Notes: generated by a model from the letters alone, not told the origin. A DNA stretch of 64,000 nucleotides from Oopsacas minuta (GCA_024704765.1 JAKMXF010000308.1:62001-126000), one strand, 5' to 3'. Positions 1 through 64,000 are shown, numbered from the stretch's first letter. Numbers and translations: made by a program.

Positions 1-438
1 GATACAGAAGTATTGTCACTGCCTGATGTGAGTTTTAGCTATTATTATTCAAGCTTAGATAAATTACCTACTTTTATGAAAATTAATTAATTCCATCCAG
101 GCTATAGCATACTCTAGGGTCCGAATAAACGGGGAATTATCCCTACTCCTAATAATTTACTATTATGTAATGCAAGGTATGATATAAGCTTATTAATAAT
201 ATAAAATGCTTACTCTATCTAGTGTGATAAGACTATGATCCTAGAAATTCACTGCCTACAAAACATTGTAAATTTGGAATAATAATATTACGTATTTATT
301 AATGTATTCTATTTATAGTTATCACAGACGGAAAATCCTCATCAAAATAGGATTTTCTTAACAGGTAAATTATTAGGTCATGAGGATTCAAAATCTGATT
401 CTGATATATTAAACCCTGACATATTACGGGTTCAGGAA

Positions 439-2034
439 TTGGAATTCGATAGTTGTGAAGAGCTGGATAATATTCAGCAGGATAATTTTCCAGTTGTAAA
501 TTCTGACAAAAACTTATCAGTTCAACAAACCCTCAAATGTGAAATCCAATCAGAACATATAGAAGACATCCCTAATATCAATGATTCAATTAATAATATG
601 GGCAATCAAATAACGACAAGCTTAATAAGTAAACCTGACTTAACTCCAAGATCAGAAGAGCAAGATAGATCCACAATAGAACCTCCTATACCCACAGATC
701 ATGAGCCTCAAACTTCAAAAGCATTCATATCACAAGGCAGTGATATAGTAGATAATATGTGGGATGAATTTTCTTTCACTAAATATATTATTCATACTCC
801 GAAAGCAAGAAAATCTCTGAGGACTACTATTCCTCATCCATTTTCAGTTTACTACAAAAGTTTAAAACCAAAGAAGAAAACTCAAGCTCAAATTCAGGGT
901 GAAATGAAGAGAAGATTGGAAAAAGAATCAGAAGAAAGGGAGTGTTCTAGAAAGTTCGTTTCTAGACCTGTACCCAAGAGCACGTATGAACCCAGATACC
1001 AAGAAATACTAGCAAAAGAAGAGAACAGGCGTCAACAAACGAGAACTATTTCAAAAGATACTCTCCAGGCAATTGTCAAACCTTTCAAATTTGATAAACG
1101 AGAATCTGAGAAATATCTGATACAAGATTCCTATTCTACAAAATCAAGTGTAACCCAAAATCAGCTGATGTTTAAAGCTAAACCTGTTCCTAAACATTTA
1201 TTTCAGACACGATACGAAGACGAAGTAGCTGAACAAGACCTTTATCGTGAAATCAGAAAAGTTATGCGTACAAATCAACTTCTATCAACCTCGAGGCTAC
1301 CCGCTAGCATGTCAGCTTCTGAGAAAACTCTCTCCTACACAGACGGACATAAGAGACGAGTCAGAGAAGAACGGAACTCCAAACAAGCATTCATAACCGC
1401 AGAACATAAATTCAAACCGACTGTTAATAAACGTATGCCAGACTTTAAACGACAACAAGAATTATTCGAACAGAAAATGTTAGAGAGGAGACAGGAACAG
1501 AGATTATCCCGTTTGGAGTTTTCAGAACAAGACCTTATGATATCAGACTTGGATATAGGAGGGAGGAAAAACTTTGAGATAACAATACCCAATGTATGTG
1601 ATGTATTAATGAAAGCATGTCCGGTTAAGAAGAGACAGGTACGTAGAGTAGATGAAGTTTATGGTCACTCGCCCACCAAGAGCACTCAGTTAAGACAAGC
1701 CCTGGTTCAACAACGTATTAGCGTCCAAGCATCTAAAGAAAGAGATGAGAGAGATAGAGCTAGTGAACAGATGGAGAGGGTTAGACGAATGAAGAGACGT
1801 GTAGTGGAGCGTGTTAAGAAGTTTGATAATAGAGGAGAGATTCAGAGGAGAGCTATTGAGAAGAAGAGAGATTTTAAAGAGATGGAGGAATCACGACAGA
1901 GTGACTACACAGAACATTTGAGAATGATTAAAGAGAAGTTAGAAGAACGTCCTCTGGTATTTGAACGGGTAGCTTTACAATCAGCAAATGATGGTATTAG
2001 TTTGGATGAACTTAACAACACTTATACAATTTAA
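439..2034 (+). CDS. FAM161A: FAM161A/B-like centriolar/ciliary microtubule-binding protein (UPF0564); 5' end probably incomplete
   Basis: Motifs KPFKFDKRE, FKAKPVPKHLF and FKPTVNKRMPDFKRQQELF followed by a charged coiled-coil tail. The ORF-track start is TTG and the frame stays open back to about 319, so an upstream exon is likely. Confidence 0.75.
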   Translation: MEFDSCEELDNIQQDNFPVVNSDKNLSVQQTLKCEIQSEHIEDIPNINDSINNMGNQITTSLISKPDLTPRSEEQDRSTIEPPIPTDHEPQTSKAFISQGSDIVDNMWDEFSFTKYIIHTPKARKSLRTTIPHPFSVYYKSLKPKKKTQAQIQGEMKRRLEKESEERECSRKFVSRPVPKSTYEPRYQEILAKEENRRQQTRTISKDTLQAIVKPFKFDKRESEKYLIQDSYSTKSSVTQNQLMFKAKPVPKHLFQTRYEDEVAEQDLYREIRKVMRTNQLLSTSRLPASMSASEKTLSYTDGHKRRVREERNSKQAFITAEHKFKPTVNKRMPDFKRQQELFEQKMLERRQEQRLSRLEFSEQDLMISDLDIGGRKNFEITIPNVCDVLMKACPVKKRQVRRVDEVYGHSPTKSTQLRQALVQQRISVQASKERDERDRASEQMERVRRMKRRVVERVKKFDNRGEIQRRAIEKKRDFKEMEESRQSDYTEHLRMIKEKLEERPLVFERVALQSANDGISLDELNNTYTI

Positions 2035-2196
2035 CCATCTATTAAAAATATAGATTTGAATCATTATATATTTTATCCTATCACTATTACAGCATTCTAT
2101 TATTTGTAATTTGTTAAAATGCTTATTATATGAATGACACAACTCTTAATAGCTAATAATATTAACAATTAATAATATACTAAATTCTCCTTAGAA

Positions 2197-3018
2197 ATGT
2201 GTGGAGCAGAGATTGATTGGAATATTTCTAGAATAGAATCAAACTTTAGAAATTATATTGAGAAAGGAGCGTGGGGACATTGGCCTTCTGTTAAGAAAGA
2301 GATTAAATATGTTGATAGACCTGTTTGGCTGGTATCATTTGATAAAATTTCTTCTATAATTATATTACTTACTGAGATAAATGGAAAAGTATTTGTGATA
2401 ATGACGACTCGATCCGAAAAGGTTTCAACTCACAAAGGACAAGTATGCTTTCCAGGCGGTCAGAAAGAGCCAACTGACTCCAGTCCGATTCAGACCGCTC
2501 TTAGAGAAGCTGAGGAGGAGATCGGACTACCTCAAACCTCTGTTCGGATTTTGGGACTTATAAGCATAATTCCTTCATTTCTCCATCACGTTACGATTGT
2601 AGTCGGAGTAATTACTAATCCTAACTTTGTTCCTGTTCTCTCAAGTACTGAAGTAGATAATTACTTCTATTGTCCTCTAGAATTCTTCATATCTACTGAC
2701 AATCTGCAAACTAACATTATGGATTTGGAAAATTGTGATCTGACTCTTTTCAATTTTCAATACTTTTGCCCTGTAACAGAGAGAACACATAAGATATGGG
2801 GTCTAACTAGTGTCGTGGCTGTATTTGCATCTTGTATTGCATATAACAAACTTCATCCTATATCATTTAACTGGTCTCCCTGTAATGAGGTTGACGCAAA
2901 TTACAAAAGAGCTATCATTTCTTATTTAATTGGATTTGATAAAGATAATAACAGAATTATTTTCTATATCTATTCTGACTACCGGACAGTATGTAAAAAA
3001 ATGGCATCTCGTTTATAA
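2197..3018 (+). CDS. NUDT7: Peroxisomal CoA diphosphatase, Nudix hydrolase NUDT7/NUDT8 family
   Basis: Nudix box GGQKEPTDSSPIQTALREAEEEIGL preceded by the CoA-pyrophosphatase motif TTRSEKVSTHKGQVCFPGG; IWGLT motif; C-terminal SRL is a PTS1 signal. Confidence 0.88.
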   Translation: MCGAEIDWNISRIESNFRNYIEKGAWGHWPSVKKEIKYVDRPVWLVSFDKISSIIILLTEINGKVFVIMTTRSEKVSTHKGQVCFPGGQKEPTDSSPIQTALREAEEEIGLPQTSVRILGLISIIPSFLHHVTIVVGVITNPNFVPVLSSTEVDNYFYCPLEFFISTDNLQTNIMDLENCDLTLFNFQYFCPVTERTHKIWGLTSVVAVFASCIAYNKLHPISFNWSPCNEVDANYKRAIISYLIGFDKDNNRIIFYIYSDYRTVCKKMASRL

Positions 3019-3894
3019 TCTGTTTGCACATAGAATTTGTATTAAATCGAGCTTGCCTCTTTATTATGAATAATATTTTGGTCACGTGAGGGGCCACAAT
3101 AACCCTAACTATATTTATTGATTTGCATGTGTAACTTAGATGTAAATTTATGGCCAATGTTGGGAAACTAGGGGCAGGAATAAGGCCGGGATGGCGATCG
3201 ATTTAGCGTCACAAGGCCAAGTGGTGATGATCAAAGAATACTTTACATTCAATGCAAGGCTGGCGGAACCGGTCAGAGCACTTTTTTCTTTGGTATGCAC
3301 TACTCTATGGTGCTTTCGAAATTTCAGGCTTAATACACTTTAATTAATTAACAATTGGTACTTCCGGTCATTAGGGCCCCGATTAATCAGATCCATTGGC
3401 CAGAAACAAATCCTGTACATTTTGAATCGGGCCAACATCTTAATTCCACAAATCCGGTCAAATTACTTGCCAAGGTTAGTACTCGTAATAGCAAAGCTTC
3501 TTATAAGTATTTTAATTTATAAAATATGTTCGTATGTGTACATCTCATGTATAACCAACATTAAATTGTATGTTAGATAGTATGTAATAGGAAGTACTAT
3601 TGAACTCTGAAAGACCCCCCCACCAACAAATCCAAAAGCTGAATCCTGATGGTATAATAATAATAATAATAATTCTAGTATTACTAAGGCTCATGTAGAT
3701 ATAGCCTTAGTAGTTTTCGTAAAAATAAATCACATTTAACACCAACTTCACCTGATTTTGTATACGCTGTTACGTAAGTTTATTATATGGCTCTATTTGT
3801 ATAGTCCAATAAACTCTTTATTTGATTTGGAATTAATTATTGAATGTTTATCTAAATCGTTTATGCAATATTTATATGAAATGTATAAATACAT

Positions 3895-4386
3895 ATGCTA
3901 TACAGAATTATTTATACATTAGTAACACTTAACATTTACAAACAAACAATGAGCACTTCAGAGAGAAAATTGAGAATAAAAATTATGAGTAAAAAATATG
4001 TTAAAGAGGCAAAGAAAAAATTACAAAATTCACTCCAATTATGTGGTGGATTCCGCGAATTTGATGCACTTTGCAAAGAATTAAAAGAGAGCGGGTATTT
4101 AACAATGCAGGATGAAGCTCATTTGAGAGACAATAGAAGGAAACAAGGAAAAATTATCAACTCACAAAGTTATAGTAAAAATGTGAAATTATATATGATA
4201 GCTCTAGAATCAGCTATCAAGACTCAGGAATCACTTAGAGATGAACTTTTAGAAGAAAAAAATAATTTAATAGCTGAAATTACCAGCTATGAAATCTTAA
4301 TGAATTCTTTCTATTCTGATAATATGTTTACTCCACAATCTTATTATGTGTATAATACCCCATACCCATACAATATAGAAAGATAA
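3895..4386 (+). CDS. Diverged Maf/CNC-type bZIP protein with degenerate basic region (start may be ATG 3949)
   Basis: LTMQDEAHLRDNRRK followed by a heptad zipper LESAIKTQESLRDELLEEKNNLIAEI. Aligns in register with the paralogs at 18659 and 55850. Confidence 0.6.
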   Translation: MLYRIIYTLVTLNIYKQTMSTSERKLRIKIMSKKYVKEAKKKLQNSLQLCGGFREFDALCKELKESGYLTMQDEAHLRDNRRKQGKIINSQSYSKNVKLYMIALESAIKTQESLRDELLEEKNNLIAEITSYEILMNSFYSDNMFTPQSYYVYNTPYPYNIER

Positions 4387-5047
4387 TGTTAGTATTATTA
4401 TTATTACTAACTCATTAGATTTAGATACAAATTATATTATTAAATTGCAGATAGGTCAATATCTTTGATTGTAAGTTTAATTTGGGTTTCTCTAGCTTCA
4501 GCCGAAACTTATATCAGAGGAGGTTAAGGAAAATATTCAAACTATAAAATAGGGAATATTAATTTACTAACTCATATATATGTATGTTACCAGTTATAAA
4601 CTATTTCCACAAGATATATCCCTGGTATTTAGGTAACATTACATAATATTGAGGGTAGGATGCGAGCGATGTGAGCCGAATTTTACAGTTTGCAATTTAA
4701 GCCAAGGGGCTGGGAGCATGCCTCGAGGCACGAAGTTTTCCAGGGGGAGCATTGGCCCTAGTCACGCGATGTCCCTGGCAAATATGCTGTGTCCCGCGAA
4801 GTCCAGCTAAATTAGTACCCTCTGTTCCACTTTTTACTTCACTCAGGTTGGCAAGGATGAACATGCACCGCTACAGGCCAATTAAAATGAAGAAATAGTA
4901 TATTATTGTATATTGCACAAGTGCGGACCACTTTCTTGAACAATAAAAGCTTTGTATTGAAAAGAAATAATTTTTACCCATTATTACTAATTATATATCA
5001 ACAACAAGAAAGAAATATATTTACACAGACTATAATTAATTTACTAA

Positions 5048-5245
5048 TCAATTTTGCTTTTCAAAGGAAAAGATAGTTTCACGTCGGATCTTTGACTGCA
5101 TTCGCATGAAGTTTGTTCTCCTTTTATGAAGAAGCTCAAGCACATAATCAACTGGGCTTATTCCGAAAATGTACATTAATGTAAAATAGACGATGAGAAT
5201 GATCAACAGAACTGCTATGATCCATAAAAGAGCGATATATGACAT
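5048..5245 (-). CDS. Small putative single-pass membrane protein, 65 aa
   Basis: ATG start, a hydrophobic stretch of about 25 residues (IALLWIIAVLLIILIVYFTLMYIFG) and a basic tail. No family recognised. Confidence 0.3.
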   Translation of the reverse strand: MSYIALLWIIAVLLIILIVYFTLMYIFGISPVDYVLELLHKRRTNFMRMQSKIRRETIFSFEKQN

Positions 5246-5459
5246 TGCTTTATTTGTAGGAAGGAATTGGTTGTTGTAGTTTACTATATGATATTTATTG
5301 AATCATTAACAGTGCATTGATACAAATAGAATATTAGATAAATACATATTAAGGTCGTTTTAGCTAATTCGCCCCAGTTCAATAAATTATTCATTATTAG
5401 ATGTTAACGAGAAGTTATTAATAATTAGGCGTTCCTAAATATTGGTCATTAACATAATA

Positions 5460-7795
5460 AAAAATTCTTTCCTGCTGCTCTTGATGATACTATATATATA
5501 TCACCATATCCATATCACCCACAACACATCCTTAGAATTGTATTTCAGCTAAAATACTTTCACATTACTCCAAGTGCTACATGCATATAATACGATAGGT
5601 ACTCAACCATAGTAGGTGAGCATCAAGTTTCAAATAATCTTATCGTATATCTGAGGCTATATGTGTAAACAGTGCAGTACGCTACCTATATTTCAAGAAA
5701 TTATCGACTTAGGTTCGATATATGACTTTGCGAATGTAATCAATGTTTGTAGTGAATTCAGTAATGCTCTACAAATCCATCAATCAATGCCAGAGGATCG
5801 TCCTATTACAATTGAACTACATGGTTCTTCACTTGTCACTATAGTTAGTTACATCATTTGAGTACGAAATGAGGTAAATACACAGTGAATCTAAGTCTAA
5901 GTGAATCTACACTCAAAGAAATGCAGTCAAATTTTGTTTGCGAGAATTCTACGGGGGTTACAAATCCCAATGCTACCAAGTCATTCGTTGTTATGAATGG
6001 TCTTCTCTACGAAATAGTATAGGGAAGCGTGGGAATAGTTATAGATATCAGGACTTCTCCTCCCTCTCAGATACTGATTAGAGCATATCACTGATTTACA
6101 ATTTTCCCTCATTTCAGCTGAGGCACGACTTGGATATCTATTTTCGAAGGATACTCTTTCATCTGTTGAAGACCAGAGTCTATTCTAATGCGAAATCTGA
6201 TGGAAACATTGCAGCACTAAAAGCTAGAGCACTGTACCTTGCAAAGTTGGCTAATGTAAATCAAGGTCCTGGATTGCATATACCTTACTTCAAGTATGAT
6301 GCTTACAGAGATACGATAAATTCTGTTAAGAACCTGCTCACTACAATCACAGCAAATATTCGTTGATGGTAAATACTATAGTGAACTTAATTATGGAAGT
6401 CGGCCATTCTTTGACCGTGGATTCAATGGTAAGCCATTGGAATTTCAAACATCTCCACGTATGCAAACTACACTAAATAATTTGGAAAACAGAGCCGAGA
6501 TACTATATCCCTATTTCGAATGTCCATTGCATAGAAGTGGTGCGATGTGTTGTAGAAAAGAAAAGAGGATGCCCATAAATCGTGGTAGGAGGCACCCAGG
6601 GGGTGAAATTGTAATTGGAACCGGCCAAACTGAAGATACCGAGGCTACGCAGCTCGTCTCTTATAGCTCTCACTACTTCGATTAGTCTGAGGAACATGAT
6701 ACAGAATTGCATCCATTGGAATCTATTGTTATTGATTCTATTTCATTCAAAGAGGGTCCATTCGAAGGAATGATTTCAGATATTACCCCATTCTCAACCT
6801 GAAAGATCAGGCTCCCTCCTGTCAAAGACAAAGAAGAATTACAATACAACATTTCCTTAACAATTATACTCAAATTCTAAATATATGCTCAGCTGTTGGC
6901 AAGAACCATAACTTCAGCCTAGACCATGCTCCAGCTGAAAGAATTCTACGTGCTATCAGCCTCAGATATGATGAAAGCAGAGCTGCAAATGGGTCACTGA
7001 CCCATGGGTCAGTGGGTCATGGGTCATTCGTTAATGGGTCATGACCCATCAAAATTCTATTTATATACAATGTAGGCTTAAAAGAGTTATTTGCCAATTA
7101 GAAAACCTTCTAAATAGAGTTAATAGAGGTGGTCATTATACTAAATGTTTGGAATACTACAAGTGAGAGTTTTAGTCTCCTTGATTGGCGGAAGCAGAAT
7201 AAACTTAGGTTTCCATTATTATCAATAATTGTCATGAGACTATTGGTAACTCAGGCATCCTCATCCGAAAGCGAGAGACACTTTAGTGCCTTTAATGCTC
7301 GGCATATCGTAACATCTCAACGGAATGCAATGTTGCCAGAAACTATCGAAGCTGTCTCTGTTGTGTTGGAAGGATATAAAATCAACTTAATTTAATTATT
7401 GTGTTAGACTAAATACTTACATTATACTTGCTCCTAATAATGAAATACATAATGGGTCAGAAAATAATAGATGGGTCATGACCCATGGGTCAATGGGTCT
7501 TGGGTCACTACTTCGATGGGTCACATGGGTCATGGGTCACTTCATGTGACCCATTTGCAGCTCTGGATGGAAGTCCTGCTACATTTATGTTTGATCGCAA
7601 TCTGACTATTTTATTTCCAATGTTACGCCAAGTGATGTAATTATTCCCGATGTACTAAAGATGATGTCTGATAAGTCAGTGTGTGGTGGAACTGATATTG
7701 TATTTTCCTTGGATGAAGCACAAATCAACAAAACTATGTACAAATCTTTAATTAATATATTAATTAACGCTTAAAAGTTAGAACTAACCTTCTCG
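5460..7795 (+). pseudogene. Long decayed coding-like region of unknown family, interrupted by a hAT element
   Basis: Successive same-strand protein-like frames (5661, 6130, 6437 and others) broken by single stops and frameshifts. The frame reads through the hAT empty site (ISLRYDES|PATFMFDRN). Confidence 0.3.
6978..7565 (+). mobile_element. Non-autonomous hAT DNA transposon (deletion derivative keeping the C-terminal dimerisation domain)
   Basis: Terminal inverted repeats (TIRs) CAGAGCTGCAAATGGGTCAC / GTGACCCATTTGCAGCTCTG. 8-bp TSD GATGAAAG/GATGGAAG. Subterminal TGGGTCA/TGACCCA repeats. ORF 7129-7395 has LDW..N..RFPLL...L.TQASSSESERHFS..RN, the hAT dimerisation motif. Confidence 0.92.
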
Positions 7796-8040
7796 AGGAA
7801 TTCAGTGGGACAGTTTTCAGCATAGTTAGTCTCAATCTACTTAACTTAATCACTGAACTCCTGAAGAATAGACATTCACAACTCGAACAGCAATCAGTTG
7901 GTCCTTGCGAAATCTTTCTACTAAAATCTTCTATCAGAGTTGCTAGGGTTATACTAATATCCTTTCTAGACATTCTGACCCTCTTAGCATTTCGAGAATT
8001 TACAGAAGGCTTCTGACGTAATACTGAGGAACAAAAGAAT
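7764..8040 (-). mobile_element. Helitron/Helentron Rep-helicase N-terminal fragment
   Basis: RNAKRVRMSRK...EDFSRKISQGPTDCCSSCECLFFRSSVIKL matches the F...I..GP...C..C..L.F..SV pattern that precedes the Rep domain in animal Helitron-like proteins. Confidence 0.5.
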
Positions 8041-8606
8041 ATTCTGATGAATCATGAGTATGAGATTTATAAGGCGTTATAATTAGAAAACGCTTATCTG
8101 AATAAATTTCGGGGTAAATATACATTCATATCTATCAAATTATGAGTATTATCTTAAATAAATTAATAGCTCTTATTATGACGTATATAGTTATGACTTG
8201 TTAATAATAGCTAAATTCATAAATTGATACTAATAATAATATTTGGTACCTGCAGGCGGCAAAGATCCTTGCTTCGCTCAAGAGGATCAAGCCTGTCTTC
8301 CCTCATTTCTGAAAAATTGAATCCTGTATATTGATTATAAAGTGAATATAATCAGATTTGATATTATTGAGTCAGTATATCAAAGATTAATTAATTGAAA
8401 TATATAACATTCGTTAAATAATACAGGGATGCAAAATTATTGGTGTGGCGTTCCATCAGTTTGAATGTTAACGGAATCATATGATAAATTATGTAGATAT
8501 AGAGGGCAGTAGGAATCCCACGGAAAGTGGGTAGCCCATGTCATGGTAGCATAGTAATATAAAGTGGGGGCGCCTCAGCCGCCCCACTTCCTACGCCCTT
8601 GGTATG

Positions 8607-9022
8607 TATAGATTTGAAAATGTCAAATTGGAATCTACATCCTCGATAACCCCTGATTAGCATTCGAAATGGAATCTCAGGCATCAATTTGAAATATGTG
8701 TAAGAAGGTGTGAAAATATAATTAATGATATGATAAATCTGTAAAGAATCTCAAAATCTGTCTCTACGCACCCAATTACCCCCATGTTGAAACCTAATCT
8801 CTAGCTTGCTTTTGTAGTAAACATAGTAAGGTGTGAAATATTCACTTTAGAAAAATTCATACCCGAGGTGCAAATCTCCGACCCAAATTGTATATATATA
8901 CACACACCAATTTTCATGTTCATTCGACTGCTAGATTTCGCACGGCCGCGCGGACTGACGGAAGTACTGAAGTCGCACATCGTCCATTGCCATTAGGGCA
9001 TCTCCCTATAGGAGCTGCAATA
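8607..9022 (+). repeat. Dispersed repeat family R1, copy 1 (unclassified non-autonomous element)
   Basis: Similar blocks at 11790-12214, 31602-31750 (reverse), 36320-36440, 43305-43435 and 46990-47110 (reverse). Shared motifs: GTGTGAAAATATGATTAATCATATGA, CTCTACGCACCCAATTA and the end GCATCTCCCTATAGGAGCTGCA. Confidence 0.75.
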
Positions 9023-10148
9023 ACAACATTCAAATCAAAATTATTCCAAAATTATATTGTTAATTAATATACTATTAGCGGGCTACGCGGTTGCGAACAC
9101 TTCGTGTCCACACTCGGACCTACGGCCCTCGAGTACATAAACTCATAATCTTAACCGTAGCAAACATGATACTTCCATAATCTTTAAATCTTCTTACTTT
9201 ATGCCCCAAAAGTGAACAAATATTTATGAGATGTTGTTTACAATCATATTTGGACTCAGCATATTCGATAACCCCAGTATTCGAGTATCCAGTATTCAGA
9301 CTGTAATTATTTCAACGTCATCACAACAGGGTTGCCAATCCAATCAATCGAATCAACAATCCAAATCTCTTATCGATTTTTGGGTTGTACTTTGGATATT
9401 TGTTTTTGTGGTTAGACTGTTTGTAATTGCATTTTTGAAAATCTTTGGACTGTTTTAGGATTTATTCATTGTTTATTTAGTTGTTTACAACTTTACATTC
9501 AACTTTTGTTAGTGTATAATATTTCCAAATTCCTACATTAAGGTATAGTTGACAACCCTTTCCAATCTAAATGAAAATACAATTAATCAATTGATTCATA
9601 ATTTGGAATCATATTAATATACATATTGAGAGGATCAAAGCAATCCAATCAAAAGAAAATGTAGCAATCGACAATTGAAAAATTGTTCGTGTTCGAATTT
9701 CATGTTCATGTTTAATGTTTTGTGTTCGTGTCGTGTTCGTGTTTTACTTTCCGCCTTTTGTGTCGTGTTGGTGTGAAATTTGAACACGACGGTCCGTCAC
9801 GCTGGGCTCTAATTTCCAGCATGCTTTTCAATAAAATAGTACACACTTTGCTGTATGAAAAAGTGAACTTTTTACACCTATCTGGTAATTAATCATAATT
9901 TTCACATCACCTCTTAGGAGCTACACAAATAAACTATAGACAAAATGAATCCGAAATAGCTTTCGTCTGTCGGACTCTACCCTAATATAGCAGCATAGTT
10001 ACAACTAGGAGTATCATATGACAAAGAAGACTGAGACAAAGAAATAATTAGTTTTAGCTATATGCCATATAAATTAGGCTGAGGAATATACATATATGTT
10101 TATCACATTTGAGAATACTGAGAAGTGATTAGGCAGCGTAGAATCAAG

Positions 10149-11276
10149 ATGGCAGATTCTTCTGGTTATACTACCACTAAAATCCCTATCAATTTTATCT
10201 TAGACGTGTTCAAGGAATCTGGTTCAGTCAATGACAAGGTAAAACAGGTAAAAGAATCAAGAAATAATGCGAGCTGGGTGTTGATAGGGACTACTGGATC
10301 AACATGTGAGGATGACCCGTGTCAAGTATTGACAATGGAAGTCATTAAATTCGGTGATGTTATAGGGGACTTAATGAAACTACTACCACAGGATAAGATT
10401 CTATATTGTTATATTAAATTAGAATGTATAAATGAACAAGGTACTTATCGTAGTCTTCTCATTCATTGGATTGGAGAAAATGTATCAAGGGACTATGTTA
10501 ATGCATGTGAGTTTCATATTGACGAAATTAAAGAAGTGATAGGAATATCTGATGATGTAGTAGTTTCCCGTAATCATCAGGAATTAATGAGTAAATTCAA
10601 GAAGCTTTCGAGATTGGAGATTCCAAATAGGGAAAAACTACAGAAGAGTTCAATGGCACCATATGAAGTTAATTTCAAACTTTGTATTATTGGAGACAGT
10701 GATGTTGGGAAAAGTTCAATTTTGAAATCCTTCAAATGTGAAGGAAGAGGGTTAAAAGAACATGAATTACCTTCAGCAACTGTAGGTTACAATTTTCACA
10801 ACTACAAATTTAATGTTCCCAATACCAATACAACATGTAAAGTTAATATCTGTGATACAGGAGGACAAGAAAAATTTAGATCAATGACAATACAGCACTT
10901 TAGAAACAGTCATGTTGTTCTCATGGTCTATGATATAGCTGATGCTAAATCATTCGAAGCAATTCCTTACTGGTTTGATTTCGTAAAAGAATATGTAGCT
11001 GACAAAGCTATATTCATGTTGGTTGGTAATAAGTCAGATCTCTTTGAAAAACGTGAGGTTAAACAAATCATAGCACAGAATTATGCAAAGGAAAATGGAT
11101 GTGAGTACTTTGAATGTTCTACAACTCAGGGGTCTAATATATTCCATCTCTTCAACCAAATCGAAAAGAATCTACCAATCGTATATCCAGAAATGCTAAT
11201 TCCGCAACAAGATGACACATCAAACATAGATCCAGGACAAGAGGATAGATCCAGGAAAAAATGTTGTAAAGTATGA
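10149..11276 (+). CDS. ADF-H (drebrin/Abp1/coactosin-like) domain fused to a Rab-family GTPase
   Basis: The N-terminal half has SWVLIG, LPQDKILYCYIKL and RSLLIHWIGENVSRDYVNACEFH (ADF-H). The C-terminal half has GDSDVGKS, ATVGYNF, DTGGQEKFRSMT, MVYDI, GNKSD and a CCKV prenylation end. It is one uninterrupted ORF from ATG 10149. Confidence 0.88.
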   Translation: MADSSGYTTTKIPINFILDVFKESGSVNDKVKQVKESRNNASWVLIGTTGSTCEDDPCQVLTMEVIKFGDVIGDLMKLLPQDKILYCYIKLECINEQGTYRSLLIHWIGENVSRDYVNACEFHIDEIKEVIGISDDVVVSRNHQELMSKFKKLSRLEIPNREKLQKSSMAPYEVNFKLCIIGDSDVGKSSILKSFKCEGRGLKEHELPSATVGYNFHNYKFNVPNTNTTCKVNICDTGGQEKFRSMTIQHFRNSHVVLMVYDIADAKSFEAIPYWFDFVKEYVADKAIFMLVGNKSDLFEKREVKQIIAQNYAKENGCEYFECSTTQGSNIFHLFNQIEKNLPIVYPEMLIPQQDDTSNIDPGQEDRSRKKCCKV

Positions 11277-11361
11277 TAAAAAGATTGTAGTTACACGATA
11301 AACAGTATTCAGAAACTTAATTATTTACGTTATGTAATCTATTCCTCATTGATATTCATGG

Positions 11362-11513
11362 CAAGGGCGTGCTGGCCATATAATCGATTCGGGATAGCTG
11401 GTTGGGTCCCTTGGGGACAGTTTGGGCACTCGAGAACAGTGTAACCGACCAGTGCACAATGGCCCCTTCTGAATGTAATCCCGCATGGGTTCCTCAACAC
11501 CAGCACGTCCATG
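11362..11513. mobile_element. Short MITE-like insertion
   Basis: Imperfect TIR CAAGGGCGTGCTGG / CCAGCACGTCCATG. Possible eroded 8-bp TSD ATTCATGG/AGTCAAGG. Confidence 0.35.
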
Positions 11514-11789
11514 AGTCAAGGTAGATAAATTTTAACAATACAAGTTTGATTATTATTATTTGCACCTTGGGTATGAATTTTTCTAGTGTAAACAGTGACC
11601 GAAGAAGCGTTCAACATTGCCTAGTAAATAATACAACTTTTAGCTATATGATGAACTCTACCCAATAGTTATCACTGATTACCTGGGAATCTATTGAATG
11701 ATAAAATATTGGTAGTACAGTATTATCATTCGAAGTATAAGCCCAAGATGTTATAATATGAATAATCATATGATTAAGTATGTAGATAT

Positions 11790-12214
11790 AACAAGATTAG
11801 GAAATGTAAAATCTAAATCTCTATACTGGATTACCACTAACTGCAGTTGAAACGAAATATAGCATCATTTTGAAATATATGCAAAAAGATGTGAAAATAT
11901 GATTAATCATATGATAATTCTGTGCATTTTTGTAACATCCAGACTCTACACACCCAATTACCCCTGAAAACCTGTTGAAACCTAATAACTACCATGGTTT
12001 GGAATTTACATAGAAAGATGTGAAGATATGATTAACCACCCAAAAGTTCTGAAAATTCACTTAATAAAATTGATACCTGAGGTGCAAATCTCCGACACAA
12101 ATGTATATGTGTACAAATTTATGTAAATCGGGACTGCCATATTCGCACGGCCCCGCGGACGGACGTCGTACAGCGTCCATGTCATTAGGACATCTCCCTA
12201 TAGTAGCTGCAATA
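11790..12214 (+). repeat. Dispersed repeat family R1, copy 2
   Basis: Collinear with 8607-9022, including GAGGTGCAAATCTCCGAC and CATCTCCCTATAGTAGCTGCAATAA. Confidence 0.75.
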
Positions 12215-13029
12215 AAATTGTTTGCAACATCTTGTGCACGCATTAGTTTTGGAAATTAAATAAATTACTAATTTTAATTACTAAAAAGCAAGAGTCCATT
12301 AACTTAAAAGATCGTTGTTATCACATTTATCAATCTTCTCTTGATAGTAGTACTAATTAGTTTTAGCTGCTTCAAGTAAATCATCATACCTTTTACATTC
12401 CATTCTAAGCAAAGTATAATGAACCATTACGTGGGTCTTTCTATACTTCCTTCCGATCGGCGTTTCTGCCTCTTAATTTCTCTAAACTCTTTTTGTTCAA
12501 GGCATTACAAGGGTATGGGAAGTCGGCTATTTACTACAAATTGGCTATCCTGATCAAACAATAACTTACAAGATTATCGAGTTATAGTAATTGAATAATC
12601 ATAACAAAAGTGTCATCCATTGTCCCTACTGTAACTCAAGAACGACTAACTATATTAAAAATTTTTGATATTTGTATAAAAGTATTTATACGGAGACCAG
12701 TTGATATATTTACTTTGAATCAAATATGCAATATTTAACGCCATACAAGGCATCAAAGAATGACATCTTTTACCAAAGAAGTGCTTACTAGACACATATT
12801 TGACACTTTCTTGATATATTCTGATCTGAAATATAGAAAAAACAATCGAAACCGGATTTTTCTAACTAATATTTCTTTGCAGAAATATGTAATGAGAAAA
12901 AACCAAAATAGTATGAATAAATTGATATGTAAATCACCCATACTTAACAATCTCAGCAAAAATATATTTAGATATAGTTAAATAAAATATAATCATGTTC
13001 TGCTAAATACAAATAATATGGAAATATAA

Positions 13030-14089
13030 AAACTAATAAATCAACTGTAATTTGAAGAGTTAGACTGTCTTCATTACAATATTCATCTTCTAATATTTCA
13101 GTGTTTAAAAGGAATAATTTAGTTCCCAAACCATTATTTCTCAGCTCAGTTGGTCTCCAAGAAATCAGGAAATATCTCATAATCTTCCTTAATTACTCGA
13201 TAAGAGAATTCAATATTAAATTTACTGTTTATCTGACTGAGTAGAATAAACGTAAATTTGTATCTCAAAGGCCAGTCTAGTTTATCATCATAAGCTCCTT
13301 CCATAATGTAAATGAATACACCTACTTTACCTGTATTATTAAATTCCATTCAATTTTCCCCTCTCCATTTCATCTGCCCTCTACAAAAAGTACAGTACAC
13401 TCATCAACTAGATGGACAGGGACATCTCTCCTCTTCACTTGTTTGGTCCATTCCTCTCCTTCTGTCACACATCCATTAGGAGAAGGAACTGGAAAGTCTC
13501 ACATTCCTCCAAATGAGGATTCATCTCACAGAACTTCACTTTTCCGAGGCAGAATTCACAGACCAGTTATCTTAATGGCCATGAGTCTATCTGACGTTCT
13601 GGAATCAGGCTCCTTTCCAATATAACAATTTTCCCTTTCCTCTCTCCATTCTAGAGAGGCACAGTATATGAAAGAACTCACATTCCTCTAAGTGGTGTAG
13701 TCCTGTACTCACTGTGTTACACCATTCGCACCCTCCCTTCTTCTGGGGACAACTAATCTACAAATAAATAACTCATCTATAAATACAAATAAACAGCTGT
13801 AACTAACAACAAATTAACTACCATTTTATCATTGACAATTACACGATTCATCTTTACTCGTTGCCATGGTACACCGCCAGGAATGCAGACTCCACATTTC
13901 AATTCTTCTTGATAAAAACAAGCATCTCAACAATCCTTTGCAGCTGTTACATAACAATAATTGCTCTTCTACTTTGCTGGATATGTTTTCTACCAACAAC
14001 TCAACCCTCCAACCTCTATAACTACCATCCTCTGTCTTCACGTAGACTAAGTCTTCTCTCCCTTCTGAGTCAACTAACCTATCTGCCAT
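13030..14089 (-). pseudogene. TRAF-like pseudogene (RING-like remnant, TRAF zinc finger, MATH domain)
   Basis: LLLCNSCKGLLR, then after a probable short GT-AG intron (about 13759-13821) ISCPQKKGGCEW...HLEECEFFHILC. The MATH motifs VFIYIMEGAYDDKLDWPLRYKFTFILLSQ and RPTELRNNGLG...EDSLTLQITV lie in different frames. Confidence 0.8.
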
Positions 14090-15386
14090 TCTACATTCTA
14101 TATACGAAATAGTTGCTATTGGTAGGAATGTTTCGAAATACAGTTAAACTTGTCATAACGGCCAGCGAAGGGACTGGCTAAGAAGTTATTGGCCGTTATA
14201 AAGTGAAGGAAATCATTTAGACAGGCGATAAAATATATTGAATATAGTGAAGTGGTTAATTATGGCCACTCAAAATACTTGTCTAAGGTGGTTTATCGGA
14301 GGTGCCACTGTATACAGTGGCTGTTAGATAAAGGAGATTGCTATGGACAAGGAACTATAGACGAAGAAACTAAAAATAGTGGCTGATGCCGCGTTGAGCA
14401 GGTTGCCGCTCTACAGAGAGGTCATTCTAATGGAAATCGGAGGGGATTGCAATTAGGCAACAGATATGCACAGGTGGCCGTTGAGCACGTTTGAATGTAT
14501 TTGACTAATACTCAATATTTACAAGATAGACAGAGGAACCTAGATAAACATACACTTTTAGGATATGAAATTAGTGTCGGATTATGTAGGTGAATTTGTG
14601 TTATAGAAGGTTTTTCAGATCAGAAAAACTGGCGGTTTCGAAATAGGTATTATTCGGGTCGTCCGGATTACACATATACACAGGTATCGGATTATGCAGG
14701 TTCCACTCAGAGGTTTATCTAGGTGCTTGGCGGGCACCTAATGTGGCAGTAAAGCAGCCAAGATTGCCATGAAAGACACAAAGAAATTGCTAACCGTGAG
14801 ACTCAAATTAGTACATGCTAAGAGAGAGGCTGAGAGTGTCCTGTCACATAAATATTGGTTCGGCCTAGATTTCTTTTAGAAGTAGAGTGAAATCATCAAA
14901 AATTTATGAAGAACTCCAAAACATGGAAAGGTGATGCCAAGTTCATTAGCAAATTTGATAACAAAGCCATATCCTCTGTCAGGAACGCTTCAAAATACGC
15001 TTGTCAGCAACCAAGGGGTGCCAAAAATGTCCGTCAACGAGGCGGACCATGCTGGACGCAAGAGTTCAAATCCTCGCGTCAAATAGCGGAGATATATGGC
15101 AGTACAAGTTGGTCCCCAGCACCAATTTTGGCGTGACAGTCCGAATGACGTCGAAAAGGAGGCGTGTGTGGCATTGGCATAATGACACAATAGCCAATCT
15201 AAGCCTGGGTGGCGAAAGGCCCTGCCATTAGGGAACCCCGATAATTCCATAAGAGCAACACAAGATAAATTAAAGAGATCCACCAAAATTATAATATATA
15301 ACATCTTATCCCAGGTAACTACAGCTGAATTTACAGTATTATGAAATTTGCTATATACTAGTGACCTTTATTGGAATAAGTTGATC

Positions 15387-16489
15387 CATAGCATTCTATA
15401 CACTAAGGCAATGGTGCTGATTAATGGACTTGGACCAGGGATTGGGTAAGTCAGTTCTAAGGAAATAATGGAGATATATTAGTTGCGATAAAATTTAAAC
15501 GGTACATTTTGGCCCGAATATATATATATTATTGATATTTGACATTACTCACAGTCTACATCTGCAAACTATTTTCAGGGCAAAATGACGTCATCTGTTT
15601 GCTTAGTTAGCAAATATGTCAGAAAATGCTCCTGTTTTGAATCTAGGTAGAGACAAAATTAATACATTTATGGTTTCAAAATTTATAGCATAGAATCTAA
15701 GGATGTTGCTGTACAAAATATCAAAATTTTGTCATTATAAAGTTCGCGCGTTCCAGAGTTATCGTAGTGACCATGGGTGGCATATTTGGGCCAATATTCA
15801 TCCATAACTTGACATCCTTCAATATTACGGCCAAGCCTACTTACACACATATAGTATATACTCGACTTCCCATACCCTAATAATACATTTTGAAATGATA
15901 TTTCTGATGATTATGAAGCAATCTTGAAAATGACCATATATGGTATTAATGATGACTGCATATTATTCTTTGGAGATATCACACCAAATTTATTATCAGG
16001 GTATGGGAAGTCGAGTATATACTATATGTGTGTAAATAGGTTTGGCCGTAATATTGAAGGATGTCAAGTTATGGATGAATATTGGCCCAAATATGCCACC
16101 CATGGTCACTACGATAACTCTGGAACGCGCGAACTTTATAATGACAAAATTTTGATATTTTGTACAGCAACATCCTTAGATTCTATGCTATAAATTTTGA
16201 AACCATAAATGTATTAATTTTGTCTCTACCTAGATTCAAAACAGGAGCATTTTCTGACATATTTGCTAACTAAGCAAACAGATGACGTCATTTTGCCCTG
16301 AAAATAGTTTGCAGATGTAGACTGTGAGTAATGTCAAATATCAATAATATATATATATTCGGGCCAAAATGTACCGTTTAAATTTTATCGCAACTAATAG
16401 ATCTCCATTATTTCCTTAGAACTGACTTACCCAATCCCTGGTCCAAGTCCATTAATCAGCACCATTGCCTTAGTGTATAGAATGCTATG
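15387..16489. mobile_element. Foldback DNA element with about 500-bp near-identical inverted arms and a spacer of about 90 bp
   Basis: 15387-15892 is the reverse complement of about 15985-16489 with only a few mismatches. Termini CATAG...CTATG; direct repeat GTTGATC on both flanks (7-bp TSD). Confidence 0.9.
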
Positions 16490-16729
16490 GTTGATCAATT
16501 GTCATGATTGGTCTATACAAATTACCACAAATATGACATTTTGTATAATCTAAATAAATCTGTTCATGGTTGTCACAAATAGGGCGATAAGGTTGTATCT
16601 ATATCCTACCTGTATTAAAACTAACACACCACAAATCGTATACAGCAGTTGAAATGATAACAAAAATTGATTCACTCTCAATTCGTACACACCTGTACGT
16701 ACATAATAATACCAGCTTAAAACTACAAG

Positions 16730-17278
16730 TCACTTCTTAGTAACGGGTAACCCTTTAGAGATTGCAATATTCGTAACCAGAGAGACGAATGGCTCTCTTA
16801 AAGTTTCTCTACTTGTGAGAGTAACTTCAAAAGCACTCAACTTTTGCATCTCAGCCCAATGTATAGTGCTTAACTTATCAACTTGTCTACTATCTTCATA
16901 ATCACTGTGTGTGCCGAGGATAATTATTGGAATATCCTTGTGACGCTCTGAGATTTTCTTCCTTAGTTGGATAACAGTGTCAAATGTCGGTTTCTCTGTG
17001 ATATTATAAGTCAATACTATCCCTTCTGCTATGGAAATGTAATGCTCTAGGAGTTGATCATCATAAAGAGATTTTCCTGAAGTATCAAACAAACAAACTC
17101 TATACCAAACTCCTTTTCCAATATTTATATCTGCTTTGTAAATATCTTCAATGGTGTAAGGAACGTCTTTAGATTGGATGATATGATTCCCAAATATTAG
17201 ATGCTGAATAACTCCTGTCTTCCCTGTTCCTAAATCTCCTAATACTATGATTTTGAAAGGTTTGTGAATACTAGCCAT
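16730..17278 (-). CDS. NKIRAS: NF-kappaB inhibitor-interacting Ras-like protein (kappaB-Ras)
   Basis: Family-specific segments QHLIFGNH, TIEDIYKADINIGKGV, RQVD, WAEMQK and FEVTLTSRETLREPF parallel human kappaB-Ras (LLYGNH, TMEDVY, WEVTVTDRKTLIEPF). No CAAX, as expected for this family. Confidence 0.82.
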   Translation of the reverse strand: MASIHKPFKIIVLGDLGTGKTGVIQHLIFGNHIIQSKDVPYTIEDIYKADINIGKGVWYRVCLFDTSGKSLYDDQLLEHYISIAEGIVLTYNITEKPTFDTVIQLRKKISERHKDIPIIILGTHSDYEDSRQVDKLSTIHWAEMQKLSAFEVTLTSRETLREPFVSLVTNIAISKGLPVTKK

Positions 17279-18658
17279 AATCTAATTTGGGAAATTTATG
17301 ATATTTTAATGAAATTTACTAGTCTAGCCTAATGAATATAGATATTTCTTGCTCAGGAGTTTAGCGTACGTCTGAATAACGTGATTAGGATTGATTTAAT
17401 TAATGCCAGTTTGATTTTGAGAAGTGATATTTAGAGTAAAATATTCTTACAATTTTTCATAATTCGAAACAATTTTAGAGAAGCGATTGTTGTACGAATG
17501 CTCATAACAGGTTAAGCAGAAACTAAAATGTCATACTAATGTTAATGATAAAGTTGATGGCTCCTAACTTATTGTCATGTTCATGCTGAATCATGCGCAC
17601 ACTTTCATATTTTATATAGCTCATGCTATATTTATGCTAGCAACAAAACTTATATTTTTCTCTCATGCAAAAACTCAAATGTTGATCATGAAAATGGATA
17701 ATTAGTTATATTAAAGTACACGTAGTTAATGTCATAACATTTCTCGATTGCTCATGCGAAAGACTTCGAACTTTATATAACGCTACCAAGGTAGTTATTA
17801 TATATTAGAAAATATCCACAATTCGGACGGAACGATCCCAAAGAATAAAAGTAGTTCTTCTTCAGTGTACTATGCATAAAGCACACTCACTTGATAATCA
17901 AAAAAATTAGTAACTTTCGAGGAAAAGTGACGAATTTGGCTGAAAACAGTGAGATATTTATAAGATGATAATAAAAATGATTTATGCATTATAATTCATT
18001 AAACCTACTTAGATAGAATTGGATAAATTGAAAATTCCTTTTAATAATCGCACCTAAAAGTCTACCGTAATTCAAGGTCACCTCTCCAGCTCCCCTGTTA
18101 TTGATTGTGTAAATATTATGGGGGAGTGTTTTCGTATTCTGAAGGAGTATCCTGGACTTTGAGAGTTGGAATAGATCACATGTACTAACTTAAACTCCTC
18201 TCTTAGTTCGCAAATTCGTTGAACTAAGACGGTGTGAGGTAGCACTAATGAAATTATGTAGTTTAGTTTTAGCTATCGCCAGGTCAAAAATGTTGTCAAA
18301 AACCAGCTAACTTTCATTCGAATAATCATTCTACCCACAAGCATTTGTTTCCATTATCCATTACCTCAAAATCAATAGTAAAGGGAAAAACTGTCATTAA
18401 GACCACGAGTGACTTTGCAGAAATTTGGCTCGAATGCAATTAAATGATAAGACAACAGCCAATATATATGGCAGATATATTTCATTATTTAGCTAAATTT
18501 ATTCAGAAAGTATGTAATACTTTCTATCTGTGTGAGAAATTTGATCTGGCTATAAAATATAAACAGTCTAGTATATTTCAAGAAAAATATAAATAGACTC
18601 GCTGAGAGTGAATTTAGTAGAAATAATTCGAAGAATCTCCAATATTCAAAATCAAAGA

Positions 18659-19099
18659 ATGGCAATAATACACATTTCAGATGAATATTGTAGAAATCTT
18701 TTGGAAGAATCTCGTTTGAGGATAACTTCTATTGCAACTCCACAGAAATATCGAGCATGTAAGCTAATCATGAAATCGAATGAGCCAACCAAATTCGACA
18801 AACCCTTTCTTGATCAAATCGACTTGATAAAATTAGTCAAAATAACAAAATTAGAATTGAGCAAGCTCATAAACAGTAGAGTGCTGACTGAAGAAGAAAT
18901 AGATTTTATTAAAGAAGCAAGGAGGAAAATGATCAACAGAATGTCAGCAGGAAGATCAAGAGAGAGACAAAAGTCTGAATATTCAAGTTTAGAATTAAAA
19001 CTGCAAAGTTTAAATGATACAAAAATGTCACTTCTGAAAGAAAAGAGGTCTCTTCTCAATGAGATTGAAATATTCAAGTATAACAGCAAGATACTATGA
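18659..19099 (+). CDS. Maf/CNC-type bZIP transcription factor-like protein
   Basis: Extended-homology-like segment LVKITKLELSKLINSRVLTEEEIDFIKEARRK, basic region INRMSAGRSR and a leucine zipper. First ATG is at 18659; the track start 18608 is GTG. Confidence 0.75.
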   Translation: MAIIHISDEYCRNLLEESRLRITSIATPQKYRACKLIMKSNEPTKFDKPFLDQIDLIKLVKITKLELSKLINSRVLTEEEIDFIKEARRKMINRMSAGRSRERQKSEYSSLELKLQSLNDTKMSLLKEKRSLLNEIEIFKYNSKIL

Positions 19100-19654
19100 T
19101 AATTAGAATCTGATACCAAATTCCAATTTCACTTACTGCAGCTTGTTAGAATAAAATGCTTTAAATCACACTTAATTTGTAATAAATTCAATTAATACTG
19201 TGTCTTATCATTCATTTGCAATTGATCAAATACCTATGAAATTCAATCAAGAATTATTTTACTATTATTTCCTGAGGAGAGATTACCAAGATTTCCACTA
19301 TTTTAGAGAGAAATTGTATCTATTCGCTTCTTGTCATCTATTCCCAAGCGCAATATTCGTATACATTGGATGCTGGTTATAAGAGCATCAGATATAATAT
19401 TATGCAGGATATAAGCACCCTCTGGAAAACGGTTCTCATATTACTGAATTTGTCATGTCGGTTCTAAGAACATACTTGTTTTAAATATATTGCTACTTCC
19501 CATTCCCAACTACCATGGAGGCTCTTATAACCGGCATCTACTGTATTGAGAATTAGTATAAATACAATGTATAGCATTCTTAGAAGAATTGCAACAAGAA
19601 TTTACAAATAAAAATAATAACTGTACTATATGAAACTAGTCAGAGAAACAAATC

Positions 19655-20245
19655 CTATGAAAGAGAACAACATACTTTAATAGGTTGAGTTGTATTGGGA
19701 ATATTAAGGTTAACTGATTGAGTTAATGTATCACAACCTCTTTTATGAAATGTTTCAACTAAAAATTGTAGAATGTCTTCACAACCTACACCACTCTTAG
19801 CTGAGACTTGAAATGATTGCTTTGAATTTGTCGTCCTAATCGCGCGATCCAACAAATCTCCCTTAAATCGTTCTCCAATTAAATCTAGCTTATTTCCTAC
19901 CAGAATCGAAACGTAAGTCTCTACAAAATTATCAAGTTTTTTTTTCCAACTCTGCAGAGTTTCAAGAGAATCCAGATCGCTTAGATCATAAACAAATATG
20001 ACACATTCTGCAGAACGAAATAAACTTGTAGGGATGTAAGATCCGATTGATTCAAATCCCTTAGTATCCTGAAACACAAAACAAACTTTCTTGGAATTAC
20101 ATTGAATATCCTTACGACCTATATCAATAGTTAAACTCGAAGAAGGGTCGGACAAAAAATCATCCTTTATAAATCGATGTAAAAGAGAAGTTTTCCCCAC
20201 TCCCACATCTCCAAGAAGTGTCACTTTAATTTCAGGAATACTCAT
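19655..20245 (-). CDS. Divergent Rab-like small GTPase
   Basis: G1 GDVGVGKT, G3 DTKGFE, FVYDL, G4 NKLD, G5 SAK, C-terminal CCSLS. Confidence 0.85.
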   Translation of the reverse strand: MSIPEIKVTLLGDVGVGKTSLLHRFIKDDFLSDPSSSLTIDIGRKDIQCNSKKVCFVFQDTKGFESIGSYIPTSLFRSAECVIFVYDLSDLDSLETLQSWKKKLDNFVETYVSILVGNKLDLIGERFKGDLLDRAIRTTNSKQSFQVSAKSGVGCEDILQFLVETFHKRGCDTLTQSVNLNIPNTTQPIKVCCSLS

Positions 20246-21484
20246 TCTGAGAATTACCTAAGCTATCCAAGTATGGAATTATGAATTATAAATTGAAATT
20301 TGATCACAGATGAATAATCAACTTAATAAAACATGACTATATTGTTTTTGTAAGATGAAAATCATTACAAATAACTGCAATCTTTCTCAGAAAAGTACAT
20401 TAACTTTCTAGATGGCAAATCGAAAGTAACACACATAAAATATAGTAAAGATACAAGCCAAAATAACATTATTCAATAAGTCATACCAAATTATGATAAG
20501 TAATTACTATCAGTTTCACTAAGAAATAACCATTAATCATGGAATGTAATTCCATTGAATTATTATAGCATCATAAAGTAATGCGACATCAGTAACATTC
20601 TCATAACTAAATCTGAAAAATATGTTTTTTCAATGGTCAGGAAAATTGGTAACGAGTTGATTGTAATTATTCCTAACTATACACGTGTAATTCGTTTCGA
20701 TCTAGTATATCTGATTTGTTGTAATTGGTTAGGATTAAAATTGTATCAATTTGTCTTTTTAATATTGAATAATACAAGAGGGTCATTATTCTCATAAGCA
20801 AAACTTACAAAATTGAGTAGCAATCCAATGCTTTCCTGGGATTCTACCTTATGTGAATATAACTCAACAAAAATGCTTATACATTTTTTGGAAATTATGC
20901 AAATTTATGCAATATTCCTCTCAAATACTTTATTGATAACTTTAAAGTTAATCTGGGATATAAAACTAAAATGTTTCCTCCAGCAGTTAATTCAATTGCA
21001 ATTCCAACAAAATTATTGTAAGTAATAATTTCTACATTGATTATTGAATTTACATTTACAAGGAAAAAGTACGGATAGATAAACTGAAGTATTTGGGGAT
21101 CATTATGAGGCAATGGGGATAATAAAATAAGAAATAGGTACGAATCTATCGAATTAGACCATTTAACCTAGAAATAAATTATACGAATTAATAATTTGAT
21201 AATAATAATCCTTCAGTGGAACCTCCGAAACACGGAAATAGTGTAGGAATAGGGAGTACAGGCGATTCAGTTAACCAGAGCACCAATGTCCACGGCTCTC
21301 ATGGGTTCCAAATTCACCATACATAATTCGTTATGGTAACAAATAAGTTAGTTGTAATAATTATTGTACTATCGTATTTGTTGTACCATAACCTGGATAT
21401 ACATAACTATCCAATTAAACATGTCTTTTGCTCAACAGTGCTGTCAGAATCCGGCAATGTCACTTCTGACAGGCCGCCATAGGC

Positions 21485-21799
21485 CAGAGTTGGAATGGAA
21501 TCGGGTTCGGATTGGTTAATCGACTAAAACTCATAACTGTCGACGCAATAGGTAATCAAATCTATGGCATAGACACAGAGCTCCAAAGTATACTTAGTTG
21601 TTGCACCAAAGGACGGATTCAATTTAGAATTAATTCCTTCAATTCCCATTCCGAAGTCAAATTTTCGGACTTAATTCTCATGCTCAGCCCTTTTATTCCA
21701 CGAATCAAGGGCTTAATTCCCATTCCCATTCTGAATGGGAATGGGAATGGAGTTTGAAACATAAATCCCAATTCCATTCATGAATTGAACCCATTACTG
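21485..21799. mobile_element. MITE-like element rich in GGAAT/ATTCC subterminal repeats
   Basis: Starts CAGAGTTGGAATGGAAT, resembling the terminus of the 43861-44145 element. No TSD recovered. Confidence 0.4.
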
Positions 21800-22649
21800 G
21801 TTGTACCACCCTAAAATTTGCTCGACGCTAATAATGTTAGACTATAATCCGTACTAACATTACTAGACACATCTGGAACAGGATCGCATCTTGGGGGTAT
21901 AATTCTCTTGAAATTTGTGTATGTAATATTCGAATGTTCCTGATACTGTGTAATTAGTCACGGAGATATAAATATAATATTTAATCTGATAATAATTTGA
22001 TACTGAATTACTAATATTGTCGAAATATAGATTCAATTATGATCTTCCCACATATTAATGAAAAAATTGATAAAGTACATATAAACGATGAAATAAAGTT
22101 TGTTTTGATAGAATTAATACAATGATATAATAAGCAAATTGTGTTCGATAAGGATTACATAAAGATGTAAATTTGTCTAGAAGTAATTCATAATATCCTC
22201 TCTTGTCTACAATTACATGTTGTTACAAAATGTGGGATCTGAAAGCAATGGAAACTTACGTATTCGTTTGGTAATTAAAATAATAAATAAATAAAAATGA
22301 CTAAGACAAGGAATTAGAATTAGGGAATCATAATTATCAGTACAATACTAATCAATGATAATATAATTTGAATAGAAGAAAGAAAGATAGAAAACTTGGA
22401 TTTGTAGCCGTTAAGCTAAATTGCCCTCACAAAAATGAAAGTCTGGGACAATTCTTCCTCCGGACATTAAGTTACTCTAGGTAGTGTTTATCAAATGCTG
22501 CATCATAACACAAGACTGGTTCTATTATTCTCATGGCTCTCATTTGGATGGATCTGATCAGCAAAACTAGGCTGCTAATCTATAGGTTACAACAACGCCG
22601 GGTGCAAACACGGCCTTGTAAACTAATTTCAACATACAGATATAAGATA

Positions 22650-23223
22650 CCGGGTGGGCCCAAAAAAAACGGGCCCTGTACATTTCAGGCCAACTTGAAA
22701 CTATTAGTCAAACAAAGCAATAATAATCTATTTATTCTATTTAAAGATATGTTAGATAATACAAAGACGCAGTAATAGGGTATTCAGTAGAAGTCTTAGC
22801 GAGTTTAGAGAATTTTTCAAACGCGGTCCTTCAAGGAAATAACAGAAAACTTTGCATATATTCGATGTCAAAAATGCGCCCTGGAAATCGAGAATTCAGG
22901 GTTGGATTAAGAAATTTCAAACTGAGAAATTGTTAGAAACTAAATAGTAAGTCCAAAGACCGTGCAAGCCATTCCTGGAGAAATGGTTCTGAAGACTGTA
23001 ATGGGAATTTTGCTCTAAAAATCCAAAATGGAAAGATTTTATCGTGTTCATCTCGAACATAATAAGCTCTAATACTCTTATACTTTCTACCTACGATAAT
23101 AATAGCTTGTATTCATCTTGTATGCAATTTCAGCTCTACTACTATAAAGTTTTGTTAATCTCTCCTAAATATTATGCACATTCGAAGCTAATTGTTCAGG
23201 CCCGTTTTTTTTGGCTCACCCTG
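22650..23223 (+). mobile_element. Decayed Tc1/mariner-type element
   Basis: TIRs C(C/A)GGGTG.GCC.AAAAAAACGGGCC at both ends and TA on the left flank. Internal remnant resembling a transposase N-terminus (IQGWIKKFQTEKLLE). Confidence 0.6.
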
Positions 23224-25080
23224 GAAATTAATATAATAGAAAATAGCAGGCTCATAGGGAGATAATTATAAAAATGAATTATAATCAAAGGGGAAAATCT
23301 GGAAAATTCAAGTTCAAATACTGACCAAATGCACGCCAGCTGTGACAAATTAATAAGTTGGTTAGTGGGTTTAAAATGAGTAAGAGCATGATTACATTTT
23401 CAGCGGAAGAATTAGAGGTTATGAAATATAAATTTAAAATACTCTATTATTGGGTATTGTGAATTTAATAGCACTACAAGTACAAAATTTGACTAGATTG
23501 AAACCAAAATACATTACTAATCACAAAAAACAAAAAAATCTTGATATACCTTGGGGGTAACTTTTTGCATATTCTGCTAATTTGTTTGTTACTCTTATGT
23601 ATTATATTACCTATAATATTTCTATAAAAAATTCTAATTTGGACGAAAAATCATAATACTCGAGACACGAAGTGGCCAGATTACTAACTTAAAGCTACTT
23701 AGCAGCTCCGGTGTTACCACAGAAGGCCAATAAATGGGATATAGACTGCTATGGATAATAATAAATTAAAATTTCCGCAAAAAAATAACCGCTAGGCACG
23801 TAGTGCCGAGTATATTCGGTCGAGTAGCGACCAAATGCACTAAGAAATTAGCAGTTTAATGCTCAAGCTAGTCTGAGGCGCTAAGCTGTCGCGCAGCGAC
23901 CTAGCAAGCAAAGCGGATAATTATATTAATTATTGTTTCCCAAAGTATACGTCTTATCCGAGTTTTACTGTATACGTATTCAATATCTTTTCATCTTAAG
24001 GTCATGGCCATAGCAGTTATACGTACCACTTGTTACAGCTGGCCGGCTTGGCCTAATTGAAATGAAACAGGAAACATGAGTTGACATGAAACGGTTTAAG
24101 GTAAGATAATGCAAACCCATAATACTCTTATATGATATGTAAATATTTTGATCACTGTAACATAATAAAACAGACAATTATGCTTTTGTTACTTTCATAT
24201 CATGTAAATTCAGATGAAAAGAGAGAGTTGCAATTAATGAGAAAAAGGAAGCTCCATGTAAAGAGCTATAACTTTCTTTATGATTAACATATTTCGAATA
24301 GTGAAAGATATTTTTCAAATAATGTTTAAAACCATAATAAAAATGAAAGCATTTGAGAAGAATGTATTATATATTAATTCATAAAATAATTCAACCAATA
24401 TTCCTGACATGTGCACATCTACCTCTGGCAGCCAATTTAATGTCAATCTGACTTATAATGTTAAAGAATCGCGATATCGACACTAGTTCATGGAATTAGG
24501 GAATCGAGCTGCACTATTATACGAATTCGAACTGTGCAGAGCTGACAAGCAATATTATGGAATTAGAGAAATTGAGAGAGCATGATACAAGAGATCGGGT
24601 ATTTGATTACATAAATTTGACTATAATATCTATACATAAATAAGAAATCACATATTTGGAACAATAAGAATTTTGGCGAAGGCTGAAATGATTGCCACTT
24701 TATTGGAATTCAATCAGAATAATAGCGACCAAAAAATCTTTTAGAGCGGCATTAGCCGCAAGTGTCGTACGGGCCCATACCCTGCCGAGGGGTATGCTAC
24801 GAAGAATGTAAATGAGCGACGAACCAAGTGGATGATTCAACACGGAATTTGTTATTTTCCCATGGTATTTTGGGATAATCCAAAAACTCAATCAACATAT
24901 AAATAGAGACTACTAAATAACTGAAACGATTTTGAATCTCTTTTCTAAATAATTGAATTCCAAATTAAGTTGAAACAGGCTCTGGTTAAAATAAATTATT
25001 GAGAGGGAATCAAATTAATTTACCATGGATATGTCAATTAACAAAAGAATATTTGAATTATAGGAATTATCAAAGTTGTG

Positions 25081-28000
25081 TCAAGATAGACTAGTCCGAA
25101 TTGAATCTAGTTTGGAGAGCGTTTCACTAAGAGAGCTAACATCTGAATCAGGAATTCTGTAACGAAGAGCATTAACATTCTTCTCAATAGAAGAGAATTG
25201 GTTGAGAAGATTATTTTGAATTCTCTCAATATCTTCAAATAATCGCATCTTACAACCCCAATCAGAATCGTTAATAGCAATCATGAGAGAAGTTAAATTA
25301 GGATCAATATTCTCTCCTTTAATACTATTGTCCTCTTTTCCTAATAATTCTGTTTTATCAGTTGTTTGTGTAGGATTTGTATCTTTAATGGCAATTTCAT
25401 CATTATCGTCTTGTGTTCTCTCCTCATGGTTATCAGTAGAACTAATACACTTAGCAGTAGTATCAGATTGTGAATTAGAATCTTGATTAGAAGTTATATA
25501 AGAAAGAGAAGCAACCTTCTCCTCAATCTGAGTAGGAGAAAGAAGATTACAATTAGCACTCATGAATTCCTTCAGGTAAGGATGGTTACTTGTTCTTGCT
25601 ATTTGTATTTTGAGGTTAACTGAAGGTAACATGTTCTCAAGAGAAGCAAGTTGATTTTTGAGAGAACTGAGTTGAGCTCCCGTCTCTACAATATCTGTAT
25701 CAGTTGGAAACATAAGCTTACCACTATGGTACCATGGATTAGAATGCTTATATTGTTCCCTTTTGATACAAGCTGGTGGATCAGAGCATTCAGAACAGAT
25801 GTGTTGATCAGGAAGATCCCTTTCACTTAACCCCATACAAGAAGTATGTTGCCATGTCATACATTGTTCACACTGTACCATTACACCTTCATCTTTATCC
25901 TGATCGCAAACACATCTTATCATCTCCCCGGTGTTAACAGAAATGACAGAAGCTCCGATAGAATCATCATCGTCTATATCACTCCCACTGGAGTAATACT
26001 TTTCTTTATCAATTCTATCTTCAGAATTTAATTCAGCTGTATTATCTGCCGCATTTACTTGTTTAATCTCAGAAGTCTCATTGATAACTCTGGTCTCCAT
26101 CATGTCAATAATATCCATATTAGATTCTGTCACAAGATCTGTCTGCATTTCTTCTACTACCTCTGTTAGTATGGTAGGATATGTTTCCTTATCATCAGCT
26201 GAGATAGATATGACGTCTGAGATAGATATGACGTCAGAATGAGGAATATTAGTGTCCTCCTGATCTCTATTCTTGTTTCCAACCTCTAACGGAGTCTGTT
26301 CAGATTTGTCACTATTTCCTTCAGTACCCGACGGAATTACAATTTGCTGTTTAGGAGGTTTCATTCTGAGAGTAGCCTTCTCTTTGAGCTCCTGTTGTAA
26401 CTTAGGATTACTCATCTGAGTACGGACATCCTTTTTCAAGTTATCATGTTTGTCTTGCCTGTCTTTAAGCTTTGTATTCTTACGAACTGTTTTATAGTTA
26501 GTAACAAAATCCCAATTCTTCTTGATACTGATGCGTTTGGATTGTCTGGAAGGGACTGTAGCTTGAAGGGGCTGTTTAGTCGGAGGAGGTGGTGTCTGAG
26601 TGGGTGCAGAGGGCTGAGATTCTTCTATAGGGTCAGAAGGGATTAAAATTGTTACGGTAGGAGTGGTGGGTTCTAGGAAAGAAGACTTTCTGGGTTGAGA
26701 AGATTTCCTCTTAGAGCGATGAGAAGATGCAGGATTTTTGAATAAAAGCTCTGTGTGAGTGATTGAGTGATCACTGCTGGTAGGAAACTCAGGCTGTTCA
26801 GTAATTATATCAGGTTCTGGAGTAGTTAGAGGAGAACAGACAGGAGTCAGTGGTAATACATTTAGACAGGGTTTTTCTACAGGTTTAGATTTCTTGTGTA
26901 TAGTAGATGAACCATGAAATACTCGCATATGTTTCTTAAGACTTTCTCTCCGATGGAATTCTTTCTTACAACCAGCTCTCTGACAGACAAATAATTCACT
27001 TTCTAAAGTTGTTACCAATTCACGAGGCGCGACCTTCCTGTTGTGGTCTGGTAGACGTAACTTTCTGAGTTCTCGATTTTCCATTTCCTCTTCACTGAGA
27101 GAATTCTTCCTCACTTGTGAAGTGGATGCTTCAGTGATGCCACTTCTCTGTGGATCAGCTGGTTGTGTATCTATAAATAGAGCTTTGTCACTCTCTGAGT
27201 CAGATATGACGTCATTAACCTGCTCCATTGGCTGTGGAGTGATGTCACGACTAGTTTGCACAGGCTGTGTATTAGCAGACTGGTAGAGCTGTGGAGCTGG
27301 GTTATGTAATAGAGAGAGTTGTGTCATCTGATCAAGGTAGCAGGTAGAAGCAGTTTCTTGAGTATGTACATTGATCGTTGAATAAGCAGTGTCTTGAGAT
27401 AGCTGTATATTGGAGGGATGAGATATTGATGGGAGCTGCTGCAGATTAGTAGAGAGAGCCATAGAATGAGGAGCATGTAAGCTAGAAGAGGGATATTGCT
27501 GTATAACCGGGGCGTACGGTGTCTGATAAGGATACGAATAAGGCTGCTGTACTGTGAGATAGGATTGCTCAACTGGAATAGTAGTCGGGTTATTGGGAGG
27601 ATTAACCTGTATAGGAACCAGCTGGTAGTAGAGAGGCTGGGTAGTTACGTCACTAGGAGGTGCAGAAGGTGCAGGAGGTTGAGGAGGAGGAGGAGGAGGA
27701 TGCGGTTGGTAGGAAGGTGTGAGGGTTAGGACTCTACCGTCAGCTGTTACTACGGTCTCTGTGTATGGAATAGGAGGTGTGTAGTTGGAGAGGAGAGTGG
27801 GAGAAGATTGATCTAGAGGGGGCAGCTGGACTTGAGTCGGGAGCTGTGAGTCAGGTACCTCTGGATTGACAGAGATAGGAGCAGGAGAAGGGGTGTGTCT
27901 ATCTATATCTGTATGAGTCTGTATTTCAGCATTAGATTCTTGTGCAATCTCTGTCTGTATAGATGATATAGGAGCTGATGACAGTATGGGAGGATCTCTC

Positions 28001-28908
28001 CTCTTTCTCAGAGATATATCCTTCATCCCGCTTAGAGGGGTAGAGGGAGCTGTTGAGATGACGTCACTATCAGGCTCTGCTAGATACTCTAGATCTGGTC
28101 CCAGTACAGAAGAGAAAGATTTGACAGAGTATGTCTTTCCCGAGAAGAGAGTGAGATTGGGAGTATCTTCATTTCTCTGACTAGAATTCAGATACAAACC
28201 TGAGAGAGGAATATTCACAGATAAACTCATCTCCTCCTCCAGCTCAATTAGGTCTGTTACCATTACATTACTGCTAAATGTGTCCAATGGCATTATAGTA
28301 GTAGTAGTAGTAGTAGTAGTAGTATCGTTATTGAGCTTAGAACGTCTATGTAACCGCAACTCGCGGCTTTTGGCACGCTCAATATTCTCTTGTTGTTTGA
28401 GTAGTCTAGCTGACTCTGTGAATTCATCTATCTTGTCAGCATTTCGTATTCTACCAACTTCTACTGTATGTAATACTCCGTCTTCAAATCTTACTTCATA
28501 CTTGTCTCCAGGTCTAGTTCTAACCACATGACACATATAGAACTTATTATCTATCCATTTAGCTAGGACATTATCTCCAGGTTTGAAAGCTGTTACTTTC
28601 TTACGAGTGGGATCAGAGTGTGGAGGGAGAGGTCTAACCTTTTTACTCGTGTACTTGTACCACTCATCAAATCTGGTGTTCCATCCGTCAAAATGTACTA
28701 AGAATGTTTGATCACTTTCATCGACGAATACTATCTTACCGAAATACCATTTTCCATCGAAAGAGGCTGCTTCCAATGAGTACCCAATTCTAACATCTGA
28801 TAGGTCTATACCAGCACCCTCTATAAAGTTGTCAGGTGTGTTAGGGGAGCCTATCTTTGGTCCTGTAACTTCTGTCTCATTTATCTCGGGTTTATCTATC
28901 TGCTCCAT
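25081..28908 (-). CDS. PHF20: PHD finger protein 20 (PHF20/PHF20L1)-like chromatin reader
   Basis: Two Tudor domains (FLVHFDGWNTRFDEW; VLAKWIDNKFY...YEVRFEDG), a C2H2 finger (CQRAGCKKEFHRRESLKKHMRVFH) and a PHD finger (IRCVCDQDKDEGVMVQCEQCMTWQHTSCMG...CSEC). First ATG is at 28908. Confidence 0.9.
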   Translation of the reverse strand: MEQIDKPEINETEVTGPKIGSPNTPDNFIEGAGIDLSDVRIGYSLEAASFDGKWYFGKIVFVDESDQTFLVHFDGWNTRFDEWYKYTSKKVRPLPPHSDPTRKKVTAFKPGDNVLAKWIDNKFYMCHVVRTRPGDKYEVRFEDGVLHTVEVGRIRNADKIDEFTESARLLKQQENIERAKSRELRLHRRSKLNNDTTTTTTTTTIMPLDTFSSNVMVTDLIELEEEMSLSVNIPLSGLYLNSSQRNEDTPNLTLFSGKTYSVKSFSSVLGPDLEYLAEPDSDVISTAPSTPLSGMKDISLRKRRDPPILSSAPISSIQTEIAQESNAEIQTHTDIDRHTPSPAPISVNPEVPDSQLPTQVQLPPLDQSSPTLLSNYTPPIPYTETVVTADGRVLTLTPSYQPHPPPPPPQPPAPSAPPSDVTTQPLYYQLVPIQVNPPNNPTTIPVEQSYLTVQQPYSYPYQTPYAPVIQQYPSSSLHAPHSMALSTNLQQLPSISHPSNIQLSQDTAYSTINVHTQETASTCYLDQMTQLSLLHNPAPQLYQSANTQPVQTSRDITPQPMEQVNDVISDSESDKALFIDTQPADPQRSGITEASTSQVRKNSLSEEEMENRELRKLRLPDHNRKVAPRELVTTLESELFVCQRAGCKKEFHRRESLKKHMRVFHGSSTIHKKSKPVEKPCLNVLPLTPVCSPLTTPEPDIITEQPEFPTSSDHSITHTELLFKNPASSHRSKRKSSQPRKSSFLEPTTPTVTILIPSDPIEESQPSAPTQTPPPPTKQPLQATVPSRQSKRISIKKNWDFVTNYKTVRKNTKLKDRQDKHDNLKKDVRTQMSNPKLQQELKEKATLRMKPPKQQIVIPSGTEGNSDKSEQTPLEVGNKNRDQEDTNIPHSDVISISDVISISADDKETYPTILTEVVEEMQTDLVTESNMDIIDMMETRVINETSEIKQVNAADNTAELNSEDRIDKEKYYSSGSDIDDDDSIGASVISVNTGEMIRCVCDQDKDEGVMVQCEQCMTWQHTSCMGLSERDLPDQHICSECSDPPACIKREQYKHSNPWYHSGKLMFPTDTDIVETGAQLSSLKNQLASLENMLPSVNLKIQIARTSNHPYLKEFMSANCNLLSPTQIEEKVASLSYITSNQDSNSQSDTTAKCISSTDNHEERTQDDNDEIAIKDTNPTQTTDKTELLGKEDNSIKGENIDPNLTSLMIAINDSDWGCKMRLFEDIERIQNNLLNQFSSIEKNVNALRYRIPDSDVSSLSETLSKLDSIRTSLS

Positions 28909-29439
28909 TTGTGGTATCAATCATCAGTTATCTAAATATATCTTGTTAGTTTGTAAATTATAGCAGGGAATTTTTAGCCATTTTTCATGGATAGCCGGAC
29001 AAAATCCATATTATTAGATAGACCTCCAAAATTTTATCAGAGGTTGGACGGATATAAACTCTCCAAAATGCAATAATCGGGGTTGGGCATTCAATTACAA
29101 AACGGGTTGAGATACCCCTTCATAGCAGGTATAGGTATTCCTTAATAAAAATTATTCATAAATTGGAAATAAATAAAATAAATTCAGGTGTGGATAATAA
29201 AATAGGAATGATATAAATATTCGTAGACAGTTATTCTGGGATTGACACACTACTATAATTCTATCTTTATTGTCTAATGTTAATCCTGTTGGTTGATCAG
29301 TAACTGTAATCTTGTGAATAGCATTCAAACTGAACAAGTAATAACCTCAGATAAGGGGAGACTTTCGACAAAATTTATTCCGAGAAAATCGCGTTCAAAT
29401 ATACTGAAATAAAAGTGTCTAAATTATATGAAAAGTGAA

Positions 29440-29830
29440 CTCATAGAAACTTTGAGTGCTGGTAGCCTCTGCCACCGTCTCGGCGAATCCCTAACGGGTT
29501 GCGGCCCAGGCGAGCATGATGGCAAATGCGCCACATACAAAATTGCGCCCATTCTGAATGCCGCATGCTCCCGGGCTGCCTCCTCTCTTCGAAGGGAGAG
29601 GACGGAGATAGCTCCATTGAGCATGCGTGCTCACTCTCCGCCCTGTCTACCAGCTTGCGCTGTTCATCGGTCTCTCCTAAGATATATTAGTAAAGATGCA
29701 ATCAGTATTCATATGATGTTCAAACTCACTCCTTTCTTGGCTTAGAGCGTTTGGAGGCGCACCCCTCGCTCTCTCGCCTCCATGACATATTCATATGTCG
29801 GGGGTGGGGGGCGTGGTGTTGGCATTTCTA
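29440..29830. other. GC-rich island with several predicted helices; PHF20 promoter/5' region or a structured ncRNA
   Basis: Sharp GC rise with several complementary segment pairs (see findings). Sp/KLF-like G-rich box GGGGGTGGGGGGCGTGG at about 29800. Confidence 0.4.
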
Positions 29831-30632
29831 ATTTAATCTAAACATAAAAATAAATAATAAAACTGTATTTCCTGAACCAATGGTATTTCAAATCATACAC
29901 AAACGGACTGATTGTTTATCGAAGAAAAATTCATAGAATCTTTGTAACACAGATTAAATAAGTGTATAAGTATAGTAAAGAAAATGGGGGGTAGAGTATG
30001 AGGAGAAAAAAGAATTGAGTCTTAGTGAAAGACAGGTGGCAAGTGATCAAAAGATTCAATATCAAGGTTTCAAAGTTATAAAGCGTTGAAATTTTAGGGA
30101 ACAAGGAAAAGAAATCGTTCCAAACATACATTGTATCTAGTGGAAAATCAAAAATTATGGGTGTTTTAAAAGATCCAGAAAAACTTTTTCAAGTCATTTT
30201 TTGGCTAAGTCATCCCGAAAACGTCACAAAAAGCTCTTTGAGGCTTACTAAGCAAATTTTTTGACAAATTATGAAAAATTATGCTTTTTAAACAATTTTT
30301 TTTCATATTTTTGGTACAAATACGGCCAAATTGGTCCCCGGTATAGAATACAGTATATTCTGCCATGCTCTGACATTCTTATATTTAACTTTGAAAATCC
30401 ACAACATATATTAATTTAGCAACAGAGTCTCAAACCCTTAACTTAGGAAATCGATCAACGAACAAAGAAATTCACCATGTAGCATGTGATTGTTCGCCCC
30501 ATTAATTATAGAAATTTGATATCTCTCTGTATAGGTCTTTGTGTTGAGTATTTTATAGCTAGAGCTCATCACTATAGTCATATAAATAAGTTATATTGTT
30601 TAAATTGTCACTCTAGTTACAGAACTGAACTA

Positions 30633-31478
30633 ATGGCTACAGCTAATCCTTTGGAGAGAATATTCTCTGTAGACTATAAGAGCAAGATACAACCTATAAT
30701 CAGTGTTTGTATATGGGGAAAGGGATTAGAAAATCTAAATAGACCAGAAGGAGTGACTATTGATGATACTACAGGAGATATATATGTTGCAGATTCGGGG
30801 AATAATAGTGTGAAAGTATTCGATGATAATGGAAAGATTATTTTCAAATTTGGAGATGAAGAAGGAGAAGGAAAGATGTATGGCCCAATTGGGTTAGCTA
30901 TTTATAGAGAGAGAATACTAATTTCACAAAGTAGCAACAGTATTCTGAATTATCAAGTTAATGGGAATTTTATTTCTAGAATAGGCAAACAAGGGGGAGG
31001 GGAATTGGAATTTGATCATCCTAGTGGTCTGACATTTGATGATTCTAACGGAGATATATACATATGTGATTCAAGTAATGTTCGTATTCAGATACTGTCC
31101 AAGGAACTTACCTACAAATCACATTTTGGCCAAGATACCCTCGAATACCCTGTTGATGTTAAGCTTTCAAAAGAATTCATTTATATTCTAGATCAATCTA
31201 ATCCATGTCTTCATCTGTACAACTACGATTTCATTCTACAGAAGAGTTTTATCTCAAGGGGATATGGATTACAGCTGAATTATCCATGGTTCTTCTATAT
31301 TGACACATCTAATAATATTGTTATTACAGATATAGGCTCCATCTCTATTTTCAATTCTCAATATGAATTGATACATGAGGTATCTCTATCTGATCCTTCC
31401 GGTGTTACACTAGATAATAGAGGAAGAGTTATTGTAGTCTGTGAGGCATTTGAAAAGCTTTGTCTCCATGTTTTATAA
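30633..31478 (+). CDS. NHL-repeat beta-propeller protein, type A, copy 1 (NHL-only)
   Basis: NHL repeats LNRPEGVTIDDTTGDIYVADSGNNSVKVFD and FDHPSGLTFDDSNGDIYICDSSNVRIQIL. ATG 30633 (MATANPL) is shared with the paralogs. Confidence 0.9.
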   Translation: MATANPLERIFSVDYKSKIQPIISVCIWGKGLENLNRPEGVTIDDTTGDIYVADSGNNSVKVFDDNGKIIFKFGDEEGEGKMYGPIGLAIYRERILISQSSNSILNYQVNGNFISRIGKQGGGELEFDHPSGLTFDDSNGDIYICDSSNVRIQILSKELTYKSHFGQDTLEYPVDVKLSKEFIYILDQSNPCLHLYNYDFILQKSFISRGYGLQLNYPWFFYIDTSNNIVITDIGSISIFNSQYELIHEVSLSDPSGVTLDNRGRVIVVCEAFEKLCLHVL

Positions 31479-31601
31479 TTACAGCAATTATATTATTCTA
31501 TTCTACTATTATTCATACTTTTATGTATATTTCCTTTAGATAACTCTTATGTTGCATTAAACAGCTCTTTTCATATTCAATTCTGTATCATTCCTTTTTC
31601 G

Positions 31602-31750
31602 TGCAGCTCCTATAGGGAGATGCCCTAATGACATGGACGATGTGAGACGTCCATCCGCAGAGCTCGAAAGTAACTAATTCTCAGATCTATCGTGATTAAT
31701 CATATTTTCACACCAATTAGAAATATATTCCGAATGATGATGGAGATTTC
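31602..31750 (-). repeat. Dispersed repeat family R1, reverse partial copy
   Basis: TGCAGCTCCTATAGGGAGATGCCCTAATGACATGGACG is the reverse complement of the R1 3' end. Confidence 0.7.
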
Positions 31751-31794
31751 ATATCGACTGTTAGTGTTGTGTAATTAAGTAGGTAGGTTCCAAG

Positions 31795-32190
31795 CAGAGC
31801 TGCAAATGGGTCATACAAAGTGACCCATGACCCACACGACCCATCGAAGAAGTAACCTATGACTCATACGATCCATGGGTCATGACCCATTGACTATCTC
31901 GTGACCTATCTTGACCCATTAACTTTGAAACATAACACAGTTTAATACTAAGAGATTCATGTTCCTTAGATTAGAATAACTATAAGTGTGTTGAAAATCA
32001 ATTGCAATTCAATTTTCAGCATTAATAAATTCTTGACAATAATATTACCGTGACAAAATATAATTGTTGATAATACTAGTACCTTTTAAACATTAATGTG
32101 TACCAAATCGCATATAACTTCGTTGTATTTTTCCAAATACACTAAATGCATATAAGTACTGGTGGGTCATGACCCATCTACCCATCTGAT
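31795..32190 (-). mobile_element. Truncated second copy of the hAT family at 6978
   Basis: Begins CAGAGCTGCAAATGGGTCA with TGACCCA repeats matching the reverse complement of the 7480-7565 end. The second TIR was not found. Confidence 0.75.
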
Positions 32191-32999
32191 TCCAAGATAT
32201 TCCGACTCTAATATGTTGGGTGTCTGTGGTATTTCAGGGGCGTGTGAGTCGGTATGGTAGGTGCGGAGTCTGCCGCACAATTGATTGCCGATTTATATTA
32301 CTGTATTACAGATTTTGAGATGTGATGAATGCTTCACCAATTAGTTTTTAAATTCCTGCTAAATTATGTTAAATAATCCAAATATTATGTTTGTATTACA
32401 GAGATGGAACAAGCAGGTCAGCTTTCTTATGACCCGACCCGAAGATCAACAACCCCCCAATTTTGAATACTTAATTCAAAATTTGAGGGGCCTATCCCCA
32501 AACGTTTATTGGTACGTGTTTTCATACTTGCTAACTTGATTCATGAAAAAGCTGGACGCAATATGAATGCACTTAACATAGAATCTAGAAAAGCAGCTCA
32601 TCAAGGAGAAATATTATGTAAAAGCAAGGCCCCTCGTGAAAATTAGCTCGAAAAGGACCTCTAGCCCAAAACGTGACTATTGGTATGTAAGTATTTGCTA
32701 GTTAACTCACCAAGGGATTTATGTGTGATCAAAGAAATCATTCTTCTTAAGGATTTTACAGTGCTCTGTGATAGATCAGCTTCAACTTGGCAGTCACCTC
32801 TAGGTCCTGAGCTGGAATTGAATCATTTAATTCATTAGGACAAGTTAGGGCCTTCCATATTACTTGTGAGTTCTGATTAATACAGTCCTTATTAAATAAG
32901 ATATTTCCCAAAGTCGCTAGCCCACCTTCCCACGTGAAAACCACACTACTCGTTGTCCTGCGCATCCACACTCGATGCGCATGAGCACTCAACTTTTCA

Positions 33000-33168
33000 C
33001 TATATGCCTTGTCTTAGTATCTTTGATCAAAATCTCATTCTGCAGAAGAGTGTTATATCTCGAGGAGGAGAAATGCAAGTAATTAATCCTTACTTCTTCT
33101 ATATAGACAGAAATGAAAATATTCTAATTTCAGATGGTGCTTCTAATCCTATTTCTATTTTCAAATAG
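33000..33168 (+). pseudogene. NHL type A C-terminal fragment
   Basis: PCLSIFDQNLILQKSVISRG...PYFFYID matches the C-terminal blades of the 30633 protein. No 5' part is present. Confidence 0.75.
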
Positions 33169-33589
33169 CGATTTCTAGCTCTAAATTGATATGACATACC
33201 TAATCCTCGTTAGATCAATAGTTTGTGGGGTGTGGAATTTTGAATCAGGGCTTGAATCACTTTCTAAAAATTAATAGTGTTCAATTTTCACCAAAAGTAG
33301 GCCAAAATTAAATGAGTCGACATCCAGTGGACTAAAAAAAATTTTGCGGCTTTAGAAGAAATTCTGTACACAAACAGTAGTATATACTAAGTAATAAGAA
33401 CTAGACTAGCTCACTAATTGTATAAGAGTAATAACTTATAATAGAAATTACATTTGGCTTATAATGGTAACCATGAATCCTTACTTCGTAGATAATTATC
33501 AGGTATATGTCAGGGCGAACTAGGTCTGTAGCCAAATTTTCGGTCCGGCCGTCCTAACTAGTCCTCCCATGCCATACATAGAGCCACTT

Positions 33590-33742
33590 AAGGTTTGCAA
33601 TCGGAATTAGTTTTGATTCCCATTAATACAGAATTCTCTATGGGAATTCCTAGGATTTTCCTACGTCGGATTCTCATATGGGAATCGTTCCTATTTTTCC
33701 ACAAGATTCCCATATGATTCCTTCCCATTCCTAATGCAACCC
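33590..33742. mobile_element. Small GGAAT/ATTCC-rich MITE
   Basis: Imperfect termini AAGGTTTGCAATCGGAAT / ATTCCTAATGCAACCC. Internal GGGAATTCC motifs as in 43861-44145. Confidence 0.4.
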
Positions 33743-34269
33743 AGGCACGTCGCCACGGGGGAGCATAGGGGCAATGCCAGGACTCTCAACCTGAAAACTT
33801 ATATAATCGTGAGATTAGTGACGATTTCATCTTGAGATTTAATTCGGTATTATCTACTAAGAAGACACCTGAGATTTGATTGCATATGTGACCTCAGAAT
33901 TGTGTGATACATGAAGTGGTAATGAGATATTTTAGAGCCCTGTTACATGTTAGAACATTAATTCCCATTACGTTACTAGTTTCAATTAGGAAAACGATCA
34001 TTTAGTAATTCCACACAATATTATTATACCAATTGTCAAATTAGAAAAACAACTGAAAATCCTATAACAAACGAAACAAGATAAATGAAAAAGATTACAC
34101 AATTACACAATATATCAATTGTCTAAATAATCCCGGAAAATAAAATATTTATGGTAGTTTTTGAATAAATAATTTACTTATATAATTTATTGTAAGATCT
34201 GGTATCCTTTTTTGCCTTCTCAAGTATAATGTCAGAAGGTTTCCATTCAATTGGGCTATCAATATAGGT

Positions 34270-35950
34270 TTTGATCATCATTAATGATGACAGAGTGGCA
34301 TTTAACTGTAGAGAGCTTCTACTAGGGTTCTTGTTGTTATTGTAAGAGAAAATATTCTCTTTTCACCAGCATTTGAGTGAAGAATCGTCATTATAACTTC
34401 AGCAACCATAAAAAGCATGTCGAAATGGTAGTCGTTGTAACTCCATAGATAATGAACACGGCGTGGGTATACTTCTTCGTTAAGTTTGGTCTTGCCTTGA
34501 ATTACATCAAGAATATCTACATCCATCATCATTTGGTACGCTAAGAGTTGTTCTCGTAGTTGATCAATGTTAATTTGAGTAAAACCTCTGGGTAGTGATA
34601 TATGAGAACTATACAGATGAGAAATTATTCTTCATTCTATGTCCAAAGTCAATCCAAGTAAAATGGATAAGGAACTCAACCTGCAGAGGCACCACTTTAG
34701 AAGATATTCTGTCGCCCGAATGAAGAAATCCTTGGCTGCTGAAAATATATATCGCACTGTCTCTCAGAGACATAACCAGACTCCAGAAGTTGTTGTGACC
34801 TCTGTTTCGTGGTGAATCCAATTACCAAATAGTGATCGTCAACAGGGGTCTTGAAATCTACCGAAAATAAGTCATCATTTCTATAGTGAATTGCAAGAAC
34901 AGAGGGTTTGACAAATTTTGCTAGAATTTCTTGAGGAAATTGTGTAATTGGGGTTGTAATACTTAAATATGTGGTCCGTCACGCTGTAAAAATTTCTTCA
35001 CATGAGAAAAAATTGGAAACATAGACTGAAGAAATAAGAGATGTATCTCTGCCACTGGGTCACTAAAAATTTTCTGAAGCCTTATGAGTCAGGCTGTGAT
35101 TCGCTTCCGGATAGAAAGTATGACTTAAGAGACTGAAACTGCTTTAAGCTTCGTTCAACAGCTACTTTTAGGCTCAGCCACCTCGTGGAAATATGTTTGA
35201 TAATGGCTCTGTATTATTGCTCACAAAATGAACGAAGCTCATTTTTACGTTTAGTAGACTTATCGAACCAGTGATATATGTCTAGAGTAACTCTTCTACA
35301 ACAAATTTGCATCTCTTGGCAAAGCTATTTGCTACTTTCTGTGAAGCATTATGTATTATATGGCATGGACAGCCATTGAAATAAACAGCAGCATTTCTTT
35401 CTAAAATCTTTACTTTGAGCGATTCCTTAATACCAATATTGACAGAGGTGTTATCCACCCCAACAGAAGTACATAAAACGAAATGGATTAGTAGTATTGC
35501 CCAGAAGTTCTACCATTTTTTGATCGAGTACAGAATAGATCCCTTCGGCAGTCGCACTTGATGAAGTACACATGTCTAAAAATCGGGTTACTATCCTTCT
35601 AATATCTACATCAAATATTCTGATAGTAATCGGGTTAATTTTTCAGGTCCAGAACATTTGAGCATTTGAAAACACATTCCGAATAATGACTTATAGATAG
35701 CACATCATGAAATGCAAGTGGAACATCACAACTAGTAGTTAAGACTGCCATCCTTACCTCAACCTCTGTTCTCTTCAGATTATCATTTGGAGATGTGCTG
35801 CTGAAAATTAGCCGAGGCTGAGACATCGCGGCTTTGGCTTGATTTCGATCACTTCGAGTAATAGAATGCTTGATAATATCCTGTTTCCTCATATGATGCA
35901 TTAATCTTCTTGTCCCAAATGTTACAACAAAACATATATGGATCCCCACG
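34270..35950 (-). mobile_element. Decayed hAT-superfamily transposase remnant
   Basis: Fragmented frames including EVRMAVLTTSCDVPLAFHD and HSNAGEKRIFSL (the hAT C-terminal SNA..ER.FS motif). Many stops. Confidence 0.6.
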
Positions 35951-37234
35951 AAACGAATGGAAATTCTTTTCCATGATCGTTTAAATTATTCTGTAAGTAG
36001 CTGCTCCACATAGCTTTCTAGGTTTTTCGGGTGATTAGGCAAGACTCTTCATGTGTCATGTGAGTCTTCACATTCTGAAGTATTGATTTGGTGACCAAAT
36101 CCAGTAATTCTATGACTTGGAGTCGCCATCAGAGGTAGGGCATAAGTATCTTTCGATCATTGATCGCGATCTGTTTTGACTATCGGAGGATGATCGCTGA
36201 TCATTATATAAACAGTGCAGTGTTCGAATGCAAGATTGGGATCATTTTTCCCGAAAATAGTCGATCTTTTTAGGCAGACGGAATTTGAAAATTTGCGAAT
36301 CTAGACCCCAAAATGTATATAAAATCGGACTCTACGCACCCAATTAACCCTGATAACATGTTGAAATCTAATCTCTAGCTTGCTTTAGTATTTTACATAG
36401 TAAGGTGTGAAACAGTCACTTTAGAAAAAATTCAGCCCCGAAATTCATAGCGGCTACATGAAAGCTTTCCCCTCCTAATTCCCATTACAATTGGGGGGAC
36501 TCTTTATAGTGGTTACCTGCTCAATGCGTACAGTGACGTACTTGTCCACTGTCCTGCTTTTGACAGGACGTCCCGATTTATTGGTCATGTAATTAAAAAA
36601 GTTGTGTTGAGTACTGGAGGGTAAATAATCGTAAACATCGATATAGTGATGATTCAGGTTGTATCATTGTAATCATTAAATTGTTGTTACACTCCAACTG
36701 ATCCTGTGGTACATGACCCCTCACTAACCTGAAATACACTATCTAGTCTTAAAATATATCATGACCAGTATCGAGTGTAACAAAAGTACTAAAAATGTGA
36801 TAAATAAGGCAATAATGGGTCAATAATAGTTAATCCTTAAAGCATCTCCATTTGTGTTTAGGGGCGCGGGGCTAACGTTTTCAAGAAGATTTCTAAGAAA
36901 TAGCTTAACTTTAATGAGGAGCGCTCTCATCCTACTTCGTTTTTTGGCAAAACATCACCGTGCATCTCCCTAAAGGAGAGGAACTAATGATATCTGAATT
37001 ATGGGGAATATTGTATCGAGGTTTTAGATTAGCAATTTGACGTTAATCTCAAAACTAGAAATCGGGCGATAGTGCGGGCTTATAGCGTCGTTATAACATG
37101 AAGGCAACCACCATAAGAGGTGAAATAATAACAAGGAATAAGATATAATATGGGGAGAATATAGTTGGTTCAAATGTAACAAATGAGTTATTCAAAAAGG
37201 ATATATGAATGAGTGGATGAATAATAGTAAAATA

Positions 37235-37319
37235 CAGTGAAACTTCGTTAATATGTACTCCGGATAAGGAGTACAAATCTCGACGGTCCCTTGGTGTACG
37301 TATTATCGAGGTTCTACTG
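37235..37319. mobile_element. 85-bp Tc1/mariner (pogo/Tigger-like) MITE
   Basis: TIR CAGTGAAACTTCG / CGAGGTTCTACTG flanked by TA. Absent from the paralogous arm near 40290. Confidence 0.8.
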
Positions 37320-37330
37320 TAGAAAAATTA

Positions 37331-38179
37331 TCAACAAAAATTGAGACGATATAGACCTCCATTACAAACTACAATAACTCTTCCTCTATTATCTACTGTA
37401 ATACCGGTAGGAAAAGCTATAGATATTTTATGTATCAATTCTAATTGAGAGTTGAAAATAGAAATAGAGTTAGAAAAAAAATCTGTAATAAGAATATTGT
37501 TAGAATTGTCGATATAGAAAAAGCTTGGAGAATTCAACTGTAATCTATCTCCTCTAGAAAAAAAACTCTTTTGTAGAATAAGATTGTAGTTGTACAGATG
37601 AAGACAAGGATTTGATTCATCTAGAATAATAATGAATTCTTTTGTAAGTTTAACATCTACAGGGTATTCGAGGTTATCTTGTCCAAACTGTGTCTTATAG
37701 GTAAGTTCTTTGGACAGTATCTGAATACGATTATTATTAGTATCACATATGTATAACTCTCCGTTAGATTCATCAAATGCCAGATTATTAGGATCATAAA
37801 ATTCAAATTGTCCTTTCCCAGGTTTCCCTATTCTAGAAATAAACTTTCCATCAACTTGATAGTTCAGAATACAGTTGCCTCTATGTGGAATTAGAATTCT
37901 ATCTCTACATATAGCTAACCCATTTGGACGAAACATCTTCCCTTCTCCTTCCTCATCTCCAAATTTAAACATAATCTTACCATTACAATCGAATACTTTT
38001 ACACAATTATTCCCATAATCTGTTACATAGATATCTCCTGTAGTATTATCAATAGTTACTCCTTTAGGTCCGCTAAGATTTTCTAGCCCCTTTCCCCATA
38101 TACAAACACTGACTATAGGTTGTATCTTGCTCTTATAGTCGACAGAGAATATTCTCTCCAAAGGATTAGTTGTAGCCAT
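37331..38179 (-). CDS. NHL-repeat beta-propeller protein, type A, copy 2 (intact)
   Basis: ATG 38179 (MATTNPLERIFSVDY). NHL repeats collinear with copy 1. Confidence 0.9.
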   Translation of the reverse strand: MATTNPLERIFSVDYKSKIQPIVSVCIWGKGLENLSGPKGVTIDNTTGDIYVTDYGNNCVKVFDCNGKIMFKFGDEEGEGKMFRPNGLAICRDRILIPHRGNCILNYQVDGKFISRIGKPGKGQFEFYDPNNLAFDESNGELYICDTNNNRIQILSKELTYKTQFGQDNLEYPVDVKLTKEFIIILDESNPCLHLYNYNLILQKSFFSRGDRLQLNSPSFFYIDNSNNILITDFFSNSISIFNSQLELIHKISIAFPTGITVDNRGRVIVVCNGGLYRLNFC

Positions 38180-39433
38180 TAGCTCAGTTCTGTAACTAGA
38201 GTGACAATTCAAATAATATAACTTATCTATTTGACTATAAGTAATGAGCTCTAACTATAAATACAAATCAACACAAAGACCTATACAGAGAGATATCAAA
38301 TTTCTATATTAAATGAATTTCAATAGAATACAGTCGATTCCGCCATGCTCTGACATTCTTATATTTAATCGTTAAAGTATGTCAGGGCGAATTAGATCTC
38401 TCATCATAAAGGGCGGGTAAGTATGACGCATTTTCAAGTTTCTCATATGTAATTTATTGTTTTTATGAATATAAAGTAAACAAATTTCAAAATTGTGGTA
38501 GAAACATGCTTTCAATGGTTATACTTAGGTATACGAGTATGCTGAGTCCGAATATGGTATTGTAAACAACATATTGTGAATATTTGGTTACTCTTAGGTA
38601 CAGTACATCCTCGATTATCCGAACACCCTCGTCATAAACTTTCCATTTTTGGTGTTCGGATAACTGAAATTGTGTATTTTCCTATATGAAATTCACAACT
38701 CAGGCATATTTGAAATTTTGAACTTGTAATTTGTATATTTGACTGCATATTTATTACACTTTTGGGCTAAAATGGTCACACGCTGCATTTATCAGACAAA
38801 AATACTTTGCATTTGTCAGACAGATGTTTCTAATTGCTGATTATATGTGTTTTGCTCACTATTCTTACTGTTGTGAAGAGATTTTGCTTCGAATTAGTGT
38901 AATAACTTGTCCTGGATGTTATCTAGATGTCTTACTACCCAATGGTTGTTTATGAATATTTGGACAAACAGAATTCTGACAAATGCATACAGCTAGTCTG
39001 GCAAATAAGTACTAAAGAAATTCTGTCAAATGCATGCGCCTCATCCTTTCCATTACGAACGTAACACTTCGGCCGTGATCGGTTATCTAACTCCATATTA
39101 TAATGTTACAGAACTAATTGGAGACTTTGATGGAGATGATAATTTTGTATTAGAATTGAGTCGAACGTATGGCATTAGTACGGCCGGACAGAATATTCCG
39201 CGACTGATCTAGTGCGCCCTTACTTATTCTTTGACAATAAAATATAAGAATGTTAAAGCATGGCGGAATATGCTGTATTCTATTTAACATTCATTTAATA
39301 TAGAAATTTGATATCTCTCTGTATAGGTGTCTATGTTGATTTGTATTTATATTAGAGCTCATTACTTATGGCCAAATAGATAAGTTATATTATTTGAATT
39401 GTTAATAATTATTCTAGTATCAGAACTGAACTA

Positions 39434-40285
39434 ATGGCTACAGCTAATCCTTTGGAGAGAATATTTCTGTAGACTATAAGAGTAAGATACAACCTATAGC
39501 CAGTGTTTGTAAATCGGGAGATGGGCTAGAAAATCTTGATAATCCACAAGGAGTAACTCTCGATAATACTACAGGAGATATATATATATATAGCTGATTG
39601 GGGAGATGGTTGTGTGAAAGTATTCGATAATAATGTATTTTTTATATTTAAATTTGGAGATAAGGAAGGAGAAGGAGAGATGTATCGTCCAACTGGGTGA
39701 GCATTATGTAGAGATAGAATTCTAATTCCACAAAGTAGCAACTGTATTCTGAAATATCGAGTGAATGGAGAGTTTGTTTCTAGAATAGGCAAACCTGGGA
39801 AAAGAGAATTTGAATTTGAATATCCTCGTGGTCTGACATTTGCTGAATCTAACGGAGAGGTAACATATGTGATACTAATAATAATCGTATTCAGATACTG
39901 CCCAAGGAACTTACCTACAAGTCAAAGTTTGGACTAGGTAACCTCAACTCTCCTGTTGATGTTAAACTTACAAAAGATTGTTTTATTATTCTAGATCAAT
40001 ATAATCCTTGTCTTCATCTGTACAACTACAATCTTATCCTACATAAGAGTATTATTTCTAGAGGAGATGGATTACAGCTGAAGAATCCATGGTACTTCTG
40101 CATTGACTCTTCTAACAATATTCTTATTACAGATATTTTTTCTAACTCTATTTCTATTTTAAACTCGCAATTAGAATTGATACACAAGATTTCATTAACT
40201 AATCCCACCGATATTACAGTAGATAATAGAGGAAGAGTTATTGTAGTTTGTATTGGAGGTCTACATTGTCTCAATATATTTTGAT
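39434..40285 (+). pseudogene. NHL type A copy 3, pseudogene
   Basis: Same ATG context as copies 1 and 2, but with an early 1-nt deletion (ATATTTCTGTAG), an AT-dinucleotide expansion at about 39577-39592 and an in-frame TGA. Confidence 0.88.
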
Positions 40286-41074
40286 AATTTTCTATTTTAC
40301 CAGTATACTTACACTCCTTTATTTTTCCTTTAGATAACTACTTTAACATTTGAACAAACTATACTCTTCCCATATTATATATTATTCCTTATTGTTATTT
40401 CACCTTTTATTGAGATTCACTTTATGGTATAACGACGGAAAAAGCTCGCACTATCCTTCTAATTCTAGTTATGCGATTAACGTCAAATTACTAATCTAAA
40501 ACCTCGATGCGATATTCCCCATAATTCAGATATCATTAGTTCCTCTCCTTTAGGGAGATGCACAGTGGTGGTTTGCCAAAGAACGAAGCGGGATGAGGGC
40601 GGTCCCCATTATAGTTAAGCATAGCCTAGGTCTCAACTCACAAGGTTTCAATAATCCAGTAATTAATTTAGTGAACATTACGTCGGTACAGGAGGTGATT
40701 TGAGATTTTTACTATGATTCATATATAGCCATATTTAATACTCCATGAAGTATGTAATAAGCGGACTACAGTTACTACAATGTACTTTAACATTACAAAA
40801 TAGATACATTAATAATGCAATCTTCAAATGTATAAATGTTTCTTTAACAAAATTGAGAAACGCACAGCTTCAGATATGAAAACTTATCTATCACAAGAAA
40901 ACATCGAATAATAAAATAAAATAATATGCATTATTACTATTAATTTTATTGAGAAGATTAAATTACAAAGCAAGAAAACAAGTAACAAATTATAGGCTAC
41001 AAAATGTAATTTACATTTTACAAGTACGTATGAAATAAATTTTAAAGAAACTATTCACCATATTTACCAGAAAT

Positions 41075-42667
41075 ATGTCTCCAGAAAAAGACTCACTTTT
41101 TTCAAAATATAAGTGGGTTTTGAATGAAATAAAATTCTTGAATGTGGTAGGTTGGCCGACTGCAATAGGATTTTTCAGCGATGCTTTACAAATTCAAATA
41201 AGTACAGTTTTGGTGGGTCATTCATCGTCTACAAACATCAAACAATTACTGAATGGTTTATTCGTCGGACAGTCTATCTATGTAATAACCTCTCTGATCA
41301 TTCTACAAGGGCTTACAACTGGCATGACTGCGTTATGTGCACAAGCATTTGGCTCTAGTAATAGTGCAACAGCTGGAATATATTTCTACCGTGCTTTCCT
41401 ACTGGCCATTCTAACATGTTTCCCTATTTGGGCATTCTGGATAAAAGTGGAGGATATTTCTATGTATCTGTTAGGCGATGCTCTAGAGGCCCGTTACGCT
41501 GGGCAATACACAACAATTATAGCATTTGGATACCCGGCCAACTTGTACTACAGACTGACATATGGGTTCCTGCAGGCACAACAAAAGGTATTTGTAACTA
41601 CACTATTTTTCCTGTTTTCTACCTTCTTGAACCTTATCCTGCAATATATATCTATTTTCATATTAGAGCTAGAAGCTCTTGGTGTTGCGATGGCTTATGT
41701 TGCTAGTGTTAATTTCGTAGCACTACAATTCTATATTTATATTCGTTTCATAAATATCCACAATATTATGCCTTCATTCTGGACACTAGAGGTACTAGAT
41801 GGATGGATGCACTTCTTTAACTATGGCATAGCTGGTATGTTACAATTTGTAGTTGATACGGTGGAGCGTAGGATTATCCCCATCCTAGTCATAGGTACAT
41901 TAGCGGGGGATACTATTCAACTGGCTGTGTACACTATACTGAATGTATTTTGGTTTTTGTTAGCAACTTTAACGCTTGGTTTGAGCACAGCTGTGACTGT
42001 GCGTGTGGGGGGACTATTGGGAGAGGAGAAACCTAATCTGTCGAAGCGGGCAGCTACCCTGAGCCTCGTTGTAGCCACAATCTTCTTTTTAGGTGTTGGT
42101 GCACTATTGTTAATTCTGTCACCTTGGATGGGTTATCTATTCACTTCAGAATTGGAGCTCACTTCTAGACTACCACTTGCATTCAAGGTGCTAGGCTGTG
42201 TTATAATTGGAGATATATGCTACATCATTAGAGGTGTTATGAATGGTTGTGGACAACAGAACATAAACACTGTTATAAACATTGTCTGCATAATTATAAT
42301 TGGTGGCTCTTTAGAATTTGTAGCTGGGTATTACCTGGAATGGCGTGCAGCTGCTTGTTACCTAATGATGGGGATTGTAATGGTTCTATCTGCTGTGATA
42401 AATTTGTTTGTTATTTATTGCGCAGACTGGAATAGATTGAGTAGAAATATTATTAAGAATTTGGCTGTTAGAAATGTATTTGCATCTGGAACTCAAAATG
42501 ATACACAAGATGTAGTTAATTACCAATCTATTGAGAATCTATTGAGCAGTCAAGAAGACAACAATTATGCTAATAAATACCGCAATAAATTTATACGTTT
42601 GTTGTTTAGATATTTTTGTTGTCTTCTAGTTGGAGGTATCGTATTTGTGTTTGCTGTTGTTTACTAG
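41075..42667 (+). CDS. MATE family (SLC47-like) multidrug and toxin extrusion transporter
   Basis: About 12-13 hydrophobic segments, with MATE motifs GLTTGMTALCAQAFGS, TAVTVRVGGLLGE and IRGVMNGCGQQ. Confidence 0.92.
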   Translation: MSPEKDSLFSKYKWVLNEIKFLNVVGWPTAIGFFSDALQIQISTVLVGHSSSTNIKQLLNGLFVGQSIYVITSLIILQGLTTGMTALCAQAFGSSNSATAGIYFYRAFLLAILTCFPIWAFWIKVEDISMYLLGDALEARYAGQYTTIIAFGYPANLYYRLTYGFLQAQQKVFVTTLFFLFSTFLNLILQYISIFILELEALGVAMAYVASVNFVALQFYIYIRFINIHNIMPSFWTLEVLDGWMHFFNYGIAGMLQFVVDTVERRIIPILVIGTLAGDTIQLAVYTILNVFWFLLATLTLGLSTAVTVRVGGLLGEEKPNLSKRAATLSLVVATIFFLGVGALLLILSPWMGYLFTSELELTSRLPLAFKVLGCVIIGDICYIIRGVMNGCGQQNINTVINIVCIIIIGGSLEFVAGYYLEWRAAACYLMMGIVMVLSAVINLFVIYCADWNRLSRNIIKNLAVRNVFASGTQNDTQDVVNYQSIENLLSSQEDNNYANKYRNKFIRLLFRYFCCLLVGGIVFVFAVVY

Positions 42668-42867
42668 AATATATTTATGATCATAGTAACCTTTCCTATT
42701 TCAATACAATAGTACGTATGTTACAGATTACCTATTCATTTTGTGCTGTATTTAATCAATATTATTAAATTGCAAAGCTGGACACTAAACCGTTATTCCG
42801 CAAATCGTTAATTCACGAATATAAATTTCATTAACGGACTAACTAACTTCCGTTACAAGTCCGTTAA

Positions 42868-43163
42868 GGCTACTGTAGTTCTGGCTACTGTAGTTCTGGC
42901 TACTGTAGTTCTGGCTACTGTAGTTCTGGCTACTGTAGTTCTGGCTACTGTAGTCCTGGCTACTGTAGTTCTGGCTACTGTAGTTCTGGCTACTGTAGTT
43001 CTGGCTACTGTAGTTCTGGCTACTGTAGTCCTGGCTACTGTAGTTCTGGCTACTGTAGTCCTGGCTACTGTAGTTCTGGCTACTGTAGTTCTGGCTACTG
43101 TAGTTCTGGCTACTGTAGTTCTGGCTACTGTAGTTCTGGCTACTGTAGTTCTGGCTGTTCTGG
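42868..43163. repeat. 15-bp minisatellite (GGCTACTGTAGTTCT) x19 plus a partial unit
   Basis: 19 units span 42868-43152; three carry the GTCCT variant. Confidence 0.97.
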
Positions 43164-43860
43164 TATTTCTATTAAACATATGTAGTACAAATATTTTGTA
43201 ATTTTTTTAATAAAGTCTTACATGGGTAGAATTTCCTATTTTTTACGAATTAAAATATATGCCGAAGGTGTGAAATATCATAAATTATATGATATATCAT
43301 GGAGCTATAGGTTTGAAAACGTCAAAATTGGAATTTTCATACTAGATAATCACTAACTAGACGTTGAAACGAAATCTCTAACAACTATTTGAAATATATG
43401 CAAAATGTGTGAAAATATGATTAATCATATGAAAAGTAATTTTACAACTTTTGAAATACAAAAGATTTTTGAGAAGGTAATTATAAAATATCCTAATTTG
43501 TAGCATAGTCAAATGAGGCATAAATTTCACTAAAAATTTATTCTAGAGGGCTGTTCCCCCAGTCGGGGCCGTAGCAAGCAGTTTTCTATTGGTAAGCGTA
43601 ACCTATACAAAGAATTATTCGAGTCTACCATCGTATTGACAGAGTGGGGTCAGAAGTGTCCAAAACTTTTGTCGTATTGAAGGAGTAGGATAAAAATGAC
43701 CCCTAAATATGTGGGGTCTATATTGACCCCATATAGTTCACGTAATGTTTTAATTAATACAGAATTAGCTAATATACAGTCAGACCCTATAGATAATCCT
43801 AAGCTTTCTCTCAAGTGGATATACACCAATCAGAGGAACAAATTAAAGATACAATGCAAG

Positions 43861-44145
43861 CAGGGTTCCCATTCACATCCCATCCCACAGGATTTCTGTG
43901 AGAATCCTATGAAAATCCCATGAGAATTCCCACGTGTGAATCTTGAAATTCCATATGGAATCCAATGGGAATTCCAAATCCTATAGGGTATCTTATAATA
44001 TCTACTTTTGATTTTGAATGTCTTCCACAATATATTTTCCAATTCAAATACCCAGCATAGTAGTATATCTCTTGAATCCTCTAAAATGGGAATCCTGTAG
44101 GAATTCTCACTTGGGAATTCCCATCCCATTCCCACAGCAACTCTG
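43861..44145. mobile_element. hAT-type MITE
   Basis: Termini CAGGGTT / AACTCTG, 8-bp TSD AATGCAAG/AATGCAAA, and GGGAAT/ATTCCC subterminal repeats. Confidence 0.8.
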
Positions 44146-44182
44146 AATGCAAATCATGAAATCAAAATTTCCTTATAAGTTT

Positions 44183-44995
44183 CCCTAATCCACGTGAGGG
44201 AACGGACGAGTTTTCTTCATGAAATTTCAATTTTGTTGTTTGTTAGGTCATGTAAAGTAATATACTTTTATTCATCCCCGTCCGTCCAAATTTTGTCCCC
44301 CTTCCGGGAAGATTTTTTCGCATTTTTTCCAAATTTATAGATAATTCTTTGGCCACAGATTGTACAATCCACATTTTACTACTTGTATAGTTGAAAAATT
44401 CAATATTATTATGCACAGACAGAATCTGATGAGATAATCGAAAGGTCAAATTATTTTACACATTAACTGGCCTATAAAAATAAAAATAAAACACCCCCCG
44501 CTGTTCCAGTTTTCGAAGGAATTCCGGATGAGAAACAAGTAATTTATTTAACATAGCCCTACATATTAACCTTGCAAATCACATAATTTTTATCATGACG
44601 ATTGTCAAGCATTTGTTTGACTTATCACGTTTGTGATCATCTATCTTCTCATTTTTGCAGCGAAATAAAAAAATCTAGTAATACCTCATGGACAACTTTT
44701 CATCATTCTAATCGCGAATATTTTATGAATCACCTTTCGATTGGATACTTACCTCCCTTTGACCAAGAAAAGTAAATCTAAAATTAGAGAGGGAAAGTTT
44801 ATAGGTGCTATTACTTGAATTGGTACAAATGGATGCAAATTTGACATATTGATTTCCATCGACGTGAAATGTCATTACAAATCTTGACTACTGTCATTCT
44901 ACACTATTCTCTGATTTTCGAGGTCAAAAATGTGTCTAGCGACAAAATTCAAATTTCTTCAAGAAAAACTTGTCGTTCCGTTCCGTGAATTAGGG
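44183..44995. mobile_element. TIR element with imperfect TIRs of about 55 bp, unclassified
   Basis: CCCTAATCCACG..GAACGGACGAGTTTTCTTCATGAAATTTCAATTTTGT mirrors the right end. No TSD is visible and about 36 nt of the host gene are missing at the junction. Confidence 0.7.
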
Positions 44996-45706
44996 AAGCC
45001 CGAAGAATTGTACAATCCTCAAGCAATAGACATAGATCCTAGAACTCAGTTAATTTATGTAACTGAATTTGGTACACTCACAGGATTGTCGCAAGCTGGC
45101 CCGAACCTTAGACCTATACGGGCTCGGCTCGACTCGGCCGACCTTGAGCTTCTGGCTTCGGGCGTATACTTTAGGGTTCCGAATAAACCGGCCATTAAAT
45201 TTTGAATTAATTTCCTTTCATTCCATATACATATTTAATTAAATCTTCACATTGAAATTTGCATCCAATCACAATTTCTGACAGTACGATGCCGACAATT
45301 CTTTGACCTATCAGATGATAAATTATACTGTATCTCTTCATAGTATCTAACAGTTGGGGTATTGAAAATGGACCTAAAATTAGTATACAAGATTCACTTA
45401 AAAGCAGGCATATGACAAGAACACCAATACCATAAACTAATAGTGCAGAAAGAGCAGATTGTTGTTTAATTAACTCGTCATTTTCTATTCATCTTACACA
45501 CGAAAAGTCTTTAAACGCAAATTCATACCAAAACTCATTCATTCCGATCACCTTAGTCGAATAGGGGTACTTTTATGAAACATAATCATTGGCTATTTCA
45601 CCAGATGGAGAACCGGCCCACACAGCTATTTCCATTCAATATTGGCTAGCGACTAGTGCTCCAGATTTTATAGCCTTCATTTGCTATCACCACTGATAAC
45701 AATCCC

Positions 45707-46574
45707 ATGGTGATAGCTCCACCCAAAGAAGAGAGGAACATCCCTGTAGCATCTGGTGTTGATAGAGGTGGAGTTATAAGTCACCAATTAGATACACCAG
45801 CTGGTATAATTATGGTTAAGAATAACGTAATAGTAACGGATAGATACGGTGATACAGTCACATTCTACAGAGCTGTTGATCTTGCAGCTAAAGTTCGTGT
45901 CATGATCCTCATTCCCCTGATACTCCTGTCTCATTGACATACTTCAAACAGTTCGTATTCGTGTGCTATTCAAGTTTATTAGCGCAATTCAGGTAACATG
46001 GGAAAATAATTTAGAGATCTCTGGCATGAATCGTCAATACACCATCTCAATACCGCAGGCTTGTTGTACCACCTCTAACAGTAAGCATTTGTATGTGGGG
46101 ACTCTTAAGCCCAGTCTCATCCGTATACAGGTAGATCCTCTCCGTATAGAACAAGGATACCTACTCAATCCTATCCTGCATACCAAGATACCTAACAGGT
46201 ATCCATGGCTACAGGACATGAAGGCTGTTAAGGATTGTGTTTTATGTCTCTTCACAGGATCTCCCTCTCCTCTACAAATATTCTCTCTAGAAGGAGAATT
46301 CATAGGATCTATGCTCACAGAGGATCAGATAGTAGGAGCATATAACTTCCACCTGTTCTATAATCTTATCACAGAGGAATTGAGAATATACATATGCGAT
46401 TTCTGGGATAATTCCATCAAAGTGTTTGACCAGTTTGGTAAATTCATAGAAACAGTTTGTGAGACAGGACATGAATTGTGTCAAATATTCCGTCCCTCTT
46501 GCATATTTATAGAAGACACTGGCTATGTTATAGTTGGTGACATGAAGAAGAACAACTGTCTACAGAGGCTCTAA
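45707..46574 (+). pseudogene. NHL-like beta-propeller type C, frameshifted copy
   Basis: Collinear with 52192-53062 (NIPVASGVDRGG, RYPWLQDMKA, YICDFWDNSIKVFD) but split across three frames. Confidence 0.8.
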
Positions 46575-47168
46575 TCTCCTCTCCCATTGTTTATTATTAT
46601 TATTATTTATTGTTGTTTATTTCTCAATTATAGTGATTTGTGTGTTTATACATTTTCTGAGTTATTCAGGGTACTATTTGATACCGTGGGTCAATCAATT
46701 GGATACCTTTCTTCCTCTAATTTGGCTCTGCTGTTCACACCTTTAGAGATTAAGTCATAAAATTTGGTATGTATACTCGTGGTGACATCTAGTTGTGCAC
46801 CTGACATTTGGAAACTTCTAATGTGTATATTTTACCACCTTTTGACACCTGTATTTTAAACCAATCAGATTGTGGGTTTTACAATTCTGCATGAATGCAT
46901 GTAATTAGTTTTGGTGGAATGTTTGTAATTTAATTAGTAATGATGTAGACTGTAATTCTATTGGTCAATACATTCTATTCAATATATATACACTGATTTA
47001 TCATATGATTAATCATATTTTCACACCTTTTGGTAAACAGTTCAAAATAATCCTGAGATTAGCTTCCAATTGTTAAATAGTGGTAAACAGGGACGTTAAA
47101 TTCGATTTTACCATTTTTAGAATGACTAAGAATATTCGTAAATTCAATTTTATCTTTCTTTGCTAGTA

Positions 47169-47540
47169 CACGTTTTTTTATAAGGAACTCCAGGCTGAGA
47201 ATTGGCAAAAAATTAAGGAACTCTTAGGAACTGTCCAGCCTGAGATTATAAAACCATAAATAATATACCTATCATAGTAGCATTTATTAATTTATCAAGA
47301 ATAATTCAACATCATCTATATCTTTCTTTGATTTATAATCAATTGTATTATCTTCAAATACTATTTTAAACTCATCAATCAGTTAATTAAGTAATTGAAT
47401 AAGTAGGTACCTTCTTATTAAGCAATATTTCGAGCCCAAGAAAATAAGGAACCGATAAGGATCTTTGAGGCTGAAATTGGCAAAAAATAAGGAACTTCAA
47501 CCTGAAGTTTGAATTAGGGTTCCTTATAAAAAAAAATGTG
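47169..47540. mobile_element. Tc1/mariner-type MITE
   Basis: TIR CACGTTTTTTTATAAGGAAC / GTTCCTTATAAAAAAAAATGTG with TA on both flanks. Confidence 0.7.
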
Positions 47541-47579
47541 TATTTAGAATAATAACTAAATTTAATTCTGTACAGACAG

Positions 47580-47677
47580 TGTTTTGACAAAATGGTCCGA
47601 GAGGACTATTTTTGTCAAATATCATGGATATTCGACATTTGACAAAAATAGTCCCCCGGACCATTTTTGTCAAAACA
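47580..47677. repeat. Short palindromic element with arms of about 41 bp
   Basis: TGTTTTGACAAAATGGTCCGAGAGGACTATTTTTGTCAAAT / ATTTGACAAAAATAGTCCCCCGGACCATTTTTGTCAAAACA. Confidence 0.75.
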
Positions 47678-48517
47678 ACGTTCATACTTAACTCAATCTC
47701 TTAATCTAGTGTATCAATTAGTAATGTATCATATATCAGCTTATTAAAGTAATATAGTAACATAATATACTTTATTCAATACTTATCACTTAAAAATTAC
47801 GAAAAATATAATTGACCATATATGGTATGAAGGGTGGTATGGCGTCATTCCAGGAAAATTAGAAGCCATATATATAATCTGATAGATTTAATCGGCTAGT
47901 TTGGATCGATAACCCATAAGTAAATAATACATTATGCATAGCTAGCACACACCTAAATACCTAATCCGCCAATTTTGCCTGAGTCACTGTGCGCGCTTAA
48001 TGCTCTACTATTCAAGGAAATACGGTATGTCTTGTTATGGTAATATAAAATATTTATAGGTCTATTAATTTATTACAAATAATTTGCTTAAAATACTATT
48101 TTACTGGCGCTCCCCCACTTTAATTATGAGCACTACATCATTGCAAGTGGCAGTTATACAAAGGTGGCCGTTAAGCAGGTTTGACTCTATATTTAATTTG
48201 TAATGGGACAAAATGTTAGTTAAAATCAAATAGGAGTATAAGAAGCCCATATAGTCTTCAATATCCACACATACAAACTGGCGAAAGATTACAACAACAG
48301 CTATTTAGTCAACTCCCCTTCAATCGAAATTCACAGTTCTAATCGAGGGACCACAATGTTTACTTTGATAAAACCGAAATTCGATATAAGAGGATGTAAT
48401 ATAATTACACGGGGGTGACTAGGGAAAGTGTTACCTATTTCGTTGTACACACCTGAGTTCGTTATAACGTGAGTGGACTGTATTTTGTGATATGCAAGTA
48501 TAATACGTATTTTGTTT

Positions 48518-49792
48518 TCAAAATGCCTGAAGTTTGTTACTATGTTTCCAGTCGACAAGAACTATTCTACCATTTCCATCCACAATTACTCCTCTAGGAG
48601 AGTAGAGTTCTCCAGGAGCTGTTATTCCTTCTCGTCCTATATTATTGATTAGGATTCCGTCTTGTGAGATTATTTTAATGCAGTGAGATTGTTGATCACT
48701 CACGATAAAGTTCCCATAGCCATCAATACAAAAAGTAGCAGCAAATAGGATGGCACCCAAAGACACTAAACAGTGAATGAGTGTACCATTTAATTTGAAG
48801 ATTTGTATAGGACGAATGCAGTATGACGAGCTAAATAAAACAATAATCTGCTCTCTCTGCACGATTAAGTTCATGGTATTGGTGTTCTTGTCATATGATT
48901 CTGCTTTTAAGTGTATGTTATTTAGTAGTTTTAGGTCAAGCTTCAATACCTCAACTGTTAGCGACTTTGAAGAGATACAGAACAATTTATCATCTGTTAG
49001 GTCGAATCTTTTTACTTCTCCTCCTGTATGTATTGTTGAAACAGTTTTACCAGTTTTACTTAGCTTCATAATTGCATTGCTTTCTGTAACAGAGTTGACA
49101 TAGATGTGATCAGCTGATATTTTAATTGCACTACATCTCTCCAGATTTGGATTCACTAGAGAGGAGTAGTATTCTCCATTACAAGAGAATACCTGTATCC
49201 TGTGAGTGTCACCTAATTCAGTTACATAAATTAACTGAGTTCTCGGATCTATGTCTATTGCTTGAGGATTGTACAATTCTTCTGATTGCTCTCCATGGTC
49301 TACATTCGCCCATACTGGCTCATCCCTAAACTTATAAGGAGATTTTGTTTTAATAACTTGCATTGTATCTTTAATTTGTTCCTCTGTTTGCTGTATATCC
49401 CACTTGAGAGAAAGCTTAGGAAAATCTATATGTTCTGACTGTATATTAGCTAATTCTGTATTAATATTTGTGAGTTGTTTGGTTAAGAATTCGTTGAGTG
49501 AATTTGCTTGTAACTGTGTCTCTGTCTCTTCTCTGTTTCGAGTTAATTGTTCTATACTAGCTTTACGCTCAATTATTTTAAGTGAAATATTGTCTGGTAT
49601 TAAATCCAACTCTTCCATCAGTTCTTCCTCTCTGAGCATCAACAAATCATAAATATGTTGAAAGTTTGCGCTTACCTCTTTCTTTACGGTTTCTACATGA
49701 ACACTAAGCTCGGTGAGTGCTTTCTCCAACTCAGGAATAGTCACGACACGATATAGTTGTCTCGTTAAAACTTTAGAGTATTTTTCAGCCAT
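48518..49792 (-). CDS. Coiled-coil + NHL-repeat protein (TRIM-NHL-like, no RING or B-box), type B, intact
   Basis: N-terminal heptad-rich helix followed by NHL repeats LYNPQAIDIDPRTQLIYVTELGDTHRIQVFS and LYSPRGVIVDGNGRIVLVDWKHSNKLQAF. Confidence 0.9.
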   Translation of the reverse strand: MAEKYSKVLTRQLYRVVTIPELEKALTELSVHVETVKKEVSANFQHIYDLLMLREEELMEELDLIPDNISLKIIERKASIEQLTRNREETETQLQANSLNEFLTKQLTNINTELANIQSEHIDFPKLSLKWDIQQTEEQIKDTMQVIKTKSPYKFRDEPVWANVDHGEQSEELYNPQAIDIDPRTQLIYVTELGDTHRIQVFSCNGEYYSSLVNPNLERCSAIKISADHIYVNSVTESNAIMKLSKTGKTVSTIHTGGEVKRFDLTDDKLFCISSKSLTVEVLKLDLKLLNNIHLKAESYDKNTNTMNLIVQREQIIVLFSSSYCIRPIQIFKLNGTLIHCLVSLGAILFAATFCIDGYGNFIVSDQQSHCIKIISQDGILINNIGREGITAPGELYSPRGVIVDGNGRIVLVDWKHSNKLQAF

Positions 49793-51190
49793 GCGTATTG
49801 TTTTTACTACTACTGCATATTAGATTATTTTTGAGCAATTAAATAAGTATATCCGCAAAGGAATATCGCATGTGATGATGAACTTACCCAAACATCAATT
49901 CCTATAGAATAAATTGTTATTTTGTATTCTCATTAATGAGTAGGTATATTCATATATTTCGAAGTACCGGGCGGTACAAAAACGTGAAAAATCCAAAATA
50001 CAAGAATTAGAGCAAAATAATTAGCTAATTCAATAAAATGACATATTTGGCCAGTGAGAAATTAATATGTTCTCTCAAATAACCATGAGTTTGACCATAT
50101 CAGAAGGTGATGAGTTGCAAAATTAAATTATTTTCATATGTGGGCCATTGAAACCTTGGAGATGGGGTTAACCAATGTGTTACAGGCCATCCTTCTTGTA
50201 TTATGACATATTTAGTCAGGCGAATTTTAAATATATACAATACATAAGTTTATTCGTAACAAATTTGTAATGCTAATTAACCTTTCCGAATTATCCTCTT
50301 CTAATTATCTGAAGCTCGAAAGGGATAAGAACTATCCAAGAGATAGTTTCATAATTCTATATACTTTTTCTGAATTCATCAATAACAGGTACGTATTATT
50401 CGTTTTGCGGTCACCTATATTTATAAATATACGTACATTAAGAGCCTAAATTCACTCGGACCAAATTTGTCAAGTTGTCGGAATTGTGACAAATATCGTC
50501 CGGCAGGACCATATTTGTAGACTTGTTTCCTCCTTATAAAGATTAAATAAATAAATAAAATTCTATACTTGACCAAACTATGCAGTGACTACTGAGTTGA
50601 TATATTATATAATTATCCTTAGCTTAGCGATCACATCTTAGCATCAATAGTTTCATATTTCACTTCTCTCAGCATAATCAAATGAACTTATTCTAGCTTT
50701 TCCTCGAGTATACGATATTTTAAACGTGATATATAATTTGTATAACTTGAAAAATACACTTAAACTAACTACCAATAATGCCTGATTAACATCATAATTT
50801 GATACTCTTCAACCCTTCTTGGATCACCCTTAACAACAACTCCATTCAATCGATAAATGGGACTAGAGCTAAGAATAATGCTGTTGTTTCCAATGCTAAC
50901 AAAAAGTAGATAACATTTGAATGTTCGGTTTACTATAAACAACCGTATTTCGATAAGTATGCCTTCCTTAGAAATGTGATATTTGGTATTTTGCAGTCTT
51001 ATTAAAAACAATTATGTAATACTGTCTCAAATTTTGTCAAATAACATACATTCTGAAACACGTTACTTCATATAGAAAGCTATACTTAACCAAATTGTAA
51101 TGCTAAATATATCGTAGAGATATTTTTCTATAAAAGCAAATACAACTTTTCTATTAACAAATCTAAACGGTCTTAAAGGAAATTTTCAAA

Positions 51191-52198
51191 ATGGCAACAA
51201 ACCTGAGCCCCTTAAATTCTACTTCATTACCTGCTGATGAGCGATTAGAAGCAGATATTGCAATGATACTTAACTTGCTCAGTAAAATGGAAAGTCTTAT
51301 AGCTCCCAATAATATAATAGTAGGAACTAGAATTCTAGCAATGGTATCACCACTATACAAAGAGTCTGATTGAATAATATCCAATGAAACACTTCCCGTC
51401 CCTCTCAAGATTCCTTCAAACAGCGATACGACCGGCATATACACAAAATAATCCTATTAGTTATCAATGACTGCCTACCAATTGAATTCGAAGACAGCCT
51501 CTTCTACATAGAGAGGACACTGGCAGGACCTTCCCTATACTCTCTAAACGGTCTCATCATGTAGAAGGAGACAGCAGAACAAAAGATTAAGAGAATTCAG
51601 AAACGACTCGATCCTAATCTCCCAACACCAATCGAAAGTGTGATCGTAAAGAGATACGAATGCCTCAGACTGAAACTCAAGGCTGAGATCTCAAAGATGA
51701 GGACTTATCCAATTCCAGAACCTTGGTCTTCAGATATAATGAAGAAGGCAGTGACACACTTAATTGAGGGAGAATTTATTTTCTATGTAGATCCTGAAAT
51801 AGAAGAAGACATGAAACCTGTCAATCCATCCAAGAGAGACCTGCTTCCAAGGGGGTATTACACGTCAAGAGTATGACATGAGGCTAGGCAGACTCAATAT
51901 GGAGTATTCGATAGCTAAAGATGAATTGGTACCCAGGAATGTAGATGATATAGAAGAGAAATGCAAAGAGATGGAGGATTGGTATGCACTAGTTGAGGAC
52001 AGTGTGACTACTACATTCGAAGAACTATCTTTCCTGTATAGAGACGCTAGATCACTAAAATATCTCGCCAGAAAGAATAAGGAAGATAAAGATTTGAAGG
52101 AAATATATGAAATAGTTCTCAGATATATCCGTCACTATTACAACAACAGGAAAATATTCCTGCATTTGCCATCTCCACTGGTAACTACCCAATGGTAG
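51191..52198 (+). pseudogene. Disrupted helical-protein ORF of unknown family directly upstream of the NHL type C gene
   Basis: Consecutive protein-like frames (51191, about 51420-51876, 51878-52198) separated by single stops and frameshifts. Confidence 0.45.
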
Positions 52199-53062
52199 TA
52201 GCTCCACCCAAATCAGAGAGGAACATACCCATAGCATCTGGCGTTGATAGAGGTGGAGTTATGAGTCTTCAATTAGACAACCCAGCCTCTGTAATTGTAA
52301 TTATGGATAACGTGATAGTAGCAGATAGATATGGTGATGCAGTTTCACTCTACAGAGCTCGTGATCTTCAAGCTACAGGATCTAACCATTATTCCCATTT
52401 AACCTATACGCCTGTCTCATTGACATACTTCCAACCATCTGTATTCGTGTGCTATCGAAGTGTTTTGGCACAGTATAGCTTGAAAAGTGAAGATGGTATA
52501 GAGATATCTCGGATGGATCGTAAACAGACCATCTCAATAACACAGATTTGTTGCACAACCTCTAACTATGAGCATCTGTATATGGGGACCCTCAAGCCCA
52601 GCCTCATTCGTATGCATGTAGATCCTCTCAGCGTAGAGCAAGAATACAAATTCTATCCCATCCTGTATACCAATAATAGGAACAGGTATCCATGGCTACA
52701 TGACATGAAGGCTGGTGAAAATTGTGTATTCTGTCTTTTTACAGGATCTCCCTCTCCTCCCCAACTGTTCTCTCTTGAAGGAGAACTCATGAGTTCCATA
52801 CTCACAGAGGATCAGATAGTAGGAGCATACCACTTCAACCTATTCGGTAATCCTATCACAGATGAATTGAGAATCTACATATGCGATTTCTGGGACAATT
52901 CCATCAAGGTATTCGACTTGGGAGGGAAATTCATTGAAACTATTTGCGAGACAGGACATGCACTGTGTCAAATATTCCGCGCCCACTTGCATATTTATAG
53001 AACAATCTGGCTTTATTACAGTTGGTGACATGAAGGTGGATAACTGTCTACAAATGCTCTAA
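52192..53062 (+). CDS. NHL-like beta-propeller type C, with a single +1 frameshift near the C-terminus
   Basis: 278-aa ORF. At about 52980 the frame shifts; the alternate frame TCIFIEQSGFITVGDMKVDNCLQML* (stop at 53062) matches the end of the 45963 paralog. Confidence 0.7.
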
Positions 53063-53340
53063 TCTCTTTCTCTCTCTTTCTCTCTTCTGTACATATTTCT
53101 CATTTATTAATGTGTGTAGTGTATTATTATAATATAGTGATGAATGTGTTTATACATTTACTGGGTATTTATTTTACTTACTCCTAAAATTGAAGAAATT
53201 TAGAAGAATTAAATTGTTCATGGAATAGTTTAAGTATGAACGTTACTTCACCTTCAATGTATATCCGTTCACCGTGATAGGAAAGTTGGTCTCATTTCAT
53301 GAATATTTACTCTCTTAATTATCGTTCAAGAGATCTCTAT

Positions 53341-53620
53341 TAGTGTTGCAGCAGTCCGGACCGGACGGACCGAGAAAAGTCCGGTCCAGTCCAAGCCCGT
53401 CCTGATTGCACCGAGCATTGATAATTTTATATCATTTCATTCATGTCATATTCAATGAATTATTCATAATTCGTATCCCATGTATATTATTTGCTGATTC
53501 TATTTCGTTACAATTTTTGATAACAGTATTAGGTTCCAGTCCGATCCGGTCAAATCCTGTCCTGAATTAAATAGATTGATCCGGTTCTGGTCCGAATTTT
53601 GGGAACTAGCTGCAACACTA
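53341..53620. mobile_element. hAT-type MITE
   Basis: TIR TAGTGTTGCAGC / GCTGCAACACTA, perfect 8-bp TSD ATCTCTAT, and CCGGA/GGACC subterminal repeats. Confidence 0.92.
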
Positions 53621-55352
53621 ATCTCTATGTGTGCCCCACATTCAGGTCCTCTAAACACCCCTGCATCATGACCCTCAAGTCTAATCGTCCTGTCTTTTAA
53701 AGTTGCCACAATAACGATATGGATTTTGTTGGATTTTAAAATTGATTTTCACATTCTCAAATGTTCCGCGGCAAGTAGGAATTTGCGCTAAGTTGGAATA
53801 TATCTAAAGATGTCAGGCTGACAGACTGGTAGTGCAGCTCAGACCTATGGGCCATGTTTATTAGAAATGAAGAAAATTATTAGTCTTAAAGAACAAATTT
53901 TTGATACCACTTAATCGAATTTCAATTAATTAAATTGCATTCAATCAAAGTACTATCAATATACGGAATTTATACATTATGGAGAGTTTTATTGTTGAGG
54001 ACTTCCTCATTATAGTGTCAGCTATCCTTAAACAGGGAAAACCATTACAGCATCAGTTATGTAGAGGTCCAAATAAGCAAATTCATACATAACTGCAATA
54101 TAACTGATGCAAGAATAATTAACCTTAAATATTGATTTTTGAATATCAGCAAGAGATAATATTGTGATTTCTAATAATCAATTAGAAATTATATAAATAT
54201 ATTCCAAATAACTAATCACTGACTACGATTATACTAAGACAAAATTATATGTTATAATAAGAATAGCAAACGTATCCCAGCAATATGAAGTTCATTAATG
54301 TGAAACTAAAAGTACGTAACTACGTCAACTGATGAATAAGAAAAATAATAATTAATGAGAAGACAGTATCCGTCCAAGCAAATAATTGCTAAGTCATTAA
54401 ATAAATACGCTTAATTGGAGGATACTGTACAAATTCCACTTATACTTAATAGTTTCAGGGAAGATTCGAGATCACCGGAAACGTTGACTATAGAATACAT
54501 TAAAGTGGTAATAATCTAGGTTTCCATTTATCTTACTTGTACTTGTATTCTACCTTGGATAGCTACTACAACAAACATACAAAAAATATTTATATCAAAC
54601 AACTATTCGTTGATAACCGAATCTATTACAAAACCATCATTATACGCCTTGAAGATGAATTCTTAGTTGTTACGTTCATCAAATTAGTCTATGTGTAGCG
54701 TAGAGAATAGACACAACAATAGAAATTAAGAATAATAACCCAATAAAAGAGAATTTATCATTTTGAACAATAGAAATTGTACAATTTGTAACACACTTGA
54801 CGGATGAAAGAGTGAAAGAAACCGAGAGAGACAAACTACCCGGAAGAAAATACGTTCAACTTGCACGTTTTAAATTATCAAGGTAGCAAAAACAATGTAA
54901 ATAGTATTATGGAGAAACTAGCACCTGCAAGGAGGGAAAAAAATATTTCGACTATACTTATTCATTTTAATATTTTCGAACGAATATTAGAATATTCGGT
55001 ATATTCGTTTCACTAGCACACTAACCAAAACTAAATGGAAGGTAAACCTTTCTGGAACTCATGTATTTGGATAGTGGAAATAGTGTCTTATCTGCGTCTG
55101 GTGCAGTGACAAAGGTATTAAAACTATTATTATATTTTAGGGAATCGAGTGGGTAAATTTGAGCTGAGGTTTGGACTGATGTCCTCTAGTATCCGAAAAG
55201 TTTGTTTGAAATTGTAAGAATCTCCTCAAAATGAGGTATTAATTAACTTATTAATGTATCAAATTAGGCAAATAATTATTGGTTAGCAATAAAACTGGCA
55301 AGCAAAGTATAAATAAGAAATTATTAAGAGCAACAGCTGGAGTATATTGAAA

Positions 55353-55850
55353 CTAGTTAGAAATTATCCCATCAAATATCGTGCTTTCGCTTTCTCCCTG
55401 CCCTAACAAATATTTATACGATTCAATTTCTGATATTAATCTGATTCTTTCCTGTGATAGGGATAATTTCTTTGTTTCAAGTTTCCCCAGGTCGGTAATT
55501 AGAATCGAATCTTCATGTTTTCTACGTCTACGGGAAACACTTGCGGCCCTTCTATTAACACATTTCCTTCGTTCTTCTCTAATATACGCGCGTTCATTGT
55601 CATTAAAACACTCATTATAAATGATTTGGCTAAATTCTGCGAATGAGACATTCTTCACTCTATCACGATCTATAAGCGCGAGAAATTCAGAATATAGCGA
55701 CAGTTCCAGACAATTATCCACAAGGATTGGGTATGCGACTTGAATTTTAACAGAACACATATCGTTGTATATAAAGTTTATATTTGTTTTATGTTTGTTC
55801 AAATGTTTTTGTTTTCTTGAAAATATAAGTAATGGATCGTATATATACAT
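55353..55850 (-). CDS. Maf/CNC-type bZIP transcription factor-like protein (start may be ATG 55760)
   Basis: FNDNERAYIREERRKCVNRRAASVSRRRRK contains the canonical NxxAAxxSR. The zipper ends LISEIESYKY, like the 18659 paralog. Confidence 0.75.
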   Translation of the reverse strand: MYIYDPLLIFSRKQKHLNKHKTNINFIYNDMCSVKIQVAYPILVDNCLELSLYSEFLALIDRDRVKNVSFAEFSQIIYNECFNDNERAYIREERRKCVNRRAASVSRRRRKHEDSILITDLGKLETKKLSLSQERIRLISEIESYKYLLGQGESESTIFDGIISN

Positions 55851-56549
55851 ACTGCCTCAGCAAATTTGTATAATCTCTCGGGTTAATATGAAAATATACA
55901 ATAATTTTGAATAAAAATAACTTATTAATCAAAGTCAGTCTCAGCAGTTTTAGTGTAGAATCCAAAAATTTTCCTTTAAAGGAAATCTACTATTTAGTAT
56001 GTTCTAAACATACACACAAAACTGACATAGGAATAACTAAAAATAAATTCGAGTAATATGTCGCAATAATTGGGGTGACTTGTTTATGAGAACTGTGATT
56101 ACACAAAATATGGTTCTTTCGTCACCTGGACTTTGGCAACTTGGAGCTCTTCGATGGAATTCATTGGTTACCCACAGTTACTTAAATCTTACTACAGGGT
56201 ATGTAGAATTATTTTCTTAGAAATTCAGTATAGAATATCCCTGGATCCTGGTGTCTTTCCGAATTCAATCTTGTGATTGTGTTTATAAATCCAAGGATCC
56301 TACCCATTATCTAGTATATATATCTGAAATTGGGTTATTTTGTCCATTTGATTGCACTGCCAAAACGACGGAATAACCCATGTTACTAAATAATCATATT
56401 TTGATATACAAGACGATTTTTGATAGCTAACTAGCGCGCTTCGCTTGCTTGCGCTGCGCGGGGGACAAACGAACCCGATTTCAACTGTAAAAATAGCCTA
56501 AATATGTAATATTCACCCAACAAGTGTAATTCAATGGAAAATGCTATTT

Positions 56550-56820
56550 AAACAAGATTGGTAGCGAAAACATCGTACATTCCGATATTTATTAAAAACG
56601 ATATCGGGCTTTTCAAAGAAAAATAGAATAAAAATCGAAATTTTCAATTATGATTACCGATATTTCCTGATATTCCAGAAATTTTCTCCAATTTTCGAAA
56701 AGTTTCGATTATATTTTTGATAAAATCAGATATCATCGATATTATCTGATATTTCGATATGTTTTCTATTTTTAGATATATCGGGTCATTTTCCGATACT
56801 ATCGATGTTTGCCAAACCTT
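56550..56820. mobile_element. Degenerate CGATAT-rich MITE
   Basis: Dense CGATAT/ATATCG repeats. The right end CGATGTTTGCCAAACCTTA only weakly mirrors the left end. Confidence 0.35.
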
Positions 56821-58815
56821 AATCAAAACATCAACGTTTAAGAAAATGTTAATTTCAGGACCTAATACGAATAAAGTGTAACTTCTACAGAAGCATATTT
56901 GAATGTAATACACATAAGGTACGTATACGAATATGGTAAAGATACTCATAGTGAAAAGTATATAGATATATCGCCATATCACAATAGGCAATTGTGAAAT
57001 TATGAACACGTGCAAGCAGTTAATTATACTATTAATTATGTGATATACTGCCGTCCAGTGACTAAAATGTAACACTTTTGAAGTTCTTTTTATTCAGGAG
57101 CAAGTTAAAGAATCACATTAATTATGTCGAAAGTTTATTGTTTATTTTTACCATCCGTTTTTCTTACTATATTTTCTTGACTTCTGTATCTCTTAGGTTA
57201 TTAGTTGAATATAAAAAATTGTAGGAAATTCTTTTCTGATAAAGCCTTTCAATTGATTATACAAGAGCGTAGGAACACGTCCGGCCAAATTTCATAGGAT
57301 TATTACATTAGCGTACCGAGACATTCGGGTACAGTGGATGTGTTTAGTTTGTGTACAGCTAATATCCCTGATCAAACTGACTTAGGCCGGATTCTAATCC
57401 ATTATTATGTCATGAAAATTATAATAACAATTATAAAGACTGGCACAATAATTGAGACAAGAAATAGAATACAACAATATTTACATCTGTATTATGTCAG
57501 TAACATTTTCTGCCATGTACTTAAATGTCTCCCTCCGTTATTTGACTAGAAACAAATAACTTAGTCAAACCCTAGAATCGAATCTGCTCGTGTTAATGCC
57601 TAATTACTGGTCATTATATTGGATACTGTGTTGAGACGGAGAGTGTATAGGCTGTACACTCAAACCTGGAGTTCAGGAAGAATGCTTAGCGTTAGTATTC
57701 CAATACAAATCCATAAGAGCATAACACATCTGGAGCAGTAGTATGTGTTTTCTTAAAAACTGAGTCAATCGGATACGATTGGCATCAATGTAAACCTTGT
57801 TATACATAATACAGTCAGGGTCCTATATCAAGGGTAGCGGTAGGTGTAAATTAGAAGTCAGGCCATTGACTTGATCTATCATAAAGTCGTCAGGCCCGGC
57901 CATACGGTTGAATAGACCAGGACAAAAAGTGGGCAGACCATGGTCTGACTAGCCTGACTAGCCTGACAGTTTGCGTAGCCTTTGCATATGACGAACATTC
58001 TCTTATAATGAACCAGTCGCCCAAAAACAATAATTCACATAGGGGTTGTATTACATTAAGTTCCCTGTTCCCTTAAGGTAACCCCCATCTCCTGCTCCCC
58101 TTATAGAGGTTCGTTTCTATGGAAATGAACTAAAGTCGACCAAAATTGCCACGCATTGAGGTTGCAGTCATTGCACTGTAGTTTATATTCTGTTAATATA
58201 TTAATCAACTTGCTTTAGTTGTGGAATTATGGTGCATTAAATGAATTCGAAAATACATGCATATTATATTGATGTAATTTCTAAGTCAAGTACACTTAAT
58301 TCATGCCCCAAATATGCAAAAGGGAGAATATGAACACTTCGTTACGATACTTAGCTAAACATACAATTCGCTCCAAGAACACATCGCTACATAGACACTT
58401 CACATGAATTAGGGATTTTAAGAGAAAACTTCATGTCCATGAATGCACACCAACCAGCAGGTTTGCCGTTGGTATGGGAATTCCAATTCTATCAATATAT
58501 GGATGGGAATGGAAAATGATTTCGTCACAAATTGTTTGCATTAACATTTTACTTGCGGTTATCGCTTATCTTTTCGCATTTTGTAATTTTACCTATAGGA
58601 AAAACTACGTCTTAGTTATTTTGCAACAATATTTTGGCTCGGTCATGAAATAATAAATATTAAGTCTTCAACAAATATATTTGTCCTCAGAAACCTTGCT
58701 AAATATGTCCGGTTCGGTTGGGAACAACAGCATTACTGTAAGGATAGATTAGTAATAAATAGAATATAACCAAGCAACATTAGTCAGGCAGCTTAAGCGC
58801 ATATTCGGAAAACTG

Positions 58816-59206
58816 TGAACATCACGAATAAATGCACTAAACTATTTCTATATGTTACCCATGACCATAGATCCTGATTCTGATAGGACCACTTCCGGCG
58901 GATACACTTTCGATCCCTTCTAGCCTTTTAGATAGCGGCTGGCAGCTATTTCGCAGATACATCCCCTAAGCAAAATTTCCAGCAATTTGATGCTGAGTAC
59001 GAATCTGGTGTTTATAAGTTGATTCGATTCTATTTGAAGAGGTTATCGCTTGGGGGATGTATCGGGGAAATAGCTGTGCCAGCCGCTATCTAAAAATGCC
59101 AGAAGGGATGGAAAATGTATCCGCTGGAAGTGGTCCTATCAGAATCAGGATCTATGGTCATGGGTAACATATAGAAATAGTTTGGTGCATTTATCCGTGA
59201 TGTTCA
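58816..59206. repeat. Foldback/MITE-like inverted repeat, arms of about 155 bp and spacer of about 77 bp
   Basis: 58816-58970 is an imperfect reverse complement of 59048-59206, with a perfect core CTATTTCTATATGTTACCCATGACCATAGATCCTGATTCTGATAGGACCACTTCC. Confidence 0.88.
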
Positions 59207-59310
59207 TATAAAGTTGCTAAGCTTCCCAACTACATGGTCAGATGTGAAACAAAATAAAATCAACATTGATTAATTTGTGTGGTTAGATTTGTGAATAAAA
59301 TTATATAATA

Positions 59311-61086
59311 TTACAACTTGGCTGGGACAGGCCGACTTTCAACAAGCTTTTTTACATCTCTGAGAGATTGGATTGTAACTTGACATAACTTAACTGCACT
59401 AACAGTATAAGAACAGGTTGTATACGAAGTGAATGAGAAGTTGATATAAGCTCCATGAGGATTATAACAAACTCCATATCCATCTTCTACAACAGGACCA
59501 AACCCCATGTAACTCACAAACGGGTTAGGAATCTGACTGGTAGATATACGGTAGTTAGTACTCAGGGAGAAAGGAAGATCAGAGAAAAACTCTGGATTTA
59601 ACTTTTCCTGATTAGCGATTAACTTCAGACCTAGAAGATGTCTGTCTATGCCTTGACCGCTAGAAGCTTGTCGAGAGTTTTGATCATGTTTCTGAATATG
59701 TTCACTCAACAAACGTAATTTAACATCAATGCTTGTAGTTGAGAGCATAGCTTTAACTAATTCGGTAGATTCTGTCGAAGTAGAACGCAGTGTATCTGTA
59801 CGACCATCATAGAACTTTCTTGTAGACACACTCTCGTAGCAAGCTGTTGGGTGTCTGTGTAGTTTGTAGAATGTTAGTTGAATAGCTAACTGAATTAAAC
59901 TGTCAGGGCTGATTTTGTAGCTTTTGAAGAAGTTTTTCCCGAATTCTGTGAATTTGAGGAGTTTTAAATCAATCTTTTCTGATAGTTGTTTCAGATCAGA
60001 TTTAGCCTTTCGAATATGGTCGTGAAGGAGATGAGAAATTTCCCATTCGAGATGTTCTATTTTTGGCAATCCCTTTGGGTCAACTGATAAATCAGGTACC
60101 TTCCCAGTAATCCCACTATAATATCCTCTATTAGCTAACATAATTACAGGAGGACCATCTACTAGAGAATGTTCTAAAATAAATTCAGTGTAGCCATCAG
60201 ACGAAACTACAGTTTGTACTCCAACGTCAAACCAGCGATTAAAAGATCTGAAATCATTACTGATAATTCCAATCATACTATTCTTGAGAGCAGATTCCAT
60301 ACTCCCAGATGCTTCATCGTCTAAACCGATAAGAAACAAGCAACTCTCTATTACTTCTAATGTATTAGTATTGATTAAAGATTTCTTCAACTCTACTCTA
60401 GCTTCGTACCAACTATCTCTGTCTAGTGACGTCAGTACGCCGATAGGTTCAGATTTTGGCAGATATGAATCTGTAATAACAGTGAGCAAGTGTTTAATTT
60501 CATGTGAACCCAATACATACCTATGTCCATTACGGTATCCAAAGACAGGAAATTTAAAGAAATGGCCTTTGCACATTACAATAATGTGCTCGCTGTTCGG
60601 AGAGTACCTCTGTGAATCAACTACTTTCCCAGGGATACGATGTCCACCAGGAATACACTTGTACTGACGCATACAGAGAGGAGTATCCCCCATCTTGTCT
60701 GGAGATAGTTCATCTTTTCGAATGCTTTCAAAGAAATTGACATATGCTACAATTAACAAAGATACGTGATCAAGCATTTGGAATTTAGATTCAAACTCCA
60801 CCTTCTCACTAATAGCAACTGGAGATATGTATACTGGTACAGGCATTCTGAAAGCAAGATAAGCTACTTCTTTCCACCATTGAAGGAGCCAGTTATCTGT
60901 ATTGGCAGCTCTTTTCAATAACTGAGACTGCAAATAAGGGCCTTCTGTGATGAGAAACTTATTAGTTATACGGACTGTATTATTATATTGATCAGAGGAA
61001 ATCAGGGGCCGAATTGATTGGAGATATTTGTTAAGAGTTTGCTTTAGATCTGGAACAGGGAGTTTGGGAAAGCTGGAGTTCAACAT
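59311..61086 (-). CDS. CRAT: Carnitine O-acetyltransferase (choline/carnitine acyltransferase family), peroxisomal
   Basis: PKLPVPDLKQTL, the catalytic EHSLVDG, YESVSTRKFYDGRTD, the STSQ carnitine-binding motif, GFGPVVEDGYGVCY, and C-terminal AKL (PTS1). Confidence 0.9.
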   Translation of the reverse strand: MLNSSFPKLPVPDLKQTLNKYLQSIRPLISSDQYNNTVRITNKFLITEGPYLQSQLLKRAANTDNWLLQWWKEVAYLAFRMPVPVYISPVAISEKVEFESKFQMLDHVSLLIVAYVNFFESIRKDELSPDKMGDTPLCMRQYKCIPGGHRIPGKVVDSQRYSPNSEHIIVMCKGHFFKFPVFGYRNGHRYVLGSHEIKHLLTVITDSYLPKSEPIGVLTSLDRDSWYEARVELKKSLINTNTLEVIESCLFLIGLDDEASGSMESALKNSMIGIISNDFRSFNRWFDVGVQTVVSSDGYTEFILEHSLVDGPPVIMLANRGYYSGITGKVPDLSVDPKGLPKIEHLEWEISHLLHDHIRKAKSDLKQLSEKIDLKLLKFTEFGKNFFKSYKISPDSLIQLAIQLTFYKLHRHPTACYESVSTRKFYDGRTDTLRSTSTESTELVKAMLSTTSIDVKLRLLSEHIQKHDQNSRQASSGQGIDRHLLGLKLIANQEKLNPEFFSDLPFSLSTNYRISTSQIPNPFVSYMGFGPVVEDGYGVCYNPHGAYINFSFTSYTTCSYTVSAVKLCQVTIQSLRDVKKLVESRPVPAKL

Positions 61087-61153
61087 ACCTTACACAACAG
61101 CTATTCAAAAATATAATTAGGAGAGCTAATTACATTGATAGTGCCCTTCACAC

Positions 61154-61440
61154 CAGGCTTGGACCGGGTCATGATTTCCTAACCCGGTAAGCTCTGACCC
61201 GGTGACCCGGATTTTCAAAACATTAATTTTCTATATTCATGCGATTTGATAATGATTAGTTTAGTAAAAATATTAATGATTCATGAAAATGAAACTTCTA
61301 ACTAATATTGACTGAATCTTTATGATTTTACAAACCGATATAATTTAATTATCTATAAGGATATAAACCGGATCAAGTCAAAATCAGTGACCCGGTTCAG
61401 ACCCGAAATTTATTGAAAATAGTGACCAGGTCCAAGCCTG
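61154..61440. mobile_element. hAT-type MITE
   Basis: TIR CAGGCTTGGACC / GGTCCAAGCCTG, perfect 8-bp TSD CTTCACAC, and ACCCGG subterminal repeats. Confidence 0.93.
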
Positions 61441-61971
61441 CTTCACACTTGCGAAGTCATTTATTGGTTCAATGTCACATTTGAAATATGCTTATACAAC
61501 AAAATTATAAACCTTCCCTCTCTCCGACTCATTATTACGTTATAGATGTATCAATCTTACGTATAATTCAACTCATGGTAAAAGGATGGACAATTGATAT
61601 CAACAGTATAATATTACAATTTAAATCAATGAATTTAGACTAGCTATAGCTACGAGTATAGCACATGCAGGATTACATTTAGAACTAAATATAGTACTGC
61701 ACATCTTCGCTTCCATCACCCCTAACATTGATTTTAGTACTACTAGACCCTAAGCCTAGAGAACTGCCGCGAACGTTAAGACAATAGTTTAATGAGAATA
61801 GAGGTTAGATTCCTTTATTTAAAGTGAATTAATTAACACACAAGTTGTACTAGTAAAATACTACAATCAATATCAATAATGAACACTAATTAGACCACTA
61901 GTTGGAAACTTGTTTCAGCTCTACCGTTCGCATCAAGTTTACCTGCCGTATGAATATTGTCATTATTGAAA

Positions 61972-62301
61972 CAGTGACGTGGCCAGGGTGGGTCAAGGGG
62001 GTCATTTGACCGCCCAAAATTTAGGATTGGTGTCATAAGCGCCAAGTGTGGGTACATCGGAGGGGAGGGTGCTAGTGTCAGGAGAGCTCATCTCAATTTT
62101 TTTGGCGAATAATTAATATAATTTGAGTATATTTCTTAGAAATTGGATATGAAAGTCATCTTATTTTCTAAAATTTCTGATATTGGGCCTGTAACTAGGT
62201 GACAGATTAGCTCAGGATGGCTCTAAGAGTGTGGAAAATCGCATCGACCAAACCTCTTTCAGTCGCTCACCCCCCAAAGCAAAAATCTTGAAAAGCCACT
62301 G
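61972..62301. mobile_element. hAT-type MITE
   Basis: Termini CAGTGAC / GCCACTG with 8-bp TSD TATTGAAA/TATTGGAA. Confidence 0.7.
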
Positions 62302-62405
62302 TATTGGAATTTTTGTAATTCCGGAAACCCCAAAGGCTGCTTGTAATTAATACTTACTATATCATACCTCAATACTGCTCAATATTATAAACACAAAAAT
62401 TCAAT

Positions 62406-62885
62406 TTAATCCTTTGAATCACCTCTATACATCCTACCATATGGTCTAGATCCCGGCATATTTCCTCTCTCGTGTGGACCGGGCATAGACATTGTTCCCC
62501 CTGTAAATTGGGGAGGACCCGGGTCTCCTTGAAATGCAGGTCCATTCGGGCCCATTGGTCCACCGGAACCAGGCGGTAACATTCCACCGGGAGGACCGAC
62601 TGGACCACCCATCATGACCGGTGGAGGGACCATTGACATCTGCCCGGGAGGCATGCCCATCCCTCTAACTGGTACTCCGCCTCCCATAAAGAAAGGAGGC
62701 ATGGCATTCCCCATCTGAGCCTTGTAAGTCTGATCGATAAAGCTCTGAGCTTGTTCCTCGATCCATTTGGTGTAGTAGAGTCTCACTGCTTCCTTGTGCT
62801 TCCTACCTCCGTTGTGGGTTTTACGAACTGAGGGGCTGTCATGAGTAAGATAAGTATCACAATAATCACAGTAGTATTTAGGCAT
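62406..62885 (-). CDS. SNRPC: U1 small nuclear ribonucleoprotein C
   Basis: [38 protein letters not shown] (U1-C zinc finger) followed by a Pro/Gly/Met-rich tail. Confidence 0.97.
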
Positions 62886-63439
62886 TAGCTATAAATAAGA
62901 GGATGATATAGAAATGAGATCACGAGAGAAAGTTGTGAATAAGGAGCGTAACTAGCAACTTGCTTAACTAATTAATCAGGACATAAATATTTAGATGATT
63001 TTGCAAAACAAATCAATAATTTTTTATTGATCTTTCAGGAATGCTGCAGTGAGTGAGTCATATTACCAACATAATGTCTATGCATATCAACACTATTATT
63101 TTGTCAGAACACCAACACAAGTTGGCAGATGATCTGTCACAAAAATTTTGGTCACCCTGAAAAAATGGTCCGAAGGATCACAATTCAATGAAAATTGGTC
63201 ATACCTGAATAAAGTAAACAAATAGCCTCTACATATATCAAAGTATATGTAGAGGCCTGCTCTTAACGACTACAAGTAATAAAATACACTGAATCCGAAA
63301 TTTGCATTAAAGTATCAAATATGTAAATTAATTGTTGTATTTATGAATATAAAGTAAACAAATTGTTGGGTTATTATTAAATAATATTTCAATCCCGCAA
63401 TTATATACTTTGCTAAATTCAAGGCACTAAGTGCTGAGT

Positions 63440-63790
63440 AGCATGCGGACACTGTGTTGGCGAGCGAAATGGCTCATAATAATTAACATCAATTTTATGG
63501 AAGAACTATTGGAGAGTCAAGATCTGATACAAGAGGTGTTCAGTATCTAAAAATCTTGAAAATCTTGAAAATAAACTAATAAGGGAAAAATTCACTTCAA
63601 CAACAATACTAAGCACTAAAACACCCAATCAAACATTCGGGATGTAATCTGCATCTGGACAACATCTCTTTGAGGCTTGGAAACTAATCTGAGAAAATCC
63701 CTGAGCTACAATCCAAATGGTGACCAAAATACATCAAAATCTTCAGTTACGCGTTTTACTAAAGAGAAGAAACTGGACATAGCCAAATTG
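63440..63790 (+). mobile_element. Possible hAT transposase fragment
   Basis: Broken frame with SDTRGVQYLK and PIKHSGCNLHLDNISLR, resembling the hAT GV...C..H.LNL region. Confidence 0.3.
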
Positions 63791-64000
63791 GAAAAATCTA
63801 GACAATGGTCACCCTAGCAAAAATGGTCCTAGGGTAGGATCAAATTTTCACAAAAATTTGGGCCGAGGGTGGGCAAAATTGTATAGAAAAATGGTCTCAA
63901 TTATCAACAATAAAATTCAATTATTGGTATTCTGCAGAAATATAGGCTGTCAAGTCACCAATTGCAGAGCTCTCTTTCTGGAAACTATCAAAATCGTGAG

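Follow-up and report, generated by a model that had tools for sequence, protein, structure and literature searches.

The window, by which is meant the whole 64,000-nucleotide stretch of Oopsacas minuta DNA that was analysed (GCA_024704765.1 JAKMXF010000308.1:62001-126000), contains on its plus strand at 10149-11276 one open reading frame of 375 codons that ends in TGA and has no intron. The frame is a complete CDS (375 aa plus stop) for a protein in which an N-terminal ADF-H domain is fused to a Rab-type GTPase, as judged from the ORF, Pfam and collinear homologues. The DNA around the ORF has a G+C content of ~34%, and at this composition we estimate one stop per ~15-20 codons, so an open frame of 375 codons is not due to chance. 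An in-frame GTG is located at 10125, 24 bases upstream of the ATG at 10149. The nearest homologues, P0002, P0003 and P0004, start with MAD/MAN, as does the ORF read from ATG 10149, and the context of this ATG features an A at -3 and a G at +4. A 2768-base contig from one short-read run of the same sample spans 9149-11916 with zero differences, and overlapping contigs from the other three short-read runs of that sample also cover the gene. Because these independent contigs match without a difference, the ORF is not a misassembly. The four runs, all of one sample, cover the gene and the intergenic DNA at even depth, as genomic DNA would, and the run searches turned up only these four, with no RNA-Seq run among them. 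An earlier note, made from the sequence of the window, had described an uninterrupted ORF of 375 codons; the frame does read through to TGA, and the motifs that were quoted are all found in the translation at the places given.

Two direct repeats flank the gene. They are ~400 bp long, ~80-85% alike, indel-rich and present in very high copy number genome-wide. An LTR-like element with the gene as transposon cargo was considered; with repeats that are only ~80-85% alike, indel-rich and high-copy, however, two independent interspersed-repeat insertions seem more likely. Neither Rfam nor a tRNA scan gave a match in the window. The other long intronless ORFs of the window encode FAM161, a NUDIX enzyme, a PHD/Tudor protein, NHL-repeat proteins, a MatE transporter and a carnitine acetyltransferase. 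Among named sequences, the carnitine acetyltransferase is nearest to that of the glass sponge Oopsacas minuta (46% identity), compared with 64-70% for other contigs of ENA assemblies and 33-42% for other animals, which places the genome in Hexactinellida. Genomes of glass sponges reportedly contain many single-exon genes (PMC10282587). A gene without introns is therefore the usual case here and does not point to a retrogene.

Domain structure of the encoded protein

The ADF-H domain occupies aa ~15-155 (10191..10613, plus strand) and is of the drebrin/Abp1/coactosin class according to Pfam, a family profile and AF2 models compared with Foldseek. Pfam Cofilin_ADF matches aa 29-139 with 24.2 bits for the whole protein and 25.1 bits for the N-terminal half (cut-off 22.4), which for the window copy alone is a marginal ~2-3 bits over the cut-off, and the relatives score 27.8-45.6 bits. 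The domain features the motifs LIHWIGENVS (aa 104-113) and ACEFH (aa 119-123), with Arg101, an invariant LIHW-G strand and an invariant His123. A profile built from the N-terminal domains of 13 family members and run against the PDB matched drebrin (E 1.1e-11), HIP-55 (7.9e-9), yeast Abp1 (1.4e-5), Entamoeba coactosin (7.6e-5) and human coactosin-like protein (1.6e-3), and no GMF chain is found among the PDB matches listed, at E up to 1. In the profile alignment with human coactosin-like protein, a Lys/Arg position of the family, Arg101 in the window copy, faces the Lys of 'rsKfaLItWiGe', and most family members feature a Lys or Arg at this position. The coactosin Lys is, by count, presumably Lys75, which is reported to be critical to F-actin binding. 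The earlier note had placed an Arg at the Lys75 site of coactosin; the alignment does put Arg101 opposite the coactosin Lys, with 75 as its probable number.

The AF2 model of aa 1-160 alone has a mean pLDDT of 86.2, and its strands and helices follow the order of an ADF-H fold. Low pLDDT is found in the first ~14 residues, in aa 51-60 of the domain-only model, in the linker (aa ~155-170) and in the C-terminal tail. A Foldseek search of the PDB with the N-terminal model returned ADF-H domains for all of the top 49 matches, with E down to 1.7e-8, led by coactosin-like protein, drebrin and HIP-55 (TM 0.75-0.78 by target). The nearest matches of this model in the AFDB clusters and the ESM Atlas are drebrin-like/Abp1 proteins. 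An N-terminal ADF-H domain had been proposed beforehand, with profile and structure comparison as the checks that could refute it. The domain passed both, with the Pfam match, the family profile (drebrin at 1.1e-11) and the AF2 and Foldseek results in agreement. The isolated ADF-H domain of drebrin binds actin weakly, and that of GMF binds Arp2/3. Thus, the fold is no guarantee of F-actin binding.

The two domains are separated by a short linker (aa ~156-171, 10614..10661, plus strand) that is predicted to be disordered. Its pLDDT is 57-68, and aa 160-165 are below 50. Between fixed alignment anchors the linker region measures 26 aa in the window copy, the shortest in the family, compared with 37-95 aa in the relatives. 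Together with the dN/dS values given below, these features show that the linker behaves as a spacer that is flexible and fast-evolving. The full-length AF2 model has a mean pLDDT of 88.9 and a pTM of 0.66. Since the pTM is this low despite the high pLDDT of the domains, their arrangement is undefined, and either contact or independence is possible.

The Rab-type GTPase domain covers aa ~172-350 (10662..11198, plus strand) and was assigned by Pfam Ras, PDB sequence matches and Foldseek. Pfam Ras matches aa 177-341 with 133.5 bits. The nucleotide-binding motifs are G1 GDSDVGKS (aa 182-189), TVG (211-213) with the switch-I Thr211, DTGGQE (236-241) with Gln240, G4 NKSD (aa 294-297) and G5 ECSTT, with STT at 324-326. 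G3 has a Gly for the usual Ala, and G5 has TT for AK. The best 60 of 859 PDB sequence matches are all Rab/Ypt proteins. Rab26, Ypt1, Rab30, Rab1 and Rab43 lead with near-equal scores of 90-95 bits, and the match to Rab26 is ~37% identical as counted from the printed alignment. Foldseek with the C-terminal half gave Rab4/1/6/5 at TM 0.86-0.92 by target; the 50 matches listed are all Rab/Ypt and include Rab8 bound to the actin-binding protein EHBP1 (6zsi). The protein was not found to belong to a named Rab subfamily, given the near-equal best scores and a clade of its own in a tree that holds few named reference Rabs. These results bear out the previous description of a complete Rab, in which STT for SAK at G5 and Gly for Ala at G3 had also been seen correctly.

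The RabF1-F5 consensus was reportedly given by Pereira-Leal and Seabra in 2000 as IGVDF, KLQIW, RFrsiT, YYRGA and LVYDIT. Against this consensus, RabF3 (KFRSMT) and RabF5 (MVYDIA) of the window copy fit, RabF1 (VGYNF) and RabF4 (HFRNS) fit partly, and RabF2 reads KVNIC. In RabF2, Cys235 replaces a Trp that is kept by nearly all relatives, and this change, which the earlier note had passed over, is unique among the near relatives. The Trp is general in Rabs and part of the hydrophobic triad that they show to effectors. Should the 'effector' be the ADF-H domain itself, Cys235 may matter less; alternatively, it may mark a weakened copy.

Across the family, every member has an intact P-loop and NKxD. 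The switch-I Thr is missing from the Vazella protein alone, and all members that cover the G5 region have its ECS. Nucleotide binding by the family is likely on these motifs. The catalytic Gln is present in the window copy, and it is replaced by Ala in P0003, by Ser in P0004 and by His in D3 and P0246. The family thus does not require hydrolysis throughout, and the loss of the Gln suggests that several members may be permanently 'on' anchors and not switches.

The protein ends in a hypervariable C-terminal tail (11199..11273, plus strand), recognised from its sequence, with CCKV as its last residues. CCKV fits the CCXX double-Cys motif, the type modified by Rab geranylgeranyl transferase, and the tail is therefore a putative site of prenylation. 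In a 7-member alignment all members share the C-terminal Cys column, and other members end in CCST, CCED or CxxCxx, or feature an internal CC. The Cys pair of P0002, P0003 and P0004 lies 12-14 residues before the end, and prenylation of the classical C-terminal type is thus not shared by the whole family.

Copies, distribution and selection

The earlier note treated the gene as a singleton, but it is one member of a family that has many copies and has been amplified in tandem. The ADF-H-Rab gene occurs in four other assemblies (five with the window) in at least 20 collinear copies without introns, often in tandem arrays, and in a word-indexed search the full-length relatives carry both Pfam domains. 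P0002, P0003 and P0004 are ~50% identical to the window protein over 95-99% of its length, and P0008, P0009 and P0010 are ~28% identical. Single fusion copies occur on L001, L003 and L004. L002 carries four fusion genes head-to-tail, followed by three Rab-only genes. L005 features at least 6 fusion genes along with stand-alone ADF-H genes, Rab-only genes, a Tc1/mariner transposase and a broken copy at 1038-2297 (-) that is split in three ORFs. Stand-alone ADF-H genes located beside fusions include L005 6392-6835 as well as P0243 and P0244, and stand-alone Rab genes in such positions include P0006, P0007 and L002 10805-11455. The window shares no neighbours with L001, L003 or L004 within the 6-10 kb flanks that were compared, and no repeats are common to the window and L002 or L005.

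The word-indexed search with the ADF-H part alone returned only the query, which reflects the sensitivity of the search and not absence. The first named match to the protein is a Rotaria protein with a four-fold Ras repeat; a rotifer origin was considered on this account and rejected, as the carnitine acetyltransferase points to Hexactinellida. When the ADF-H profile was run exhaustively against 1.84 billion representative proteins, 465 matches were obtained. A Rab domain, as detected by our own Rab-domain HMM, is also carried by 9 of the best 150 of these 465 matches, and among those 150 the pairing of ADF-H and Rab is confined to the glass-sponge lineage. Pfam was run on five of the nine clusters and found Ras in all five and Cofilin_ADF in three. 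The next-best matches to the profile carry 2-7 copies of ADF-H in tandem, and Abp1/drebrin-like proteins follow. One of the nine clusters includes a transcript assembled by Trinity from the glass sponge Vazella pourtalesii (EukProt EP00800, protein P0390), which is collinear with the window protein over both domains (aa 12-331 vs 1-336, E 1e-25). P0390, from a relative, is the sole transcript-level evidence that the fusion is expressed as a single mRNA. The earlier note had proposed a search for orthologues; collinear homologues are present, both the genomic copies of other assemblies and the Vazella protein, and the relatives at ~50% identity may be orthologues or paralogues.

The selection acting on the family was estimated as dN/dS by the Nei-Gojobori method on codon alignments. 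In cross-assembly and older paralogue pairs, dN/dS is 0.11-0.41 for the ADF-H domain, 0.13-0.35 for the Rab domain and 0.35-1.0 for the linker. The window copy compared with P0002, P0003 and P0004 gives 0.15-0.40, 0.15-0.19 and 0.5-0.8 for the same three regions, with synonymous sites near saturation, and the cross-assembly pair C4 and D4 gives 0.15, 0.14 and 0.35. The low values in both domains argue that selection has kept the two while they were joined. Constraint is weaker in the very recent tandem duplicates (C2/C3 and D2/D3), where dN/dS is in part near or above 1 (1.31 for the Rab domain of C2/C3), and some recent tandem copies may be drifting.

A maximum-likelihood tree of the Rab domains, which includes few named reference Rabs, places the fusions and their Rab-only neighbours in one clade with a support of 82/78. 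The window gene groups with P0002, P0003, P0004, P0006 and P0007 (100/99), and the Vazella protein and P0257 are found on long branches without a resolved placement. The Rab-only genes are nested among the fusions, which suggests that the ADF-H part has been repeatedly lost or truncated in the family.

Relation to known Rab and actin-binding proteins

Rabs are membrane identity tags and, as far as described to our knowledge, reach actin only by way of effectors that are recruited separately. In Rab27-melanophilin-myosin Va, Rab8-EHBP1 and Rab-MICAL, the part that binds actin is a separate protein recruited in a GTP-dependent manner. The protein described here presumably resembles these systems in linking Rab membranes to actin filaments. 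Unlike in conventional Rabs, however, a domain of an actin-binding class is covalently attached, and its recruitment need not follow the nucleotide state.

Large Rabs that carry additional domains are the closest in layout. As in Rab44, Rab45/RASEF and Rab46/CRACR2A, a Rab with a prenylatable Cys is located C-terminal to an N-terminal module. The large Rabs feature EF-hand and coiled-coil extensions (PMC8303950), in agreement with the earlier note, and CRACR2a and Rab45 are direct dynein adaptors, that is, Rabs with built-in coupling to the cytoskeleton (PMC6504887). In contrast to those proteins, with their EF-hands, coiled coil and microtubule motors, the window protein has a single ADF-H domain of an actin-binding class, and a Pfam search at E up to 1 found no EF-hand or coiled-coil family in it. 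Additionally, it is much shorter (375 aa), it is, as far as seen, restricted to glass sponges, and its Rab domain shows no orthology to theirs.

By profile and by fold, the N-terminal domain is closest to the ADF-H domains of drebrin, HIP-55 (mAbp1) and yeast Abp1, which are also N-terminal. The family shares with drebrin/Abp1 the L-I-x-W-x-G strand, the Lys/Arg that precedes it and a 'C-x-S-H' helix motif. In drebrin/Abp1 proteins the domain is followed by helical or proline-rich regions and, in Abp1 and HIP-55, by a C-terminal SH3 domain, and these proteins are soluble adaptors, whereas here it is followed by a Rab with a lipid-anchor motif; Pfam found no SH3 domain in the protein. Coactosin and coactosin-like protein, which bind the side of F-actin, likewise consist of a single ADF-H domain. 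They provide the best structural matches (1t2l and 1vfq, TM 0.75-0.78 by target), and the coactosin stretch W-I-G-E-N-V-S is identical to that of the window copy. However, coactosin is a stand-alone protein of ~140 aa, and its similarity by profile (E ~2e-3) is weaker than that of drebrin.

The earlier note knew of no described protein with this architecture, and no description of it was found in open-access papers or on bioRxiv, nor was it present among the neighbours in AlphaFold DB or the ESM Atlas; UniProt may nonetheless hold automatic annotations of it. The protein is a Rab with an N-terminal extension, here of an actin-binding class, and its family is, as far as seen, restricted to glass sponges.

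Proposed function and its alternatives

The ADF-H-Rab genes very probably form a genuine fusion gene family under selection. The following model is proposed for their products. The CCKV tail would be geranylgeranylated and would hold the Rab half on a membrane, where this half would switch between its GTP and GDP forms. Held by its short leash, the ADF-H half would bind the side of an actin filament. The protein would then be its own effector, one that links the Rab-marked membrane directly to F-actin without a separate effector, and a compartment could in this way be tethered, positioned or shaped with the help of actin. Taken by itself, the step from membrane to F-actin has about an even chance of being correct. 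The explanation as a whole, a family restricted to glass sponges in which the Rab acts as its own effector, is the best one overall and is favoured with modest confidence.

A different account of a functional fusion is that the ADF-H domain binds another partner, either Arp2/3 in the manner of GMF or a non-cytoskeletal protein, or that it folds back on the Rab as a regulator. In favour of this, a GMF structure (1vkk) takes rank 7 in the fold search, the top match by sequence is a crystal structure of the drebrin ADF-H domain with ZMYND8 (5y1z), and the pTM of 0.66 leaves the arrangement of the domains undefined. A Cys in place of the triad Trp would additionally alter an effector interface or an intramolecular one. 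By profile, however, the F-actin binders drebrin, HIP-55, Abp1 and coactosin rank first and no GMF chain appears among the PDB matches listed at E up to 1, most members keep the basic residue aligned with the coactosin Lys, and a near-neutral linker of 26-95 aa suits a leash better than a fixed interface. A partner other than F-actin is therefore considered rather unlikely, although it is the most serious of the alternatives.

The other two accounts concern the gene itself. The window copy could be a silent or decaying paralogue that lies between two copies of a high-copy repeat. It is flanked by the two direct ~400-bp interspersed repeats, whose read depth is in the thousands, it alone combines the Trp-to-Cys change with the shortest linker, the reads at the locus come from four runs that look like genomic DNA, and broken copies do exist in the family, such as L005 1038-2297 (-). 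Decay is difficult to reconcile with 375 open codons in DNA of 34% G+C, with dN/dS values against the three nearest relatives of 0.15-0.40 for the ADF-H domain and 0.15-0.19 for the Rab domain, with a good ATG context, and with nucleotide motifs, a catalytic Gln and a CCXX tail that are all intact, and it is accordingly judged improbable. That the fusion is an artefact of the gene model, in which adjoining coactosin-like and Rab genes only appear to be fused, is effectively refuted. Stand-alone ADF-H and Rab genes of the family do adjoin fusions, but no stop is found between the domains, the 2768-base contig spans the gene with zero differences and is overlapped by contigs of the other three runs, the same continuous ORF recurs in at least 20 copies across the five assemblies, and the Vazella Trinity transcript has both domains in one ORF.

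The model of a Rab that acts as its own effector can be taken further, as a tentative proposal. Glass sponges may have evolved and amplified prenylated 'self-effector' Rabs with a leashed F-actin-binding domain, and the paralogues, some of them without the Gln, may mark different compartments of the syncytium. The streaming of organelles in hexactinellid syncytia is microtubule-based, reportedly according to the work of Leys, which makes a role for the protein in streaming doubtful. The earlier note had suggested such a role in a syncytial host; the syncytial host fits a glass sponge, and the streaming part is the doubtful one. One candidate compartment, offered as speculation, is the membrane around the growing silica spicules, whose glass would be actin-patterned. 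For the view that actin patterns the glass of spicules, PMC10282587 cites Ehrlich et al. 2022.

Although such an architecture would surprise specialists on Rabs and on actin, its function is entirely a matter of inference, and little work has been done on the lineage to which the family is confined. If the ADF-H domain does bind actin, a Rab with this domain attached would be a minimal and genetically compact linker between membrane and actin. If the model holds true, the family would also be a natural experiment on the need for GTP dependence in the recruitment of effectors. Finally, the arrays belong to an animal lineage that combines syncytial tissue with organelles of its own and silica patterned by actin, and they provide a concrete set of candidate genes for this biology.

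Repeats and small GTPase genes around the fusion gene

The intronless ADF-H-Rab fusion gene (10149-11276, + strand) is bracketed by two copies of a ~400-bp interspersed repeat, at 8610-9025 and 11790-12217, that lie in direct orientation with a spacing of ~3.2 kb. The two copies are ~80-85% alike and differ by indels. Short-read contigs end at these flanking repeats, and word depth there rises up to thousands, compared with ~70-150 in unique DNA; the repeat beside the fusion gene is therefore a very high-copy element of the genome. An inverted 35-nt arm related to it is located at 11558-11592.

Two intronless small-GTPase ORFs lie 5-9 kb downstream of the fusion gene on the opposite strand, at 16730-17278 (-; Pfam Ras, 77 bits) and 19655-20245 (-; Pfam Ras, 93 bits). 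Both share no more than 22-30% identity with the fusion's Rab half and form very long branches in the tree, and are therefore not close paralogues of it.

Other families and composition of the window

Four NHL-repeat beta-propeller ORFs, at 30486-31478 (+), 37331-38212 (-), 45963-46574 (+), and 48518-49792 (-), form a loose cluster, apparently a locally amplified family. Additionally, the window features two short bZIP/Maf-type ORFs (18608-19099, +; 55353-55850, -) and an ORF at 3895-4386 (+) for which the Pfam scan returned no match. A local compositional jump falls at 26001-28000, within a 1279-codon PHD/Tudor ORF (25081-28920, -), where G+C is 0.43 and GC skew is +0.27, compared with ~0.33 and ~0 in the surroundings.

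Multi-domain relatives outside the fusion family

Among the best 150 of 465 ADF-H profile matches, the closest ADF-H relatives that do not belong to the fusion family, which include P0247-P0256 (P0251 among them) and others, feature 3-7 ADF-H domains in tandem. The profile matched seven stretches in a 1504-aa protein from Willaertia magna and three in proteins of roughly 500 aa. To our knowledge, no protein with this tandem architecture has been characterized. P0005, a 636-aa protein from the rotifer Rotaria sordida, carries four Ras-family domains in tandem in one polypeptide, unless the gene model has joined separate genes of a tandem array, which is possible.

Inverted duplication and possible gene conversion among the fusion gene copies

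At L005, a locus with an array of fusion-gene copies, positions 1-8203 form a near-perfect inverted duplication. It contains paired sugar-transporter genes (3269-4357, -; 4887-5975, +) and paired ADF-H-only genes (2409-2852, -; 6392-6835, +), and one arm holds a broken fusion-gene copy in three ORFs (1038-2297, -). A Tc1/mariner-type transposase (8724-9788) lies inside the array.

The genes of the full-length fusion relatives P0002 (L001 6001-7254) and P0003 (L004 10001-11248) are ~80 kb apart on one contig. In P0003 the catalytic Gln is replaced by Ala. The ADF-H halves of these two paralogues are strongly diverged (dS 1.17), whereas the Rab halves are little diverged (dS 0.16), a pattern that resembles gene conversion, or a domain swap, confined to the Rab part.
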